Shown one piece after another: positions 1 to 64,000 of a stretch of DNA of 64,000 nt. Location of the stretch: contig OZ024742.1 in NCBI GenBank assembly GCA_964016885.1, positions 23,560,001 to 23,624,000 of the forward strand. The letters are read 5' to 3'. This DNA comes from Eledone cirrhosa. Taxonomy: Eukaryota. A program made the position numbers and the translations under genes. Numbering within the stretch: the stretch's first letter is position 1; each line of letters starts with the position of its first letter. The notes below the pieces were generated by a model that saw nothing but the letters and a program-made list of their open reading frames with translations, made no database searches and was not told the origin of the DNA.

Positions 1-418
1 CTCTATTGCACAGTTCGTCATGTTGAACAGAGAGACTAACTTTTAACAGTCCAATTGTCGAAAGCAGACATTTTAAGACAGCATAAGTGTCTGTGGAATG
101 CTTCGCTATATATGCATTAATTTGATGAGTAAGCTGTTCTGTTGATCTAACACTGGAATACATATCATTGAAAGTGATGGAGACCCATTCCAGCTAGCAC
201 TATAGTAGAATTGATTTCTAATAAAGCTGGGTGTACTCTAGTGAGTGTACTCTAGTAAGGGATGTATTGTATGAAAGTTGTTGGAGAAGGTCGTCATAAA
301 CAAATTTGTCAAACGTGCTAACATTCCAATGTCAACTGTAAATTGCTGACAAAAGTTAGTGTTAAATATTCCAGTATTCATATGTATATGAGTGTGCGTG
401 CATGTTCGTATAGGTGTG

Positions 419-420
<2 letters not shown>

Positions 421-510
<90 letters not shown>

Positions 511-531
511 TTATATATATTTATATATATT

Positions 532-566
<35 letters not shown>

Positions 567-600
567 ATATATATATAAATATATATATAAATATATACAT

Positions 601-669
<69 letters not shown>

Positions 670-767
670 TATATAAATATATATAAATACATATATATAT
701 ATATATATATATATGTATTTATATATATTTATATATATTTATATATATATATATGTATATATATATT

Positions 768-802
<35 letters not shown>

Positions 803-810
803 TTATATAT

Positions 811-860
<50 letters not shown>

Positions 861-890
861 ATGTATATATTTATATATATATTTATATAT

Positions 891-928
<38 letters not shown>

Positions 929-943
929 GTAGATATATGTATA

Positions 944-991
<48 letters not shown>

Positions 992-1000
992 TGTATATAT

Positions 1001-1067
<67 letters not shown>

Positions 1068-1086
1068 AGTATATATATATACATAT

Positions 1087-1140
<54 letters not shown>
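421..1140. repeat. (TA)n microsatellite tract; one of many (others near 3.7-3.9k, 5.1-5.3k, 21.0-21.3k, 32.0-32.6k, 49.4-49.9k)
   Basis: Direct dinucleotide periodicity; source of the (YI)n pseudo-ORFs in the ORF track. Confidence 0.99.
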
Positions 1141-1146
<6 letters not shown>

Positions 1147-1600
1147 ATACTTTGGGAGGGTCATGTTGCCAATAAGAAACACACGCACCAGTTGCTTTCA
1201 CTTCAATTTATTATAATAAATTTATAAATTTCCGGTTGGTTGGTTGGTTCCACAACCAGATGGTTGTTTATATATTGTCAAAGTTCTTTCGCCACACATT
1301 CTGTGACCTCTTCAGTGACTGGGGTTTCTTTTCTTTGTTTTTGTGCCTCTCCTTTGTTCTGTCCTACGCCATCTTGTTTCAGAAACAATATATAAACAAC
1401 CATCTGGTTGTGGAACCAACCAACCAACCGGAAATTTATAAATTCCTAAATTTATAAATGTATTATAATAAATTGAAGTGAAAGCATCTGGTGCATGTGT
1501 TTGTTATTGGCAACATGACCCTCCCAAAGTATAACAATATCGGTGGTTTCAACACATGTTTTCTGATAAAGAATCTTGCTTATCAAATTCAGAAACGAAA
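1139..1600 (-). mobile_element. Penelope-pLTR/retrozyme-like insertion (family A) with inverted arms, flanked by (TA)n
   Basis: 1139-1278 is a near reverse complement of 1385-1540; the spacer holds a hammerhead motif on the minus strand; TA tracts on both sides. Confidence 0.7.
1275..1320 (-). ncRNA. Type I hammerhead ribozyme, family A
   Basis: Minus strand GUCA-CUGAAGA-G-GUCACA gaaug UGUGGC-GAA-AG aa CU-U-UGAC: core plus stems I, II and minimal III; one extra G after the core. Confidence 0.65.
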
Positions 1601-1644
1601 TATATATATATATATATATATGTGTGTGTCTGTGTGTGTATGTT

Positions 1645-1677
<33 letters not shown>

Positions 1678-1679
<2 letters not shown>

Positions 1680-1850
1680 CGAAGGAAATGTGGTAAGTAA
1701 CCAGGTGGACCATAACGTACCAAAGTACTCAATACTTGAGGTAGTAGAGTGGGTAATAGGAACCAGTAAGACCCCGACAGCTGAGCTCAAGCCGTTTCGA
1801 ATTAGCCGTCGAAACGGCTTGAGCTCAGCTGTCGGGGTCTTACTGGTTCC

Positions 1851-1852
<2 letters not shown>
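1678..1852. mobile_element. Foldback-ended repeat in (TA)n; second copy at 22858-23053
   Basis: Perfect ~44-bp hairpin (1757-1800/1809-1852); the body (gtaaccaggtggaccataacgtaccaaagtactcaatac) recurs diverged at 22858-23053 with a longer hairpin. Confidence 0.7.
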
Positions 1853-1883
<31 letters not shown>

Positions 1884-2098
1884 ATGCTTGCATATATAGA
1901 TACATATATACATAGTTATACGTATGTGTATGTTTAGGTATGTATTAACTGTTTAAATTGGGATATTTCGTTAGTCAGTCGTATACAAACAGGATTAAGT
2001 AATCACATCTGAATAGTTAGACGTACTTGTATTTGTTTACCTGAAACGAACCCATTCGAAATACATGAATAAGTGAAACTATTAACACACGCATACAC

Positions 2099-2140
<42 letters not shown>

Positions 2141-2147
2141 TAAAGAT

Positions 2148-2203
<56 letters not shown>

Positions 2204-2344
2204 GTATGTGTATATGTGTCTGTGTGTGTGTGTACATATATACATACATAAATATAAACACATACACGTATATAATATATATATATATATTTATATAGTA
2301 TATGCGTGTATGTGTTTATATTTATGCATGAATCTATGTACACG

Positions 2345-2439
<95 letters not shown>

Positions 2440-3504
2440 AGAGAGGGAAAGATATATACGCAAAACACCCACGAATGCATTATTATACTTATAATATTAT
2501 AATAGGATGTGGGTGTGTTAGTATGTTTGTTTTTATGTGTATGCATGGTATAGAATCTCTTCATCAAATTGTCTCTCTTTGCTCTGTTACAATGATATTA
2601 TCACCTCATTATTTCTTTCTCTTTTTCTAATGAGTTTTTCGTTCTTACACATTTTCCTTGTTCAAAAGATTTATCTTACGTTAAGTATATTTATTAGAAT
2701 ATGTTACAAATATATGACAACCTGAAATATGTTTTTAATTGTTAGAAAGCATAAGAATAGATGTAAAATATTATATGTTCTACAAATAATTGTATAATTT
2801 CCTTCAAGGTTTCTTTCGAATGCTGTTATGTATAGCCTAGCTTACGGCTTTGTAAGGAGAGTTAAAGCACCTAATCTCACATACGTCTTTCCCTACAGAA
2901 GGTGCATTCCTCCTGTGCAGAGTATATTGCTTTTCCAGTGTGTCGTTGGTGTAGAGCGGATGTTCTCTTATGATCTGCTTGTTAGCAGAGAGTTATCAGT
3001 ATCGACATATACTTGGAGAGGTTATTGGTGATCGAATGTCGAGGTTCCTGTAGCAGTTATTGGGGCAATGGTGCTCAATATTTTCTATATTCATTTATGG
3101 CAATGCCAATCAGAAATTGATTAACCTCACTGCTCCTATCCCCATTGCTGCAACTACCTCAACTATCACAAGCACCAGGGCCAATAGGGTCAGGCTATTT
3201 CTAACTTCATCTGTACACATTTATCAAGTCCATTACCATTACATTATACTGTCCTCCATTTTTACAGCTTCTTCTTCGAACGGTCTTCGTATTTTATCTA
3301 TCATGTTTAAAATATAATTTGTATTACATTTATCTTCTTGTCTTTCATTACGTCTTCCTTCAGACTCCCCTGTAACTGTTTCGTATTTTATTGGGCTTCT
3401 TCGTACATCCAATGACGAAGCTACACTGGCGCCACCGTTTTGATAGAGTTACCTCCACATACGTGACTTGGGTATATTAATATCACAACTCTCTCTCTCA
3501 CACG

Positions 3505-3542
<38 letters not shown>

Positions 3543-3826
3543 ACCATTAAACAACACACATATATACAAAAATACATACATGTGTACATACTTATAATAA
3601 AGTGCACACATTTATACTTACATACCTGTATATATGTATACATGCATGCATGTATGTATATAAGTATTAATGTATGAGTGTGTGTCAGTGTATCTCTGTA
3701 TGTGATTATATAGATATATATATCTACACACACACACACACATATATATATATACACACATATATATATATATATATATACACATATATATATATATATA
3801 AATATATATATATAAATATATATAAA

Positions 3827-3901
<75 letters not shown>

Positions 3902-4270
3902 TATATAAATATATGTGTGTGTGTGTGTGTGTCTATGTACGGATGCCTGCTACACGTTAGCAGATAGAGCAAGTGTTGATGGTCTGTTGTAGACAAAACA
4001 AGAACAGACGTAATAATTAAATGATATTGTTATTGTTCTTGTTGTGCCTCACAACCATCGGTTGCTCTCTTTGATTTGCTAAAACGCTAAAACGTTTTCT
4101 TTTGAAAGTTTCCATTGTTTTATGTAGTTGTTCTATTGTTGTTATGATGTTTATTATATGATCGTCTTCTTAATTTATGGTGTAGCTGTATGTATGTATT
4201 TCAGCGTGTGTATGTCTCTGTGTATGTGTATGATGGTGTGTGTGTATGACTCTGTGTGTGTGAGATACAT

Positions 4271-4303
<33 letters not shown>

Positions 4304-4389
4304 CTGACATCAGTGTTTATGTGTCTGTGTGACTGACTGTATGAAAGGGAAAGATGTATATGCTTATATATATATATATATATATAATT

Positions 4390-4545
<156 letters not shown>

Positions 4546-4765
4546 AGAGAAACAGAGAGAGAGGGAGAGAGAAATAAAGAGAGGGAAATAAAAAGAGAGT
4601 GAGACAGTGAAGACATAGGCTGACATCGGTACGAATGTATTTTTTGTGTCTGTGTATCTCTGCATGTGAGTGATTGTATGAATGTATGGGAGCGAGTGGT
4701 TGTGATCAGCATGTATCTGTCTATATCTGTGAGTGAATGAGATAGAGATATATAGATAGAAAGAT

Positions 4766-4907
<142 letters not shown>

Positions 4908-5124
4908 CGAAGAGAGAGAAAGTGACATAGGCTGACAAAGATATATAGACAGTGTATTCTGCATGTATGATTATGTGTTTATGTATGAGAAATATGGTGT
5001 GTATTTTGTTCTATGTATATATGTATAGTGTTGTCCCGTTTCACCTTCCATACAGTATTCCCTATATGATTTCCAACTGACAAACATATTCACAAATACC
5101 TAACTTACTCTCCTCCCCCTTATA

Positions 5125-5312
<188 letters not shown>

Positions 5313-5370
5313 ATATATATATATAGTGACGAAACATAAATCAATTGCAGGAACTCATACTCCTTTATTT

Positions 5371-5426
5371 ACTGCTATATATATTTCGATGATAGCCATT
5401 GAATGGCTATGACCTCATCAGGCAGT
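5371..5426 (-). ncRNA. Type I hammerhead ribozyme, family B
   Basis: Minus strand ACUGC-CUGAUGA-GGU c AUAGCCA uucaa UGGCUAU c AUC-GAA-AUAUAUAU-A-GCAGU; canonical core, G10.1-C11.1, palindromic stem III; lies in a ~165-bp insert (5325-5490) between TA tracts. Confidence 0.85.
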
Positions 5427-5512
5427 TAGTCAGTTCTTAGATATGCCAGCTCTGTGTTTATAGTGTTGATGGTATCAGAGCCTTGAGACATATCTATATA
5501 TATCTATATATA

Positions 5513-5553
<41 letters not shown>

Positions 5554-5792
5554 CTGCTATATTCTAAATTACTACTCTGTAAAATAACTGATGTTCTTAC
5601 ATTGATCTATTTCTCTTACTGGTAATAAGGTAGTAATAAATTACTGCCTTCCCTGTTTATAGTTGTTTCATATGCTGGGTAGAGCACTCAACGAAGTGCG
5701 CAGGTGGGCCTGTTTACTCCAGTGTGATATAAAAACAAGAAATGTAAGTCAACCTGTTGACTTACATTTCTTGTGTATATATACATATATAC

Positions 5793-5823
<31 letters not shown>

Positions 5824-5827
5824 GAGA

Positions 5828-6763
5828 GAATAAGGTTAATATATATCTGAGGGTACTATGTACCCCCGGAAATATATAGTGTGTCTATGATTTAAGGTGG
5901 TTCTATGGTAATAATTTGATATACCAGAACTTAATATCAAGATAAGCAGAACAAGTAAAATTCAACCAATTTTTCAAAATAAATCAAAATTAATATACAA
6001 TTAAAATTAATCAAAATTAAAAAATATAATATAAATATTTACCTATTCAAATGGCCCTAACTGTACAGTTTCACGTTGCAAAACATTAGATATGTTTTGC
6101 AACGTGAAACTGTACAGTTAGGGCCATTTGAATAGGTAAATATTTATATTATATTTTTTAATTTTGATTAATTTTAATTGTATATTAATTTTGATTTATT
6201 TTGAAAAATTGGTTGAATTTTACTTGTTCTGCTTATCTTGATATTAAGTTCTGGTATATCAAATTATTACCATAGAACCACCTTAAATCATAGACACACT
6301 ATATATTTCCGGGGGTACATTGTACCCTCAGATATATATTGACCTTATTCAATATTCTCCAAGTATGTAGAGAAAAATCCTGTCGTTCTATCTAGTTGCT
6401 AAATATCTTTTTTGGTAGCGATCATAGACGACCAGTCTACGATTTCCCGCCTTCACTATACACCAACGTATTTATGGGTCACTTTCACGACCTTTCAGAC
6501 CTGTATTAGTTGGAGTGAGGTCATATATTTTATCGTTCCTGGGGTTTTTAACCCTAGGATAGGAAAATGCTTCTCTGATGATCTTTGCTTTTCCATTAAT
6601 ATCCACGTGATATCTAATGTTTTGCAACGTGAAACTGTACAGTTAGGGCCATTTGAATAGGTAAATATTTATATTATATTTTTTAATTTTGAGTAATTTT
6701 AATTGTATATTAATTTTGATTTATTTTGAAAAATTGGTTGAATTTTACTTGTTCTGCTTATCT

Positions 6764-6768
<5 letters not shown>
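5828..6768 (+). mobile_element. Retrozyme/pLTR-like insertion (family C): inverted partial copy plus 525-bp monomer plus partial repeat
   Basis: 5832-6088 is the reverse complement of 6092-6350; 6617-6768 repeats 6092-6243 (period 525); TA flanks. Confidence 0.8.
6569..6649 (+). ncRNA. Type I hammerhead ribozyme, family C
   Basis: GCUUCU-CUGAUGA(6575)-long stem II (UUGC/GCAA, CAUUA/UAAUG, AUAUC/GAUAU)-GAA-ACUGUACAGU-U-AGGGC; predicted cut after 6644 (GUU). Confidence 0.75.
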
Positions 6769-6804
<36 letters not shown>

Positions 6805-6834
6805 AGCTCACCAAACTTACTCTCCCCCACCCGC

Positions 6835-6876
<42 letters not shown>

Positions 6877-6880
<4 letters not shown>

Positions 6881-7082
6881 TGAAATAAACAACATAAGAT
6901 AATTATTTCATTCACCAGTGGTTTCTTGAAGACAGATGTTGTATCTGTCTTCAGTCGTCAGGATGGATAAAAAAGACATGGTGTTTTTATTAAATATGGA
7001 TTTGAAAATAAAATTCATGGAATATGAAAGTGAGGCTGAAAAAACAGGCGAAAAGGAAATAGGTGAAAAAAATAATAAAAAA
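6877..7082 (-). mobile_element. Family D left arm (inverted copy of 8695-8912) with degraded hammerhead
   Basis: Reverse complement of 8695-8912; the hammerhead at ~6907-6966 has GUG at the cleavage triplet and stem I mismatches. Confidence 0.75.
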
Positions 7083-7089
7083 TATATAT

Positions 7090-8673
7090 ATATGAAGACA
7101 AACATAGAATATTCGAAAATATTCTGTATGTTTATAATAAACATTTTGAAGACCTAATCGCTATAGAATAGAATACGTCACGTATTACAATTTGAGATTC
7201 TCGATAAAAGCAAGGGAAGTAACCTACGCGTTTCATTCTTATTAGAAATCATCAGGATTACATATCCAATGCTTTTATCGAGAATCTCAAATTGTAATAC
7301 GTGACGTATTCTATTCTATAGCGATTAGGTCTTCAAAATGTTTATTATAAACATAGAAGAATATTTTCGAATATTCTATGTTTGTCTTCACATATATATC
7401 GCTATTTCAGAGCATTAAATCCAAATTATAATTTCTGCCGGACCGGCTACCGCTCTTTCAAACCAGTTCCTGTACACAGCTAAGTATTCTATAAGTCTCT
7501 AGCTGTGTCGTTCTCGATAAAAGCATTGGATATGTAATCCTGATGATTTCTAATAAGAATGAAACGCGTAGGTTACTTCCCTTGCTTTTATCGAGAATCT
7601 CAAATTGTAATACGTGACGTATTCTATTCTATAGCGATTAGGTCTTCAAAATGTTTATTATAAACATACAGAATATTTTCGAATATTCTATGTTTGTCTT
7701 CACATATATATCGCTATTTCAGAGCATTAAATCCAAATTCTAATTTCTGCCGGACCGGCTACCGCTCTTTCAAACCAGTTCCTGTACACAGCTAAGTATT
7801 CTATAAGTCTCTAGCTGTGTCGTTCTCGATAAAAGCATTGGATATGTAATCCTGATGATTTCTAATAAGAATGAAACGCGTAGGTTACTTCCCTTGCTTT
7901 TATCGAGAATCTCAAATTGTAATACGTGACGTATTCTATTCTATAGCGATTAGGTCTTCAAAATGTTTATTATAAACATACAGAATATTTTCGAATATTC
8001 TATGTTTGTCTTCACATATATATCGCTATTTCAGAGCATTAAATCCAAATTCTAATTTCTGCCGGACCGGCTACCGCTCTTTCAAACCAGTTCCTGTACA
8101 CAGCTAAGTATTCTATAAGTCTCTAGCTGTGTCGTTCTCGATAAAAGCATTGGATATGTAATCCTGATGATTTCTAATAAGAATGAAACGCGTAGGTTAC
8201 TTCCCTTGCTTTTATCGAGAATCTCAAATTGTAATACGTGACGTATTCTATTCTATAGCGATTAGGTCTTCAAAATGTTTATTATAAACATACAGAATAT
8301 TTTCGAATATTCTATGTTTGTCTTCACATATATATCGCTATTTCAGAGCGTTAAATCCAAATTCTAATTTCTGCCGGACCGGCTACCGCTCTTTCAAACC
8401 AGTTCCTGTACACAGCTAAGTATTCTATAAGTCTCTAGCTGTGTCGTTCTCGATAAAAGCATTGGATATGTAATCCTGATGATTTCTAATAAGAATGAAA
8501 CGCGTAGGTTACTTCCCTTGCTTTTATCGAGAATCTCAAATTGTAATACGTGACGTATTCTATTCTATAGCGATTAGGTCTTCAAAATGTTTATTATAAA
8601 CATACAGAATATTTTCGAATATTCTATGTTTGTCTTCACATATATATCGCTATTTCAGAGCATTAAATCCAAA
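7090..8673 (+). repeat. Retrozyme-like tandem array 1 (family E): 312-bp monomer, ~4.5 sense copies plus inverted 5' piece
   Basis: Hammerheads start at 7534, 7846, 8158 and 8470 (period 312); 7090-7270 is an inverted partial copy with a minus-strand hammerhead at 7219-7261; TA flanks. Confidence 0.92.
7534..7576 (+). ncRNA. Minimal type I hammerhead ribozyme, family E (also 7846-7888, 8158-8200, 8470-8512 on +; 7219-7261 on -)
   Basis: GUAAUC-CUGAUGA-U UUCU aaua AGAA U-GAA-ACGCGU-A-GGUUAC; predicted cut after GUA at 7570; stem I is extended by the outer 15-bp pair UUCUCGAUAAAAGCA/UGCUUUUAUCGAGAA. Confidence 0.88.
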
Positions 8674-8823
8674 TATATATATATATATATATAAATATTT
8701 TTTATTATTTTTTTATTATTTTTTTCCCCTATTTCCTTTTCGCCGGTTTTTTTTCAGCCTCACTTTCATATTTCCAAAATTTTATTTTCAAATCCATAAT
8801 TAATAAAAACACCATGATTTTTA

Positions 8824-8881
8824 TTCATTCTGACGACTGAAGACAGATACATCTGTCTTCAAGAAACCACTGGTAAATGAA
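8824..8881 (+). ncRNA. Type I hammerhead ribozyme, family D
   Basis: UUCAUU-CUGACGA-C UGAAGACAGAU ac AUCUGUCUUCA A-GAA-ACC acu GGU-A-AAUGAA; predicted cut after 8875; inside the right arm 8695-8912. Confidence 0.85.
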
Positions 8882-8975
8882 ATAATTATCTTATGTTGTT
8901 TATTACATAACTAATAAGCTCTGTAGCCTACATAGAGCATTCTTTTTTCCTGTACCTTTCCGACGGAAGTTCTTC

Positions 8976-9033
<58 letters not shown>

Positions 9034-9035
<2 letters not shown>

Positions 9036-9949
9036 TAGCGGTGGTACCCGGCGTTGCACGGGATAATGTATTTTGCAACGCGAGCCGTCAACAGACCTAA
9101 TCGTAGAAAAAATGCATGCATGGACAATATGTAAAGAAAATAAACCGAATACTCTGATGGCTGCATAATCTTTAAGATTTTCCTCGATGAGGCAGGAAAA
9201 AATGCTGATTTTCACCTAATGCCCTAGGGGATAAAAAAAATGAATTTTTTTATATACATAATATGCCTTGAAATTTCGGGAAAATCGGCGAGATGTAACG
9301 CTCCCATAAATCCCTAAAAAGCTGAAAAAATGAAGTTTTTCACCTAATACGGGCCCTAGACCATAACAAGTTGGATTTTCTTTGCTCACTGTATGAAGAA
9401 CAGACTGACTAATACACAGTTACAATTTCAAGGAAATCGGTCTGACTTAACGCCTAAAAAAACACCTAAAAAGCTTTAAAAGCGCAGTTTTTCACCTAAT
9501 GAGGGCCCTAGGAGATCAAAAAGTCGACATTTTTTATGTGCATAAAACTCCGTCAATCATAAGTAATAACATGTAAAGTTTGAAAAACATCGGTTGGGTA
9601 CTTCTCGAGTTTTAGGGATTCAAACTCACAGACACACACACAGACAGACATCCTCATGGACGTGGCGTAATGCAGACAGCCAGACATAAAGACAGATATT
9701 ATAAGGGCGCGACGTTATATGTATGTATCTATCTAAAAATAGAAAGACTAAGAATGATAGAGAGAGCTCACTAAATCGCCTAATGCGGTCCCTAGGTGAT
9801 TGAAAATTTGAAATTGTTTTTGCTCAGAACATTCCCTGAAACATAAGTATTACATGTGTAATGTTTGAAAACAGTCGGTTGGGTGGATCTCGAGTTTTAA
9901 GGATTGAAACTCACACACGCACAGACATCCTCAGTTTTATATATATAGA
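9034..9949 (+). mobile_element. Non-autonomous Helitron/Helentron-like element
   Basis: Starts TACTAG..ACCCGGCGTTGCACGGG (subterminal hairpin), has internal repeats, and ends cagacagaca...ttttatatatatagac; this layout is recalled from HINE-like elements. Confidence 0.55.
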
Positions 9950-10480
9950 CTAGCAGAAAACCATCCGGTGGGCGGTTTTCTGCTAGCAGATCTAGTGTAT
10001 ATACTGATACTGTTGAGATTTGGATGAGATATTGAACAAATCAAACGTATTAATCAAATCCCGCAGCTCCAGACTGATATTATGGAACTGCGCAATCTGA
10101 TTAATAAATTACCTCATCAGCAGCAACCTTCTTCAAATGGTCCTTATTATCAGCAGCAACAACCACAAGTTCAATGGCGACCTTCTTCAAACCACAAATT
10201 CAATGGCAACCTTCTTCAAATGGTCCTTGGCATGGTGTCAGGTCAGAACCGCCTTGAACTAGTTACTTCTGGCTCGTGCAAGGTGTCTCTATAGCAACCA
10301 GCGATTCCCTGGGCCTCAGTGACCAAGGCCAGTGGAGAGGGGAAGGTAATGTTTCTATAGCGACAGTGTTTCTCTTAGTAGTACCAAAGTGGAGAAAGGA
10401 AGGGGAAGGTAATATTTCTGTAGCACCTACATTTGAGTTTTAGGGACGGACAGACAGACAAACAGAGAAATGCCCATATA
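9949..10480 (+). mobile_element. Second Helentron-like non-autonomous element; similar start at 34175
   Basis: Begins with the hairpin CTAGCAGAAAACC...GGTTTTCTGCTAG and ends gacggacagacagacaaacagagaaat; the same start hairpin occurs at 34175-34217. Confidence 0.45.
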
Positions 10481-10484
10481 TTTC

Positions 10485-10530
<46 letters not shown>

Positions 10531-10535
<5 letters not shown>

Positions 10536-13500
10536 ATAAATGCTCTGAAATAGCGATATATATGTGAATATAGACATAGAATATTCGAAAATATTCTGTA
10601 TGTTTATAATAAACATTTTGAAGACCTAATCGCTATAGAATAGAATACGTCACGTATTACAATTAGATTCTCGATAAAAGCAAGGGAAGTAATCTACGCG
10701 TTTCATTCTTGTTAGAAATCATCAGGACTACATATCCAGTGCTTTTATCGAGAATGACACAGCTAGAGACTTATAGAATACTTAGCTGTGTACAGGAACT
10801 GGTTTGAAAGAGCGGTTGCCGGTCCGGCAGAAATTAGAAATTGGAATAAATGCTCTGAAATAGCGATATATATGTGAATATAGACATAGAATATTCGAAA
10901 ATATTCTGTATGTTTATAATAAACATTTTGAAGACCTAATCGCTATAGAATAGAATACGTCACGTATTACAATTAGATTCTCGATAAAAGCAAGGGAAGT
11001 AATCTACGCGTTTCATTCTTGTTAGAAATCATCAGGACTACATATCCAGTGCTTTTATCGAGAATGACACAGCTAGAGACTTATAGAATACTTAGCTGTG
11101 TACAGGAACTGGTTTGAAAGAGCGGTTGCCGGTCCGGCAGAAATTAGAAATTGGAACAAATGCTCTGAAATAGCGATATATATGTGAATATAGACATAGA
11201 ATATTCGAAAATATTCTGTATGTTTATAATAAACATTTTGAAGACCTAATCGCTATAGAATAGAATACGTCACGTATTACAATTAGATTCTCGATAAAAG
11301 CAAGGGAAGTAATCTACGCGTTTCATTCTTGTTAGAAATCATCAGGACTACATATCCAGTGCTTTTATCGAGAATGACACAGCTAGAGACTTATAGAATA
11401 CTTAGCTGTGTACAGGAACTGGTTTGAAAGAGCGGTTGCCGGTCCGGCAGAAATTAGAAATTGGAATAAATGCTCTGAAATAGCGATATATATGTGAATA
11501 TAGACATAGAATATTCGAAAATATTCTGTATGTTTATAATAAACATTTTGAAGACCTAATCGCTATAGAATAGAATACGTCACGTATTACAATTAGATTC
11601 TCGATAAAAGCAAGGGAAGTAATCTACGCGTTTCATTCTTGTTAGAAATCATCAGGACTACATATCCAGTGCTTTTATCGAGAATGACACAGCTAGAGAC
11701 TTATAGAATACTTAGCTGTGTACAGGAACTGGTTTGAAAGAGCGGTTGCCGGTCCGGCAGAAATTAGAAATTGGAATAAATGCTCTGAAATAGCGATATA
11801 TATGTGAATATAGACATAGAATATTCGAAAATATTCTGTATGTTTATAATAAACATTTTGAAGACCTAATCGCTATAGAATAGAATACGTCACGTATTAC
11901 AATTAGATTCTCGATAAAAGCAAGGGAAGTAATCTACGCGTTTCATTCTTGTTAGAAATCATCAGGACTACATATCCAGTGCTTTTATCGAGAATGACAC
12001 AGCTAGAGACTTATAGAATACTTAGCTGTGTACAGGAACTGGTTTGAAAGAGCGGTTGCCGGTCCGGCAGAAATTAGAAATTGGAATAAATGCTCTGAAA
12101 TAGCGATATATATGTGAATATAGACATAGAATATTCGAAAATATTCTGTATGTTTATAATAAACATTTTGAAGACCTAATCGCTATAGAATAGAATACGT
12201 CACGTATTACAATTAGATTCTCGATAAAAGCAAGGGAAGTAATCTACGCGTTTCATTCTTGTTAGAAATCATCAGGACTACATATCCAGTGCTTTTATCG
12301 AGAATGACACAGCTAGAGACTAATAGAATACTTAGCTGTGTACAGGAACTGGTTTGAAAGAGCGGTTGCCGGTCCGGCTGAAATTAGAAATTGGAATAAA
12401 TGCTCTGAAATAGCGATATATATGTGAATATAGACATAGAATATTCGAAAATATTCTGTATGTTTATAATAAACATTTTGAAGACCTAATCGCTATAGAA
12501 TAGAATACGTCACGTATTACAATTAGATTCTCGATAAAAGCAAGGGAAGTAATCTACGCGTTTCATTCTTGTTAGAAATCATCAGGACTACATATCCAGT
12601 GCTTTTATCGAGAATGACACAGCTAGAGACTTATAGAATACTTAGCTGTGTACAGGAACTGGTTTGAAAGAGCGGTTGCCGGTCCGGCAGAAATTAGAAA
12701 TTGGAATAAATGCTCTGAAATAGCGATATATATGTGAATATAGACATAGAATATTCGAAAATATTCTGTATGTTTATAATAAACATTTTGAAGACCTAAT
12801 CGCTATAGAATAGAATACGTCACGTATTACAATTAGATTCTCGATAAAAGCAAGGGAAGTAATCTACGCGTTTCATTCTTGTTAGAAATCATCAGGACTA
12901 CATATCCAGTGCTTTTATCGAGAATGACACAGCTAGAGACTTATAGAATACTTAGCTGTGTACAGGAACTGGTTTGAAAGAGCGGTTGCCGGTCCGGCAG
13001 AAATTAGAAATTGGAATAAATGCTCTGAAATAGCGATATATATGTGAATATAGACATAGAATATTCGAAAATATTCTGTATGTTTATAATAAACATTTTG
13101 AAGACCTAATCGCTATAGAATAGAATACGTCACGTATTACAATTAGATTCTCGATAAAAGCAAGGGAAGTAATCTACGCGTTTCATTCTTGTTAGAAATC
13201 ATCAGGACTACATATCCAGTGCTTTTATCGAGAATGACACAGCTAGAGACTTATAGAATACTTAGCTGTGTACAGGAACTGGTTTGAAAGAGCGGTTGCC
13301 GGTCCGGCAGAAATTAGAAATTGGAATAAATGCTCTGAAATAGCGATATATATGTGAATATAGACATAGAATATTCGAAAATATTCTGTATGTTTATAAT
13401 AAACATTTTGAAGACCTAATCGCTATAGAATAGAATACGTCACGTATTACAATTAGATTCTCGATAAGAGCAAGGGAAGTAATCTACGCGTTTCATTCTT

Positions 13501-14479
13501 GTTAGAAATCATCAGGACTACATATCCAGTGCTTTTATCGAGAATGACACAGCTAGAGACTTATAGAATACTTAGCTGTGTACAGGAACTGGTTTGAAAG
13601 AGCGGTTGCCGGTCCGGCAGAAATTAGAAATTGGAATAAATGCTCTGAAATAGCGATATATATGTGAATATAGACATAGAATATTCGAAAATATTCTGTA
13701 TGTTTATAATAAACATTTTGAAGACCTAATCGCTATAGAATAGAATACGTCACGTATTACAATTAGATTCTCGATAAAAGCAAGGGAAGTAATCTACGCG
13801 TTTCATTCAAAATGTTTATTATAAACATACAGAATATTTTCGAATATTCTATGTCTATATTCACATATATATCGCTATTTCAGAGCATTTATTCCAATTT
13901 CTAATTTCTGCCGGACCGGCAACCGCTCTTTCAAACCAGTTCCTGTACACAGCTAAGTATTCTATAAGTCTCTAGCTGTGTCATTCTCGATAAAAGCACT
14001 GGATATGTAGTCCTGATGATTTCTAACAAGAATGAAACGCGTAGATTACTTCCCTTGCTTTTATCGAGAATCTAATTGTAATACGTGACGTATTCTATTC
14101 TATAGCGATTAGGTCTTCAAAATGTTTATTATAAACATACAGAATATTTTCGAATATTCTATGTCTATATTCACATATATATCGCTATTTCAGAGCATTT
14201 ATTCCAATTTCTAATTTCTGCCGGACCGGCAACCGCTCTTTCAAACCAGTTCCTGTACACAGCTAAGTATTCTATAAGTCTCTAGCTGTGTCATTCTCGA
14301 TAAAAGCACTGGATATGTAGTCCTGATGATTTCTAACAAGAATGAAACGCGTAGATTACTTCCCTTGCTTTTATCGAGAATCTAATTGTAATACGTGACG
14401 TATTCTATTCTATAGCGATTAGGTCTTCAAAATGTTTATTATAAACATACAGAATATTTTCGAATATTCTATGTCTATA

Positions 14480-14483
<4 letters not shown>
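10531..14483 (-). repeat. Retrozyme-like tandem array 2 (family E variant): 310-bp monomer, ~10.6 copies on minus plus ~2.2 inverted copies
   Basis: Units start at 10531, 10841 ... 13631 (period 310); orientation flips at ~13808; only about four substitutions seen among the units (11157, 12322, 12379, 13469). Confidence 0.95.
10689..10731 (-). ncRNA. Minimal type I hammerhead, family E variant (10 minus copies every 310 bp to 13479-13521; plus copies 14007-14049 and 14317-14359)
   Basis: GUAGUC-CUGAUGA-U UUCU aaca AGAA U-GAA-ACGCGU-A-GAUUAC. Confidence 0.88.
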
Positions 14484-14509
<26 letters not shown>

Positions 14510-14510
<1 letters not shown>

Positions 14511-14585
14511 TACACACACAGAAATGTATATATATTTCTGTGTGTGTATATATATATTACACACACAGAAATGTATATATATTTC

Positions 14586-14619
<34 letters not shown>

Positions 14620-14695
14620 ACACACAGAAATGTATATATATTTCTGTGTGTATATATATATATATTACACACACAGAAATGTATATATATTTCTT
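14510..14695. repeat. Palindromic minisatellite ACACACAGAAAT-GTATATAT-ATTTCTGTGTGT with variable TA spacers (also 15235-15365, 16360-16670, half-unit at 10478-10497)
   Basis: Repeated self-complementary unit read directly. Confidence 0.85.
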
Positions 14696-14814
14696 AGAAC
14701 AAAATTATTATTAATGTTTTGCTGTTCATAACAATTGGAATTGAAAAATTACTTTTGAAATTATTAGTTATTTCATTAATGCTTAGATATGTAAAAATGA
14801 AGCAATGTTTCTAA

Positions 14815-15007
14815 TAATTGTTTCTACTTTTGGCACAAGGCCAGCTATTACCCAGTACATTACTGGTACTTTATTTTATCGACCCCGTGAGGATGAAAGG
14901 TAAAGTTAACCTCGGCGGTATTTGAACTCAGAACGTAAAGGGACGTAACTCCATGCTATGAAGCATGGTGTCCGACTCTCTACAGATTCTGCCAATCCAC
15001 CACCCTA
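14815..15007 (-). mobile_element. tRNA-derived SINE (resembles Octopus OK-type SINE)
   Basis: A-box-like TGGCAGAATC and B-box GAGTTCAAAT followed by the conserved body gttaactttgcctttcatcc..ggggtcgataaaataaagtaccag; ~18 further copies or fragments in the window. Confidence 0.8.
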
Positions 15008-15280
15008 ATATCTGTACGCAACGAGGGAGTGAGAGGGGAGAGAAATAAAGGCAGAGGTGAAATGACGAAGTGACTCTCTCCTCCTCCGTCTCCCCTTTCG
15101 TCACAGCGATAGAGAGGAGGAATGTTAGTGGGTTACAAAGAGAAAGAGTGAGAGTGAGAGAGACAGACAGACTAAAAGAGAGGGATAGCTGGAGAGAGAG
15201 AGATAGCAACAGATACAGTACAGTAGCTAAGGGATGTATATATATTTCTGTGTGTATATATATATACATTTCTATGTGTG

Positions 15281-15320
<40 letters not shown>

Positions 15321-15415
15321 CACACACAGAAATGTATATATATTTCTGTGTGTGTATATATATATATAAGAGAGTATTGAAGTTTGCTTGAAGCATTGTG
15401 GAACAATAAGTAAAT

Positions 15416-16302
15416 ATTTATAAGTCGTTTGGAAGCCTTGACAATGCAAATGGGTAAATCTCCGTTTAACAAGGTCCGGTGGTGGAGAGAGAGATATGTA
15501 AGTGGTTGTATAAGATGTGTGAGATGTGTCGAATGAAGGGAAGAGTAAAAGAATAAAAATAATAATAACAGCACAAGAGAAAGAGAGTTACCTTGGGAGT
15601 AAGTATAGTCCCTATATATTTCGGATTCACATCCATCAAGTGGGTTTTTTTTTCCGGGGTGGGGGAAAAGGTTGTCTGTCGGACAACTCGGAACGCGTCT
15701 TTCCCTGTTTGTTGATTGGAATATCTGAGGTATTCGGCCGAGCGCGCGTGCGCGTGAAATGGGGTCGGTCGTACAGAGGTCAGCGGCCGAATGAGGGAGT
15801 GGGATGGCGCTAGCTGTCAGTCCATTCTCTGCCTGTTTGTTAAATGTTACTGTGTGTGTGTGTGTGTTGTTGTCTCGCTTGAGTGTGTGTGTGTGTGTTG
15901 TTGCCTTGTTCATCTGTATTGGCAGTGTAGTATGTTCGTATGGTGGAATGCTACTGTGTGTGTGTGTGTGTGTGCGTGTGGCAAGTGCTTCCTTAAAATG
16001 CCACACCTGGGCGAGAAAACCGACAGACAACCTTTTCCCCCACCCCGGTAAAAAAAACCCAGTTGATGGATGTGAATCCGAAATATATAGGGACTATTAA
16101 ATCTCTCCCAAGGTAACTCTCTTTCTCTTGTGCCGTTATTATTATTTTTATTCTTTTACTCTTCCCTTCATTCTACACATCTCACACATCTTATACACAC
16201 CACGCATCTCAACGTACAACCACTTAAATATCTCTCTCTCCACCACCGGACCTTGTTACCCGGAGATTTACCCATTTTCATAGTCGAGGCTTCCGAACGA
16301 CT

Positions 16303-16306
<4 letters not shown>
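15416..16306. mobile_element. Foldback/MITE-like element with ~270-bp inverted arms
   Basis: 15416-15684 is a diverged reverse complement of 16016-16306; ~330-bp GC-richer spacer; no hammerhead core found. Confidence 0.7.
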
Positions 16307-16361
<55 letters not shown>

Positions 16362-17419
16362 CACACACAGAAATGTATATATATTTCTGTATGTGTATAT
16401 ATATATATATTACACACACAGAGATGCATATATATTTCTGTGTGTATATATATATATATATTACACACACAGAAATGTATATATATTTCTGTATGTGTAT
16501 ATATATATATATTACACACACAGAGATGCATATATATTTCTGTGTGTATATATATATATATTACACACACAGAAATGTATATATATTTCTGTGTGTATAT
16601 ATATATATATTTCTGTGTGTGTATATATATATATATTACACACACACAGAAACGTATATATGTTTCTGTAGCACTCCTCAATTCCCCCCTCTTTCCCTCC
16701 CGCTATCCCCCTCTTGTAGTCTGTCTCTTTCTATCACTCTCACTCTCTCTCTACGCGTGCGCAAAAAACATTCGCACGCGCGCACGTGTTTTAGCGTCTA
16801 TTCTCACTCTCTCTCTCCCTCTCTCCCTCCCGCTATCCCCCTCTCGTAGTCTGTCTCTTTCTTTCACTCTCACTCTCTCTCTACGCGTGTGCAAAAAACA
16901 TTCGCACGCGCGCACGTGTTTCCACTGTCAGACAGACAGAGAAATTGCTGGTTATATATTATAAGGAGATATGTGTGTATGCATGTATGTACGTACGTAA
17001 GCGTGTGAGTGTGTGTGTATGCGTGTGTGTTTAAGTACAGACTTGCGCGCACATATTCGTATGCAAACGTATTTATATACAGAAACACGTATACGGGTTG
17101 ATAAATAAATTACACACGCATGTATACATAATACATTAATATAGAAAAACATTCAAGATTGTATAACTGAATGATTTTCATAGTTACCTGCTCTTCTCAG
17201 TTTCTGGTTTGTCTGTGTATGTTTGTGTGTGTATGTTAGTGTTTTCATGTGTTTGTTTGCTTGTTCCCTGATTCTATTTATGTGTGTGTAAATGTGTACG
17301 TACGATCTACAAGACTCTGCTGAAAATTTCATAGACTGACCAAGATACTCTCATGGAATGACCAAATGACGTTTATTTATTCCGTGGTTTTAGGTACGTG
17401 TGTATGAATAATGTATAAA

Positions 17420-17740
17420 CGCGTGGATTGGTGGTTACGATGTTCGGCTCCCGGTAATAACGATCGATTTTCGATTCTTGACGAACGGTTGTATCCTTGA
17501 GCAAGACATTATATTTCACGTTGTTCCAGTTCACTCATTTGGAAAAAAAATGAGTTGTACTTGTATTTCAAAAGACCTCCTTTGACAGACACTATGTCAG
17601 GCTGAATCTCCCCGGGACCTACGTTAACGTATGCATATCTGTGGTGGAATGTTCAGCCACTTGCACGGTAATTTGTAAGCAGATTGTTATGATGATCCAT
17701 TTAACTGGAACAATCATTGTCGTAACCGATGGAGATCCGA
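17420..17740 (+). mobile_element. Second SINE family, degenerate (related pieces at ~30-190, 18500-18740, 39895-40240, 40590-40810)
   Basis: tRNA-like head (tggtggttacgatgttcggctc...ttcgattc) then ccttgagcaagacattatatttcacgttgttccagttcactca; tail motifs (ctgaatctccc, gttgatc..actggaac) recur at the other sites. Confidence 0.55.
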
Positions 17741-18298
17741 CACACACACACACACACACAAATGATGTGTTTGTGTGTTTCTGTGTAGATTTGTATGCAT
17801 GCGTTTGTATAAATCAATGCGTATATGCTTCTATGTATGTGTGTATTAGTGGGAATGTGATTGTGCATATTGAAATGTGTCTTTATGTATATACGGATGT
17901 ATTTGCGTTTCTAATTTTGTATATGAGGGAGCTTTGGTTTAATGTTATTCGCAAAGGGCTGAGCTTTTAGCTTTATATGGGAAGTACGAACAGTGTTTAG
18001 AAGATATGCAAAAAAATCATGTTGGTATACAAATATCTTTCTCCTTTTTGCAGATTTAACACACGATGGCAGTACTTACGGTGGATTTTGGTAAATTTGC
18101 AGCATGTAAATACGACCATTATTGTTCCAAACGGTCCACTCTTAGCAAACACACTAAACCGAAAGCAAACCTGTACTCATGACTCCTGGTGAACCAACCC
18201 ACGACCCACCACTGCAAATTCAACGATATATTTATTTAAAGGTGCCCGTGTCAAAATGGTTGTCTATATAGGCACCTATAGGTAAACGTAAGGAATGC

Positions 18299-18416
<118 letters not shown>

Positions 18417-18903
18417 ATGTCTTAGTGGTTATCATGCTCCCTTCGTAAACAGTAATTCCTGTGTCTCATCTAGGGCAAACGGCGTTTAACAAGTGTGTGG
18501 TCGACGCATGCCTTGTGAGTAAAATTTGCTAGACGGAAACTGTTTGTAAGCCTGCCAGCTTCACTGCGCCAGTTATTCAAAGTACCGATTTTGTCACACA
18601 GTCTCCCTGAGAATTAAGTTATGCTTACACGTGTGTGTGAAATAATCAGCTACTTATATATACGTTAGTTTCATGAGCAGACTGTACCGTTGATCTAACA
18701 ACCGGAACAACCGGAACACTCATAGTCGAAGCCGGCGGAAGACCATCAATTTTATTTTATTATTATATATGTGTATTTGTAAATGTGTGTACATTAATGT
18801 CGGCATATAGGGGAAGATTATGCTTGCGGCTATAGGTAAGTGTTTACCTGTACCTATAAATGTAAGTCAGATGTGTGTATACGTGTAAAAACATACATAC
18901 ATG

Positions 18904-18953
<50 letters not shown>

Positions 18954-19132
18954 GTATAGGATTATCCAAGATGTAGTAATGGTTAATTACTACACTGAAT
19001 ATGGTTGACGTACGGTAAGAGTTATGGAAGAATTGTTCAAGAAACTTAGTTCCTGATCCTTCAGTATTCCGGAGTGTATATAAAGAATGAATAATAACAG
19101 GTAGACATCATAAAAAGGTAATTTATTCCGTG

Positions 19133-19244
19133 TGCTTACAAGTGTTTCCACGGTGGTACTGCAGCCTAGTTCCGCTACGTGCAAATTCACAAGTACTTGC
19201 AGAACTCGAATATCCAATGCTGTGACCACTGTTTCCTCAGAGCA
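19133..19244 (-). ncRNA. Type I hammerhead with long stem II, family F
   Basis: UGCU-CUGAGGA-A ACAGUGGU...ACCACCGU G-GAA-ACA cu UGU-A-AGCA; stem II domain ~85 nt. Confidence 0.7.
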
Positions 19245-19739
19245 GAATGGTAAATGTACAATGTAAATACCCTTAAGTGGGGTTGTTGGGGAAGATAGAG
19301 TAGAACAGGAAGAGAGAAAAGTAGCGAAGAGGGAGAGAGAAAGAAAGATATCCAGGGGTTGGAGAAGTAGGAGAGAGTGGCTTGTAGATATCTTAATCAA
19401 AATATTATGGTAGGGGTTTTATTATACTGGTTACTTTTGGAGAGATGCGTTGATAGTTAAGGTCGGAATTAGTTATTGCCCCAGAGGGCAGGTTCATAGA
19501 TGTTGAGAGGGAGGTAGGTCAAAGGTGAGAGAGAGAGAGTGTAATGGATGTAGAGAGAGATATAGGTAGAGAGGGGACAGATAAAGTATGTGTGGTGAGT
19601 GAACTTTTGGTTTTGTAGTAGTAATCTAGGAATTGCACTGAGTTACCATGTATAGTGATAAGCAGTGTATTGTCTTGTAGAGTGGGGGGAAGAGAAGGTT
19701 GTTAGCTAGAAAGTGGTGTTATAGTTACGGGTTCGAATG

Positions 19740-19905
19740 TTAAGTTATTTTATAGTGAGAGAATTTAGCTTTTAGTTTGTGGTTGCAGTATAATGATCGT
19801 TCAATTCTATCGTTAAGTAGTTTGTTTTTGGATTTTAATATGTAAAATAGCTCAAGGTTACATAACCTGCAGTACTTCAATCCACTCCGATATGCACTTG
19901 CGCTG
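19740..19905 (-). pseudogene. Penelope-type GIY-YIG endonuclease C-terminal fragment
   Basis: Manual translation SASAYRSGLKYCRLCNLELFYILKSKNKLLNDRIERSLYCNHKLKAKFSHYKIT matches the CxLC..E...I...LLN.R.E...C.H tail also present at 47457-47705. Confidence 0.85.
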
Positions 19906-19958
19906 GAAGCACACGGAATAAATTACCTTTTTATGATGTCTACCTGTTATTATTCATT

Positions 19959-20010
<52 letters not shown>

Positions 20011-20225
20011 ATAATAATAAATTTGAAGACTAAAATCCAAAGAGGGCTCGATAAGGATAAATATATATCAAATACATAAGAACCGTAGAGCAAATATTTA
20101 TTAAAATAACAGATTAAAGTTTAAGTAAAGAATCGCTGCTTTCACCCTTAACTTTGTTAGTTTCAGAAGATCCCGTTAAGGGTGAAAGCAGCGATTCTTT
20201 GCTTAAACTTTAATCTGTTATTTTA

Positions 20226-20280
<55 letters not shown>

Positions 20281-20286
<6 letters not shown>

Positions 20287-20696
20287 GATATTAAATAACT
20301 GGAAACTATATTTATAAAACCATATTTATTCTATTATATATATTTCAATGGTACCAAACCTTTGGTACGCTTTCATCAGTTAAAATACGAAGTGTGTTTT
20401 ATAAATGTTGACATAACCAAGGAAAATACCTTACCAGTTCAAGTTTTCCCTGGTATGGTATTTTCCTTGGTAATGTAAAAATTTATAAAACACACTTCGT
20501 ATTTTATCTGAAGAAAGCGTACCAAAATTTTGGTACCCTTGAAATATATATAATAGAATAAATATGGTTTTATAAATATAGTTTCCAATTATTTAATATC
20601 ATTGAATATTAAACTCCAGAAATGCTGTTGAGTCGTCAGAATCAGTTATAAACATTTATATTTGTTGAATTACCAACAAATTGAATATTCCTTCTG

Positions 20697-20700
<4 letters not shown>
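20281..20700. mobile_element. Family G foldback insertion in (TA)n; third partial copy at ~23075-23245
   Basis: 20281-20430 is the reverse complement of ~20455-20606; each arm carries a hammerhead. Confidence 0.8.
20501..20559 (+). ncRNA. Type I hammerhead, family G (also 20328-20386 on -, 23140-23199 on +)
   Basis: AUUUUAU-CUGAAGA-AAG c GUACCAAA au UUUGGUAC c CUU-GAA-AUAUAUAU-A-AUAGAAU; the other two copies have CUGAUGA, varying only at the free N7 position. Confidence 0.85.
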
Positions 20701-20729
<29 letters not shown>

Positions 20730-20895
20730 GTACGTTATTCCGGGTTGAGTCGGTGGTAACCACAGTAAGTAAGGTACTCAATACATTGCAGAGTATAAAA
20801 GTTTTAATATAGATGAGATTCTACAGGACTAGAATGAAACAGTTCTAGTCCTGTAGAATCTCATCTATATTAAAAGTATATATATATATGAATAA

Positions 20896-20947
<52 letters not shown>

Positions 20948-21050
20948 CGATACATATATATGTGTGTGTTTGTGTGTGTATTTGTGAATGTGTGTTAGAG
21001 AGAGGGAGATGTAAATATATGTGCGTAAGTATGAGTGTTTATGTATATAT

Positions 21051-21165
<115 letters not shown>

Positions 21166-21180
21166 GTATATATATGTATA

Positions 21181-21255
<75 letters not shown>

Positions 21256-21676
21256 TGTATTGAAGCGAAGGCGGAGACCAGTTCAGCGAGACATAACCGG
21301 AAACCTAATGGAAAGAAGAGCAAGCAACAACAACAGTAGCAACAACAACAACTAACAGCAACAACACCGTAAACATCAACAACAACAACATAAACAGAAA
21401 CGACAACAACAAGAGCAGCAGCAACTAGATAAACAAATACATATATAGAGCAGACAACAAAAAATTATAGCAAGTAGAAGATCAAATAAATAAATGTTTT
21501 ATTCAATAGATAACAATTGATTGATTTATATATCAACACAGATGTTTCATAATTTTATCTCATGCCAATGTATTGATTTGTTTATTTACTCTCGTTCCGT
21601 TATTGCTATAGTGTTTGTGTAGTGTTTATTTCGCTTACTCATATATTCTAATATTATAAAACATAGGGTTTTATAT

Positions 21677-21755
<79 letters not shown>

Positions 21756-21810
21756 TGTATGCATATATATATATATATATATCGGGAAAATTACCGGCCC
21801 TAGACATATA

Positions 21811-21849
<39 letters not shown>

Positions 21850-21852
<3 letters not shown>

Positions 21853-22824
21853 TTTCCGCTGTTACACGTCTATTTCGTTCTTACTGCTTCCTCTTTCTCT
21901 GTATCTTTACCCTCTCTAGCAGTCACTCTCTCTGTTAGCCTCTTCCTCACCCTTCACTCACTCATTCTCTGTTACTACCTCTCCTCCTCCTCCTTCTTCC
22001 CGTTTGACCTGTGCGTAATTCTTTTCTTTCGCACCCTTGGTCTGGCAGGTCGCTTTTTTCTCTCTCTCGTCTACGATTTCACAGAACTTACGTTCACCGA
22101 AATCACAGACTAGATTCCTTCTTCCTCCCGTTAGACCTGTACGGAAATCCTTCCTTGCTTACATTCCAACCAGGTTTGATGGTCTTTATTCTCTCTCGTT
22201 CACGATTTCACCGAATTTAAATTCATAGAAATTTGGGACTTGACTCCTTCTTCCTCACTTTTCGTTGCTTCACCATTTTGTTTGTTTACACTCGTGTTCC
22301 CTTTATTTACGTGTCCCAACGACTTTTTTTAGCCGTTGCTCGCACCAACCGGAGGTATATGGTCTTTAAAGCGATGAAATACCAATGATGGTTGGAATAT
22401 CACTGATGAAGGACTAACTTTATTCATATATATATATATACATATATGAATAAAGTTAGTCCTTCATCAGTGATCTTCCAACCATCATTGGTATTTCATC
22501 GCTTTAAAGACCATATACCTCCGGTTGGTGCGAGCAACGGCTAAAAAAGTCGTTGGGACACGTAAATAAAGGGGACACGAGAGTGTAAAGAAACAAAGAT
22601 GGTAAAGCAACGAAAAGTGAGGAAGAAGGAGTCAAGTCCCAAATTTCCATGAATATAAGTTCGGTGAAATCGTGAACGAGAGAGAATAATGACCATCAAA
22701 CCTGGTTGAAATGTGAGCAAGGAAGGAATTCCGTACAGGTCTAACGGGAGGAAGAAGGAATCTAGTCTGTGAATTCGGTGAACATAAGTTCTGTGAAATC
22801 GTATACGAGAGAGAGAAAAAAAGC

Positions 22825-22826
<2 letters not shown>
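21850..22826. mobile_element. Large palindrome of a pLTR-like sequence centred on a short TA tract
   Basis: ~22050-22425 is a diverged reverse complement of ~22445-22826; each arm ends centrally in a truncated CUGAUGA-AGGAC half-hammerhead. Confidence 0.7.
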
Positions 22827-22860
<34 letters not shown>

Positions 22861-23589
22861 CAAAGGAATTGTGGTAAGGAACCAGATGGACCATAACGCA
22901 CCAGACTACTCAATACTTATGGTAGTAGAGTGGGAAATAGGAAAAAGTATGACCACGACGGCTGAGCTCAAGCCGTTTCGACGGCTATTTCTGGTCCAGA
23001 AATAGCCGCCGAAACGGCTCAAGCTCTGCCGTCGGGGTTATACTTTTTCCTATATATATATATATTTTTTTTCCTTAGGAAAATTCAACTAATACGGTAT
23101 GTTACTTGGCTATGTCAAAATTTATAAAAGACACTTTGTATTTTATCTGATGAAAGCGTACCAATGTTTTTGGTACCCTTGAAATATATATAATAGAATA
23201 AATATGGTTTTATAAATATAGTTTCCATTTATTTAATATCATTGTATATATATATAGATAAATTACTTATAACGATACATAGATAGATATAGATATATTG
23301 ATCGTCAAGTATGAAATTTGTACAACTTTCTAGAGAAAAAACAAATTTCTACAGATTTGATACTTTACGAACTAATATATATATATGCACTTGCTTTTGT
23401 GTGTCACTTTGTATATACTAATAATTGTCTCTTTGAATTTAACATACATGTTTACTATGTAATATGTCCTCCATACATTTTCTCGCTGTGTTCTGCCAAT
23501 ATTTGCAACATTTTCTCTATTATTACACTCTTCATTCCTCACCTTTTCCTTTATCTATTTTTTTTCTTTTTACCTAAAAATGCAAATAA

Positions 23590-23620
<31 letters not shown>

Positions 23621-23736
23621 GCTACTACTAGTACTACTACTACTCCTACTACTACTACAACTCCTCCTCCTCATCCTCATCCTACTACTACTACTACTAC
23701 TACTACTCCTCCTCCTCCTCCTACTACTACTACTAT
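23590..23736. repeat. (TAC)n/(TCC)n trinucleotide tract at the 3' end of the LINE
   Basis: Direct periodicity. Confidence 0.95.
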
Positions 23737-24007
23737 TAATGATTACATTTATTAACCACAAGGGCCGACATTTAGGGGACAATACAAAAGACTGGGACAG
23801 TGGGGTTTTACAGAAAAATCGGGTAAACAATATAATATGAATCACAATAACAAAGTAACAATAAAGTAACAATAAAATTACAACAAGAAAAAATTCTCCA
23901 ATTGGGGGGATGACCACCTAGGGTTCGCTCAGGTACCCCACCAGACCTGAACGACCCGACGCTTCGAGAGCACCCTGGAAGGGCAGCCCTCTCCTCCTCA
24001 AATTTAC

Positions 24008-27000
24008 CTACAGCCGCATGACCAGAGTAAGCCTACTCACACGGGCCATTCTCACCACATTCACCCACCTTTCAGCAAATGTACTGTGAGGGGGGGGGGC
24101 AACACTTCTCTCTCCACCCTCACCTTCCTTTCCAAGTGAAACTTGAAAAAGTTGATGAGGGATTGGCCGAAGAGAAAAGTGTTTATCTTCAGTCCTTTCA
24201 ACCTCGTTCACCATACAACTTCTTTCGCTACTCCCACCAGACGTGGAAAATTGCCTGCCCTTCCTGGCCAAAAGAAGATGGTGGGTCGATCTTCACTATG
24301 GACTCGGCCGATAGCCGGATCCGTTCTACACGCGACAACAGCTGTTCAACATAACTCCACAAGTCAGTAATGCACGGACACTGGACGAGTGCGTGCAGAA
24401 AGGTTTCGTCGCTCTGCGCGCATCTCGGGCAGGTCCGTCTGACAGTACTTCCGTGCCTGTAGAGTTTATCTCTAACTGGCAGTGCCGGTAGCACTACCAA
24501 GCGAGGGATTTGGGGAAATTATCCATCGTCCCCGGCTCGAAAGTCCTCCGGAACAGACTGGTTAGTTCGACTCCCAGAGCCTCTCCGAGTGCGTTGTCGC
24601 ACCTTCCCACCACTAATCATCTATAGAACTCGAGAGTGGAAGTTCCACTGACCGCATTGCCCGACTGGTAGAGTGCAGTGAGTGCCTGGCAACATTCCAG
24701 ATGCCAGTCACCCAGTCTCGGTCTCTTCTTGACCCAGGACTGCAGCTCAGTCAAAGAAACGAGCTGCGGAAAGGCCCGTCTGACAAACGGCGACCACACC
24801 TGTTCACCGTTTAGGCAGAATATCTGGAGATGCCGCAGCCTCAGCTCGTGTCTGCGCATCATTAACCACGGCATGCCCAGCCCCCCACGTAGAGGGTGCT
24901 GACAGCAGATGGACCGCCTCACCAGCAGAACCTGACCCCTCCACAAGAATTTGAAGAGGAGCCGCTCCAAGATGGCGAGGCGCGAACGGGGGCAAGAGAC
25001 GACGGTTAGACGGTAGTAGATGACGGACGTGATGTACGCTTTCGCCACCTCCGCCCGACCTTTCAGTGATAGCTTCCTCCCAGCCCATTTCTGGGTGAGA
25101 CTGGCTAGCCTGCCCGTCACCTCGTCCCAATTCTTATCCACCTGGAGGTCTGGCCCTGACTAAACCCCGAGCAACTTTACCGGTCCGTCCGTCCAGCGCC
25201 TAACGTCGCTGTTGGACCTCATGGACTTGCCTCTCCAGGTGCCGACTTGCAAGCCCACCGACCTTTCCGGGTTAAGTTTTGCTCCCGTCAATCTTTCATA
25301 TTCCTCCAATAAGTTTCCGACCACCTCGATTTCTGAGGTGTCCGACACCATCACGGTGATGTCGTCCGCATATGCCGACATGGCCTTTCCGGGTCCCGGT
25401 TCGAGCGGGATGCCCTGCAACAGCTCCAGCTTCCGCAGTAAAGGCTCGAGAGTCAATATGTACAGAAGGGAGGAGAGAGGGCACCCTTGACGGACCGATC
25501 GGGAGACCTGAAACGGTTCCCAGAGGTGGCCATTAATTTTGACCACCGCGCAGGTGCCGCTGTGCATTGCAGCGATCCAGCTTCTGAAGACGGGGCCGAA
25601 GCCAGCCGCCTTGAGGACAGCCTCTAGGTACCGATGGTCGACCCTATTGAATGCTTTCGATTGATCTAAATTGATCAGTTCCCCACCGAAGCCAGGTTTA
25701 CACACTACCCTCTCTATGATGTATCGCATTAGGTGGAGGTTGTCGTGTATGGACCTGTTTGGGATTGCGCAAATTTGCGCCTCCCCAACCAAATCACCGA
25801 CGACAAGCGCCAACCTCTTCGGTAACACCCTGGCCAAAATCTTAAACTCTGTGTTGAGCAGAATTATGGTTCTGAAATTGTCTAATGTGTCCCTCTTGTT
25901 CTCGTCTTTCCTTATCAGCGTCACTACGCCCCGGCTCACAGAACTGGGAATTCTCCCGTTTTGCTGCCAGTTGCAGTAGAGGGCTTCGAGGAGATTGGAG
26001 AACAAGTCTGGCATATTTACGTAAATTTCGTAGAGAAGACCATCAAAACCGGGTGACTTGCGCCTCATGCAGCCGACAAGGGCATCCTGAATCTCGGCTG
26101 AAGTAATTGGCCTTTCGCAGCGCCCACGTCAGCCGTCGAATGTTGCGGCAAGCCATCGAGGTAGGGACTGAATTTCGCCACTGTCTCTGACCCGCCACTC
26201 TCCCCGAACAACCGAGCAAAGTGCTGGCGAAAGGCCTCATACATCCGCTTGGAATCGCTTATCTCGTGTCCGTCTCGGTCCGCCAAAGACCGAATTGTGG
26301 TTTTATTACCACGCTGCGCCTCTGCGACACGGTCCCATCGAACAGCTTTGGCTCCCTCGTTATTCAGCGCACGCACCTTAGCTCTGACAATGCAAACTTC
26401 GTGTTTCGCATTGAAGAAATGGTCTAATCTCATTCTCGCCGCTAGCACGTCAGTTGCAATGCCACTACCAATAGCCTCGTCTAACTTATGTACCAACTCC
26501 CCCTCCTTTCTATTTTTCTCTAACGCTACATCTTCGACATTACTCTAATCTCTCTTTTGAGAGCCCCCCACCATCTATTGTTGACGACTCCCCCTGTCAA
26601 CTTTTGTTAACTAAATTGTTGACCTGGCCCCGGTAAGCCTTACGTGCCGGAAATGACATGTTTAGCTTCCTGTAACCAGGTCCTAACCTACGCGTCTTAT
26701 CTAGGTCGACCATACAGATCACAAACTTGGGTTCTGAATAGGCGACCGTTTTAATACGTGGACAGCTTACACTATTTCTGTCAATTTCCTAATGAATAGC
26801 CTGTCTATATACGATCTAGATGACCCTATGCGGTTAGTCCAGGTCCACATTGGCGTATTAGGGAAATCTAGTCGGTACCTGTCAGACAGTTGGAACTGAC
26901 TGATCAGGTTTTTGAGGCTTTTGCACCCCCGCTCATAGCGGATACTCCCACACAGTCACAGCGTGCGTCTAAGATGCCGTTCCAGTCCACCTCTAACAGT

Positions 27001-27404
27001 AAAGGGCGAGACGTACCCAGAAAAGCTTCCAGGCGTCTAAAGAAGTCCGGCGTCCTGCCCCAGTAGGGGCATAGACGGCCACCAGTCTAAAGGCACCACC
27101 TTCATTATTGTTCACATCCAGGACCACCAACTTCCCGTCCGGGTCCCGGAAGATCGACCTTCCTCGAGATCGAAGCCTTTCCTAAACAGCACTGCCACCC
27201 CGCCTCCCATTCCCAGCCGGCTAACAGATGCAAAGATCTGATAGCCGTCGAAAATGGGGGCTAGTGCGCGCGTGTCGGAAATCCTGGTCTCGCTGACGGC
27301 AATTACATCCATTTCTAGAGACCTGAGGTCGTGAGCAGGTAACCCTGCTTCCAGGATGATCCCAGGCCTCGAACATTTAAACTTTCTACTCTTAATACGG
27401 TCAT
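24008..27404 (-). pseudogene. LINE ORF2 (AP endonuclease, reverse transcriptase, C-terminal CCHC), multiple frameshifts
   Basis: MTVLRVESLNVRGL start; VIAVSET, GGGVAVLF; KSPGFDGL, LLNTEFKILARVL, DQSKAFNRVDH, SVRQGCPLS, AYADDITV, LLGV; CPRCAQSDETFLHALVQCP; spread across several frames. Confidence 0.93.
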
Positions 27405-27429
27405 GTTGGCCGGTTAAAAAGAGAGAGAG

Positions 27430-29174
27430 GTTTACTTACCTTCCGGGCTCTCGTGAAGGTCGTGCTACGAGGGCCATCAGCTCCTTGTTGGCCCTCATGA
27501 CGACCACAAAGTTTTGTATGTTTTTTGATGTGATTTTATTTGTTTCGTAGCTGTTGTGGTGATGGTTTTGGTGGTGTTGTTTCGGTTGTGTCTGTGTTTG
27601 TTGTGAGTGCGGTGTCTAGTTTCAGTTGTTTGTGTGTGTATTTGTTCTTGCGTCTGTTTAGGTTGTTTGAGTTGGGGGGGATTCTGGTGATGGTGATGGT
27701 GGTGGTGGTGTTGATGTTGGTGTTATTGGAGAGATGTTTTCGTGGGGGGTACTGCATTTTTTATTGTGGGTGATTTTGTGCTTTGTTGAGTTTTGTTTTT
27801 CATTTTGTGTTTCCTTTTTTGTATTTTGGGGGATTTTGGTTTTCCATCATCTTCACTACTGGTAGATGAGGGGTCTGTGTCTGTAAGTGTGTCTGTGTGT
27901 GTATTTATAGTTTTATTGGTGTGCCTATTTTGGGGGCTTGGGGAAATTTGACAAACTTCCTCGTCGTTTCACCCCTGGGTGGTCAATGTTGGCGCTGGTC
28001 TTTCTGTTGGTGTTGTTGTTGTTGGTTTTGCCGGTGCTGGTGTTGGTTTTGGTCCGCGCCCGGCGTCGGCAGCAGTGGAGCCTTTCGACCCCTTGCCTCT
28101 TTCAGCAGTTGAGGGCAGAAGGCTCGCAAATGGATTTTGTCCCCACAAACAAAACAATGCAGCCTTTAGCCCTCGGTCATAATATGAATGACCGTCCCAT
28201 TTTGAACGCGGGTGTGGACCGGGATTGTCTTCACATTGTCGGGCCTGATCTGGAGAAGAATCTCCAGTTCAACCCCAGACGAATCCTCTCTGGCCGTTCT
28301 GCTCACTTATATCGGGACGGTATCCGTCTCCTCCACAATCACACATCCAAGAAGTCACCACATGTCAAGTCCTGATGGGATTAATGTGGAAGGGGTACAT
28401 TATGACCTTGCTGGTTTTGCAAGGAGTGATAGCGTGTTTCATAGCGAGGGCTTCTGACTTGAACAGCATCGAAATGGTGCCGTACTGTCTGCCCCTCGCT
28501 ATGTATCCGGTGTCTTCTCTGATACACCTAAGCGCGACTTCGAAATCTGCTTGTGGGATTAAAGCTGCCCTTTTGGTTTGTGCTGAGATGCATCTATAAT
28601 GCACCGTTCTGCGCTCCATGGCCTCAATAGCTTCTACCGGGACAGTTAAGTTGGCCCAGGTTTGCTCTTGCTTGATGAGCTTCCATGCCTGGGCCTACTT
28701 TTCATCGTTGTTTGAGAGGTCCATGTTGAAGCATGGCCTCTTCTTTGCTGCTGCCGCAGCGAAAGTGTTCTTCTTGTTGTCGTTGGGGGTGTTATTGCCG
28801 TTGTCGTTGTTCTTGTTGGTGTTGTTGTTATCACTGTCGCTGTTATCATTATTGTCTTTGTTGCCACCGTTGTACTCGGTGCAGTTGGTATTGTTGCAGT
28901 TGGTGTTGTTGCTATTTGTTTTCATGTTAGTGGTGTTGATATTGTTGTTGCATTTGTCATTTTTTTTTTTGTTATCTGTATTTTCGTTGTCGCTGTTACT
29001 GTCATTTTTTTTCAAAATTAGAGTTCTCATTGGTATCATTAGTGTCTTTGTTTACATTGTTTGTGGTGGTGTTTGTGTTATCAATTTGTGTTAATTTTGC
29101 CGTAGCGCTCCTCTCAACTTCTACGTGGTTGTCGCACGACAGTAGACATATCGCTGGGGGCGTGGCTCAGCCAT
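27430..29174 (-). pseudogene. LINE ORF1 (gag-like) with CCHC zinc knuckle, frameshifted; ends approximate
   Basis: CFVCGDKIHLRAFCP (CX2CX4HX4C) at ~28112-28156; N/T-rich low-complexity N-terminal region; lies upstream of ORF2. Confidence 0.75.
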
Positions 29175-29459
29175 GTTTTTTTTTTCTCGATAATTTTTTA
29201 AAATGTAAAAAAGTTCAAATATTTGGGCCAAAAGGCACAAATATTATTCTTTCCCCTTCACAGGGCAAAGCCCAAGGGCTTGTATGCCTTACACAACAAC
29301 AAAACAATCAATAAATTAGTGTTGATAGGTAAATATTTGAACTTACGGGAGCGAGCAAAAAGACGTCCGTTCAGACTCAATAATAATAATAATAATAATA
29401 ATAATTCTACTATTACTACTACTAATACTCTTACTATACATTATTAATATTATTATTAC

Positions 29460-30535
29460 CATGGTGGATTTGCAGTATCGGTAGAGTGTCGGACGCCATG
29501 CTTTGCAGCAAAGAGTTGCGGCCCTTTATGGTCTGAGTTCAAATTCCGCCGAGGTTAACTTTGCTTTCCATCATTACGGGGTCGATAAAATAAAGTACCA
29601 GTAATACACTTGGATAATTGCTGACCTTGTGCCAAAAGTAGAAACAATTATTTCCATGGATGGTAGGGTAGGTTATTGGCAGTACCGGTAGAGCGTCGGA
29701 CACCATGCTTTGCAGCATCGATTTACGGGCCTTTCAAGTCTGAGTTCAAATCCTACCGTGGTTACCTTTGCTTTTCATCCTTACGGCATCGATACTATAC
29801 AGTTCCAATAATGCACTGGGGTCGATTTAATCGATTTTCCCAGCCCCCAAATTGCTGGCCTTTTGCCTATAGTAGAAATAATTATTATAATCGTTGTTGT
29901 TTGAAATCAAATCAGGGCGTGGTTAGGTTTGCCTTTTATCCTCCCGAGATCGATCAAATAAAGCACCAGTAACATAACGTGGTCTATTTAATCGACTATC
30001 CTCTTACCCTAAATTAATGGCCTCGGGTTACACTAGAAATCATTATTAATATTATTGTAAGGGCGGTGAATTGGCAGTATCGGTAGAGGGTCGGACGCCA
30101 TGCTTTGACGCATAGATTTCAGCCCTTGCCATTCTAAGTTCAAATCCTGTCGAGGTTAACTTTGCCTTTCATCCTTACGGGGTCGATAAAATAAAGTACC
30201 AGTAATACACTATTTAATAGCCGGCCTTGTGCCTAACGTAGAAACAATTATTAATATTATTGTATAAATAAAATTTTCTAGTATAGGCCCGAGGTCAGTA
30301 ATGTAGGGGTTGAGCAAAGTCGATTAAATCGACCCCAGTATCGTAAGGGCGGTGGATTGGCAGTATCGGTAGACGGTCTGACGCCATGCTTTGGAGCAAA
30401 GAGTTATGGCCCTTTATGGTCTGAATTCAAATCCCGGCGAGGTTAACTTTGCCTTTCATCCTTACGGAATCGATAAAATAAAGTACCAGTAATACACTGG
30501 GATAATTGCTGGCCTTGTGCCAAAAGTAGAAACTT
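29460..30535 (+). mobile_element. Cluster of ~5 head-to-tail OK-type SINE copies
   Basis: Repeated tggcagtatcggtagag..tcggacgccatgc..gagttcaaat..gttaactttgcctttcatcc units at ~29460, 29660, 29915 (partial), 30059 and 30345. Confidence 0.85.
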
Positions 30536-30827
30536 TTAATAGTATTGTTTTTTGTTGCTGTCCTCAACGTCGTTAGATTTACTTTCTCGTGAAATCATTG
30601 TAATCCAAGCTCCATCTTTCTTTTTCCGATTATGCAGTAAGTTTTTCCTTGTTGAATGACATTTCATTTCACTGTACTTGGCGCATGTTTATTATATAGT
30701 TATCAATTCTATTGCTAGCTAAATCAACAGAGCGTTAGCTAAACTTACTGTAAGTAAATGTCAGTATGATGAGGAGGCAGTATGGCATATTTTGAAGATA
30801 GATTGTGGAAAAATGAAAGATGTTGAT

Positions 30828-31437
30828 AATATGAAAAAATGATTAAATAATCACCTGTTCAGATGCTGTTACCGACGGTTTCATCATTCCGAAAGATTGG
30901 AAATCCAACGAATTTCCAATTTAATCATTTTTTAATTTATTTAGAAAATTGTTTAATAACCGTTTGTTTCGCTACTTTTATATTGTTCTGATATCTCGAA
31001 TTAGTGCCATTGAACCACATGTATTATAAACAACTTGAATATTTCTACAAGTACATTGTACCTGTTGAAGTATCCATCCACTTCTATAATTTATTCTCCT
31101 TATGTAGAGAACAAAACGTTGAATAATGCTGCTAATTTTAGTAGCAATTCGACATGTTTATAATATCCAGCTTTTATCAGCGACCTGATTTGCGTGTGTG
31201 TCACTTTAACGGCTTGACCGCATGCGTTGGGCAGGGAGCATAATATTTACTTGCTATACCTTATAGCGTGGAAATAGGGCTGTCTGAAGATACATTTCTT
31301 TCCATTGGAAATTCGTTGGATTTCCAATCTTTCGGAATGATGAAACCGTCGGTAACAGCATCTGAACAGGTGATTATTTAATCATTTTTTAATTCATTTA
31401 GAAAATTGTTTAATAACCGTTTGTTTCGCTACTTTTA
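30828..31437 (+). mobile_element. Family H pLTR/retrozyme-like insertion: inverted piece plus monomer plus partial repeat
   Basis: ~30837-30920 is the reverse complement of ~31304-31388; 30921-30981 repeats at 31378-31437; TA on the right. Confidence 0.75.
31279..31359 (+). ncRNA. Type I hammerhead, family H
   Basis: GCUGU-CUGAAGA-UA CAUUUC..AUUGGAAAU../..AUUUCCAAU..GGAAUG AU-GAA-ACC guc GGU-A-ACAGC; predicted cut after 31354. Confidence 0.75.
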
Positions 31438-31822
31438 TATATATATATATATATATATAAATGTGTGTGTGTGTGTGTATATGTATATATAAGTATATTT
31501 TCGTATGTACGCATGTATCTATATTTCTATATATGTATGTATTCCTGTATTTATATATGTATGTATAAACCTTCTATATCTAGCTACACAAAAGATATAG
31601 AGGAATGTACATGCTGGAAAAATAGACACTCAAGATTTTACTAAAGAATATAATTGTCACGCGATAAAGTGAAGTTGTCTTAATTGTGATGGTGCCAGTT
31701 TCTAAATCAAATATTTCCTGAATTTAATAAGATGACGATGTGAATGGGGTCAGGTTGCTATATCTTTCAATTCCATAACTTCCCTATTTAACCCCACATC
31801 CCCTATCTCCCCTCTCACTCTG

Positions 31823-32718
<896 letters not shown>

Positions 32719-33354
32719 AAATATATATAATACACACGTGAAGGGAAGGGAAGACAGGAAGGGAAGACAGAAATATATATATATAATACACACGTGTGTG
32801 TATGTGTGTGTATGCGCGCGCGTTACACATTCTCCTGCCAGCTCCTTCTTCATACACTCTGAAGAATTGGACTATTGCATGCCTGGAACCAAGAGACACA
32901 CACATCAGAATCTAACGAACTTAACCTTTCTAAGAATAACCAATTCACTATTATAAAGCAGAATCTAGAGAGAAAAACAACAAAGAGTTATTATTAATAT
33001 TTAAATTTTAATTGTATTAATAATTGTTTCTACTTTAGGCACAAGGCCAGCAATTATCCAGTGCATTACTGGTACTTTATTTTATAACCCTTTATTATTG
33101 ATGACATGTGTTAATATACGCAATAGAATATAGAAGAATATATAATATAGAACATTTATATGTTGATCGAGCTGTATAATAAACGATGGGGCTCAGTCAC
33201 CTAATACAATATATTGATATGTACTTAACATTTACTACACAACCATTCCACTAAGACGCTTGATTACAGAATCTCCGGTTGCTTGTTACTTGCCACTCCT
33301 ATGGGTATTCTTCAATATTTCTTTTGCATTTCATCTTCTCTCTCTCTCTCTCTA

Positions 33355-33409
<55 letters not shown>

Positions 33410-34174
33410 ACCTCTACCCTTCTACTTCTCTCTGTTTCTTTCTCTCTCAATCCATCTTTCTCTCATATTCTCATTCTTTGCAAAGAGACAACTGGGGAGA
33501 GGTGGGCTCCACCATGTTTGAAATTCCTGAGACACCGAAAGTCACCGCAGCACACCTACATCTCTATCATGAATTACGGGTTCATACATACATTAATAAG
33601 AAGCAGGTAGTTCTTCATAGCATGAGCGAAAACATAAATCCTGCTCGTCCTTAAAACACTGGTGTATTATGGATTTACCTTTGAGTAGAGACATGTTAAA
33701 TCATAGTGTATTATTGATGTAAACAAACCTATATATACGTGTCTCTTCCTGCAACTCTTAATGGAGTCGTAGGGACGCCGTATTGAGATACAGCGTTTCT
33801 AGAGCAGTTTGCAACCTCATGGAGCCCATTTCCACTCCAAGTCTGAATACAGCAGATTTTTTCCAATGAAGGATAGATTGAGAGACAGAAAAGAAGTGAG
33901 AAAGAGATATAGAGGAAGAATCGACCCAGTAGTCAACCAATACTTTTTTATCGACTTCAAATGGATGAAAGACAAAGTTTACTTCAGTCGGATTTCAACA
34001 GAGAGAGCAGAATGCCTAAACGAATAACGCAAAGCATTCTATCTAACAACTCTGCCGCCTCAACAAACATAAGAATTGTGACAGAATTTCATGTATATTC
34101 CTTTCTGTTTGCTTCGATTAGAACGTGGATCTCACATCCCATACTAGCTTCGCCCTTATTGCTCGATTATCAGG

Positions 34175-34677
34175 ACTAGCAGAACCCCCCTCCCCATTCG
34201 GGTGGTTTTCTGCTAGCATGTGTAGTGTGTATATATGCATGTATATATGAATGTATATATGCAAGAATATATGCATATAGATATGATACATCAAATAAAA
34301 TCGTAATTGACAATATACACACAAATTGAACGAAGACTGTGTTACACCCCCTTATGTAATCAGTAACGTAATCCGTGATACATTAAAAAAAGACGATATT
34401 ATATATAAACTGCATTGGGAGAAAATTAATGACGGAAATATATGAATGTTTATTTAAGCGTTCGCTAACCGGAAGTGGTGAAATTTGAAAATGTTAAAGA
34501 AGTGAATTTTAAAATAAACAATAAAATATATTTGATCAACAGCCACGAAATTTAGTAGATAAATTATATAATATTCATTCATCATTTATTCGACGTAATC
34601 CAACTTATTTTACTAATGGGATAAAAAAGTATAAAGCGTACGCAGACCTACACTCCTTGCTTTATTATAGTTTAGAT
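34175..34677 (+). mobile_element. Helentron-like non-autonomous element
   Basis: ACTAGCAGAACC...GGTTTTCTGCTAG start hairpin; ends gctttattatagtttagat. Confidence 0.45.
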
Positions 34678-36147
34678 GATGGTATATGTAAAGATCTGGT
34701 TAACGTGGGAGCATATCGCATAATAAAAAATTGTGCAATGGTTGCCAAGGTTTGCGACTAGAGATGGAGTTTTTTGTGTGTGTGTGTTTCTTTTAAATGT
34801 ATAGAACAACCACTGCGTAGGCATTGCGTGCAAAATCTGGAATTAAGAAGAATTGATGAAGCCGCTAAAAATGTTATATGAGTTGTTATCACGTGCTTTT
34901 AAAATAGCCAGTTTCAGAATTTACTGAGCAAGAAAGTCTTGAGAACTATTGATATTCGTTCGTTTATTTAATGACCTATCTTTAAAGGATTTGTTGAATG
35001 TTTCGATAAAATGTGTCGGTTTTTGAAAAATATCATATTTGCTTTTTATGCATAATCTGGTGTTCTTTGGAGGTCCATAGTATCATATTTGAAGGATTAC
35101 TCTTCACATTTAAATAATTTTAACACGAACTCTTGAGAGCCTTGGACGACATTTGGTGCTGTGCTCATCAAACCTCTTTAAAACAACACAACGGTTTTCA
35201 ACAAGATATTACAAGTTGCACTTTTAAATATAACCCTTTTGTTAAAGAAAAAATAAACCGTCAGTGATCTTAAGATTCATGATATCTGACCTCCACAATA
35301 TTAAAACATAATTATCGCGGATTGTTGAGTTAACTAGTGGACAGTGTTCTTTAAAATATATTCGAGTCAACTCCTTTGAAGAAGCTAGAATTCATTATGA
35401 GTAACAACATGATAATTTTCGACTACTTCCACAAAGATATGTTTCACTGATTTGGTATCTATAAATTTGAGATGCAACTTATTTACAAATAAGCTAAATT
35501 GAGATATAACAACTTATAAAGCTGAATTATAAATTATTGAATCAGATCTAATTATGCAGAAAACATGCATAAAACTATGTACTGAAAATTTACAATTTTA
35601 TTCTCAAAATCTTTCTCTGAGTGAATTATTTTGCGACAATAACAATGCTTTCTGATTAAAACCCAAGGTCATAATTTTCGAAGGGAGAAACAAACAGAAT
35701 GTGAGAGATAGGAAGGGAAGAAAAGATTTAGAGGAAGAATCTACCTCAGTTGTTGACTAGTAATTTTTTATCCATCTCGAATGGATGAAAGTCAAGGTTG
35801 ACCTTGGTCGGATTACAACTCTGAGAGCAGAGAGCCGAAGTTAATACTGCATAACATTCTGTCGTACTTTGTAACGAATCTGCCAATCCACTGTCTAACG
35901 GTTCTATATAACCCACGTCTACTTTTATTGACATTTTGGTGTAATTAACATAATACTACATCTAACCAATGTCATACACTTGTTATCTTAATGCATTTAC
36001 ACCAACACGCTTCCACCTTTTAAATAGTTTTAGTCCTAGCACGAAATTCCAATTGCTTATATTCACACTGGTTAAATTATTTACACTGCAACCGCCATGT
36101 TTCTTGCTCCGATACACGCATTAGTATAATATTTCAAAATAAAACTG

Positions 36148-36216
<69 letters not shown>

Positions 36217-36587
36217 CTTGCCTGTGTTTATACATTCATATATGTGTATGTGTACAGCGAGAAAGAGAGAAAGAAATAGGGAGACAGACAGGAAGAGGCT
36301 TTGTGTACATGCATACAAGAGATAGTGTTTATGTGCGTTGGAGATAGAGAATATGTGAATGTGAAAGGATGTATGCATGTGTGTGTGTTTGTGCATGTGA
36401 AAGATAGTGTATAGGCTTGAAGGATGTTGGGGTTATGTGTATGTTTATGTATGTATGTATAGGAGAGAGAAAGTTGTGGAGGTATGTTTTTATGTTTCTG
36501 AACATGTGTGAGTGGATAAGAGAGAATGTATATGAGTGAATGTATATGTGTGTATGAGTGAGTCAGTGTCGGTGTCAGGGTCAGGGT

Positions 36588-36730
<143 letters not shown>

Positions 36731-37699
36731 GCAGCATGGTCGATTGTTTAAGAAGTTCACCTCGCAATCTGTATGTCCTGTGCTCGATCCATTACCGGAC
36801 ATCTTAGAGAAGGTGTCATGTACCATAGCCAGGAGTGGACAATTTCATCGGGGTGGGGGATTTGGCAGACGGAAACTGCTTGGAAGTCTGTCTGATAGAC
36901 CTTGATAATAATTCAAAGAGTGTAATGTTTCTGAATCTAACTCCCTAAAGATTACTCTAAAACGTTTAAGAACAACATAAGCCTCAATGGCTACCATATA
37001 TGGTTCTTGATTTAGGCACAAGACCAACAATTTGGGGGATGGGAAAATCGAATTAACCGATCCCCGTGCGTTACTGGTACTTTATTTTATCAACCTTGTA
37101 AGGATGAAAAGCAAAGCTAACCTTGACGGGGTTTGAAATCAGAATTTAATGGGCTGAAACTACATGCCATAAAGCATGGTATACAACGCTCTACCGATTT
37201 TGCCAATCCACCGCCCTCAATGTCTATTGTATATATGAAACACTGGTATAGACGCCTGGTTGGTACGAAATAATGCCTGAAATCAGATAACTACTATTTA
37301 TTGGGTGACCAGTAAGAAAGATCGATCGTTGTCTTCTGCATCAAGCACATTATTTCAAATATTCAAAGTGTAGGAAATCGTTGGAAACATTCATTCTTCA
37401 AAAGAAGTGAATGCCCATATAAGGTCAACTAAGGTTTATCTATTATCTAAGGTTCGTCCATTATATAGCGTTCATGTATTTTTTTTCTCTCTCTCTCTTA
37501 TGATGTACTATGATTGTGATCATCTATTGACTCTCATATTTCTTTTTCAAGTTGAAATAATTTAAACAATTAATGGCTTCCAGCTTTGTTTATTAGCCAT
37601 GGTGAGAGTTTAATAGTTCCGGCTGCGTCATAGCAGAATTTGAGAGCAGATTTAAGAGGAACCCATTAACTCCTTCAGTACAAAATTTAGAAACATTAT

Positions 37700-38180
37700 T
37701 ACTGATGAGACAAAATGCTTTTTTTCAGAAAAAACGAAAGAAATACATTTAATATGATGTGAGAGATCTTGTCAATGGATAAGAGGGCAAAGGAAAGTAC
37801 AAGACATCATAGAAGAGATTAAGATGATAAAATGGAGATGGACAGGACAGGTGGCAAGAACAAATGAAAATGGATGAACAAAGCTATATAGAGAATAAAG
37901 ATCAATGAGGGACATGTTCCCGTAGTTTGATAAGACATAAAGGGAGATGGAGAGAGAGGGGGTGATGATAGAGAGAGTGAGAAAGAGTAAGAGAGATAGG
38001 TTTGTGAGTGCTACTTGGATGAAAATAACTTTGAAACAATTGGCACCGAATTCAGAAGGTCTTTGCCATACGGTGGACGGATAATGGATGAACATGATCA
38101 TGATTTATATTAAGATAATGATGATGATGATGATGATGATAATAATGTTAATGATGATGAGGATGATGATGATGATGATG
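37700..38180 (+). pseudogene. RTE-type LINE 3' fragment with (TGA)n tail
   Basis: Manual translation WIRGQRKVQDIIEEIKMIKWRWTGQVART resembles the RTE C-terminal KWRWAGHVAR motif; followed by (GAT)n. Confidence 0.7.
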
Positions 38181-38984
38181 AAATATAAGTGAAAACAAGA
38201 ATGTTTATAAAATAAGGGAATGGCAGTGCCTATATAGCTAAATGAAGTATTTCCTCCCTGTTAATATATATTTTCTTATGTTACCACTGTTTCTAAGGTA
38301 TACAACAATATCTAGCTTCATTAATGAGTAGGGTGACCAGAGTAACCATTTGGTAGACTTTATTTCATGTACAATGGGGGCATGTCATCTGAAAACACAT
38401 ACTCAATGGCAGAGATACGAGTTGTGTATCCAAATCCCTTAGTGACTGTCATTGGTAACTTAGGTAACTTAACATGTACTGATCTGTAAATTAAAGAGAA
38501 GCTTAAGTCACAAATAATAGTTTCCATGCTTCCATGTTTCCGTTTACTCCTGTGGAGTCACATAGAGTCGTTACTGGCATACGACTTTACGTGGGCATCT
38601 TAGGCTTGGTGGAGCCTTTCACTCTCCAGGCCTGGATACAGCAGATTTCTGCCGGATATGGATAGAAAGTGAAGGAGAGGAAGTACGAAAGAAATCTAGA
38701 GCGAGAATTGACCCCAGTATTGGATTGGTACTTTTTTTATCGACCTCGAAAGGATGAGAGGCAAAGTTGACTTCAGCGGAATTTAAACTCAGAGAACAAA
38801 GAGCCGAAACGATGATCACAAAGCATTCTATCAGAGGTTCTAACGACTCGTCACCTAAATAATATTTTAAGACAATAAATTAGAAGCTATAATTGAACTG
38901 TGAAAGTAGTAAATTAACTGAAAACCAGTATTTAATATTGACCAGGCTATGTTCACTTTGCTCTTCCTTCCTGTCTCAATATAA

Positions 38985-39198
38985 TTATTTCTACTTTTGG
39001 CACAAGGCCAGCAATTACCCCAGTGCAATTATTTCTACTTTTGGCACAAGGCCAGCAATTACCCCAGTACTTTATTTTATCGACCCCGTAGGGATGAAAG
39101 GCAAAGTTAACCTAGGCGGGATTTGAACTCAGAATGACAAGGGCCGTACCTCTGTGTCAAAGCATGGAGTCCGACCCTCTACCGATACTGCCAATCCA
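38985..39198 (-). mobile_element. OK-type SINE with a duplicated 41-bp tail; further copies at ~33915, 35745, 37010, 38705, 42600, 43530, 56475, 59170 (-) and 40390, 40925, 55450 (+)
   Basis: Same consensus as 14815-15007; aattatttctacttttggcacaaggccagcaattaccccagt occurs twice in tandem. Confidence 0.8.
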
Positions 39199-41839
39199 AA
39201 TTCCTGTCTCAATATAATAAGTATACGTTATGCACTGCAGTGGATTAGACAACTGTCCTCTCTTTACGTAAGAAATCAATACATTAAGTATTTTGAAATC
39301 ATATTTCTTTACGTTAGAATTTTTTGAAACGTCTCTGTTATGATCTCGATATTTTGATCCTCAGATCCAATGTTATTTGTATTTGTTTAGTTTGTTTACT
39401 TGCTTTAGCAGTTCATCATATAATATATAATATAAGTTTATAAAACATATTCTGAGAAGAAATTGCCTGCATTGAAATTTTGCAATAAATATCTTATTTA
39501 GAAAATAATATTGCTCGGAGCATAATCTAGGCTGGATATAAACAATTAGTATTCTAATTAATCTGATCAACAATCACAGTTAGACAACTAATTAACCTCT
39601 CTTGAAAAAAGAATTAAGAAACTCAATTAGCTTAGGTCGGCTAAAGTTAACCTGTTTTAACATAGAAAGAATACGTAATTGGAATTGCTCGCAATATCTC
39701 GTTAATTTAGATGTAGGTCATTATGTATTGCTGATCATATTTACCAATATATCTATAGAATACGGCAATAACACCTCTACAGAAATATGTTACATCATCA
39801 AACGTGTTGCTTCCCACGTTGGTTGGTCTTTTAGTCGTTGTTTCTTTGTTTTCTCAATTACTGTGAAACGGTTAATCAGGAAGTTCGTATTAACAATGGC
39901 GGTCACAACATGGCTGAATGATTAAGAAATTCTCTTTGTAAATGTTATGTCCGAGGTTCGATCCAAATGCGTGGCATGTTTGGCAAGAATCATTTACCAT
40001 AGGATCAACAAGATTCTTGAATTGTGAGTGAAATTATGCGGACGGAAACTGTTTGAAATCCCGTCGCATGCATTGAACTTGTAATTTGTAATTCAAGGAC
40101 AAGTTTACCACACATTCTGTCTCACTGAATCTCCCTAAGAACTACATTAAGGATGTTTCTTCTGTTTTGTGGAAAACGTAACCACTTAATGTCTATTACA
40201 TGAGCATGCTGTTTCATTCATAAAACAACTGGAACATTATGTGGCTTGGTTAATTTAGTGGCTCCTTGAAATATTTGACCCGAAATTTCTGCCTACTCAT
40301 TGTCATTTAATTCAAACTATTGTAATAAACGTTTTTCGTTTCTATTTGATATTATTCTTTAAAGACGTTCTTATCTTCATGGGAGATGGGTAGTGGATAG
40401 GAAGTATCGGTAACGTATCGAACAACATAATCTGCGGCATATAGTTACGACCCTTTACGTTCTGACTTCATATCCCGCCAAAGTTAGCTTTGCCTTTCAT
40501 CCTTACGTTGTCGATCAAATAAAATAGAAGTTAAATACTTAATTGGATATAATCCATATTCCCCTCCCCCCACATATTGGCGGGAAGCCTATTGGTTAGG
40601 ATGTTGGACTCACGATGCTAATAAAGGGGAAATCCTGGAATGGGTTTTCATTTGACTTGTTGTGAAAAACATTTAATTTCACGTTACTCCAGTATACTCA
40701 GCAAAAATATGTACCAGCAATAGCTGGAGGTTTGATCTTGCGATGGACTAGCGTCCTGTTCAGGGGGAATTATTTTACTCTCATTTGATTAACGCCACAG
40801 AAACCATGATAAGTACTTGTTTGATGAGCCACCGAACTCAACGGCCGTCCTTTTCTCAAAAATTGTTGGTTGTGTGCCAAGTTTAGAAATAACTATTAAT
40901 CAACATTTTTTATCAGTTAATGTTGGTTGCGTTCTGAGTTCAAATTCCGCTGAGGTTACATTTACTTTCCATCATTTCAGGGTCAATAGAATAAAGTACC
41001 AGTAAATTACTGGGGTCAATATAATCAGATTTCCCGTTCTTCCAAATTACTGGCCATGTGCCAACGCTAGAAAGACTTATTATATATCGTTTTCAGTTCA
41101 ATAAATATACTACTACATCTTTTTGTTGGCAAAAACTCTGTTTTCTGCACTCAAATTATACAGACGATATTTTTCTATGCAATATTTTGGCCTCGACATT
41201 AACTAAATATGTGTAAAGAATTTGGTAAGAAGAATAGTAGACAATGAAAGCATATAGAATGTTGATTTGCCGAATTTCAGGAAGTGAATCAGAATCTTGC
41301 TTATGCAAAAGCTGTATTGACAATGCAGCTCAAATATAGAACGATTCACCTACAGCTATAACATATTGTAATCAGATTATACAAATTTGATTAGCCAGTT
41401 CGGGAGAGTAACTCAGCCCTTCGGAATTTTATGCTACAATATGCTTGTGTTGATGTTGGAATGTTGGTTCAGTAAATAAAGTTCGTTAATTATGTGGTTT
41501 TGTGAATACAATAATAGAGTAATTAGATGAGGAGAGGTTGTACGTAATAAATTTGGGCAAAATAACTACTTCAGTTTGTTTGCCAACCAACGTATCAGAG
41601 ATGCTAATTCCTGACAGTGCTTTCAGTGATATGTTAAAGTTATCACTTCTCAAGTCTTTTACTAAAATGTCTAGGATATTTAACACGTTCTCACCTTTTG
41701 ATCTGACGTAATTTTGGTCTGCTTGCACACGAATAGAAATATTCAAGTTTCTATTATACGAGGAGTATAAGTACACATTCATGCTCTCTTCTTTTCTCTC
41801 TCTCTCTCTCTCTCGCGTACACTATATCTCCCCCCCTCC

Positions 41840-42415
41840 CTCTCTCTCACTCTCGTTCTCATTCTCTGTCTACCTCTCTTTCTCTTTATGTATCTGAGGC
41901 TACCTCTGTCTCTTTCTCTCTCTTCCTCCCTCTCTCTCTCGTTCTCATTCTCTGTCTACCTCTCTTTCTCTTTATGTCTGTGAGGCTACCTCTGTCTCTT
42001 TCTCTCTCTTCCTCCCTCTCTCTCTCGTTCTCATTCTCTGTCTACCTCTCTTTCTCTTTATGTCTCTGAGGCTACCTCTGTCTCTTTCTTTCTCTCCCTC
42101 CCTCTCTCTCTCGTTCTCATTCTCTGTCTACCTCTCTTTCTCTTTATGTCTGTGAGGCTACCTCTGTCTCTTTCTTTCTCTCCCTCCCTCTCTCTCTCGT
42201 TCTCATTCTCTGTCTACCTCTCTTTCTCTTTATGTCTCTGAGGCTACCTCTGTCTCTTTCTCTCTCTCCCTCCCTCTCTCTCTCGTTCTCTTTCTCCGTC
42301 TAACTCTCTTTCTCTTTATGTCTCTGAGGCTACCTCTGTCTCTTTCTCTCTCTCCCTCCCTCTCTCTCTCGTTCTCTTTCTCCGTCTAACTCTCTTTCTC
42401 TTTGTGTCTCTGCGA
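41840..42415. repeat. CT-rich minisatellite, 86-bp unit, ~6.5 copies
   Basis: gttctc anchor at 41855, 41941, 42027 and onward. Confidence 0.9.
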
Positions 42416-43394
42416 TTCTCTCCCCCTCTTACCCCACCTCTCTATCTATCTCTGTATAAACAGACAAACATCTTTTCATCAACCTCATATCAATAAAACA
42501 AAGTAAGTACCAGTCAAATACTTTCGTTGCTTTAATCAACGATGCCTCACCTCCCCGCGAAATAAAATAATTACTGGACTTGTGTCTAAAGTAAAAACCA
42601 TTATTAATATAATTGTTTCTACTTTAGGCACAAGGCCAGCAATTACCCAGTGCATTACTGGTACTTTATTTTATCGACCCCGTAAGGATGAAAGGCAAAG
42701 TCAACCTCAGCGGGATTTGAACTCAGATCGTAAAGGGATGTAACTATGCTGGAAACCATGGCGTCCGACCCTCTACCGATACTGCCAATAATACTATTAT
42801 TAATATAATATATGTTATATATAAACAGATACACAACATAGAAAAATATATATATTTATAAAAGCCCAAATATCATACAAACCTATTTTTATAATATAAT
42901 ATAATACCTTATCAGGTATTGTACAATATTATATAAATATACGATATATGTCATACATATGTATACTTCAATGCATTGTATTGTCAACAATGACAATTAA
43001 ATAACATGATTAATGGTGGACGTATCAAATAATTTGACGAATAAATTGAATGCTTCGAAAGACAGAGATTATTAATCATGCACCATGTACATAATGTGAT
43101 ACGGAATATAATATATACTGCCTTTATTCCACAGTTATCATAGAGCTTTGCATAAGTTGTAAGAATTCATATTTTTTTCAAGGTGAAATGTTATATACGT
43201 ATGTTGCTATTAGAATACGTATCTACAAAGAGGGATTCATTATATGAGATGGTATTGTATGGTAGAGTCCCGTATGTCCTGGTAGAGTGATAGGAGCGAC
43301 GTATTGACATACGGCATTTCCTGGTCATTTTTAAGGCTGACGGCGCCCAATCTACTCCATGTCTGTACACAATCGATATCTTCCAGATGAGATG

Positions 43395-43473
<79 letters not shown>

Positions 43474-45498
43474 AAGAGAGAGAGAGAGAGAGAGAGGGGA
43501 AGTGAGAGATAGATATAGTTGAAGAATAGAAGCCAGTACTACACTGGTACTTTTTTATCGACCTACCTCGAAAAGACGAAAGGCAAAGTTAACCTCAGCG
43601 TGATTTGAAATCAGACAGAAGGAATAGCACAAAGCATTTGGTACCAAATATTTTAGAGAACCATTGAATTCTTATTGGAAACCCCTCGAACAATTTCGTG
43701 TGGTTCAAATACAAATAAATATCTATGAATTAAACAGCGCTACATCTCGGTAACACCACTCCAAACGCCTGACGACTGAGATTACTAAGATATACAAAAT
43801 ACTGCTTATGACACTAGTAAAATATACAAAACGCAGTTATAATTTCTTAAAAACAAATGCAAAATAATGATTATCATGGCGAGATCTAGAAACTGCGAGT
43901 AATACCAGCAGTTCCATGAAAATACTCGATATCATTTTTAATAATCAGAATGGCATTTCCTGTCCAGACCCAAATGCCCGTTATGCGATCCATCTTATGA
44001 AGTATTGGTGTAATGGTACTTAAAAGTCGGGTCAAAGCAACTTCTGCTCTTCGTTAAGTGGTATCACAGTACAAATCATTTTGTAGATTCATTAATGTTC
44101 ATATAATTGAAATGTGGCTAAATGTCTCTACATTAAGACTAGTCTCAAAAGGCTTGTACTTTGGAAAAGGATTAACCAGAAATAAGGACTCAAAATCGAT
44201 GATAACCAACCGTGAACGTTAGGGCGTCTACATGTGGATGTGTAGCACGGATTCGGTGTCCTTATAAACTGTGTAAAATTCCCATATGTATAATATTATG
44301 GCCTGGAACTCTTACTCTGGCATCTAAAAACAGTTTTAAACTTTGATCATCCTCAATATATTTTCAGACGCAGTGTACGTGGGGAACTTAATTCGAAGTG
44401 TTATTCGTTTTTTTAGATATTTACGAAGAGTTTTGAGGATTTAACCGCTATTTATAGCAAGCCGAATGACCACTTAGGGACTTCCCTGTTAGTTTGTTAA
44501 CAGTTCCTTTGTTTAAGCCTTTGAACTTTATCGCATTGTTTAAAGTGGTACAGAACGATGTCTGTTGTGGACATTACTGCAACATTAACCTCATATTCTA
44601 GATTAGTTTATATTTTCTGATCTTTACTACAAACGAAAGCTGAGAAAGGAAATTTACTTCCACATTGATACAGTTCTCCATGTCCCCTCCGAGACTCCTA
44701 TAATATAGGAAATGCCAGCGATGCAAGATATAACAAATCTACATACTCTGCTGTTGACATTAGCAGCGAAGCATTTTAAACTTTTCTGTCAGACTGTATT
44801 GTATGGTCTATAGAGATTTAGAATAATACATGATTTGTAAAGAAACAAAAACAAAGCTATGTAAATATCTGCACATTGTGGATTCTATTTTTCAATGTAA
44901 AAATTCGCGCAAATACGCAGTGACACCGAAAGAAAATTTACATTTCTTTTATGCTTCTCATTTCTTGTTCATTTAAAATATATTTTATGCGGCGTGTCTT
45001 TGTTTGTTTTCCATTTCTTTGAATGTTTAATTTTGACAAAAGAATCTTAACGAGAAAGCTAATTTACAACAATTAGAAAGCTGGTTGCTTCGGTCAATAG
45101 AAAAAAAAAACGTTGATGATAATTGAGAACTCTAGAGATAACTGGTGGTTTACAAAAAAAAAACGATAACGATAAAAATCTTTTACATGTAATAACATTT
45201 TAAAAAATCGGTGACGACAATCATGTTTAAATTATATTTTCCTTTTTTTTTTTATCGTTTAACCATCTTGTAGGAATTTCCTTCTGACAGGAATTTCGCG
45301 TTTAAAACTGGATGAACACATTATATACATTTTATACTGCAGGGAATGTCGATTTAAAACGTTTAAAACATGTTTATTCAGGTACGAGGAACGTACATGA
45401 ACAAGTGTAATATTACACTATATACTTGGTAATAAAATATGACCGCTCATGTGAGTAGCAGCTTATTCCATATTACTTACGTGTACACACACACATAC

Positions 45499-46535
<1,037 letters not shown>

Positions 46536-47705
46536 TATATACATAAAAATGATATACATTAAATTAAAGCTTAATACATAAAAACTCCTTAACCATACCT
46601 TTGGGTTTTATCGTGACGATGGTCTAATACTTTCCCATACCACTATAGGCCATAACTTAGATAGATTCAGGAAAGACTTAATAAAAACCTTCGCTAGTTT
46701 TAATCTTGAAATTACTATTGACACTAACCTTTCTAATGTTAATTTTCTAGATATAAACCTAGATCTGCCTACTGCTTCTTATAAATCGTACCATAAACCT
46801 AATGAACATTTAAAATATATAAATAAAGGCTCTTGCCATCCTCCTACAGTTTTTAAAAATCTTATCCGTAATATTAGCCGTAGGATCTCCACCCTCTCTT
46901 CCTCAGAAGCTATTTTCAATAAGGCATCCCCCTACTATAATAAAGCCCTTCAAAATAGCGGATATAGCGAACCGATTAAGTACATACCCAACAATACTAA
47001 CTCCTTTAAACATAATAATAGGAATAGAAAAATAATCTGGTTCACATCCCCCTACTCTCTAGCAGTTAAAACTAATGTAAGCAAAAAATTCCTAGAGCTC
47101 TTAGATAAACATTTCCCTAGAACACATAGATACTGTAAAACCTTCAATAGAAACTGTGTCAAAATCAGCTACTCCAGCTACCCCTATTAAATCTTATATC
47201 CTCAATAAGAAAATACCCAGAGAACATCAAAATTGCTCCTGTAGAGTCAAAAGTGAATGCCCATTACAAGGTAAATGCAACACCAACGCCATTGTATATG
47301 CGGCTAAAGTGACAACCACCAACAACAACCTACCAGCCACCAGCGAACGATATGTGGGTACAAGACTAATTCAAAACGCGTTATTACTCACATGTCACAT
47401 CTTTCCGACATCCTGAAAAAAGATTTACAACAGCTCTGGCTAGAAGAATATGGGATTTGAAAGACCAAGGTATACCATATAAATTAGATTGGTCAATTTT
47501 GAACCAATCTAAAGAATATGCAAGAGGAACAAGTAGATGCGCTCTCTGCATAAGTGAAAAATATTGTATTTTACAGAACATTAAATCACCAAAAACCTGC
47601 CTAAATGCAAAAACAAAAAATTTCACCAGTTGCCCACACATGAAATCACACTTGCTTTCCAGCTCATATAAACTTAAATCACTTTCAGATACTTATCCTC
47701 CATAA
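46536..47705 (+). pseudogene. Penelope-like element ORF, 5'-truncated: RT C-terminal half plus GIY-YIG endonuclease
   Basis: FYRDDGL, VNFLDI, SCHPP, RKIIWFTSPYS, HFP, FNRNCVKISYS; CSCRVKSECPLQGKC..IVYAAKV..YVG; CALCISEKYCIL..LNAK..SCPH; at least two frameshifts. Confidence 0.92.
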
Positions 47706-48491
47706 ACTCTTGTTCTTCACTTTCCTTAACTTACCTTCGTTACAGACTTCTCTTTCTGATTTACTTTTATTTTTATTTTTAACTTTATTTTTACTTCATA
47801 TCTACTAGTGACCCCCCCCCCCCTGCTTTTTGATTCACTTACCTTATATCTTCACAATTTTACATATTTTACTTCCCCCATTTCTTTCACTACCTAATAT
47901 CGCTTGTCACTTGTGTTTTCAACTGCAGATATATTATGTTGTCCCTCAGCCGCTTTATGTATGTTTACTTGCATATAATTTGTACTCATTTATTCATACG
48001 GCTGGTTTTTATATTGTATGTATGCTTGTAAGTGTGCATATGTGTGTATACGTGTTTGTATATGTATACGAATGCACTCGTATGTGCGCGTGTATGTGAT
48101 GTGTATATGTGTGTGTGTATGTGTGTTTTTATATCTATGTTTTTTACATACTTATATATATCTGTGTATATATATATATATGTGTATATACGGAAAAAAT
48201 GAAACGAAATTTCATTTCCCACTCTTAGTACGGCTGTTACTTAAATATAAGTATGTATATGTACATACATATATGTATACAGACGTACAGTAGTATGTAT
48301 ATATACATACATGCACACATATATATATATGTACGTATGGATTCACTAAACATTTATTATAATGCTCGGTGTGTTTGTAAACAAACATCCCGTATTAAGC
48401 CGTAGTGTCTAGCAACCACCGTTGCTCGTTTGTTCAACACTGACAAAGGAACGCTGTACTAGTTTCAACGTTGTTAGCTATGTATGTATGT

Positions 48492-48545
<54 letters not shown>

Positions 48546-48665
48546 TCGCGTGCATGCATGTGATTATATGTACATGTATGTATATATATGTGCTTCGTGT
48601 GTATGTATGCGCGCTTTTGTATGTATGTACGCATGTATGTGCTTTTGTCTGTACGTATATATATA

Positions 48666-48723
<58 letters not shown>

Positions 48724-49360
48724 CGTACGAAATTCTGTATGTTTCTACTTTTCATTTATTTTTTCTAGTGTTACCTTATAATTGATAACCCCTCCCTCAC
48801 ACTTTCTCTTGGATTTAATTTTTTTATTCTTATACATTTTTTCATTTTCATATTTTATATTTTTATATCTGTATCGACACTGCTTTATCTGTCTCCTGCC
48901 AATATCGACACTGCTTTGACTGATACACTCCCTTCCCTGTATATATCACATACATGTATGTGGTTGTGCGTGTGTGTGTGTGTGTTTAGACGCGTGCTTT
49001 CATACTTGTATGTGTATATATTTCAATCTTTAGTCCCTGAGTCTGTATGTACGCTAAAACTATTATCTTACAATTTCTTTTTTCAACATATATTATATAC
49101 GTATTTGTGGTCACACATACACTGATATGCTTGCCCTCATGTATGTACTTAGGCACACATTTTTTCACTATACTCATACATTTGTACATACACACATATG
49201 TACATTTGTAGGTGCATATACACACATTTATTCACATACACTTACTATTTTTCCTTATGTTATTTTATATATCTCTTGCAATACTTCTTTTTATATATTT
49301 ATTTTCCGTTAAACTTTTGCCTTTCTTGAGGAGATGTTTCAAATATTTCACTATGTTTTA

Positions 49361-49427
49361 AATTGCCTTGTCTGACGAACGAATGAGGACGTTTCTTATT
49401 CGGGAAACCTCTGGCAATGAGGTAATT
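49361..49427 (+). ncRNA. Type I hammerhead, family I; probable pLTR ribozyme of the upstream Penelope; one core substitution
   Basis: AAUUGCCUUGU-CUGACGA-A CGAAUGAGGA cgu UUCUUAUUCG G-GAA-ACC ucu GGC-A-AUGAGGUAAUU; U16.1 is replaced by C. Confidence 0.75.
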
Positions 49428-49454
49428 ATATTGTATTGTTTATTATAAATATAT

Positions 49455-49572
<118 letters not shown>

Positions 49573-49886
49573 GATAACAAGTTATCGGTATAGGTAATCC
49601 AGTTAGAGTATTCCGCGTTGTGGATAGTTTTAACGTACGGCTTTGTTTGCGTCAACAAGATGTTTTCACAGTTATGCAGTGAGTTCGTTGTAATTACTCT
49701 GCAGGTTATACTTGGAATAATAATAGTTAAAGAAAGAAGAGTAACACGGTAGGCTGTACAATATTGTACAGCCTACCATGTTACTCTTCATTTTTTAACT
49801 ATATATATATATATATATAAATGAAAGGTATAGAAAATATTGTAGCAAAAAGCCAACAGTATTCCATAATATAAAAAAAACGTCAC

Positions 49887-49953
<67 letters not shown>

Positions 49954-50159
49954 AAAGTGAGGTTTTTTTACAAAATGAAAAGTAACCGAGGTGTCCTACA
50001 CGAGTGAAAGTATAAAGAAAAAAAGATGAAATCGAAAATGCAACTGGAGTCTAATTTTTTTTAAATTATATATATTTATTTGGTTCCTTTACCAGCTTCG
50101 CAGTTCTTCTGCTTTTCAAAGGTAGAGTTGACATGGAGGTCTGTAGTTTTTCTCACATT

Positions 50160-50520
50160 TTTTCCGTTTAATGTTTTCGGTGCGCCCGGCCGATTAACTC
50201 ACTCGACATGCAAATTGGGCTGCTCAGCCTTTAATATGCATAAGGAAAATATATACTTTCAGACGTTCAATCATCGGGCAGGAAGGTATGCGGTGCTGAC
50301 GATAGCTAATAAGCTCGAAATTAGTACATCGTTCCCTTGTCAGTGTTGAACAAAAAGTGCAACGATGCTTGCTAAACACTGTACGGCTTAATTCGGGATG
50401 TTTGTTTACAAACATACCGAGCATTATAATAAATGTTCGATGAATACATGCGTACATATATATATGTGTGCATGTATGTATATATATACATACTACTGTA
50501 CGTTTGTATACATATATACT
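50160..50520 (+). mobile_element. Diverged family K monomer with hammerhead at 50290-50332; an inverted partial copy lies at ~48195-48480
   Basis: GCGGUG-CUGACGA-U AGCU aaua AGCU C-GAA-AU ua GU-A-CAUCGU; the body aligns by eye to 58060-58480. Confidence 0.75.
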
Positions 50521-51616
<1,096 letters not shown>

Positions 51617-54600
51617 TTATATATGTCTGTGTGTAGTGTGTGTGTGTGTTTGGCTGAGCAGCCGGAAGAAACAGACTCCATAGGTGAGGTGGGTCATCTA
51701 TATCATAGAGTTGAGTTCAGTGTGTAGGCGTGCTTGTCTGCGTACATAGGCTATTTTAGAGTATCCCATCCAATTTGTCAAAAATGTCATATCTTTTTAA
51801 ATATATTTAATATTTGATATCAATACATGTAATCATGATATATCACTACTAGCGTATCCAGAATACATTTTATATGTTTTCTATTTAGTTTTGTCTAGAC
51901 CCGAGTTTCCCAACATTCTGCATCATCGCCATCCATCTATACAGAAACTATTCAAAAACATACCAAAAATGTTTGGCAAAAGTTTATTACTCGTTCGTTA
52001 TTCCATTTTTGTATGTCTTTTTAATACAGGTTCTTTGCATATCTCCTTTGAATATTTATTTCTCGGTAGAATATGTTGAAATACCTTCTTAATTATCAAA
52101 GTCCTATATCGTCCATTAAAACTTCCAGTCGACATCCATTTTCTGATCAGTTATTCATCACCCACCCGACAGTAGAAACCGCCCATCATTGGGTGATATC
52201 ACCTAGGTTTGGAAAACCTGGTCTAGAGGAAGTCATAAAACCTACATCTTTCTTAGATTCTTCGTCTAAACTGAAATGGGTGAAGTCAATCTGATATCAC
52301 TGGCTACCTATATAGTCAGCATACTATTGCATAATATCTAATCAATCTATATCGTAGTATATGTGCGTAATTATAGGATATTGCCTATATTATTATTTGT
52401 AGATTACAAGTAGTCAAACATCTAATCAATAAATATCAATATATGCAAGTGTTTAATCAAGAAATATCAATATCTTCATGTGTGTAATCATGGAATATCG
52501 CTGTGTTAATATATTTTAATCAATGACCAATATTTCGGTTCAGTATATTTTTCAATACTTTAATACTTTAGTTCACATTTTTTGGTTAAAAATTCTAAAT
52601 ATATATGAAACTTTGATGTTTATCAAAATTCTAACTAAAACACAGCAAAAAACTATATAAATATACTTTCAAGCAAAAATCTAATTTTAACTGGAATCGA
52701 CGGTCATTAATTCAATTTGAATAAAGTAAAAATATTTAAGTTTACTTCTTAAAAATATATTAAATGTCTTGACTAAATTTCTTTAAATATTTGAAATTGT
52801 ATTTCATAGTTGCGGGAATGATTTGTGTAAAATACAGTTTGATACGTACAAAACGCAAACTAGAAGTTATTTCTTAGCTATATATTGGTGTTTAATGTAT
52901 TCTTGAAGTGTTTTTTTTTTTTTTTTTGTTTTATGTTTCTCAAATTGCAATGTTCAATCACTTTTCACCGATGTGTTATGATATCATGCAAGCTGTCTTA
53001 TTTTGTGATATCATGCACAACGATGTTAGTATGGTGGTAAGAAGCGAGGTCATAGGTTGATAGATAGAAGAAAATGACAACAGTACTGCTTCATTGTGGA
53101 GCTTGACAGATTAAGAATAGAAGAGACTCTAACATCACGCATTTCGAATATATTTTAAGACAGAAAGTAAACAGAAAAGTTTACATTTCTGTCCTGAGAT
53201 AAATGCAAATGAATGTAATATCCTGGAAAGAAAAACCTGGATAGTAAATAACTAATATTCAAATTTTAGAGATGGGGATAGAAAATAATAGCGAACAGTA
53301 AACTTTGACATCTTCCCATCAATCAACTATCATATCTTCATATCAATCAGTTAATCAAATAGTCATAATACTACACCCCAACACACACACACGTCCGCAA
53401 CAAATTCTTTTAAAAAACTGAAGATACTTCAGTCTCGTTAACTCAATAATCACATCTAAATTAGACCATTACATACGACCCTGCATCTCAATAAAAACCG
53501 GCGGTGGACGAGTCAGTATTCATTCAAAATGCGTAATAATACATATGAATCATATTCATAGTAATGCAAAAGGGCGACACCCTTTAAATTTTCTAGATCA
53601 TTCCGCGAAGCAGAAAATAAGTGTTTTAGGTGTAACTACACAGCTAGGTAACTATAGACCATAATTGTATGTAGGAGTCTGGTTTGTTCTGGTCTCTTTC
53701 CATCTTCATTCCTGTACCTGGACATTTGCACCAATGCTTATCTGTATGATAGTGTATGTCCATGATTCTCATCGGGGGAAAATGTGGCAATAGTGGGTCC
53801 CAAATCCTCGTCCGATCAATGCTTGGAATTCTGCTACCAAGTCGCAGTTCATCTGCCTTCAGCAGAATGATGAACCTGATGGCTACTTGAAAGATTATCA
53901 CTAAGGTGACTAAGGGGACTAAGAAGTTCCATCTACTCCTGTTTTGAAATCAGATGGATCTTTCTCCTGGACAGACTGCCAGGGAAGAGTAATGATTTAC
54001 AAATTATTGGATGGACATTGACTCACATGGGTTCCTCCACCCTTTGAAGATTTTTCCATTTCATCCCATAGGCTGTCCATATATTACCCTCGTCACCAAG
54101 TGCGTTTGGTGGGATTGCCCGTTTAGTCACGGAAGAACCGACAATGTGACAGGTTGTAAAGGATTATATGTTGCCAGTAGCGTTTGAGAGCGACTTGACA
54201 GGAGTGTTTTGAAATAAATACGTATTTTGCCGTCTGTGTTTACAGATATTTTTCAGGCTTTCTCTCAGTTTTCAAATCTCCCTATAGATTTAAGTTTTAC
54301 GCTTTCGTGTTTAGCTTCGAATTTAATCAGGGGATGAGAAATACATCGACATCTAATTGTTCCATCGGACAATTAACATTCCTATATGATATTTAGTAAG
54401 GGATCACAAACTGAGATAAGTGGGCTACGGTAATGTAGAATAAGTGATATGTTCAAAAACTAACAGGGACACAGGACTAGACACTAATAACTTTTACAAG
54501 TGATGTACACATATTACAAGAAAAAAATAGCAACTTTAATGTCAGGAATAAAAGGAAAATATGTTTCCAAATTTCCTAATGTAATATATTACTTATGATG

Positions 54601-56672
54601 AATAAACTTGTATTTTTATTTGTATGAAACGTTTTTTTTGTATAAAATCGAACATCAAGCAAAGCGCAATAACTAATGTCTAAGGAAAAGTAATTTCGAG
54701 TTTTTTTATGATGTGATAGAAGATATATGAGACTTTGTTGGCAACGTAGTAAAAATGGCAAGCATATCAGTTGAAAAGTTTTGCCAGGTTGAACATCCAT
54801 CTCTATCAATGAATAAAAAATATTATAATTTGATGAGTTGGATTCAAACGTTGTGAATGTTGCCGTATGAGAGAAACGAAATTGAGTCAAGTAAAAATAT
54901 AATATTGTTTCTTAAAATACGTTGATCTAAAAATAAATGTGTTGAACAATGTTGTATATCCCTGTAGATATCGTACTTGGAAACAATCCAGTGCAGCAGA
55001 CTATTGGAGTCAAGTAATGAAATGTTTTTTCCATACAAAACAGAATAAGGAGAAATACTTGATGCCAAAAAAGTGGCAGAAATATGATAAACAGGTTTTA
55101 TAAGCACCTGCTTCATTTTCACATTTATTCTATGGGAGTGATATTTTCTTAACAAGCGCAGCTAACTAAATTATAATTTGTTCTTATTGATTTAACAAAT
55201 GCCGTACTCTCGACGTATGTTAATGGGGTTTTCAAGTTCGATTCTCGATTATGGATTTTCTATACTTACACTCGGAATACAATATTAAATTGCTCCGAGG
55301 TCACTGCACTGATCAACTGATTTATACATCAAAATTAGGTCTTCAACGGTTTAAGAATAATTCTGAACATTATCATTTAACCGATTGAGACACATTCACA
55401 ATAAAATTGGGTGAATAAATAACTGTTATTATGCATTTTGGGCGTTAGCGTGGTGGATTACCAGTAACGGGAGAGCATAGGATAATATATTTGGTGGCAT
55501 AGAGTTACTGTCCTTTGCGTTCTGAGTTCAAATCCCGCAGAGGTTAGCATTACCTTTCATGGTTAGGGGGTCGACAAAATAAGATACGCCAAAATTGTTG
55601 ACCTTGTGTCTAACTCCGAAAATATTATTAAATTCGATAATTTATCGCAGACATTACAGAGAGAAAGGCATGAACACGCGTTTCCTTGAGCGTACTCAAA
55701 ATATACCCTTATTCAACCTGTAGTATCGAATTTAATAATATATTAAACACTCGTCCCATAGACGGAGTGATCAACACCATCGATATCTTTACCCAACCAT
55801 AAATATTATGTATGTACTTGTTCAGGCGATGCTACAGGTTCATGTAGCTGGCCATAGCCGAGAAGTGCACCAAACTCTATAATCTGAGAAGCGATTGCAA
55901 TAATCTTAGTCGAGTTTGCAGTCATCATATATTTCAAACATAACAAGAATGAATAAGAATGTGTTACTGCTATTTCTAAAAAGCAAATATATATATAAAT
56001 ACATATATACATATATACATATATATATATATATACATACATATATATATATAACATATTATAAAGTAAGAAGAAATAGTAGACAGATATATTCCTATTT
56101 TTTCTTCGATGTCCCGACTGTACAGTTTCGCTGGTCAGTATGAAAACATCTTATATCATAGAGATGTAACATGGTTGTGAGGTAAGCCAACTTATCAAGG
56201 GAACACCTCAGGGAAAGTGCGCTTCTAGACACGTTCGTAACATGCGGGAAAATCTCAAAAAAGCGGAGGGAGATAGTATCACGTTATACACCGGTCAAGA
56301 AAAGATACTAAATGTCTTGTAGCAGTGAAAAATATCTCAGAAGGCGGAGGGGGATATTGATATGATACAGAGGCTACAGATGGGTGGTAATGTTGACTGA
56401 AAGTGTTTATAGTGTTTGCGTGAGAGCAGTTACTATACTTCTGTGGTTACTCTACCGTGAAGGAGTTTTAGACAATAATTGTTTCTACTTTTAGCACAAG
56501 GCCAGCAATTATCTCAGTACATTACTGGTACTTTATTTTATCGACCCCGTAAGGATGAAAGGCAAAGTTAACCTCGGCGGGATTTGAACTCAGACTGTAA
56601 AGGGACGTAACTATGCTGGAAAGCATGTCGTCCGACCCAGATACTGCCAATTCCTCGCCCTGTTTTAGACAA

Positions 56673-56987
56673 TAATGAGAGGTAAACATATATATGTGCA
56701 TACATGCATACACATGTATATATACCCATATATTTTTACACAAGTATGTGAGATTGTGTGTTGTCGTCCTTAACCAGTGTTGGACTCTGATTATGAGAGA
56801 CAAGATAATCGGAATAATTAAATTGACTCGTTATCAGTTTAATTATTTCGATCATCTTGTCTCTCATATTCAGAGAGCAACACTGGTTAAGGTCGACAAC
56901 ACACAATCTCACATACTTGTGAACAAATATATGTGTATATATACATGTGTATGTATGTATGCACATATATATGTGTACCTCTCATTA
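56673..56987. repeat. ~145-bp-arm imperfect hairpin
   Basis: 56673-56820 is a diverged reverse complement of 56840-56987; no hammerhead core seen. Confidence 0.75.
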
Positions 56988-57420
56988 TATATATATATAT
57001 ATAAAGATGTGAGAAAAACCACAGACCATCTATCTCAACTATACTTTTGAAAAGCAGAAGAACTGCGAAGCTGGTAAAGGAACCAAATAAATATATATAT
57101 TTTTTTTAAAATAACACTCCAGTTGGATTTTCGATTTCATCTTTTTTTCTTTATATTTTCACTCGTGTAGGACACCTGGGTTATTTTTCATTTTGTAAAA
57201 AAAACCTCACTTTCTAATATATATATATATATATATAAATATATTGTTGACAAACAAACGAACAAAGCTGCGTTATAATAAACGTCGGCTAAACTGATGC
57301 GTGCATATATGTATGTGTACCTGTGTGCATATATGTATATATATGTGTATATATATATATATGTATATATATATATGCATGCTACTGTACGTCTGTATAC
57401 ATATATGTATGTACGTATAC

Positions 57421-57975
57421 CATGGTCGGGTCGTTGGCGACTAAACTGGCAACCTCACCAAGGTTTCTTGGTGAGGAGGGTGACTTTGGACATCCTGCAG
57501 GACTAAAAACAAAACCTGTCAAAAGGCAAAGGAGCTCTTAAGAGTCAATGGCCATCCAAAATCACCGGGAGAGATGACCCCTTAGCCTTTGTCAAGGCAG
57601 AATTCTAGGAGAAGGAAAACTCTGATATAACACCTGCAACCCTGATGGTATCCAATGATGTTGACTTGTTCTTCTTTTTGGTAAATATCATCTTGGTTAA
57701 GAGAGTGGGACTGGCTTTGTGCAGTGCCTTTGCTCACTATAAAAGCTTCACGGCACAGGCATTGCTTTATATCTGGAGATCTCTCTGCATTTGTCGTCAC
57801 ATGGTACCATGGGCCCAGCACTATGTGTCAATAATTGTCACAAGTGTAGTGTTTGTACCAGAGCTTTCAAGTCGCTGGCTGGACTAAAAAGTCACACTCG
57901 TTCAGCGCATCAGTAGGGGTTCTCCTACATGGATATAAAGTAGTGGCCGTACTCGAAAACGAGTTGGCAGCCACC
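57421..57975. mobile_element. 555-bp insertion with 12-bp target-site duplication; family unassigned
   Basis: ATGTACGTATAC at 57409-57420 and 57976-57987, single in the uninterrupted monomers. Confidence 0.8.
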
Positions 57976-58181
57976 ATGTACGTATACATACATACTTACA
58001 TTTAAGTAAGTGCCATACTAAGAGTGAGAAATGAAATTTCGTTTTCATTTTTTTTCAACTTATCGTTTTCGGTATGCCTGACCGATTTAACTCACTCAAT
58101 ATGCAAATTAGGCTGCTCAGCCGTTAATTTTCATAAGGAAAGTATATACTTTCGAACGTTCAACTATCTGGCAGATGGGTA

Positions 58182-58226
58182 AACGGTGCTGATGATAGCT
58201 AACAAGCTTGAAACTAGTACATCGTT
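58182..58226 (+). ncRNA. Minimal type I hammerhead, family K (second copy 58676-58720)
   Basis: AACGGUG-CUGAUGA-U AGCU aaca AGCU U-GAA-ACUAGU-A-CAUCGUU; predicted cut after 58219. Confidence 0.88.
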
Positions 58227-58403
58227 CCTGTGTCAGTGTTGAACAAAAAGGTGACGTGGTTGCCTTAACACCGTATGGCATAAATTCAGGCTGTTCTGTT
58301 TGTTGACAAACAAACGAACAAAGCTGCGTTATAATAAACGTCGGCTAAACTGATGCGTGCATATATGTATGTGTACCTGTGTGCATATATGTATATATAT
58401 GTG

Positions 58404-58438
<35 letters not shown>

Positions 58439-59507
58439 GCATGCTACTGTACGTCTGTATACATATATATATGTACGTATACATACATACTTACATTTAA
58501 GTAAGTGCCAAACTAAGAGTGAGAAATGAAATTTCGTTTTCATTTTTTTCAACTTATCGTTTTCGGTATGCCTGACCGATTTAACTCACTCAATATGCAA
58601 ATTAGGCTGGTCAGCCGTTAATTTTCATAAGGAAAGTATATACTTTCGAACGTTCAACTATCTGGCAGATGGGTAAACGGTGCTGATGATAGCTAACAAG
58701 CTTGAAACTAGTACATCGTTCCTGTGTCAGTGTTGAACAAAAAGGTGACGTGGTTGCCTTAACACCGTATGGCATAAATTCAGGCTGTTCTGTTTGTTGA
58801 CAAACAAACGAACAAAGCTGCGTTATAATAAACGTCGTCTAAACTGATGCGTGCATATATGTATGTGCACCTGTGTGCATATATGTATATATATGTGTAT
58901 ATATTTATATATGTATATATATATGCATGCTACTGTACGTCTGTATACATATATGTATGTACGTATACATACATACTTACATTTAAGTAAGTGCCATACT
59001 AAGAGTGAGAAATGAAATTTCGTTTTCATTTTTTTTCAACTTATATAAATATATATATATATATTATATATATAAATATATATACAAATGCAGATTGAGA
59101 TGAAATCATGTGTTGAAACAGATATTATTATATGTGGGGAGGATCATGTCCTATTATTGTCAAAAATAATAATTGTTTCTACTTTTTGGCACAAGGCCAG
59201 CAATTATCCCAGTGTATTACTGGTACTTTCTTTTATCGACCCCCGTTAAGATGAAAGGCAAAGGTAACCTCAGCGGGATTTTGAACGCAGACCATAAAGG
59301 GCCGTAACTCTTTGCTGCAAAGCATGGCGTCAGACCCTCTACCGATACTACCAATCCACAGCCCTGTCAAAAATAATAATAAAACACACTTATTGTTTGC
59401 TTTGGCTTTCGCTTCAGTTGAGTATAGCTTTATACTTTGTTTGATATCCATAATAGATGTTTTATTTACCGGCGTATTATACATTAGCTGCGTGTATATG
59501 TAAACAT

Positions 59508-59556
<49 letters not shown>

Positions 59557-60053
59557 AAATAAAATTATTCTTTCTGCATCATTTCTTTAACATGTCCAAC
59601 ACCACCATTCTACACCAATACATATTATTATCATTTGATAATGCATAAAAATGCTGAACCTGCAATAGACAATTATTAAATATATAAATAAATAAATAAA
59701 TGCCATTGTTAATTAATAAATAAATCAACTAATACCTTAACACTTCACACATAAAATATTTTGTTTTAATCATTTTCTAGCCCAGAAAAATAGAGAGAGA
59801 AAAATAAAAAGGGAAAAAAATATTTTTTTCTTCCTAATAATCGTCTTTTTCTCCGTTTTCATATATATATATATCCCAGCCAGTGTTTTCATTACAGTAT
59901 TCTGACAAGGAGTTTGTGGGACTGAAATATTAGGCCAGGTACATAAAATAAAATGTAACAAACTAACATCTTCGTTACTTTCAATTTATTCCCATATCTA
60001 TCGTTTATTTTGTTTTGTCGTAGCCTTCGTATAACATACGTAATATGCGACTT

Positions 60054-60197
<144 letters not shown>

Positions 60198-60617
60198 GGC
60201 TTGTGTATATAAGGTATATTTCAAATGTAACAAGACTGTAGAAGACTGTGCTGCTGCTATTTCTTAAATGCCACTCTTATCTACGATAAACACGGGAATT
60301 CTTGTAGTTTTGGATATCTTGAACATACTCATAAAATAATTTCTTGCATGTTAACTATAGAATAAGATATAGGTTAATACAGATTCCTGATACTATATTT
60401 TCTGACTAAATTCTATTATTTCATAAGCTATAATGATCCCTCCGGTGCTATCGTTCTCTCTAATACGGAATGAAGAATATAATTATGTTTTATTAATATC
60501 TGATTCATGTTAGGTTATAAAGTTGCTTTGTTGTGTTAAAACCTTGAAAAAAAGTAGATGTTATTAAATTAGAATACTCATATATGTGTGCATGTGTGTG
60601 TGTGTGTGTGTGTGTGT

Positions 60618-60652
<35 letters not shown>

Positions 60653-60997
60653 GTGTAAAACGTAAAGGGACATAACAAAGCAAACAACATAGTACATTGA
60701 AAAAATATATTAGTTTAACGCTTGAAATAACAGGAAAAGAGTCATAACGTTTCGAACACAAGGCTTCCATCAGAAGATAGAAGTAGAAATAAAAGATGAA
60801 ATAGAACGATAAAGAGTGAAAAGAGGAAGGAAAGGAAAACAAATGAAAGAAAAAAAAACACTCGTGGTTATTCAGATTGTCCTTGTTGTCAACATTTACC
60901 TTTCTATTATCAAAAAAACTATTTAGCATAATTTTAGATATCGAATACAAGTCAAGATGTGCATTAAAATTTAATTATTTTAGCAAGAATGTACATA

Positions 60998-61150
60998 ACA
61001 TATTTCCCGGCGCCGAAGACGCACCCTAATTTTGACAACCAACAATTTGAAAAAAGGTAATAAACAACTTTCGGCCTCAAGGACACATGGTAGATTTTTG
61101 AGACATATTTTAGGAAAAAAGTAGCGTCTTCAACGCCAGGAAATACTGTA
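60998..61150. mobile_element. MITE with pogo/Tc1-like terminal inverted repeats
   Basis: TATTTCCCGGCGCCGAAGACGC / GCGTCTTCAACGCCAGGAAATA imperfect TIRs around ~100 bp. Confidence 0.6.
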
Positions 61151-61379
61151 GTTACAGTTTCGTACATGAGTACAAGGTCAAAATATTTAGCGGGGGAACG
61201 AGTTGGTTATATCTTACACAGTATTTCATGTGTGGTTTATTTTGTCAACTCTGTGGGACGAAGAGCAACGTGATTGTATATAGAAATAGGTATTTACTTG
61301 ATTATCATATACATTAGAGAGCTTAAGATAATTAGAAAAACACTACAGATATTTAAAAACGGAAAAAGGTGGGAAAAAC

Positions 61380-61660
61380 AATGGCTCTAATGCCATAGAA
61401 GTTTGGGAAGAAGGGGGTGATATGCTCTGGGATTAGGGTGCGGCTGTGTTGGGGCTGCGCTCCGCGGACAAGATCACGAAAGCATTTCCGAGGAAAATGG
61501 CCAACAACACCCGATGCAAGAGCCCCCACACCCTCCTCGTGGTGCTCCTTCCTCAGACGGGCTGCTGTTGTGCGTCACTCACTGAAAGGGGGTTGACTGA
61601 GGAATAAAGGCGGTAGTGACAAACTATTGAAAACAGCGTCCAGCTTTCTAAGATGCGTTA
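61380..61660 (-). pseudogene. Possible CRE-like (restriction-like endonuclease) non-LTR 3' fragment
   Basis: GC-rich island; translation GLLHRVLLAIFLGNAFVILSA resembles the QRxSxAIxRGNAxxIL terminal motif, recalled rather than aligned. Confidence 0.35.
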
Positions 61661-64000
61661 CACTTGTGTGAGTATATATGTAGCGATAATGACTATTATA
61701 ATTGTGTACGAATGTGTATTTGTGTGAATATCTTTATACTTGTGTGAGTGTTTGTACATTTATATTTATACACTCATACACTCATACATATAGATGTATA
61801 CATAAGCACACCAATATATGATCTCAGTTATCTATTTTAGTTGTGGATAGTTTCTTCACAAAACGTTTTGTAATTATAGAATTATTAAACTAAGTACTTA
61901 GTTTGTACCCGTTTTCTATATAAAATACTATAATTTTACAGTACAGGGCCAGCCCTTTCATTATATAATGCTTTACTGACACCATCTTTTGTAACATTAA
62001 CATCAAAAGCTGTTTACAATATCCGCCGAAAAAATAAACACAGCATGTACAGATTAAACTTGGTGGCATATAAATTCTCCCATGTCAAATGTTATTTGCT
62101 AGGCATTACAATGTTTATATTGTATATTAAATTGATAGAAATGCATTCCAAATCTGCGATGTCAACACTCTAAATGATCCTGGTTGCTGATTATTACAAA
62201 AGGATTATGATTCTCCAGCGTATTCAAAAATATATTAATAGATGTCTATTTATCATGTACTTAAAAGGCCAAGAATCATATATTCCCTGTCAAGTTGTAT
62301 TATTTAAGGACTACATATGCCCACAAAATATATTGTTTCTGTGATAAATCAAAGATTATCGCTAAGAGGTTGGTGAGATTAATATGTTGTACTAAAGATT
62401 TTTATCTTGGTAAAATGGAATATTTGTTCTTTAGAGCATGTAACAAAATAACACCACACATTCAAAATGCCATAAACCTTTACATAACAACAAAATATTG
62501 AACAAATAAAATATTTAAATTTATATTTCAAATCAATAAAACAAACGAAAATAAAATAAAAACAAATTTTTAATTTCAAATTCATAATATTATTCATTTA
62601 TTTATTTATTTAATTATTTATTTATTTATTCATTTATTTATTACTGCCATGTATATTTTACTACGTTCAATAATTTTATTATTATCATTTTGTGTTTTAT
62701 ATTTTATTTTTGCGCCTTTCCTTTTGAAACTTTAAGGCTGCACATTAAATATAGAGTATGGTTAAACTATTACTGATAGAAATGAAAACCTAAACATTGT
62801 CAGTGTTCTAAAGGTTTAACGTCCATGACTACGTATCTCGGATTTGAGGCAGAAATGCTATAAAGATGATTGATAAAAACATTTTTAATTGACTTCTCAT
62901 TATTGACATTTCTTAAAACGATTCCGTGCTTAAAAAAATTTAACTCATTAATTTTTATTTTATTATGTTTTATTATCCTTACTGTTATTATTTTCATTAT
63001 CACTTTTATTTTTATTGTTATTGCTGGGGCTGTTATTGTTGTTGTTGTTGTTGTTGTTATTGTTGTTGTTGTTGTTGCTATAAATGTTCTTGTTGGTGTT
63101 ATTGCTGTTAATGATATGCCAAATTAAAATGACCCTGGATTTTTTGTTCCTATCGTTTTGGTTATTTTGCATCATTTATTTTCCTGCGTCTCAGTCTATG
63201 TCTCTCTCTCCCGTTGTTCTCTCTCTCTCATCTCTCTTTCTCACCCCTCTCTCATCCCTGTCTCTCTCTCTCTCTCTCTCACCTCTCTTTCTCCCCTGTC
63301 TATCCCTCTCTCTCACCCCTCTTTCTCAATCAGTCTCTCTTCATCTCTATATCTTCCAAAATTAAATTTTAAATTAAAAAAATTAAAAATGAATGTTTAT
63401 TTTTGTTTTAAATATATTTTTCAAACTATTTTAGTTTCTTTTTTGTTGTTATTTCCTCTATTTTCGTTTCGTTTCAGTGAACCAGGCTTATTTATTGACT
63501 CAACTTATCAACCAACTATTTGGTTCACTTAGCTTAGATTGGGAACTGATCAGTTAACAATGAAATCAGTTTTATTTGTTCCTCCACCCACACGACCACC
63601 ATCATCATCATCACTATCATAACGATGTTCTCCCTCTCTCTTAATTTTTCTCTTTCCCACTTTATGTATCTTTTACTCACTCTTTATCCCTTACACTTTC
63701 TCTATATCTTAATATATCTGTCCTTCTCATTCTTCTCAGTCTCTCTATTCGTCTTTCTGTTTCTATCTATGTCCCTGCCTCTCTCTTATTTTCTATCTAT
63801 ATATCCCTGATTCTCTCTATCACTCATATTTTGTATACATCTTTTTGTTTTGTTTCTATCTCTACGTTTCTATATTCTCTCATGTCTCTGTCAGTCTCTC
63901 TCTGTATATTTCTCTCTCTTTCTTGCTCTCTTCTTTTAATCAAACATCATACAAGGATATTGTTTTCAAACTAGCAATCAATAAGACGTTTCTAGATGTT

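What the first reader, a model, noticed from the sequence alone, without database searches (positions are those of the whole stretch)
7090..14483. Two satellite-looking arrays are hammerhead retrozyme multimers (17 ribozyme copies)
Seen: every 312-bp (array 1) and 310-bp (array 2) unit contains a complete type I hammerhead (CUGAUGA, GAAA, GUA triplet, 6-bp stem I) and no meaningful ORF. The units also hold further hairpins: AGAAUAUU-uucg-AAUAUUCU, CACAGCUA/UAGCUGUG and GCCGG-a-CCGGC. Established: metazoan non-LTR retrozymes are small tandem repeats with type I hammerheads that yield linear and circular monomer RNAs and are thought to be mobilised by Penelope-like RTs; a palindromic minimal stem III (here ACGCGU) allows dimeric cleavage between tandem copies. 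Inference: transcripts self-process to 310/312-nt monomers or circles, and the near identity of about 13 units reflects one rolling-circle reverse-transcription event. I do not know whether this family has been described.
Basis: partly seen in the sequence, partly recalled or inferred. Interest (0 to 1): 0.92.

Follow-up and report, generated by a model that had tools for sequence, protein, structure and literature searches.

The report
Ribozyme repeat with Penelope insertion footprint
These arrays are copies of a small, non-coding, ribozyme-bearing mobile element, and the way each copy sits in the DNA suggests that a Penelope-type retrotransposon enzyme copies one circular RNA from two fixed start points at once.

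Summary
Confirmed: 17 type I hammerheads in 312- and 310-bp non-coding units. They belong to a young, dispersed non-LTR retrozyme family (12,618 exact ribozyme-motif matches; roughly 1,600-2,000 insertions). Each array is two tandem arms set head-to-head in (TA)n. One arm ends at unit position ~134-141, the other 27-34 nt further on (~165-168), which matches the Penelope-like element (PLE) 'tail'. One short plus one long end was found in 51 of 51 position-sampled end pairs, and in 20 of 20 two-armed copies of three autonomous PLE families in the same genome. Both arms carry the same haplotype (32 of 32; 11 expected). Fold-back copying is excluded for 7 of 59 insertions. Arms run through the cleavage site and show no shared 5' stop, unlike PLE arms. 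Best reading: a PLE RT-endonuclease primes from both target ends at two RNA sites and copies one circular RNA by rolling circle; the cDNAs are then end-joined. Not shown: cleavage, expression, circles, or which PLE is the partner (no pLTR homology found). Known class; I found no report of this footprint for retrozymes.

The parts
7084..7284 (-). Array 1, inverted arm (0.64 unit, one hammerhead at 7261-7219); outer end is the short end A (ATATATAT at 7084-7091, merging with target TA)
7270..8674 (+). Array 1, main arm (4.5 units of 312 bp; hammerheads 7534-7576, 7846-7888, 8158-8200, 8470-8512); outer end is the long end B
7270..7284 (.). Head-to-head junction of array 1, a 15-nt overlap inside the extended stem I inverted repeat
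7534..7576 (+). Representative type I hammerhead: 6-bp stem I, CUGAUGA, U-U plus 4-bp stem II, GAAA, palindromic ACGCGU stem III, GUA; predicted cut 3' of 7570
7631..7717 (+). Conserved multi-hairpin domain (unit 61-147) that contains end A; candidate RT-binding signal; kept with compensatory changes in an older ~75%-identical subfamily
8648..8674 (+). 27-nt 'tail' (unit 142-168) present at only one end of array 1
10530..13808 (-). Array 2, long arm (10.6 units of 310 bp, ten hammerheads 10731-10689 ... 13521-13479); outer end is end B with tail at about 10530-10555
13806..14492 (+). Array 2, short arm (2.2 units; hammerheads 14007-14049, 14317-14359); outer end is end A (14485-14492); 3-nt TTC overlap at the junction 13806-13808
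6875..7090 (-). Left arm of an older PLE pLTR-derived inverted pair into whose centre array 1 inserted; hammerhead with a GUG triplet near 6967; short end
8690..8979 (+). Right arm of the same older pair; hammerhead 8824-8881; long end with a ~66-nt tail; homologous to the pLTR of autonomous family P1

Best explanation
A young non-autonomous non-LTR retrozyme mobilised in trans by an endonuclease-containing Penelope-like element. (1) Arrays are transcribed (not shown). (2) Neighbouring hammerheads pair through palindromic stem III and cut multimers to 310-312-nt monomers, which are ligated to circles; a lone monomer cannot easily form the active fold and so persists (inferred; the principle is stated in PMC4209133). 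(3) A PLE RT/GIY-YIG protein, probably a dimer, binds the hairpin domain and cuts both strands of a (TA)n tract (target shown; enzyme inferred). (4) Each genomic 3'-OH primes first-strand synthesis on the same sense RNA, one at site A and one at site B 27-34 nt downstream (one-A-one-B rule shown; same haplotype shown; same molecule inferred). (5) Both polymerases go round the circle a variable number of times. (6) The two cDNA ends are joined by short microhomology or small insertions, which gives two tandem arms head-to-head. Some long arms grow further by local duplication. Step estimates: retrozyme 0.95; PLE-mobilised 0.9; two-site twin initiation 0.8; circular template for most insertions 0.7.
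For: 12,618 exact motif matches, 1,608 A ends and 1,277 B ends abutting TA, controls 0. 51 of 51 head-to-head end pairs within 16 kb on C1:0-178 Mb are A+B, none A+A or B+B (about 2e-16 if ends were independent). 49 of 50 classifiable fetched two-arm loci and 11 of 11 two-arm loci among 14 position-sampled loci agree; these sets partly overlap. Autonomous PLEs in the genome follow the same rule: P1 5 of 5, P2 3 of 3, P5 12 of 12. Arms share haplotype in 32 of 32 loci versus 11.3 by permutation. Rare variants are fixed in every unit of both arms, e.g. L130 two variants in 16 of 16, L134 three in 9 of 9, L123 8 of 8. Both arms exceed one unit in 39 of 49 loci; inner ends are not enriched at the cleavage site (5 of 58 within 6 nt, 2.4 expected, p about 0.10). 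Retrozyme arms stop at the same unit position in 1 of 40 (2.7 expected), whereas 12 of 40 P5 arm pairs have matching frame lengths (1.4 expected). Junction overlap of 2 nt or more in 15 of 29 versus 18% for random joins. Core intact in 464 of 468 hammerhead copies. In vitro, a PLE protein cuts and extends both strands, starts at two internal RNA sites that define the tail, and is modelled as a dimer (PMC11167929).
Against: No partner identified: the unit has no BLAST or local-alignment similarity to the pLTRs or tails of P1, P2, P3, P5 or the loci of a further family, and their tails are 60-144 nt, not 27-34. Variants recur in only some units of an arm in L043, L056, L064, which fits multimeric templates or later exchange; L058 and L128 show local duplication. 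Arms disagree at site 252 in 2 of 29 loci. One locus (L031) is B+B with inverted flanks; 11 of 66 loci are single-armed and several have odd ends. The active monomer fold is 8.8 kcal/mol above the minimum and Rfam scores are below threshold. In PMC11167929 unprocessed RNA was the dominant substrate and ribozyme cleavage was dispensable in vitro; in bioRxiv 2026.07.22.740005 only 1 of 9 retrozyme dimers cleaved. Target-site duplications cannot be read in (TA)n.
Confidence: 0.62

Rival explanations
1. Same PLE twin initiation, but the template is a long uncleaved linear multimer from a source array (or two RNAs from one source array, one per protomer), not a monomer circle.
For: Partial, periodic variants in L043, L056, L064. 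Unprocessed RNA dominant in vitro (PMC11167929). Weak predicted monomer ribozyme. Haplotype concordance cannot separate one molecule from one source locus. 'Private' variants are private only among 66 of more than 1,600 loci.
Against: Units within an insertion are nearly homogeneous (singletons 0.16%; position-sampled loci almost invariant). No excess of shared 5' stops, which linear PLE RNA does show. Spans reach 20-48 units with median 7.6; copying linear transcripts would shorten arrays at each round unless local growth compensates.
Confidence: 0.22
2. Single priming followed by fold-back self-priming makes the inverted arm as a copy of the first cDNA (or self-priming on an antisense RNA, as proposed for PLEs in PMC3846280).
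For: Explains haplotype identity of arms at once. Several junctions fall in natural hairpins (array 1, L037, L051, L063, L150). Near-symmetric junctions occur in 8 of 12 fetched P5 loci (I chose that sample).
Against: In 7 of 59 retrozyme insertions neither arm contains the other's sequence, even with 35-nt tolerance; in P5 locus L188 the tail-less arm is 212 nt longer at its 5' end. The short-end arm is the longer one in 22 of 49. It gives no reason for the strict one-A-one-B rule.
Confidence: 0.08
3. Mobilised by a LINE-type RT (the window has one at 24617-26544) with L1-like twin priming.
For: LINE RTs are abundant; twin priming with microhomology is established for L1 (my knowledge).
Against: No 3' poly(A) or shared LINE tail is evident in the unit. 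Both ends are fixed internal positions in (TA)n, the same pattern as in three PLE families here and in published PLE anatomy (PMC8557442).
Confidence: 0.05
4. Ordinary satellite or assembly palindrome with a chance or fossil hammerhead.
For: Local duplication is visible in L058 and L128. L031 has inverted flanks.
Against: More than 1,600 dispersed ends at two fixed positions, unequal arms with different flanks, intact cores and structural covariation.
Confidence: 0.03

Closest known systems
Metazoan non-LTR retrozymes (PMC7229834; bioRxiv 10.64898/2026.07.22.740005)
   Same: About 300-bp, low-GC, non-coding tandem unit with one type I hammerhead each; dispersed; co-occurs with PLEs. Weak palindromic stem III as in axolotl HHR_Amex1 and a U-U at the base of stem II as in HHR_Amex2.
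   Different: The text I read describes plain tandem repeats; it gives no inverted two-arm form, fixed ends, tail or target preference. There the PLE link rests on co-occurrence and pLTR homology; here pLTR homology was not found and the link is the insertion footprint. Expression and circles were shown there, not here.
Endonuclease-containing Penelope-like elements (PMC8557442, PMC3846280, PMC11167929, PMC4209133)
   Same: Inverted 5'-truncated copy head-to-head, 30-40-nt tail at one end, (TA)n targets, hammerhead upstream of the ends, two internal RT start sites.
   Different: No ORF; unit 310-312 nt, not 3-4 kb; both arms are multimers. The papers call the tail optional or often at one end; here it is a near-strict one-per-insertion rule, also in autonomous copies.
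Non-autonomous Chlamys elements such as MRC1 (PMC8557442)
   Same: Non-autonomous PLE derivatives with multicopy head-to-tail insertions.
   Different: They share 3' sequence with autonomous partners, and most Chlamys lack canonical hammerheads.
L1 twin priming (recalled, not from a call)
   Same: Both target ends prime on one RNA; inverted arms are joined by microhomology.
   Different: In L1 the second site is variable and the arms do not overlap; here both sites are fixed, about 30 nt apart, and the arms copy the same sequence many times.

Membership tests
Non-LTR retrozyme | Short tandem unit (about 170-400 nt), GC under 45% | tested here: met
   312/310 bp; GC 0.34-0.35 over 10001-14000
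Non-LTR retrozyme | Type I hammerhead in every unit | tested here: met
   17 of 17 unit positions that cover the motif; 464 of 468 cores intact in fetched loci; Rfam below threshold
Non-LTR retrozyme | No coding capacity | tested here: met
   No ORF of 40 aa or more inside the arrays
Non-LTR retrozyme | Dispersed, mobile copies | tested here: met
   12,618 motif matches; 1,608 and 1,277 ends
Non-LTR retrozyme | Self-cleavage in vitro | not testable with these tools
   Folding estimates only
Non-LTR retrozyme | Expressed as linear and circular monomer RNA | not testable with these tools
PLE-mobilised element | Inverted 5'-truncated copy head-to-head | tested here: met
PLE-mobilised element | About 30-40-nt tail at one end (two RT start sites) | tested here: met
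   27-34 nt; 51 of 51 end pairs
PLE-mobilised element | AT-rich or (TA)n target | tested here: met
   Flanks; end patterns require TA
PLE-mobilised element | Target-site duplication | tested here: inconclusive
   Hidden in (TA)n; matching imperfect tracts on both sides in a few loci such as L035, L087
PLE-mobilised element | Sequence shared with the pLTR of an autonomous partner | tested here: not met
   No significant match to five families sampled; the genome holds more families than I sampled
Autonomous PLE | RT plus GIY-YIG ORF | tested here: not met
   Absent from the unit; such ORFs lie elsewhere in the genome
Local satellite DNA | Confined to one or few loci, ragged ends | tested here: not met

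The most novel reading that the evidence does not exclude
The insertions record a general PLE mechanism not established in the papers I found: a dimeric RT-endonuclease starts two first-strand cDNAs, one from each end of a double-strand cut, at two fixed sites on one covalently closed RNA, and rolls round it with both polymerases. This would explain together the inverted pLTRs, the tail, the partial tandems and retrozyme multimers, and the 310-nt RNA would be a minimal natural substrate for it.
Probability: 0.5. Interest if true: 0.82.

Novelty: new variant of a known kind. Interest (0 to 1): 0.66.

Why it matters
How PLEs make their tandem and inverted structures is named as an open problem (PMC8557442, section 15), and how retrozymes are primed and integrated was left as a hypothesis (PMC7229834 discussion; bioRxiv 2026.07.22.740005 says the mechanisms remain to be elucidated). 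This family gives more than 1,600 very young integration records of one 310-nt template with a near-exceptionless end rule, beside a currently expanding PLE with intact frames. It supplies anatomical evidence for PLE mobilisation of a retrozyme that does not depend on pLTR homology, argues against fold-back self-priming as the general route, and defines a small RNA and a target for reconstitution.

Tried and rejected
Rfam at gathering threshold: nothing. RNA runs: no RNA holder listed, which says nothing about expression; the four runs laid were contigs of unrecorded kind, and the small shares in X5 and X6 are not used. Earlier scan findings: three look-ups, all empty. The query spanned the array 2 junction by my error, so that sample is biased to junctions near unit positions 73 and 297; it was used for ends and haplotypes but not for junction statistics. 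The first junction analysis was confounded by locus variants and redone (29 loci scored; L043, L049, L058 failed anchoring; L033, L041 left out; L050 mis-anchored but kept). Partner search by BLAST and local alignment against five PLE families: negative; shared short motifs with P5 (ATATCG at the short end, ATTTCAGA in the tail) were not significant (p 0.21-0.50). Pfam and PDB sequence searches did not recognise the PLE ORFs; their assignment rests on Atlas neighbours carrying GIY-YIG, HTH_animal and RVT_1, on RT and GIY-YIG-like motifs read by eye, and on architecture. Clade names were not tested. TSD search: inconclusive. One array 2 comparison had an offset error and is ignored. An RNA model from alignment A3 was not built. 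The host was not identified; 'octopus' and 'cephalopod' in two paper searches were my guess from recall.
Full report
OBSERVATION. The arrays, periods, 17 hammerheads, hairpins and lack of ORFs are as described. The descriptor gives 0.01 hits per shuffled window. Rfam does not call them at gathering threshold; the HH9 model aligns weakly over the right positions. The ribozyme has a 6-bp stem I extended by an internal loop and a 15-bp helix, a U-U mismatch at the base of stem II, and a stem III of one pair plus a palindromic CGCG loop. The active monomer fold is -27.0 versus -35.8 kcal/mol for the minimum; the intermolecular stem III duplex is -9.5. By the principle given in PMC4209133 (passages read), such ribozymes cut as dimers in multimers and are quiet in monomer circles. 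Activity is inferred, not shown.

Both arrays are head-to-head. With unit position 1 set at 7571, just after the cut site, array 1 is a minus arm ending at position ~134-141 (end A) and a plus arm ending at 168 (end B); array 2 is a minus arm ending at B and a plus arm ending at A. All four outer ends are RNA-sense 3' ends that run into (TA)n. The arrays are separate insertions of two subfamilies 95.8% identical; array 2 has four single-unit changes in about 12.8 units.

FAMILY SIZE. In the 3.0-Gb own genome a 34-letter pattern over the ribozyme 5' half has 12,618 exact matches, end A plus TA 1,608, and end B plus TA 1,277; reversed controls are 0. These are lower bounds and imply roughly 1,600-2,000 insertions of about 8 units. 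Singleton divergence within insertions is 0.16% (202 in 123,798 bases). An older subfamily about 75% identical keeps ends at the same two places in the copies inspected. It also keeps a four-helix domain around end A: 94% of cells paired, 4 of 26 pairs with two-sided change, covariation score above all 500 shuffles and all slid controls, on 14 related sequences, so relatedness inflates this. One run labelled as another organism holds a 342-letter contig over a whole unit with 7 differences; the run kind is unknown.

THE END RULE. Of the first 40 insertions (38 of the 39 loci scored, plus the two here): 30 are A+B, 1 is B+B (L031, inverted flanks), 2 have an odd end, 1 is gapped, 6 are single-armed. 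Of 26 more (extended): 19 A+B, 2 odd, 5 single-armed. Independently of similarity ranking, the first 100 A ends and the 78 B ends on C1:0-178 Mb form 51 minus-then-plus pairs within 16 kb, and all 51 are A+B (27 AB, 24 BA). Four other adjacent pairs were in other orientations; none was A+A or B+B. Of 14 loci taken in order along C1, 11 are two-armed and all 11 are A+B; some are among the 51.

SAME FOOTPRINT IN AUTONOMOUS PLEs. The genome has several RT-endonuclease families with open frames: P1 (712 aa), P2 (784-aa frame, copies about 99.6-99.9% identical), and P5, where 150 of 150 scored matches are 100% identical over 157 aa, frames reach about 1,280-1,310 aa and the tandem period is about 4.29 kb. 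Atlas neighbours carry GIY-YIG, HTH_animal and RVT_1; the local Pfam and PDB did not match. Each has a hammerhead in its terminal repeat, inserts in (TA)n, and has one short and one long end in every two-armed copy where both ends were in view: 5 of 5 (10 P1 loci fetched), 3 of 3 (5 P2-type loci), 12 of 12 (P5). Published PLE anatomy matches: an inverted 5'-truncated copy and a 30-40-bp tail often at one end (PMC8557442, passages and section 15; PMC3846280, passages). A purified PLE protein cuts and extends both strands, starts at two internal RNA sites that bracket the tail, and is predicted to be a dimer (PMC11167929, parts 1-2 of 4).

ONE TEMPLATE, TWO PRIMERS. At two polymorphic sites the arms agree in 32 of 32 loci (permutation mean 11.3, maximum 24); a third site disagrees in 2 of 29. 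Rare variants are fixed in all units of both arms in L061, L063, L072, L081, L083, L088, L123, L130, L134 and in the held-out loci. P5 arms differ by 0.55 changes within and 3.67 between insertions. Fold-back requires one arm to contain the other; 7 of 59 A+B insertions break this, as does P5 locus L188. Junctions are scattered round the unit; 15 of 29 have overlap of 2 nt or more (18% for random joins) and 8 of 29 have inserted bases. This fits end-joining of two independent cDNAs.

CIRCLE. From A or B a cleaved linear monomer offers only 134-168 nt, yet both arms exceed one unit in 39 of 49 loci and spans have a median of 7.6 units, up to 48. Inner ends are not enriched at the cut site. P5 arm pairs often stop together (12 of 40 listed pairs with frame lengths within 10 aa, 1.4 expected; a proxy), as expected if both RTs run off one linear 5' end. 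Retrozyme arms do not (1 of 40 within 10 nt, 2.7 expected). That points to a template without a free 5' end. Against a pure monomer-circle model: periodic partial variants in L043, L056, L064 and duplicated variants in L058, L128 show that some templates were multimeric or that arrays changed later. One molecule and one source locus cannot be fully separated with 80 sampled loci.

PARTNER. Not found. The unit shows no significant similarity to the terminal repeats or tails of the five families sampled, and tail lengths differ (about 80, 144 and 60 nt versus 27-34). P5 is the best guess from its age alone.

COMPARISON AND NOVELTY. By every feature testable here this is a non-LTR retrozyme (PMC7229834: passages and Discussion; bioRxiv 10.64898/2026.07.22.740005: parts 1-3 of 5). 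PLE mobilisation through a circle was proposed there and in PMC4209133, so the class and the general idea are known. Ten paper searches found no report of two-arm retrozyme insertions, a one-short-one-long rule or twin initiation for PLEs; 'retrozyme' with 'head-to-head' and 'insertion' returned 0. Limits: subscription journals, Repbase and Dfam were not searchable; I did not see the supplements of these papers (PMC7229834 Fig. S9, PMC11167929 Fig. S2 and the closed bioRxiv files may bear on this).

VERDICT. Interest 0.66.

Noticed in passing
window 6875-7090 and 8690-8979: Array 1 sits at the centre of an older inverted pair of PLE pLTR fragments (hammerheads at 8824-8881 and near 6967) homologous to the P1 pLTR; left arm has the short end, right arm the long end.
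   Followed up: yes
window 50290-50332, 58183-58225, 58677-58719; related pieces 48145-48481, 57244-57420: A second retrozyme-like family: 494-bp tandem (57976-59044) with canonical type I hammerheads and a palindromic ACUAGU stem III; relatives occur in L113, L120, L141.
   Followed up: partly
window 5427, 6569, 20385, 20502, 23141, 31278, 50834, 51315: Further hammerhead-like motifs with long stem II, several inside inverted or partial-tandem repeats (5828-6769, 20278-20609, 50596-51473) ending in (TA)n; probably PLE terminal-repeat derivatives.
   Followed up: partly
window 46594-47702 (+): Frameshifted remnant of a P1-type PLE RT-endonuclease, 81-89% identical to intact 712-aa frames elsewhere.
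   Followed up: yes
window 24617-26544 (-): Broken LINE-type RT (Pfam RVT_1, E 2.9e-25) in a GC-richer stretch.
   Followed up: partly
window 14811-15013, 29439-30553, 37015-37225, 39027-39220, 40371-41091, 42593-42810, 55443-56676, 59161-59382: About 200-bp SINE-like repeat in more than ten copies, 70-90% identical.
   Followed up: no
L161-L168, L177-L189 (G000): PLE family P5 appears to be expanding now: 150 of 150 scored endonuclease matches are identical, with tandem and head-to-head copies and an Asn-rich insert in the frame.
   Followed up: partly
L177-L188, L164: In many P5 insertions both arms stop within 10 nt of the same 5' position, giving near-perfect palindromes with unequal outer ends.
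   Followed up: partly
L043, L056, L064: Variants recur every 2-5 units within an arm, hinting at multimeric circles or later exchange.
   Followed up: partly
L095-L104, L113, L146, L176: Older, abundant subfamily about 75% identical with a different hammerhead (3-bp stem III, GUC triplet in L098) but the same hairpin domain and ends.
   Followed up: partly
window 5828-6350, 22054-22821, 31857-32719, 56672-56988: Long near-perfect DNA palindromes; only the first was linked to a hammerhead family.
   Followed up: no

Follow-up and report, generated by a model that had tools for sequence, protein, structure and literature searches.

Two insertions of a hammerhead-bearing tandem repeat in Eledone cirrhosa: a very probable non-LTR retrozyme with end structures of the Penelope type

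We analysed a 64,000-nt stretch of the Eledone cirrhosa genome (contig OZ024742.1; the window) and found that its two arrays of a non-coding repeat are two separate insertions in which a long arm is joined to an inverted short arm, rather than plain arrays. The repeat unit (312 bp in insertion 1, 310 bp in insertion 2) carries one type I hammerhead, and 17 complete hammerheads are present across both insertions (5 in array 1 and 12 in array 2), with complete hammerheads in consecutive units in runs of 4, 10 and 2. Very probably the unit, of approximately 311 bp, belongs to the animal non-LTR retrozymes, is parasitic on a Penelope-like element (PLE) and has templates that are under selection. 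The insertions are built as follows.

7093 to 7284, minus strand: short inverted arm of insertion 1, 5'-truncated, with one complete hammerhead (core start 7255)
7270 to 8674, plus strand: long arm of insertion 1, 4.5 units of 312 bp, with complete hammerhead cores at 7540, 7852, 8164 and 8476
8639 to 8674, plus strand: tail of insertion 1, 36 nt, on the long arm only
10530 to 13808, minus strand: long arm of insertion 2, 10.6 units of 310 bp, with ten complete hammerheads and an eleventh that the inversion junction (13795) interrupts
10530 to 10564, minus strand: tail of insertion 2, 35 nt, on the long arm only, followed by (TA)n at 10495-10531
13806 to 14483, plus strand: short inverted arm of insertion 2, 2.2 units, with two complete hammerheads (cores at 14013 and 14323)

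All four insertion ends adjoin (TA)n directly. In insertion 1 the 3' end of the short arm meets (TA)n at unit position 132 after the cut site. In insertion 2 the short arm reaches it at the identical unit position, and the two long arms extend 36 and 35 nt beyond this point. The inversion junction of insertion 1 lies inside the palindromic outer helix (7270-7284) and that of insertion 2 shows 3 nt of microhomology (13806-13808). There is precedent for such ends in the endonuclease-bearing PLEs of the Hydra and Neptune clades, which target (TA)n, leave an inverted 5'-truncated copy and carry a tail of 30-40 bp on one end, and which also include partial tandems and hammerheads in their repeats (10.1101/2021.04.23.441226). 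Both insertions (2/2) bear these marks, and the shared end points, the inverted arm and the 35-36-nt tail in (TA)n constitute structural evidence for PLE-type integration. What sets our element apart from these PLEs is a unit without a reading frame, repeated up to 10.6 times as whole units rather than as partial tandems, and a canonical short-helix-II ribozyme. Retrozymes can have target duplications of more than 4 bp, and at both insertions the (TA)n targets would hide any such duplication. Several other hammerhead families lie within the window, and insertion 1 is flanked by the arms of an older, different hammerhead-bearing element:

6875 to 7082, minus strand: left arm of the older element, core start 6961, with G as the cut-site base and an imperfect stem I
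8709 to 8978, plus strand: right arm of the older element, sharing 91% identity with the left one, carrying a type I hammerhead of the long-stem-II kind at 8824-8881 and continuing for about 65 additional bases up to (TA)n

The window also contains a PLE of the kind proposed as a helper, which we regard as a candidate for that role:

46582 to 47705, plus strand: broken PLE in three frames, with a reverse transcriptase end bearing YRDD, a CxCx5C linker and an endonuclease-like end

Its linker appears to be of the Hydra type, the clade being assigned from the description of the motif only. The linker was reached and is carried by 13 of the 46 homologues of this fragment, and Pfam names neither the fragment nor 9 of these 46. 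No reading frame for a reverse transcriptase with a GIY-YIG endonuclease was found in or beside the arrays, and the arrays have no coding capacity: the interval 7093-14483 lacks any stop-to-stop frame of 150 codons.

Given that the insertion marks are those of PLEs, the units could instead be repeated pseudo-LTR pieces, copied from the transcript of an autonomous PLE ending in unit sequence, and not an independent retrozyme. Xenopus retrozymes are homologous to pseudo-LTRs (10.64898/2026.07.22.740005), and approximately one third of the reads of X23 (raw DNA reads of another sample, from a reduced-representation library; 8564 reads used) run out of the unit into other sequence, at 7742 and 7912. 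These complementary loose ends may, however, be library chimeras; three short motifs taken from them are absent from the window. Also against this explanation, 10.6 identical head-to-tail units stand without coding sequence, the PLE fragment of the window shares no sequence with the unit, and the ribozyme's helix II is short, the canonical form of retrozymes, unlike the long helix II that PMC4209133 describes for PLE ends. We consider this explanation highly improbable and return to a retrozyme in its own right, for which the following features of the ribozyme are relevant:

7534 to 7576, plus strand: hammerhead, array 1 form, with a stem I of 6 bp, core CUGAUGA, U.U followed by a 4-bp stem II, loop AAUA, and GAAA; stem III is the palindromic ACGCGU and the predicted cut follows A7570
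14007 to 14049, plus strand: hammerhead, array 2 form, with stem I GUAGUC/GAUUAC and loop II AACA, the majority form in reads
7510 to 7598, plus strand: ribozyme domain, with a 3-bp helix below stem I and a 16-bp outer helix (7510-7525 with 7583-7598) made of 15 invariant pairs and one changing closing pair

The motif combines the canonical core (CUGANGA, GAAA and UH) with a helix I of 6 bp, a helix II of 4 bp and a helix III of 1-2 bp with a palindromic loop, and PMC4209133 describes the same short-helix architecture with a palindromic stem III for canonical animal hammerheads acting as dimers. In both arrays, and also in a second hammerhead family of the window, U.U takes the place of the conserved G10.1-C11.1 pair; 5% of reads have A-U there. 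Two of these features are described in axolotl retrozymes (PMC7229834): U.U at the base of helix II in HHR_Amex2, a mismatch described in an axolotl ribozyme that is active, and a helix III of one pair with a palindromic tetraloop in HHR_Amex1. Rfam Hammerhead_HH9 (RF02275, clan CL00010) aligns over its whole model in core, type I topology, lengths of stems I and II and loop positions, at scores of 20.6 and 19.2 bits that are far below the gathering score of 52. Unlike HH9, which is a single conserved copy, the unit hammerhead is tandem and mobile, its stem III is reduced to a palindrome and U.U stands at the base of stem II. At gathering scores Rfam gave no match anywhere in the window, and microRNA and snoRNA matches at E-value level were rejected as chance hairpins.

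The predicted fold of the unit goes beyond chance, with none of 100 dinucleotide shuffles folding as well for either unit (z of -5.1 and -4.2). The monomer is predicted to be 56-60% paired, the opposite strand folds as strongly, and the double-hammerhead fold lies 4-6 kcal/mol above the predicted minimum.

Animal non-LTR retrozymes, as PMC7229834 and 10.64898/2026.07.22.740005 present them, are likewise head-to-tail, non-coding units of 150-450 bp with low G+C and one type I hammerhead each, and they also share a self-paired monomer, within-family variants and PLEs in the genome. Sizes given in the former are 350-390 bp for coral and mussel and 330/350 bp for axolotl. The Eledone unit falls within the size range, is tandem and non-coding, has a G+C below 50% (approximately 0.30-0.35 in the bins containing the arrays), has no LTRs and shares its genome with a PLE. 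The likeness drawn here is one of architecture; the sequence is expected to be lineage-specific. Inverted arms, fixed end points and a 35-36-nt tail joined to (TA)n are found here and are not described for known retrozymes in the available text of these sources.

A preliminary description of the arrays had read the differences between them as pair-preserving and hence as a sign of selection on the RNA fold. The substitutions themselves are real: stem I is GUAAUC/GGUUAC in 5/5 complete ribozymes of array 1 and GUAGUC/GAUUAC in 12/12 of array 2 (A7537 against G14010, G7572 against A14045), loop II changes from AAUA to AACA (T7554 against C14027) and the pair closing the outer helix from G-U to A-U (G7510 against A13983). 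Core and outer helix are also invariant but for one unit, as had been described, although the place is 13468 and not 13469:

13468, minus strand: U to C in a single unit, which breaks one A-U pair of the outer helix

What had been listed was a selection from the 12 substitutions and one 2-bp indel that separate the units. Absent from it were a fifth difference inside the ribozyme domain (T7526/C, in an internal loop) and two differences outside the ribozyme that break predicted pairs. The domain is no more conserved than the remainder of the unit (5/89 against 7/223 places changed; Fisher P = 0.33). The two stem I changes affect two different pairs, one side each, and all three 'pair-preserving' changes are single-sided A/G changes opposite U, with none compensatory; wobble-only changes between two sequences are not covariation. 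Private changes in complete array 2 units break predicted pairs in 2/4 cases, as expected after insertion. Invariance within an array arises because each is one recent insertion from one template, and as each array is one near-clonal insertion, n = 2.

Under a strand-symmetric neutral model of the between-array changes, the core stays untouched with P = 0.62, all pairs of the ribozyme-domain helices stay unbroken with P = 0.15-0.16, and the two outcomes coincide with P = 0.09-0.10. Given three helix changes, P = 0.03 that all keep pairing; given two, the closing pair having been defined after the fact, P = 0.09. A first null model (P = 0.002 given three helix changes, 0.044 unconditional) was dropped for this polarity-free one because taking array 1 as ancestor makes G.U to A-U changes look rare. 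As evidence for selection on the fold the window is weak; the changes are too few to serve as proof, and it is variants in the wider family that point that way. A comparison of two arrays that is not significant (P about 0.1), and a ribozyme domain as variable as the remainder of the unit, would also suit satellite drift on a once-active repeat, that is, a relic ribozyme with DNA-level array growth, homogenisation and neutral differences. Local growth by unequal crossover is moreover the favoured model for array length in 10.64898/2026.07.22.740005, and may have occurred here.

The variants in X23, which represent a few lineages and are unphased, were counted from 22 rows at 21 places; nine rows were excluded, eight for clipping and thin coverage (7735, 7737, 7738, 7740, 7743, 7744, 7911 and 7916) and one as seen in contigs only (7982). 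We found that: (i) none of the 12 conserved core bases has a variant that reaches 2%; (ii) the free core position 7 varies in 618/2067 reads (30%); (iii) all seven helix substitutions in the ribozyme domain (7/7) keep pairing and are A/G opposite U, with no U/C opposite A despite 20 A and 20 U sites (two-sided P = 0.016 for the strand asymmetry) and (iv) the joint lack of core changes and broken pairs has P = 0.011-0.013 under neutrality. Restricted to the 10 places that are new relative to the window, the last value is 0.14, or 0.025 given four helix changes. No two-sided (compensatory) change was found within the family, and in 170/2538 reads the 3' strand of stem I contains one inserted base. 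Several array 1 alleles are rare (4-5% of reads), so the differences cannot all be marks of replicating subfamilies, and the subfamilies seem to number more than two. The family is widely tandem, because approximately 3065 reads link unit end to unit start; unit-length circular contigs are present and are equally well explained by tandem DNA. Sample X1, which may underlie the window assembly, was used as a second look only, and its summed depth of 120,000-740,000 is no copy number. Samples X4 and X5, under other species labels, carry the unit at low depth (1 and 5 contigs), as a relative or as carry-over. Fifteen more runs, with shares of 0.21-0.36, played no part in the analysis. No RNA data set was listed as containing the unit, an outcome that bears in neither direction on its expression.

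The strand asymmetry is not expected from a process acting on DNA, and a core that varies at its free position only, together with two insertions that share end points, tails and inverted arms, likewise speaks against drift, which we regard as very unlikely. The asymmetry may also have another source. Biased change on the RNA, rather than selection, may have produced the A/G changes opposite U: the A-U to G.U changes would be footprints of A-to-I editing, or of another strand-biased change, fixed by reverse transcription. All helix variants fit this, and pairing-preserving C-to-U changes opposite G are absent at 2%; two further A/G changes opposite U occur in another hairpin (7982 in one contig, and 8008). 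A-to-I editing favours adenosines with a 5' U, and 3/4 such helix adenosines vary, but the neighbour bias is not significant (P = 0.10). Editing is further described, in one abstract, as biased against a 5' G, and site 7884 has one. Editing leaves unexplained the untouched core, the varying position 7, a U.U to A-U variant at 7859 and covariation across families. It has been put forward as one possible cause of retrozyme RNA heterogeneity (PMC7229834), and our literature search brought up no study of retrozyme editing among the 20 of 36 matches listed. We judge editing in place of selection to be unlikely, and favor selection on templates.

Covariation across families comes from the second hammerhead family of the window, which aligns gap-free with the unit hammerhead. 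In this alignment (5 distinct rows from 2 families) 8/16 pairs change on both sides, 96% of cells pair as against 38-49% in slid controls, and the stem III palindrome is maintained by two-sided change; judged from the aligned sequences, this is true covariation. A covariance model built from both families retrieved 21 full or near-full copies, all training rows or identical to them, and one junction-cut copy, with nothing new. That the subfamilies passed through a structured RNA rather than drifting as a plain satellite, as the preliminary description held for two of them, is probably right. It does not follow from the evidence listed there; the support comes from the family-wide variants, the cross-family covariation and the insertion ends, all beyond the data then considered. 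A degenerate core pattern found no match in the viral or metagenome contigs searched, so that nothing in those collections points to a viroid-like or viral source. A literature search for retrozymes or hammerheads with octopus or cephalopod found no such family described, a listing in supplements being possible.

A plausible cycle would begin with transcription of a tandem locus on the ribozyme strand. Neighbouring hammerheads, whose motif is present in consecutive units, would pair their palindromic ACGCGU stems III into double hammerheads and cut after the A7570-equivalent sites to release monomers of 310-312 nt. Counting against this step, cleavage in vitro was seen for only 1/9 of the retrozyme dimers predicted in 10.64898/2026.07.22.740005. 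Stem I and the 16-bp outer helix would then close the monomer and bring its ends together, with ligation to circles as in other retrozymes. A PLE endonuclease and reverse transcriptase would presumably nick (TA)n, with priming close to the AU run (unit position 132-141); copying round a circle or along a multimer would yield many identical units, a shorter arm in inverted orientation and, on one end, a tail of 35-36 nt, the end structure seen twice here. The two arrays would represent two such events from two templates. Selection would act on the templates, such that only those keeping core and helices leave copies, and the inserted DNA would then drift.

A bolder version of this scheme, distinctly unlikely in our estimation, would have the helix variants as A-to-I marks on circular or multimeric RNA, copied back into the genome by a Hydra-clade PLE reverse transcriptase that primes at one fixed site on the circle. 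If true, this would be a direct instance of RNA editing that shapes how a mobile element with a ribozyme evolves, and the fixed ends would map how PLE enzymes prime on a retrozyme.

The element is ordinary for an animal genome rich in PLEs. The strand-specific A/G pattern makes selection on the helices and RNA editing of them testable against each other. The published link between retrozymes and PLEs rests on co-occurrence and on likeness to pseudo-LTRs (10.64898/2026.07.22.740005), and to this the structure of the insertions adds evidence that can be tested genome-wide.

The window is animal-like in sequence, with abundant (TA)n and a repeat landscape reminiscent of octopus; between 7093 and 14483 there are two insertions of one repeat, whose units of 312 bp (insertion 1, 7093-8674, array 1) and 310 bp (insertion 2, 10530-14483, array 2) are 95.5% identical. 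Both consist of one long arm and one shorter arm on the opposite strand, directed away from each other. A type I hammerhead motif is present in every complete unit (n=5 in insertion 1, n=12 in insertion 2) and in one copy cut by a junction. In both arrays a six-pair stem I is combined with a four-pair stem II that rests on a U.U. Stem III, ACGCGU, is palindromic; two stem III pairs are impossible within one molecule, while two copies would form a 6-bp duplex of -7.5 kcal/mol. According to PMC4209133, canonical animal hammerheads that occur in tandem repeats and cut as dimers have this layout. Rfam HH9 matched weakly (20.6 and 19.2 bits against a gathering score of 52), and a scan of the whole window gave no Rfam match at gathering score. 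We place this 311-bp family, as a new member, among the animal non-LTR retrozymes, non-coding tandem retroelements bearing hammerheads; a literature search limited to main articles found no description of a cephalopod retrozyme family of this kind.

The insertion ends recur. The short arms exit the unit beside an AU run, 132 nt (insertion 1) and 130 nt (insertion 2) past the cut site, which given the 2-bp indel is the same unit position; the long arms extend 36 and 35 nt further, and all four arm ends join (TA)n. The marks of endonuclease-bearing Penelope-like elements (PLEs) given in 10.1101/2021.04.23.441226 are a truncated copy in inverted orientation, a tail of 30-40 bp at one end and a (TA)n target, and both insertions resemble such elements in their inverted arm, 36/35-nt tail and (TA)n. 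That the units are copies of a PLE pseudo-LTR is distinctly unlikely. Plain satellite drift, with array length perhaps changed after insertion, fails to explain the recurring ends and is highly improbable. The inversion junction lies in the palindromic outer helix in insertion 1 and in a 3-nt microhomology in insertion 2. Insertion 1 is nested between the older, inverted arms of a different element that also bears hammerheads (arm-to-arm identity 91%). The spacer between the insertions (9035-9960) holds short diverged internal repeats (68-152 bp, 75-77% identical) among (TA)n tracts.

The preliminary description had read pair-preserving substitutions between the arrays as selection on the RNA fold. 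All the base changes that it listed are in the sequence; the change confined to a single unit also exists, but at 13468 rather than 13469, and it breaks a pair. A 2-bp indel and 12 substitutions separate the array units. The 89-nt ribozyme domain (hammerhead, 3-bp helix below stem I and 16-bp outer helix; 7510-7598 in array 1) has five of the substitutions and the remaining 223 nt have seven (P = 0.33), so that the domain is not more conserved than the rest. Three changes preserve pairing, each a one-sided A/G difference facing a constant U in a separate pair. In the rest of the unit two substitutions are disruptive: 8006 removes a pair from the array 1 fold, and 7760 one to which the array 2 fold assigns a probability of 0.84. 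Variation within arrays is small (five differences among 14 complete units, three more in the incomplete unit at the start of array 1). Because the units are near-identical and the inverted arms share their own array's alleles, each insertion derives from a single template, giving a sample of n=2. Each form of stem I has exactly one wobble pair, at adjacent positions (7537/7572 and 14010/14045); two lineages suffice to account for this, and it is possible that stem I stability is tuned.

Under a neutral model (12 substitutions placed randomly, strand-symmetric, 7/12 transitions) the probability was (i) 0.62 that the core is missed; (ii) 0.15-0.16 that no pair of the domain helices is broken; (iii) 0.09-0.10 for both; and (iv) 0.03 that pairing is kept in all, conditional on three helix hits, rising to 0.09 when the closing pair, which is helix only by virtue of its pairing, is left out. 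A first null model with array 1 as ancestor gave far smaller values and was set aside as biased. With n=2 and a joint neutral probability of 0.09-0.10, the array differences are suggestive at best of selection on the fold.

We also compared the unit at 7710-8021 with four public runs. X23, raw reduced-representation DNA reads from another sample (species label identical to that of the best-matching run) and not a fair sample of copies, yielded 8564 aligned reads, about 3065 of which run from the end of one unit into the start of the next. The analysis used 22 of the 31 variant rows listed, those with good coverage (21 places); they are unphased and represent few lineages. No variant reached 2% at the 12 conserved core bases; the free core position 7 (7856) varied (618/2067 reads), as did two places in loop II, and the U.U became A-U at 7859 in 5% of reads. 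All seven domain-helix variants (7822, 7831, 7832, 7848, 7849, 7884, 7902) are A/G opposite U and none U/C opposite A, despite 20 A and 20 U sites, an asymmetry (two-sided P = 0.016) that satellite drift also fails to explain. A-to-I editing of the repeat RNA predicts A/G opposite U exclusively, and its neighbour signal is weak (3/4, P = 0.10); it leaves the untouched core unexplained and is unlikely. For selection on the fold, the neutral probability of no core hit and no break among these variants was 0.011-0.013; restricted to the 10 places not seen in the window it was 0.14 (0.025 when conditioned on four helix hits). A one-base insertion within the stem I 3' strand (170/2538 reads) counts against a clean picture. 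The preliminary description was probably right in its conclusion, but its proof was insufficient.

The stem I alleles make up 80% and 79% of reads, and the array 1 pair recurs in contigs of X4 and X5 (low-depth samples under other species labels), so that neither stem I form is confined to the window. At such read shares, a form with only Watson-Crick pairs or with two wobbles could be no more than a small minority. Array 1 alleles at 7822, 7760, 8006 and 8008 occur in 4-5% of reads, and the variants at position 7, 7866 and 7867, with shares of 25-30%, point to a third lineage. Reads also exit the unit at 7742 (921) and 7912 (661) into sequence absent from the window; the consensus loose ends are complementary, by eye, over about 26 bases (agreement only 0.46-0.47), and reflect either a longer subfamily with a further long helix around the ribozyme module or library-joined fragments cut at AATT sites.

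Other elements in the window
50150-50596 (+), 57976-59044 (+), 48194-48493 (-) and 57244-57420: second retrozyme-like family, unit 494 bp
50596-51473: third hammerhead family, between (TA)n tracts, spacing 481 bp, inverted arm at left end
5421 (-), 20508 (+) and 23147 (+): hammerheads with palindromic stem III AUAUAUAU
24620-26544 (-): broken LINE-type reverse transcriptase (Pfam RVT_1, 89.6 bits), G+C-rich stretch
46582-47705 (+): broken PLE with a CxCx5C linker

True covariation was seen only across families. Hammerheads of the second family (50296, 58189, 58683, and a decayed piece at 48435-48493) align without gaps to the 311-bp family ribozyme and share its spacing, AAUA/AACA loop change and palindromic stem III; the base of stem II is U.U (or U.C), and the remainder of the unit is unrelated. 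Across five distinct rows from the two families, 8 of 16 pairs show a two-sided change and 96% of cells pair, compared with 38-49% in slid controls; the stem III palindrome persists through a two-sided change. This supports the predicted fold and dimer; its basis is two families, and it is silent on selection between the arrays. The third family has two hammerheads (50840, 51321), whose stem II region spans 52 nt and whose stem III is a 10-nt palindrome; a diverged relative lies at 31284. The AUAUAUAU hammerheads at 20508 and 23147 lie within inverted-arm insertions flanked by (TA)n.

The hammerhead motif, the tandem units with their inverted arms, the fixed ends, the tails and the family-level constraint are observed. 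By analogy with published retrozymes (PMC7229834), the 311-bp repeat would be transcribed, its RNA cut with the assistance of dimers and ligated to circles, and these copied by an enzyme of a PLE. Tertiary terms aside, the double-hammerhead fold lies 4-6 kcal/mol above the predicted minimum, and a recent test (10.64898/2026.07.22.740005) saw only one of nine predicted retrozymes cut; for these reasons we grade the predicted ribozyme activity as likely and no firmer.

The CxCx5C linker of the broken PLE, shown by 13 of its 46 homologues, is a trait given for the Hydra clade, every family of which inserts in (TA)n according to 10.1101/2021.04.23.441226. Its eukaryotic clusters in Atlas include none with an informative name. 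It has no sequence in common with the 311-bp unit and therefore indicates what type of helper is present without identifying the one used. Within 46582-49445 (+) it is followed by a long T-rich sequence and, at 49373, by a decayed hammerhead related to those flanking insertion 1 (8830, 6961); this may be the 3' end of the PLE. If so, the flanks of insertion 1 would be pieces of that PLE's pseudo-LTR.
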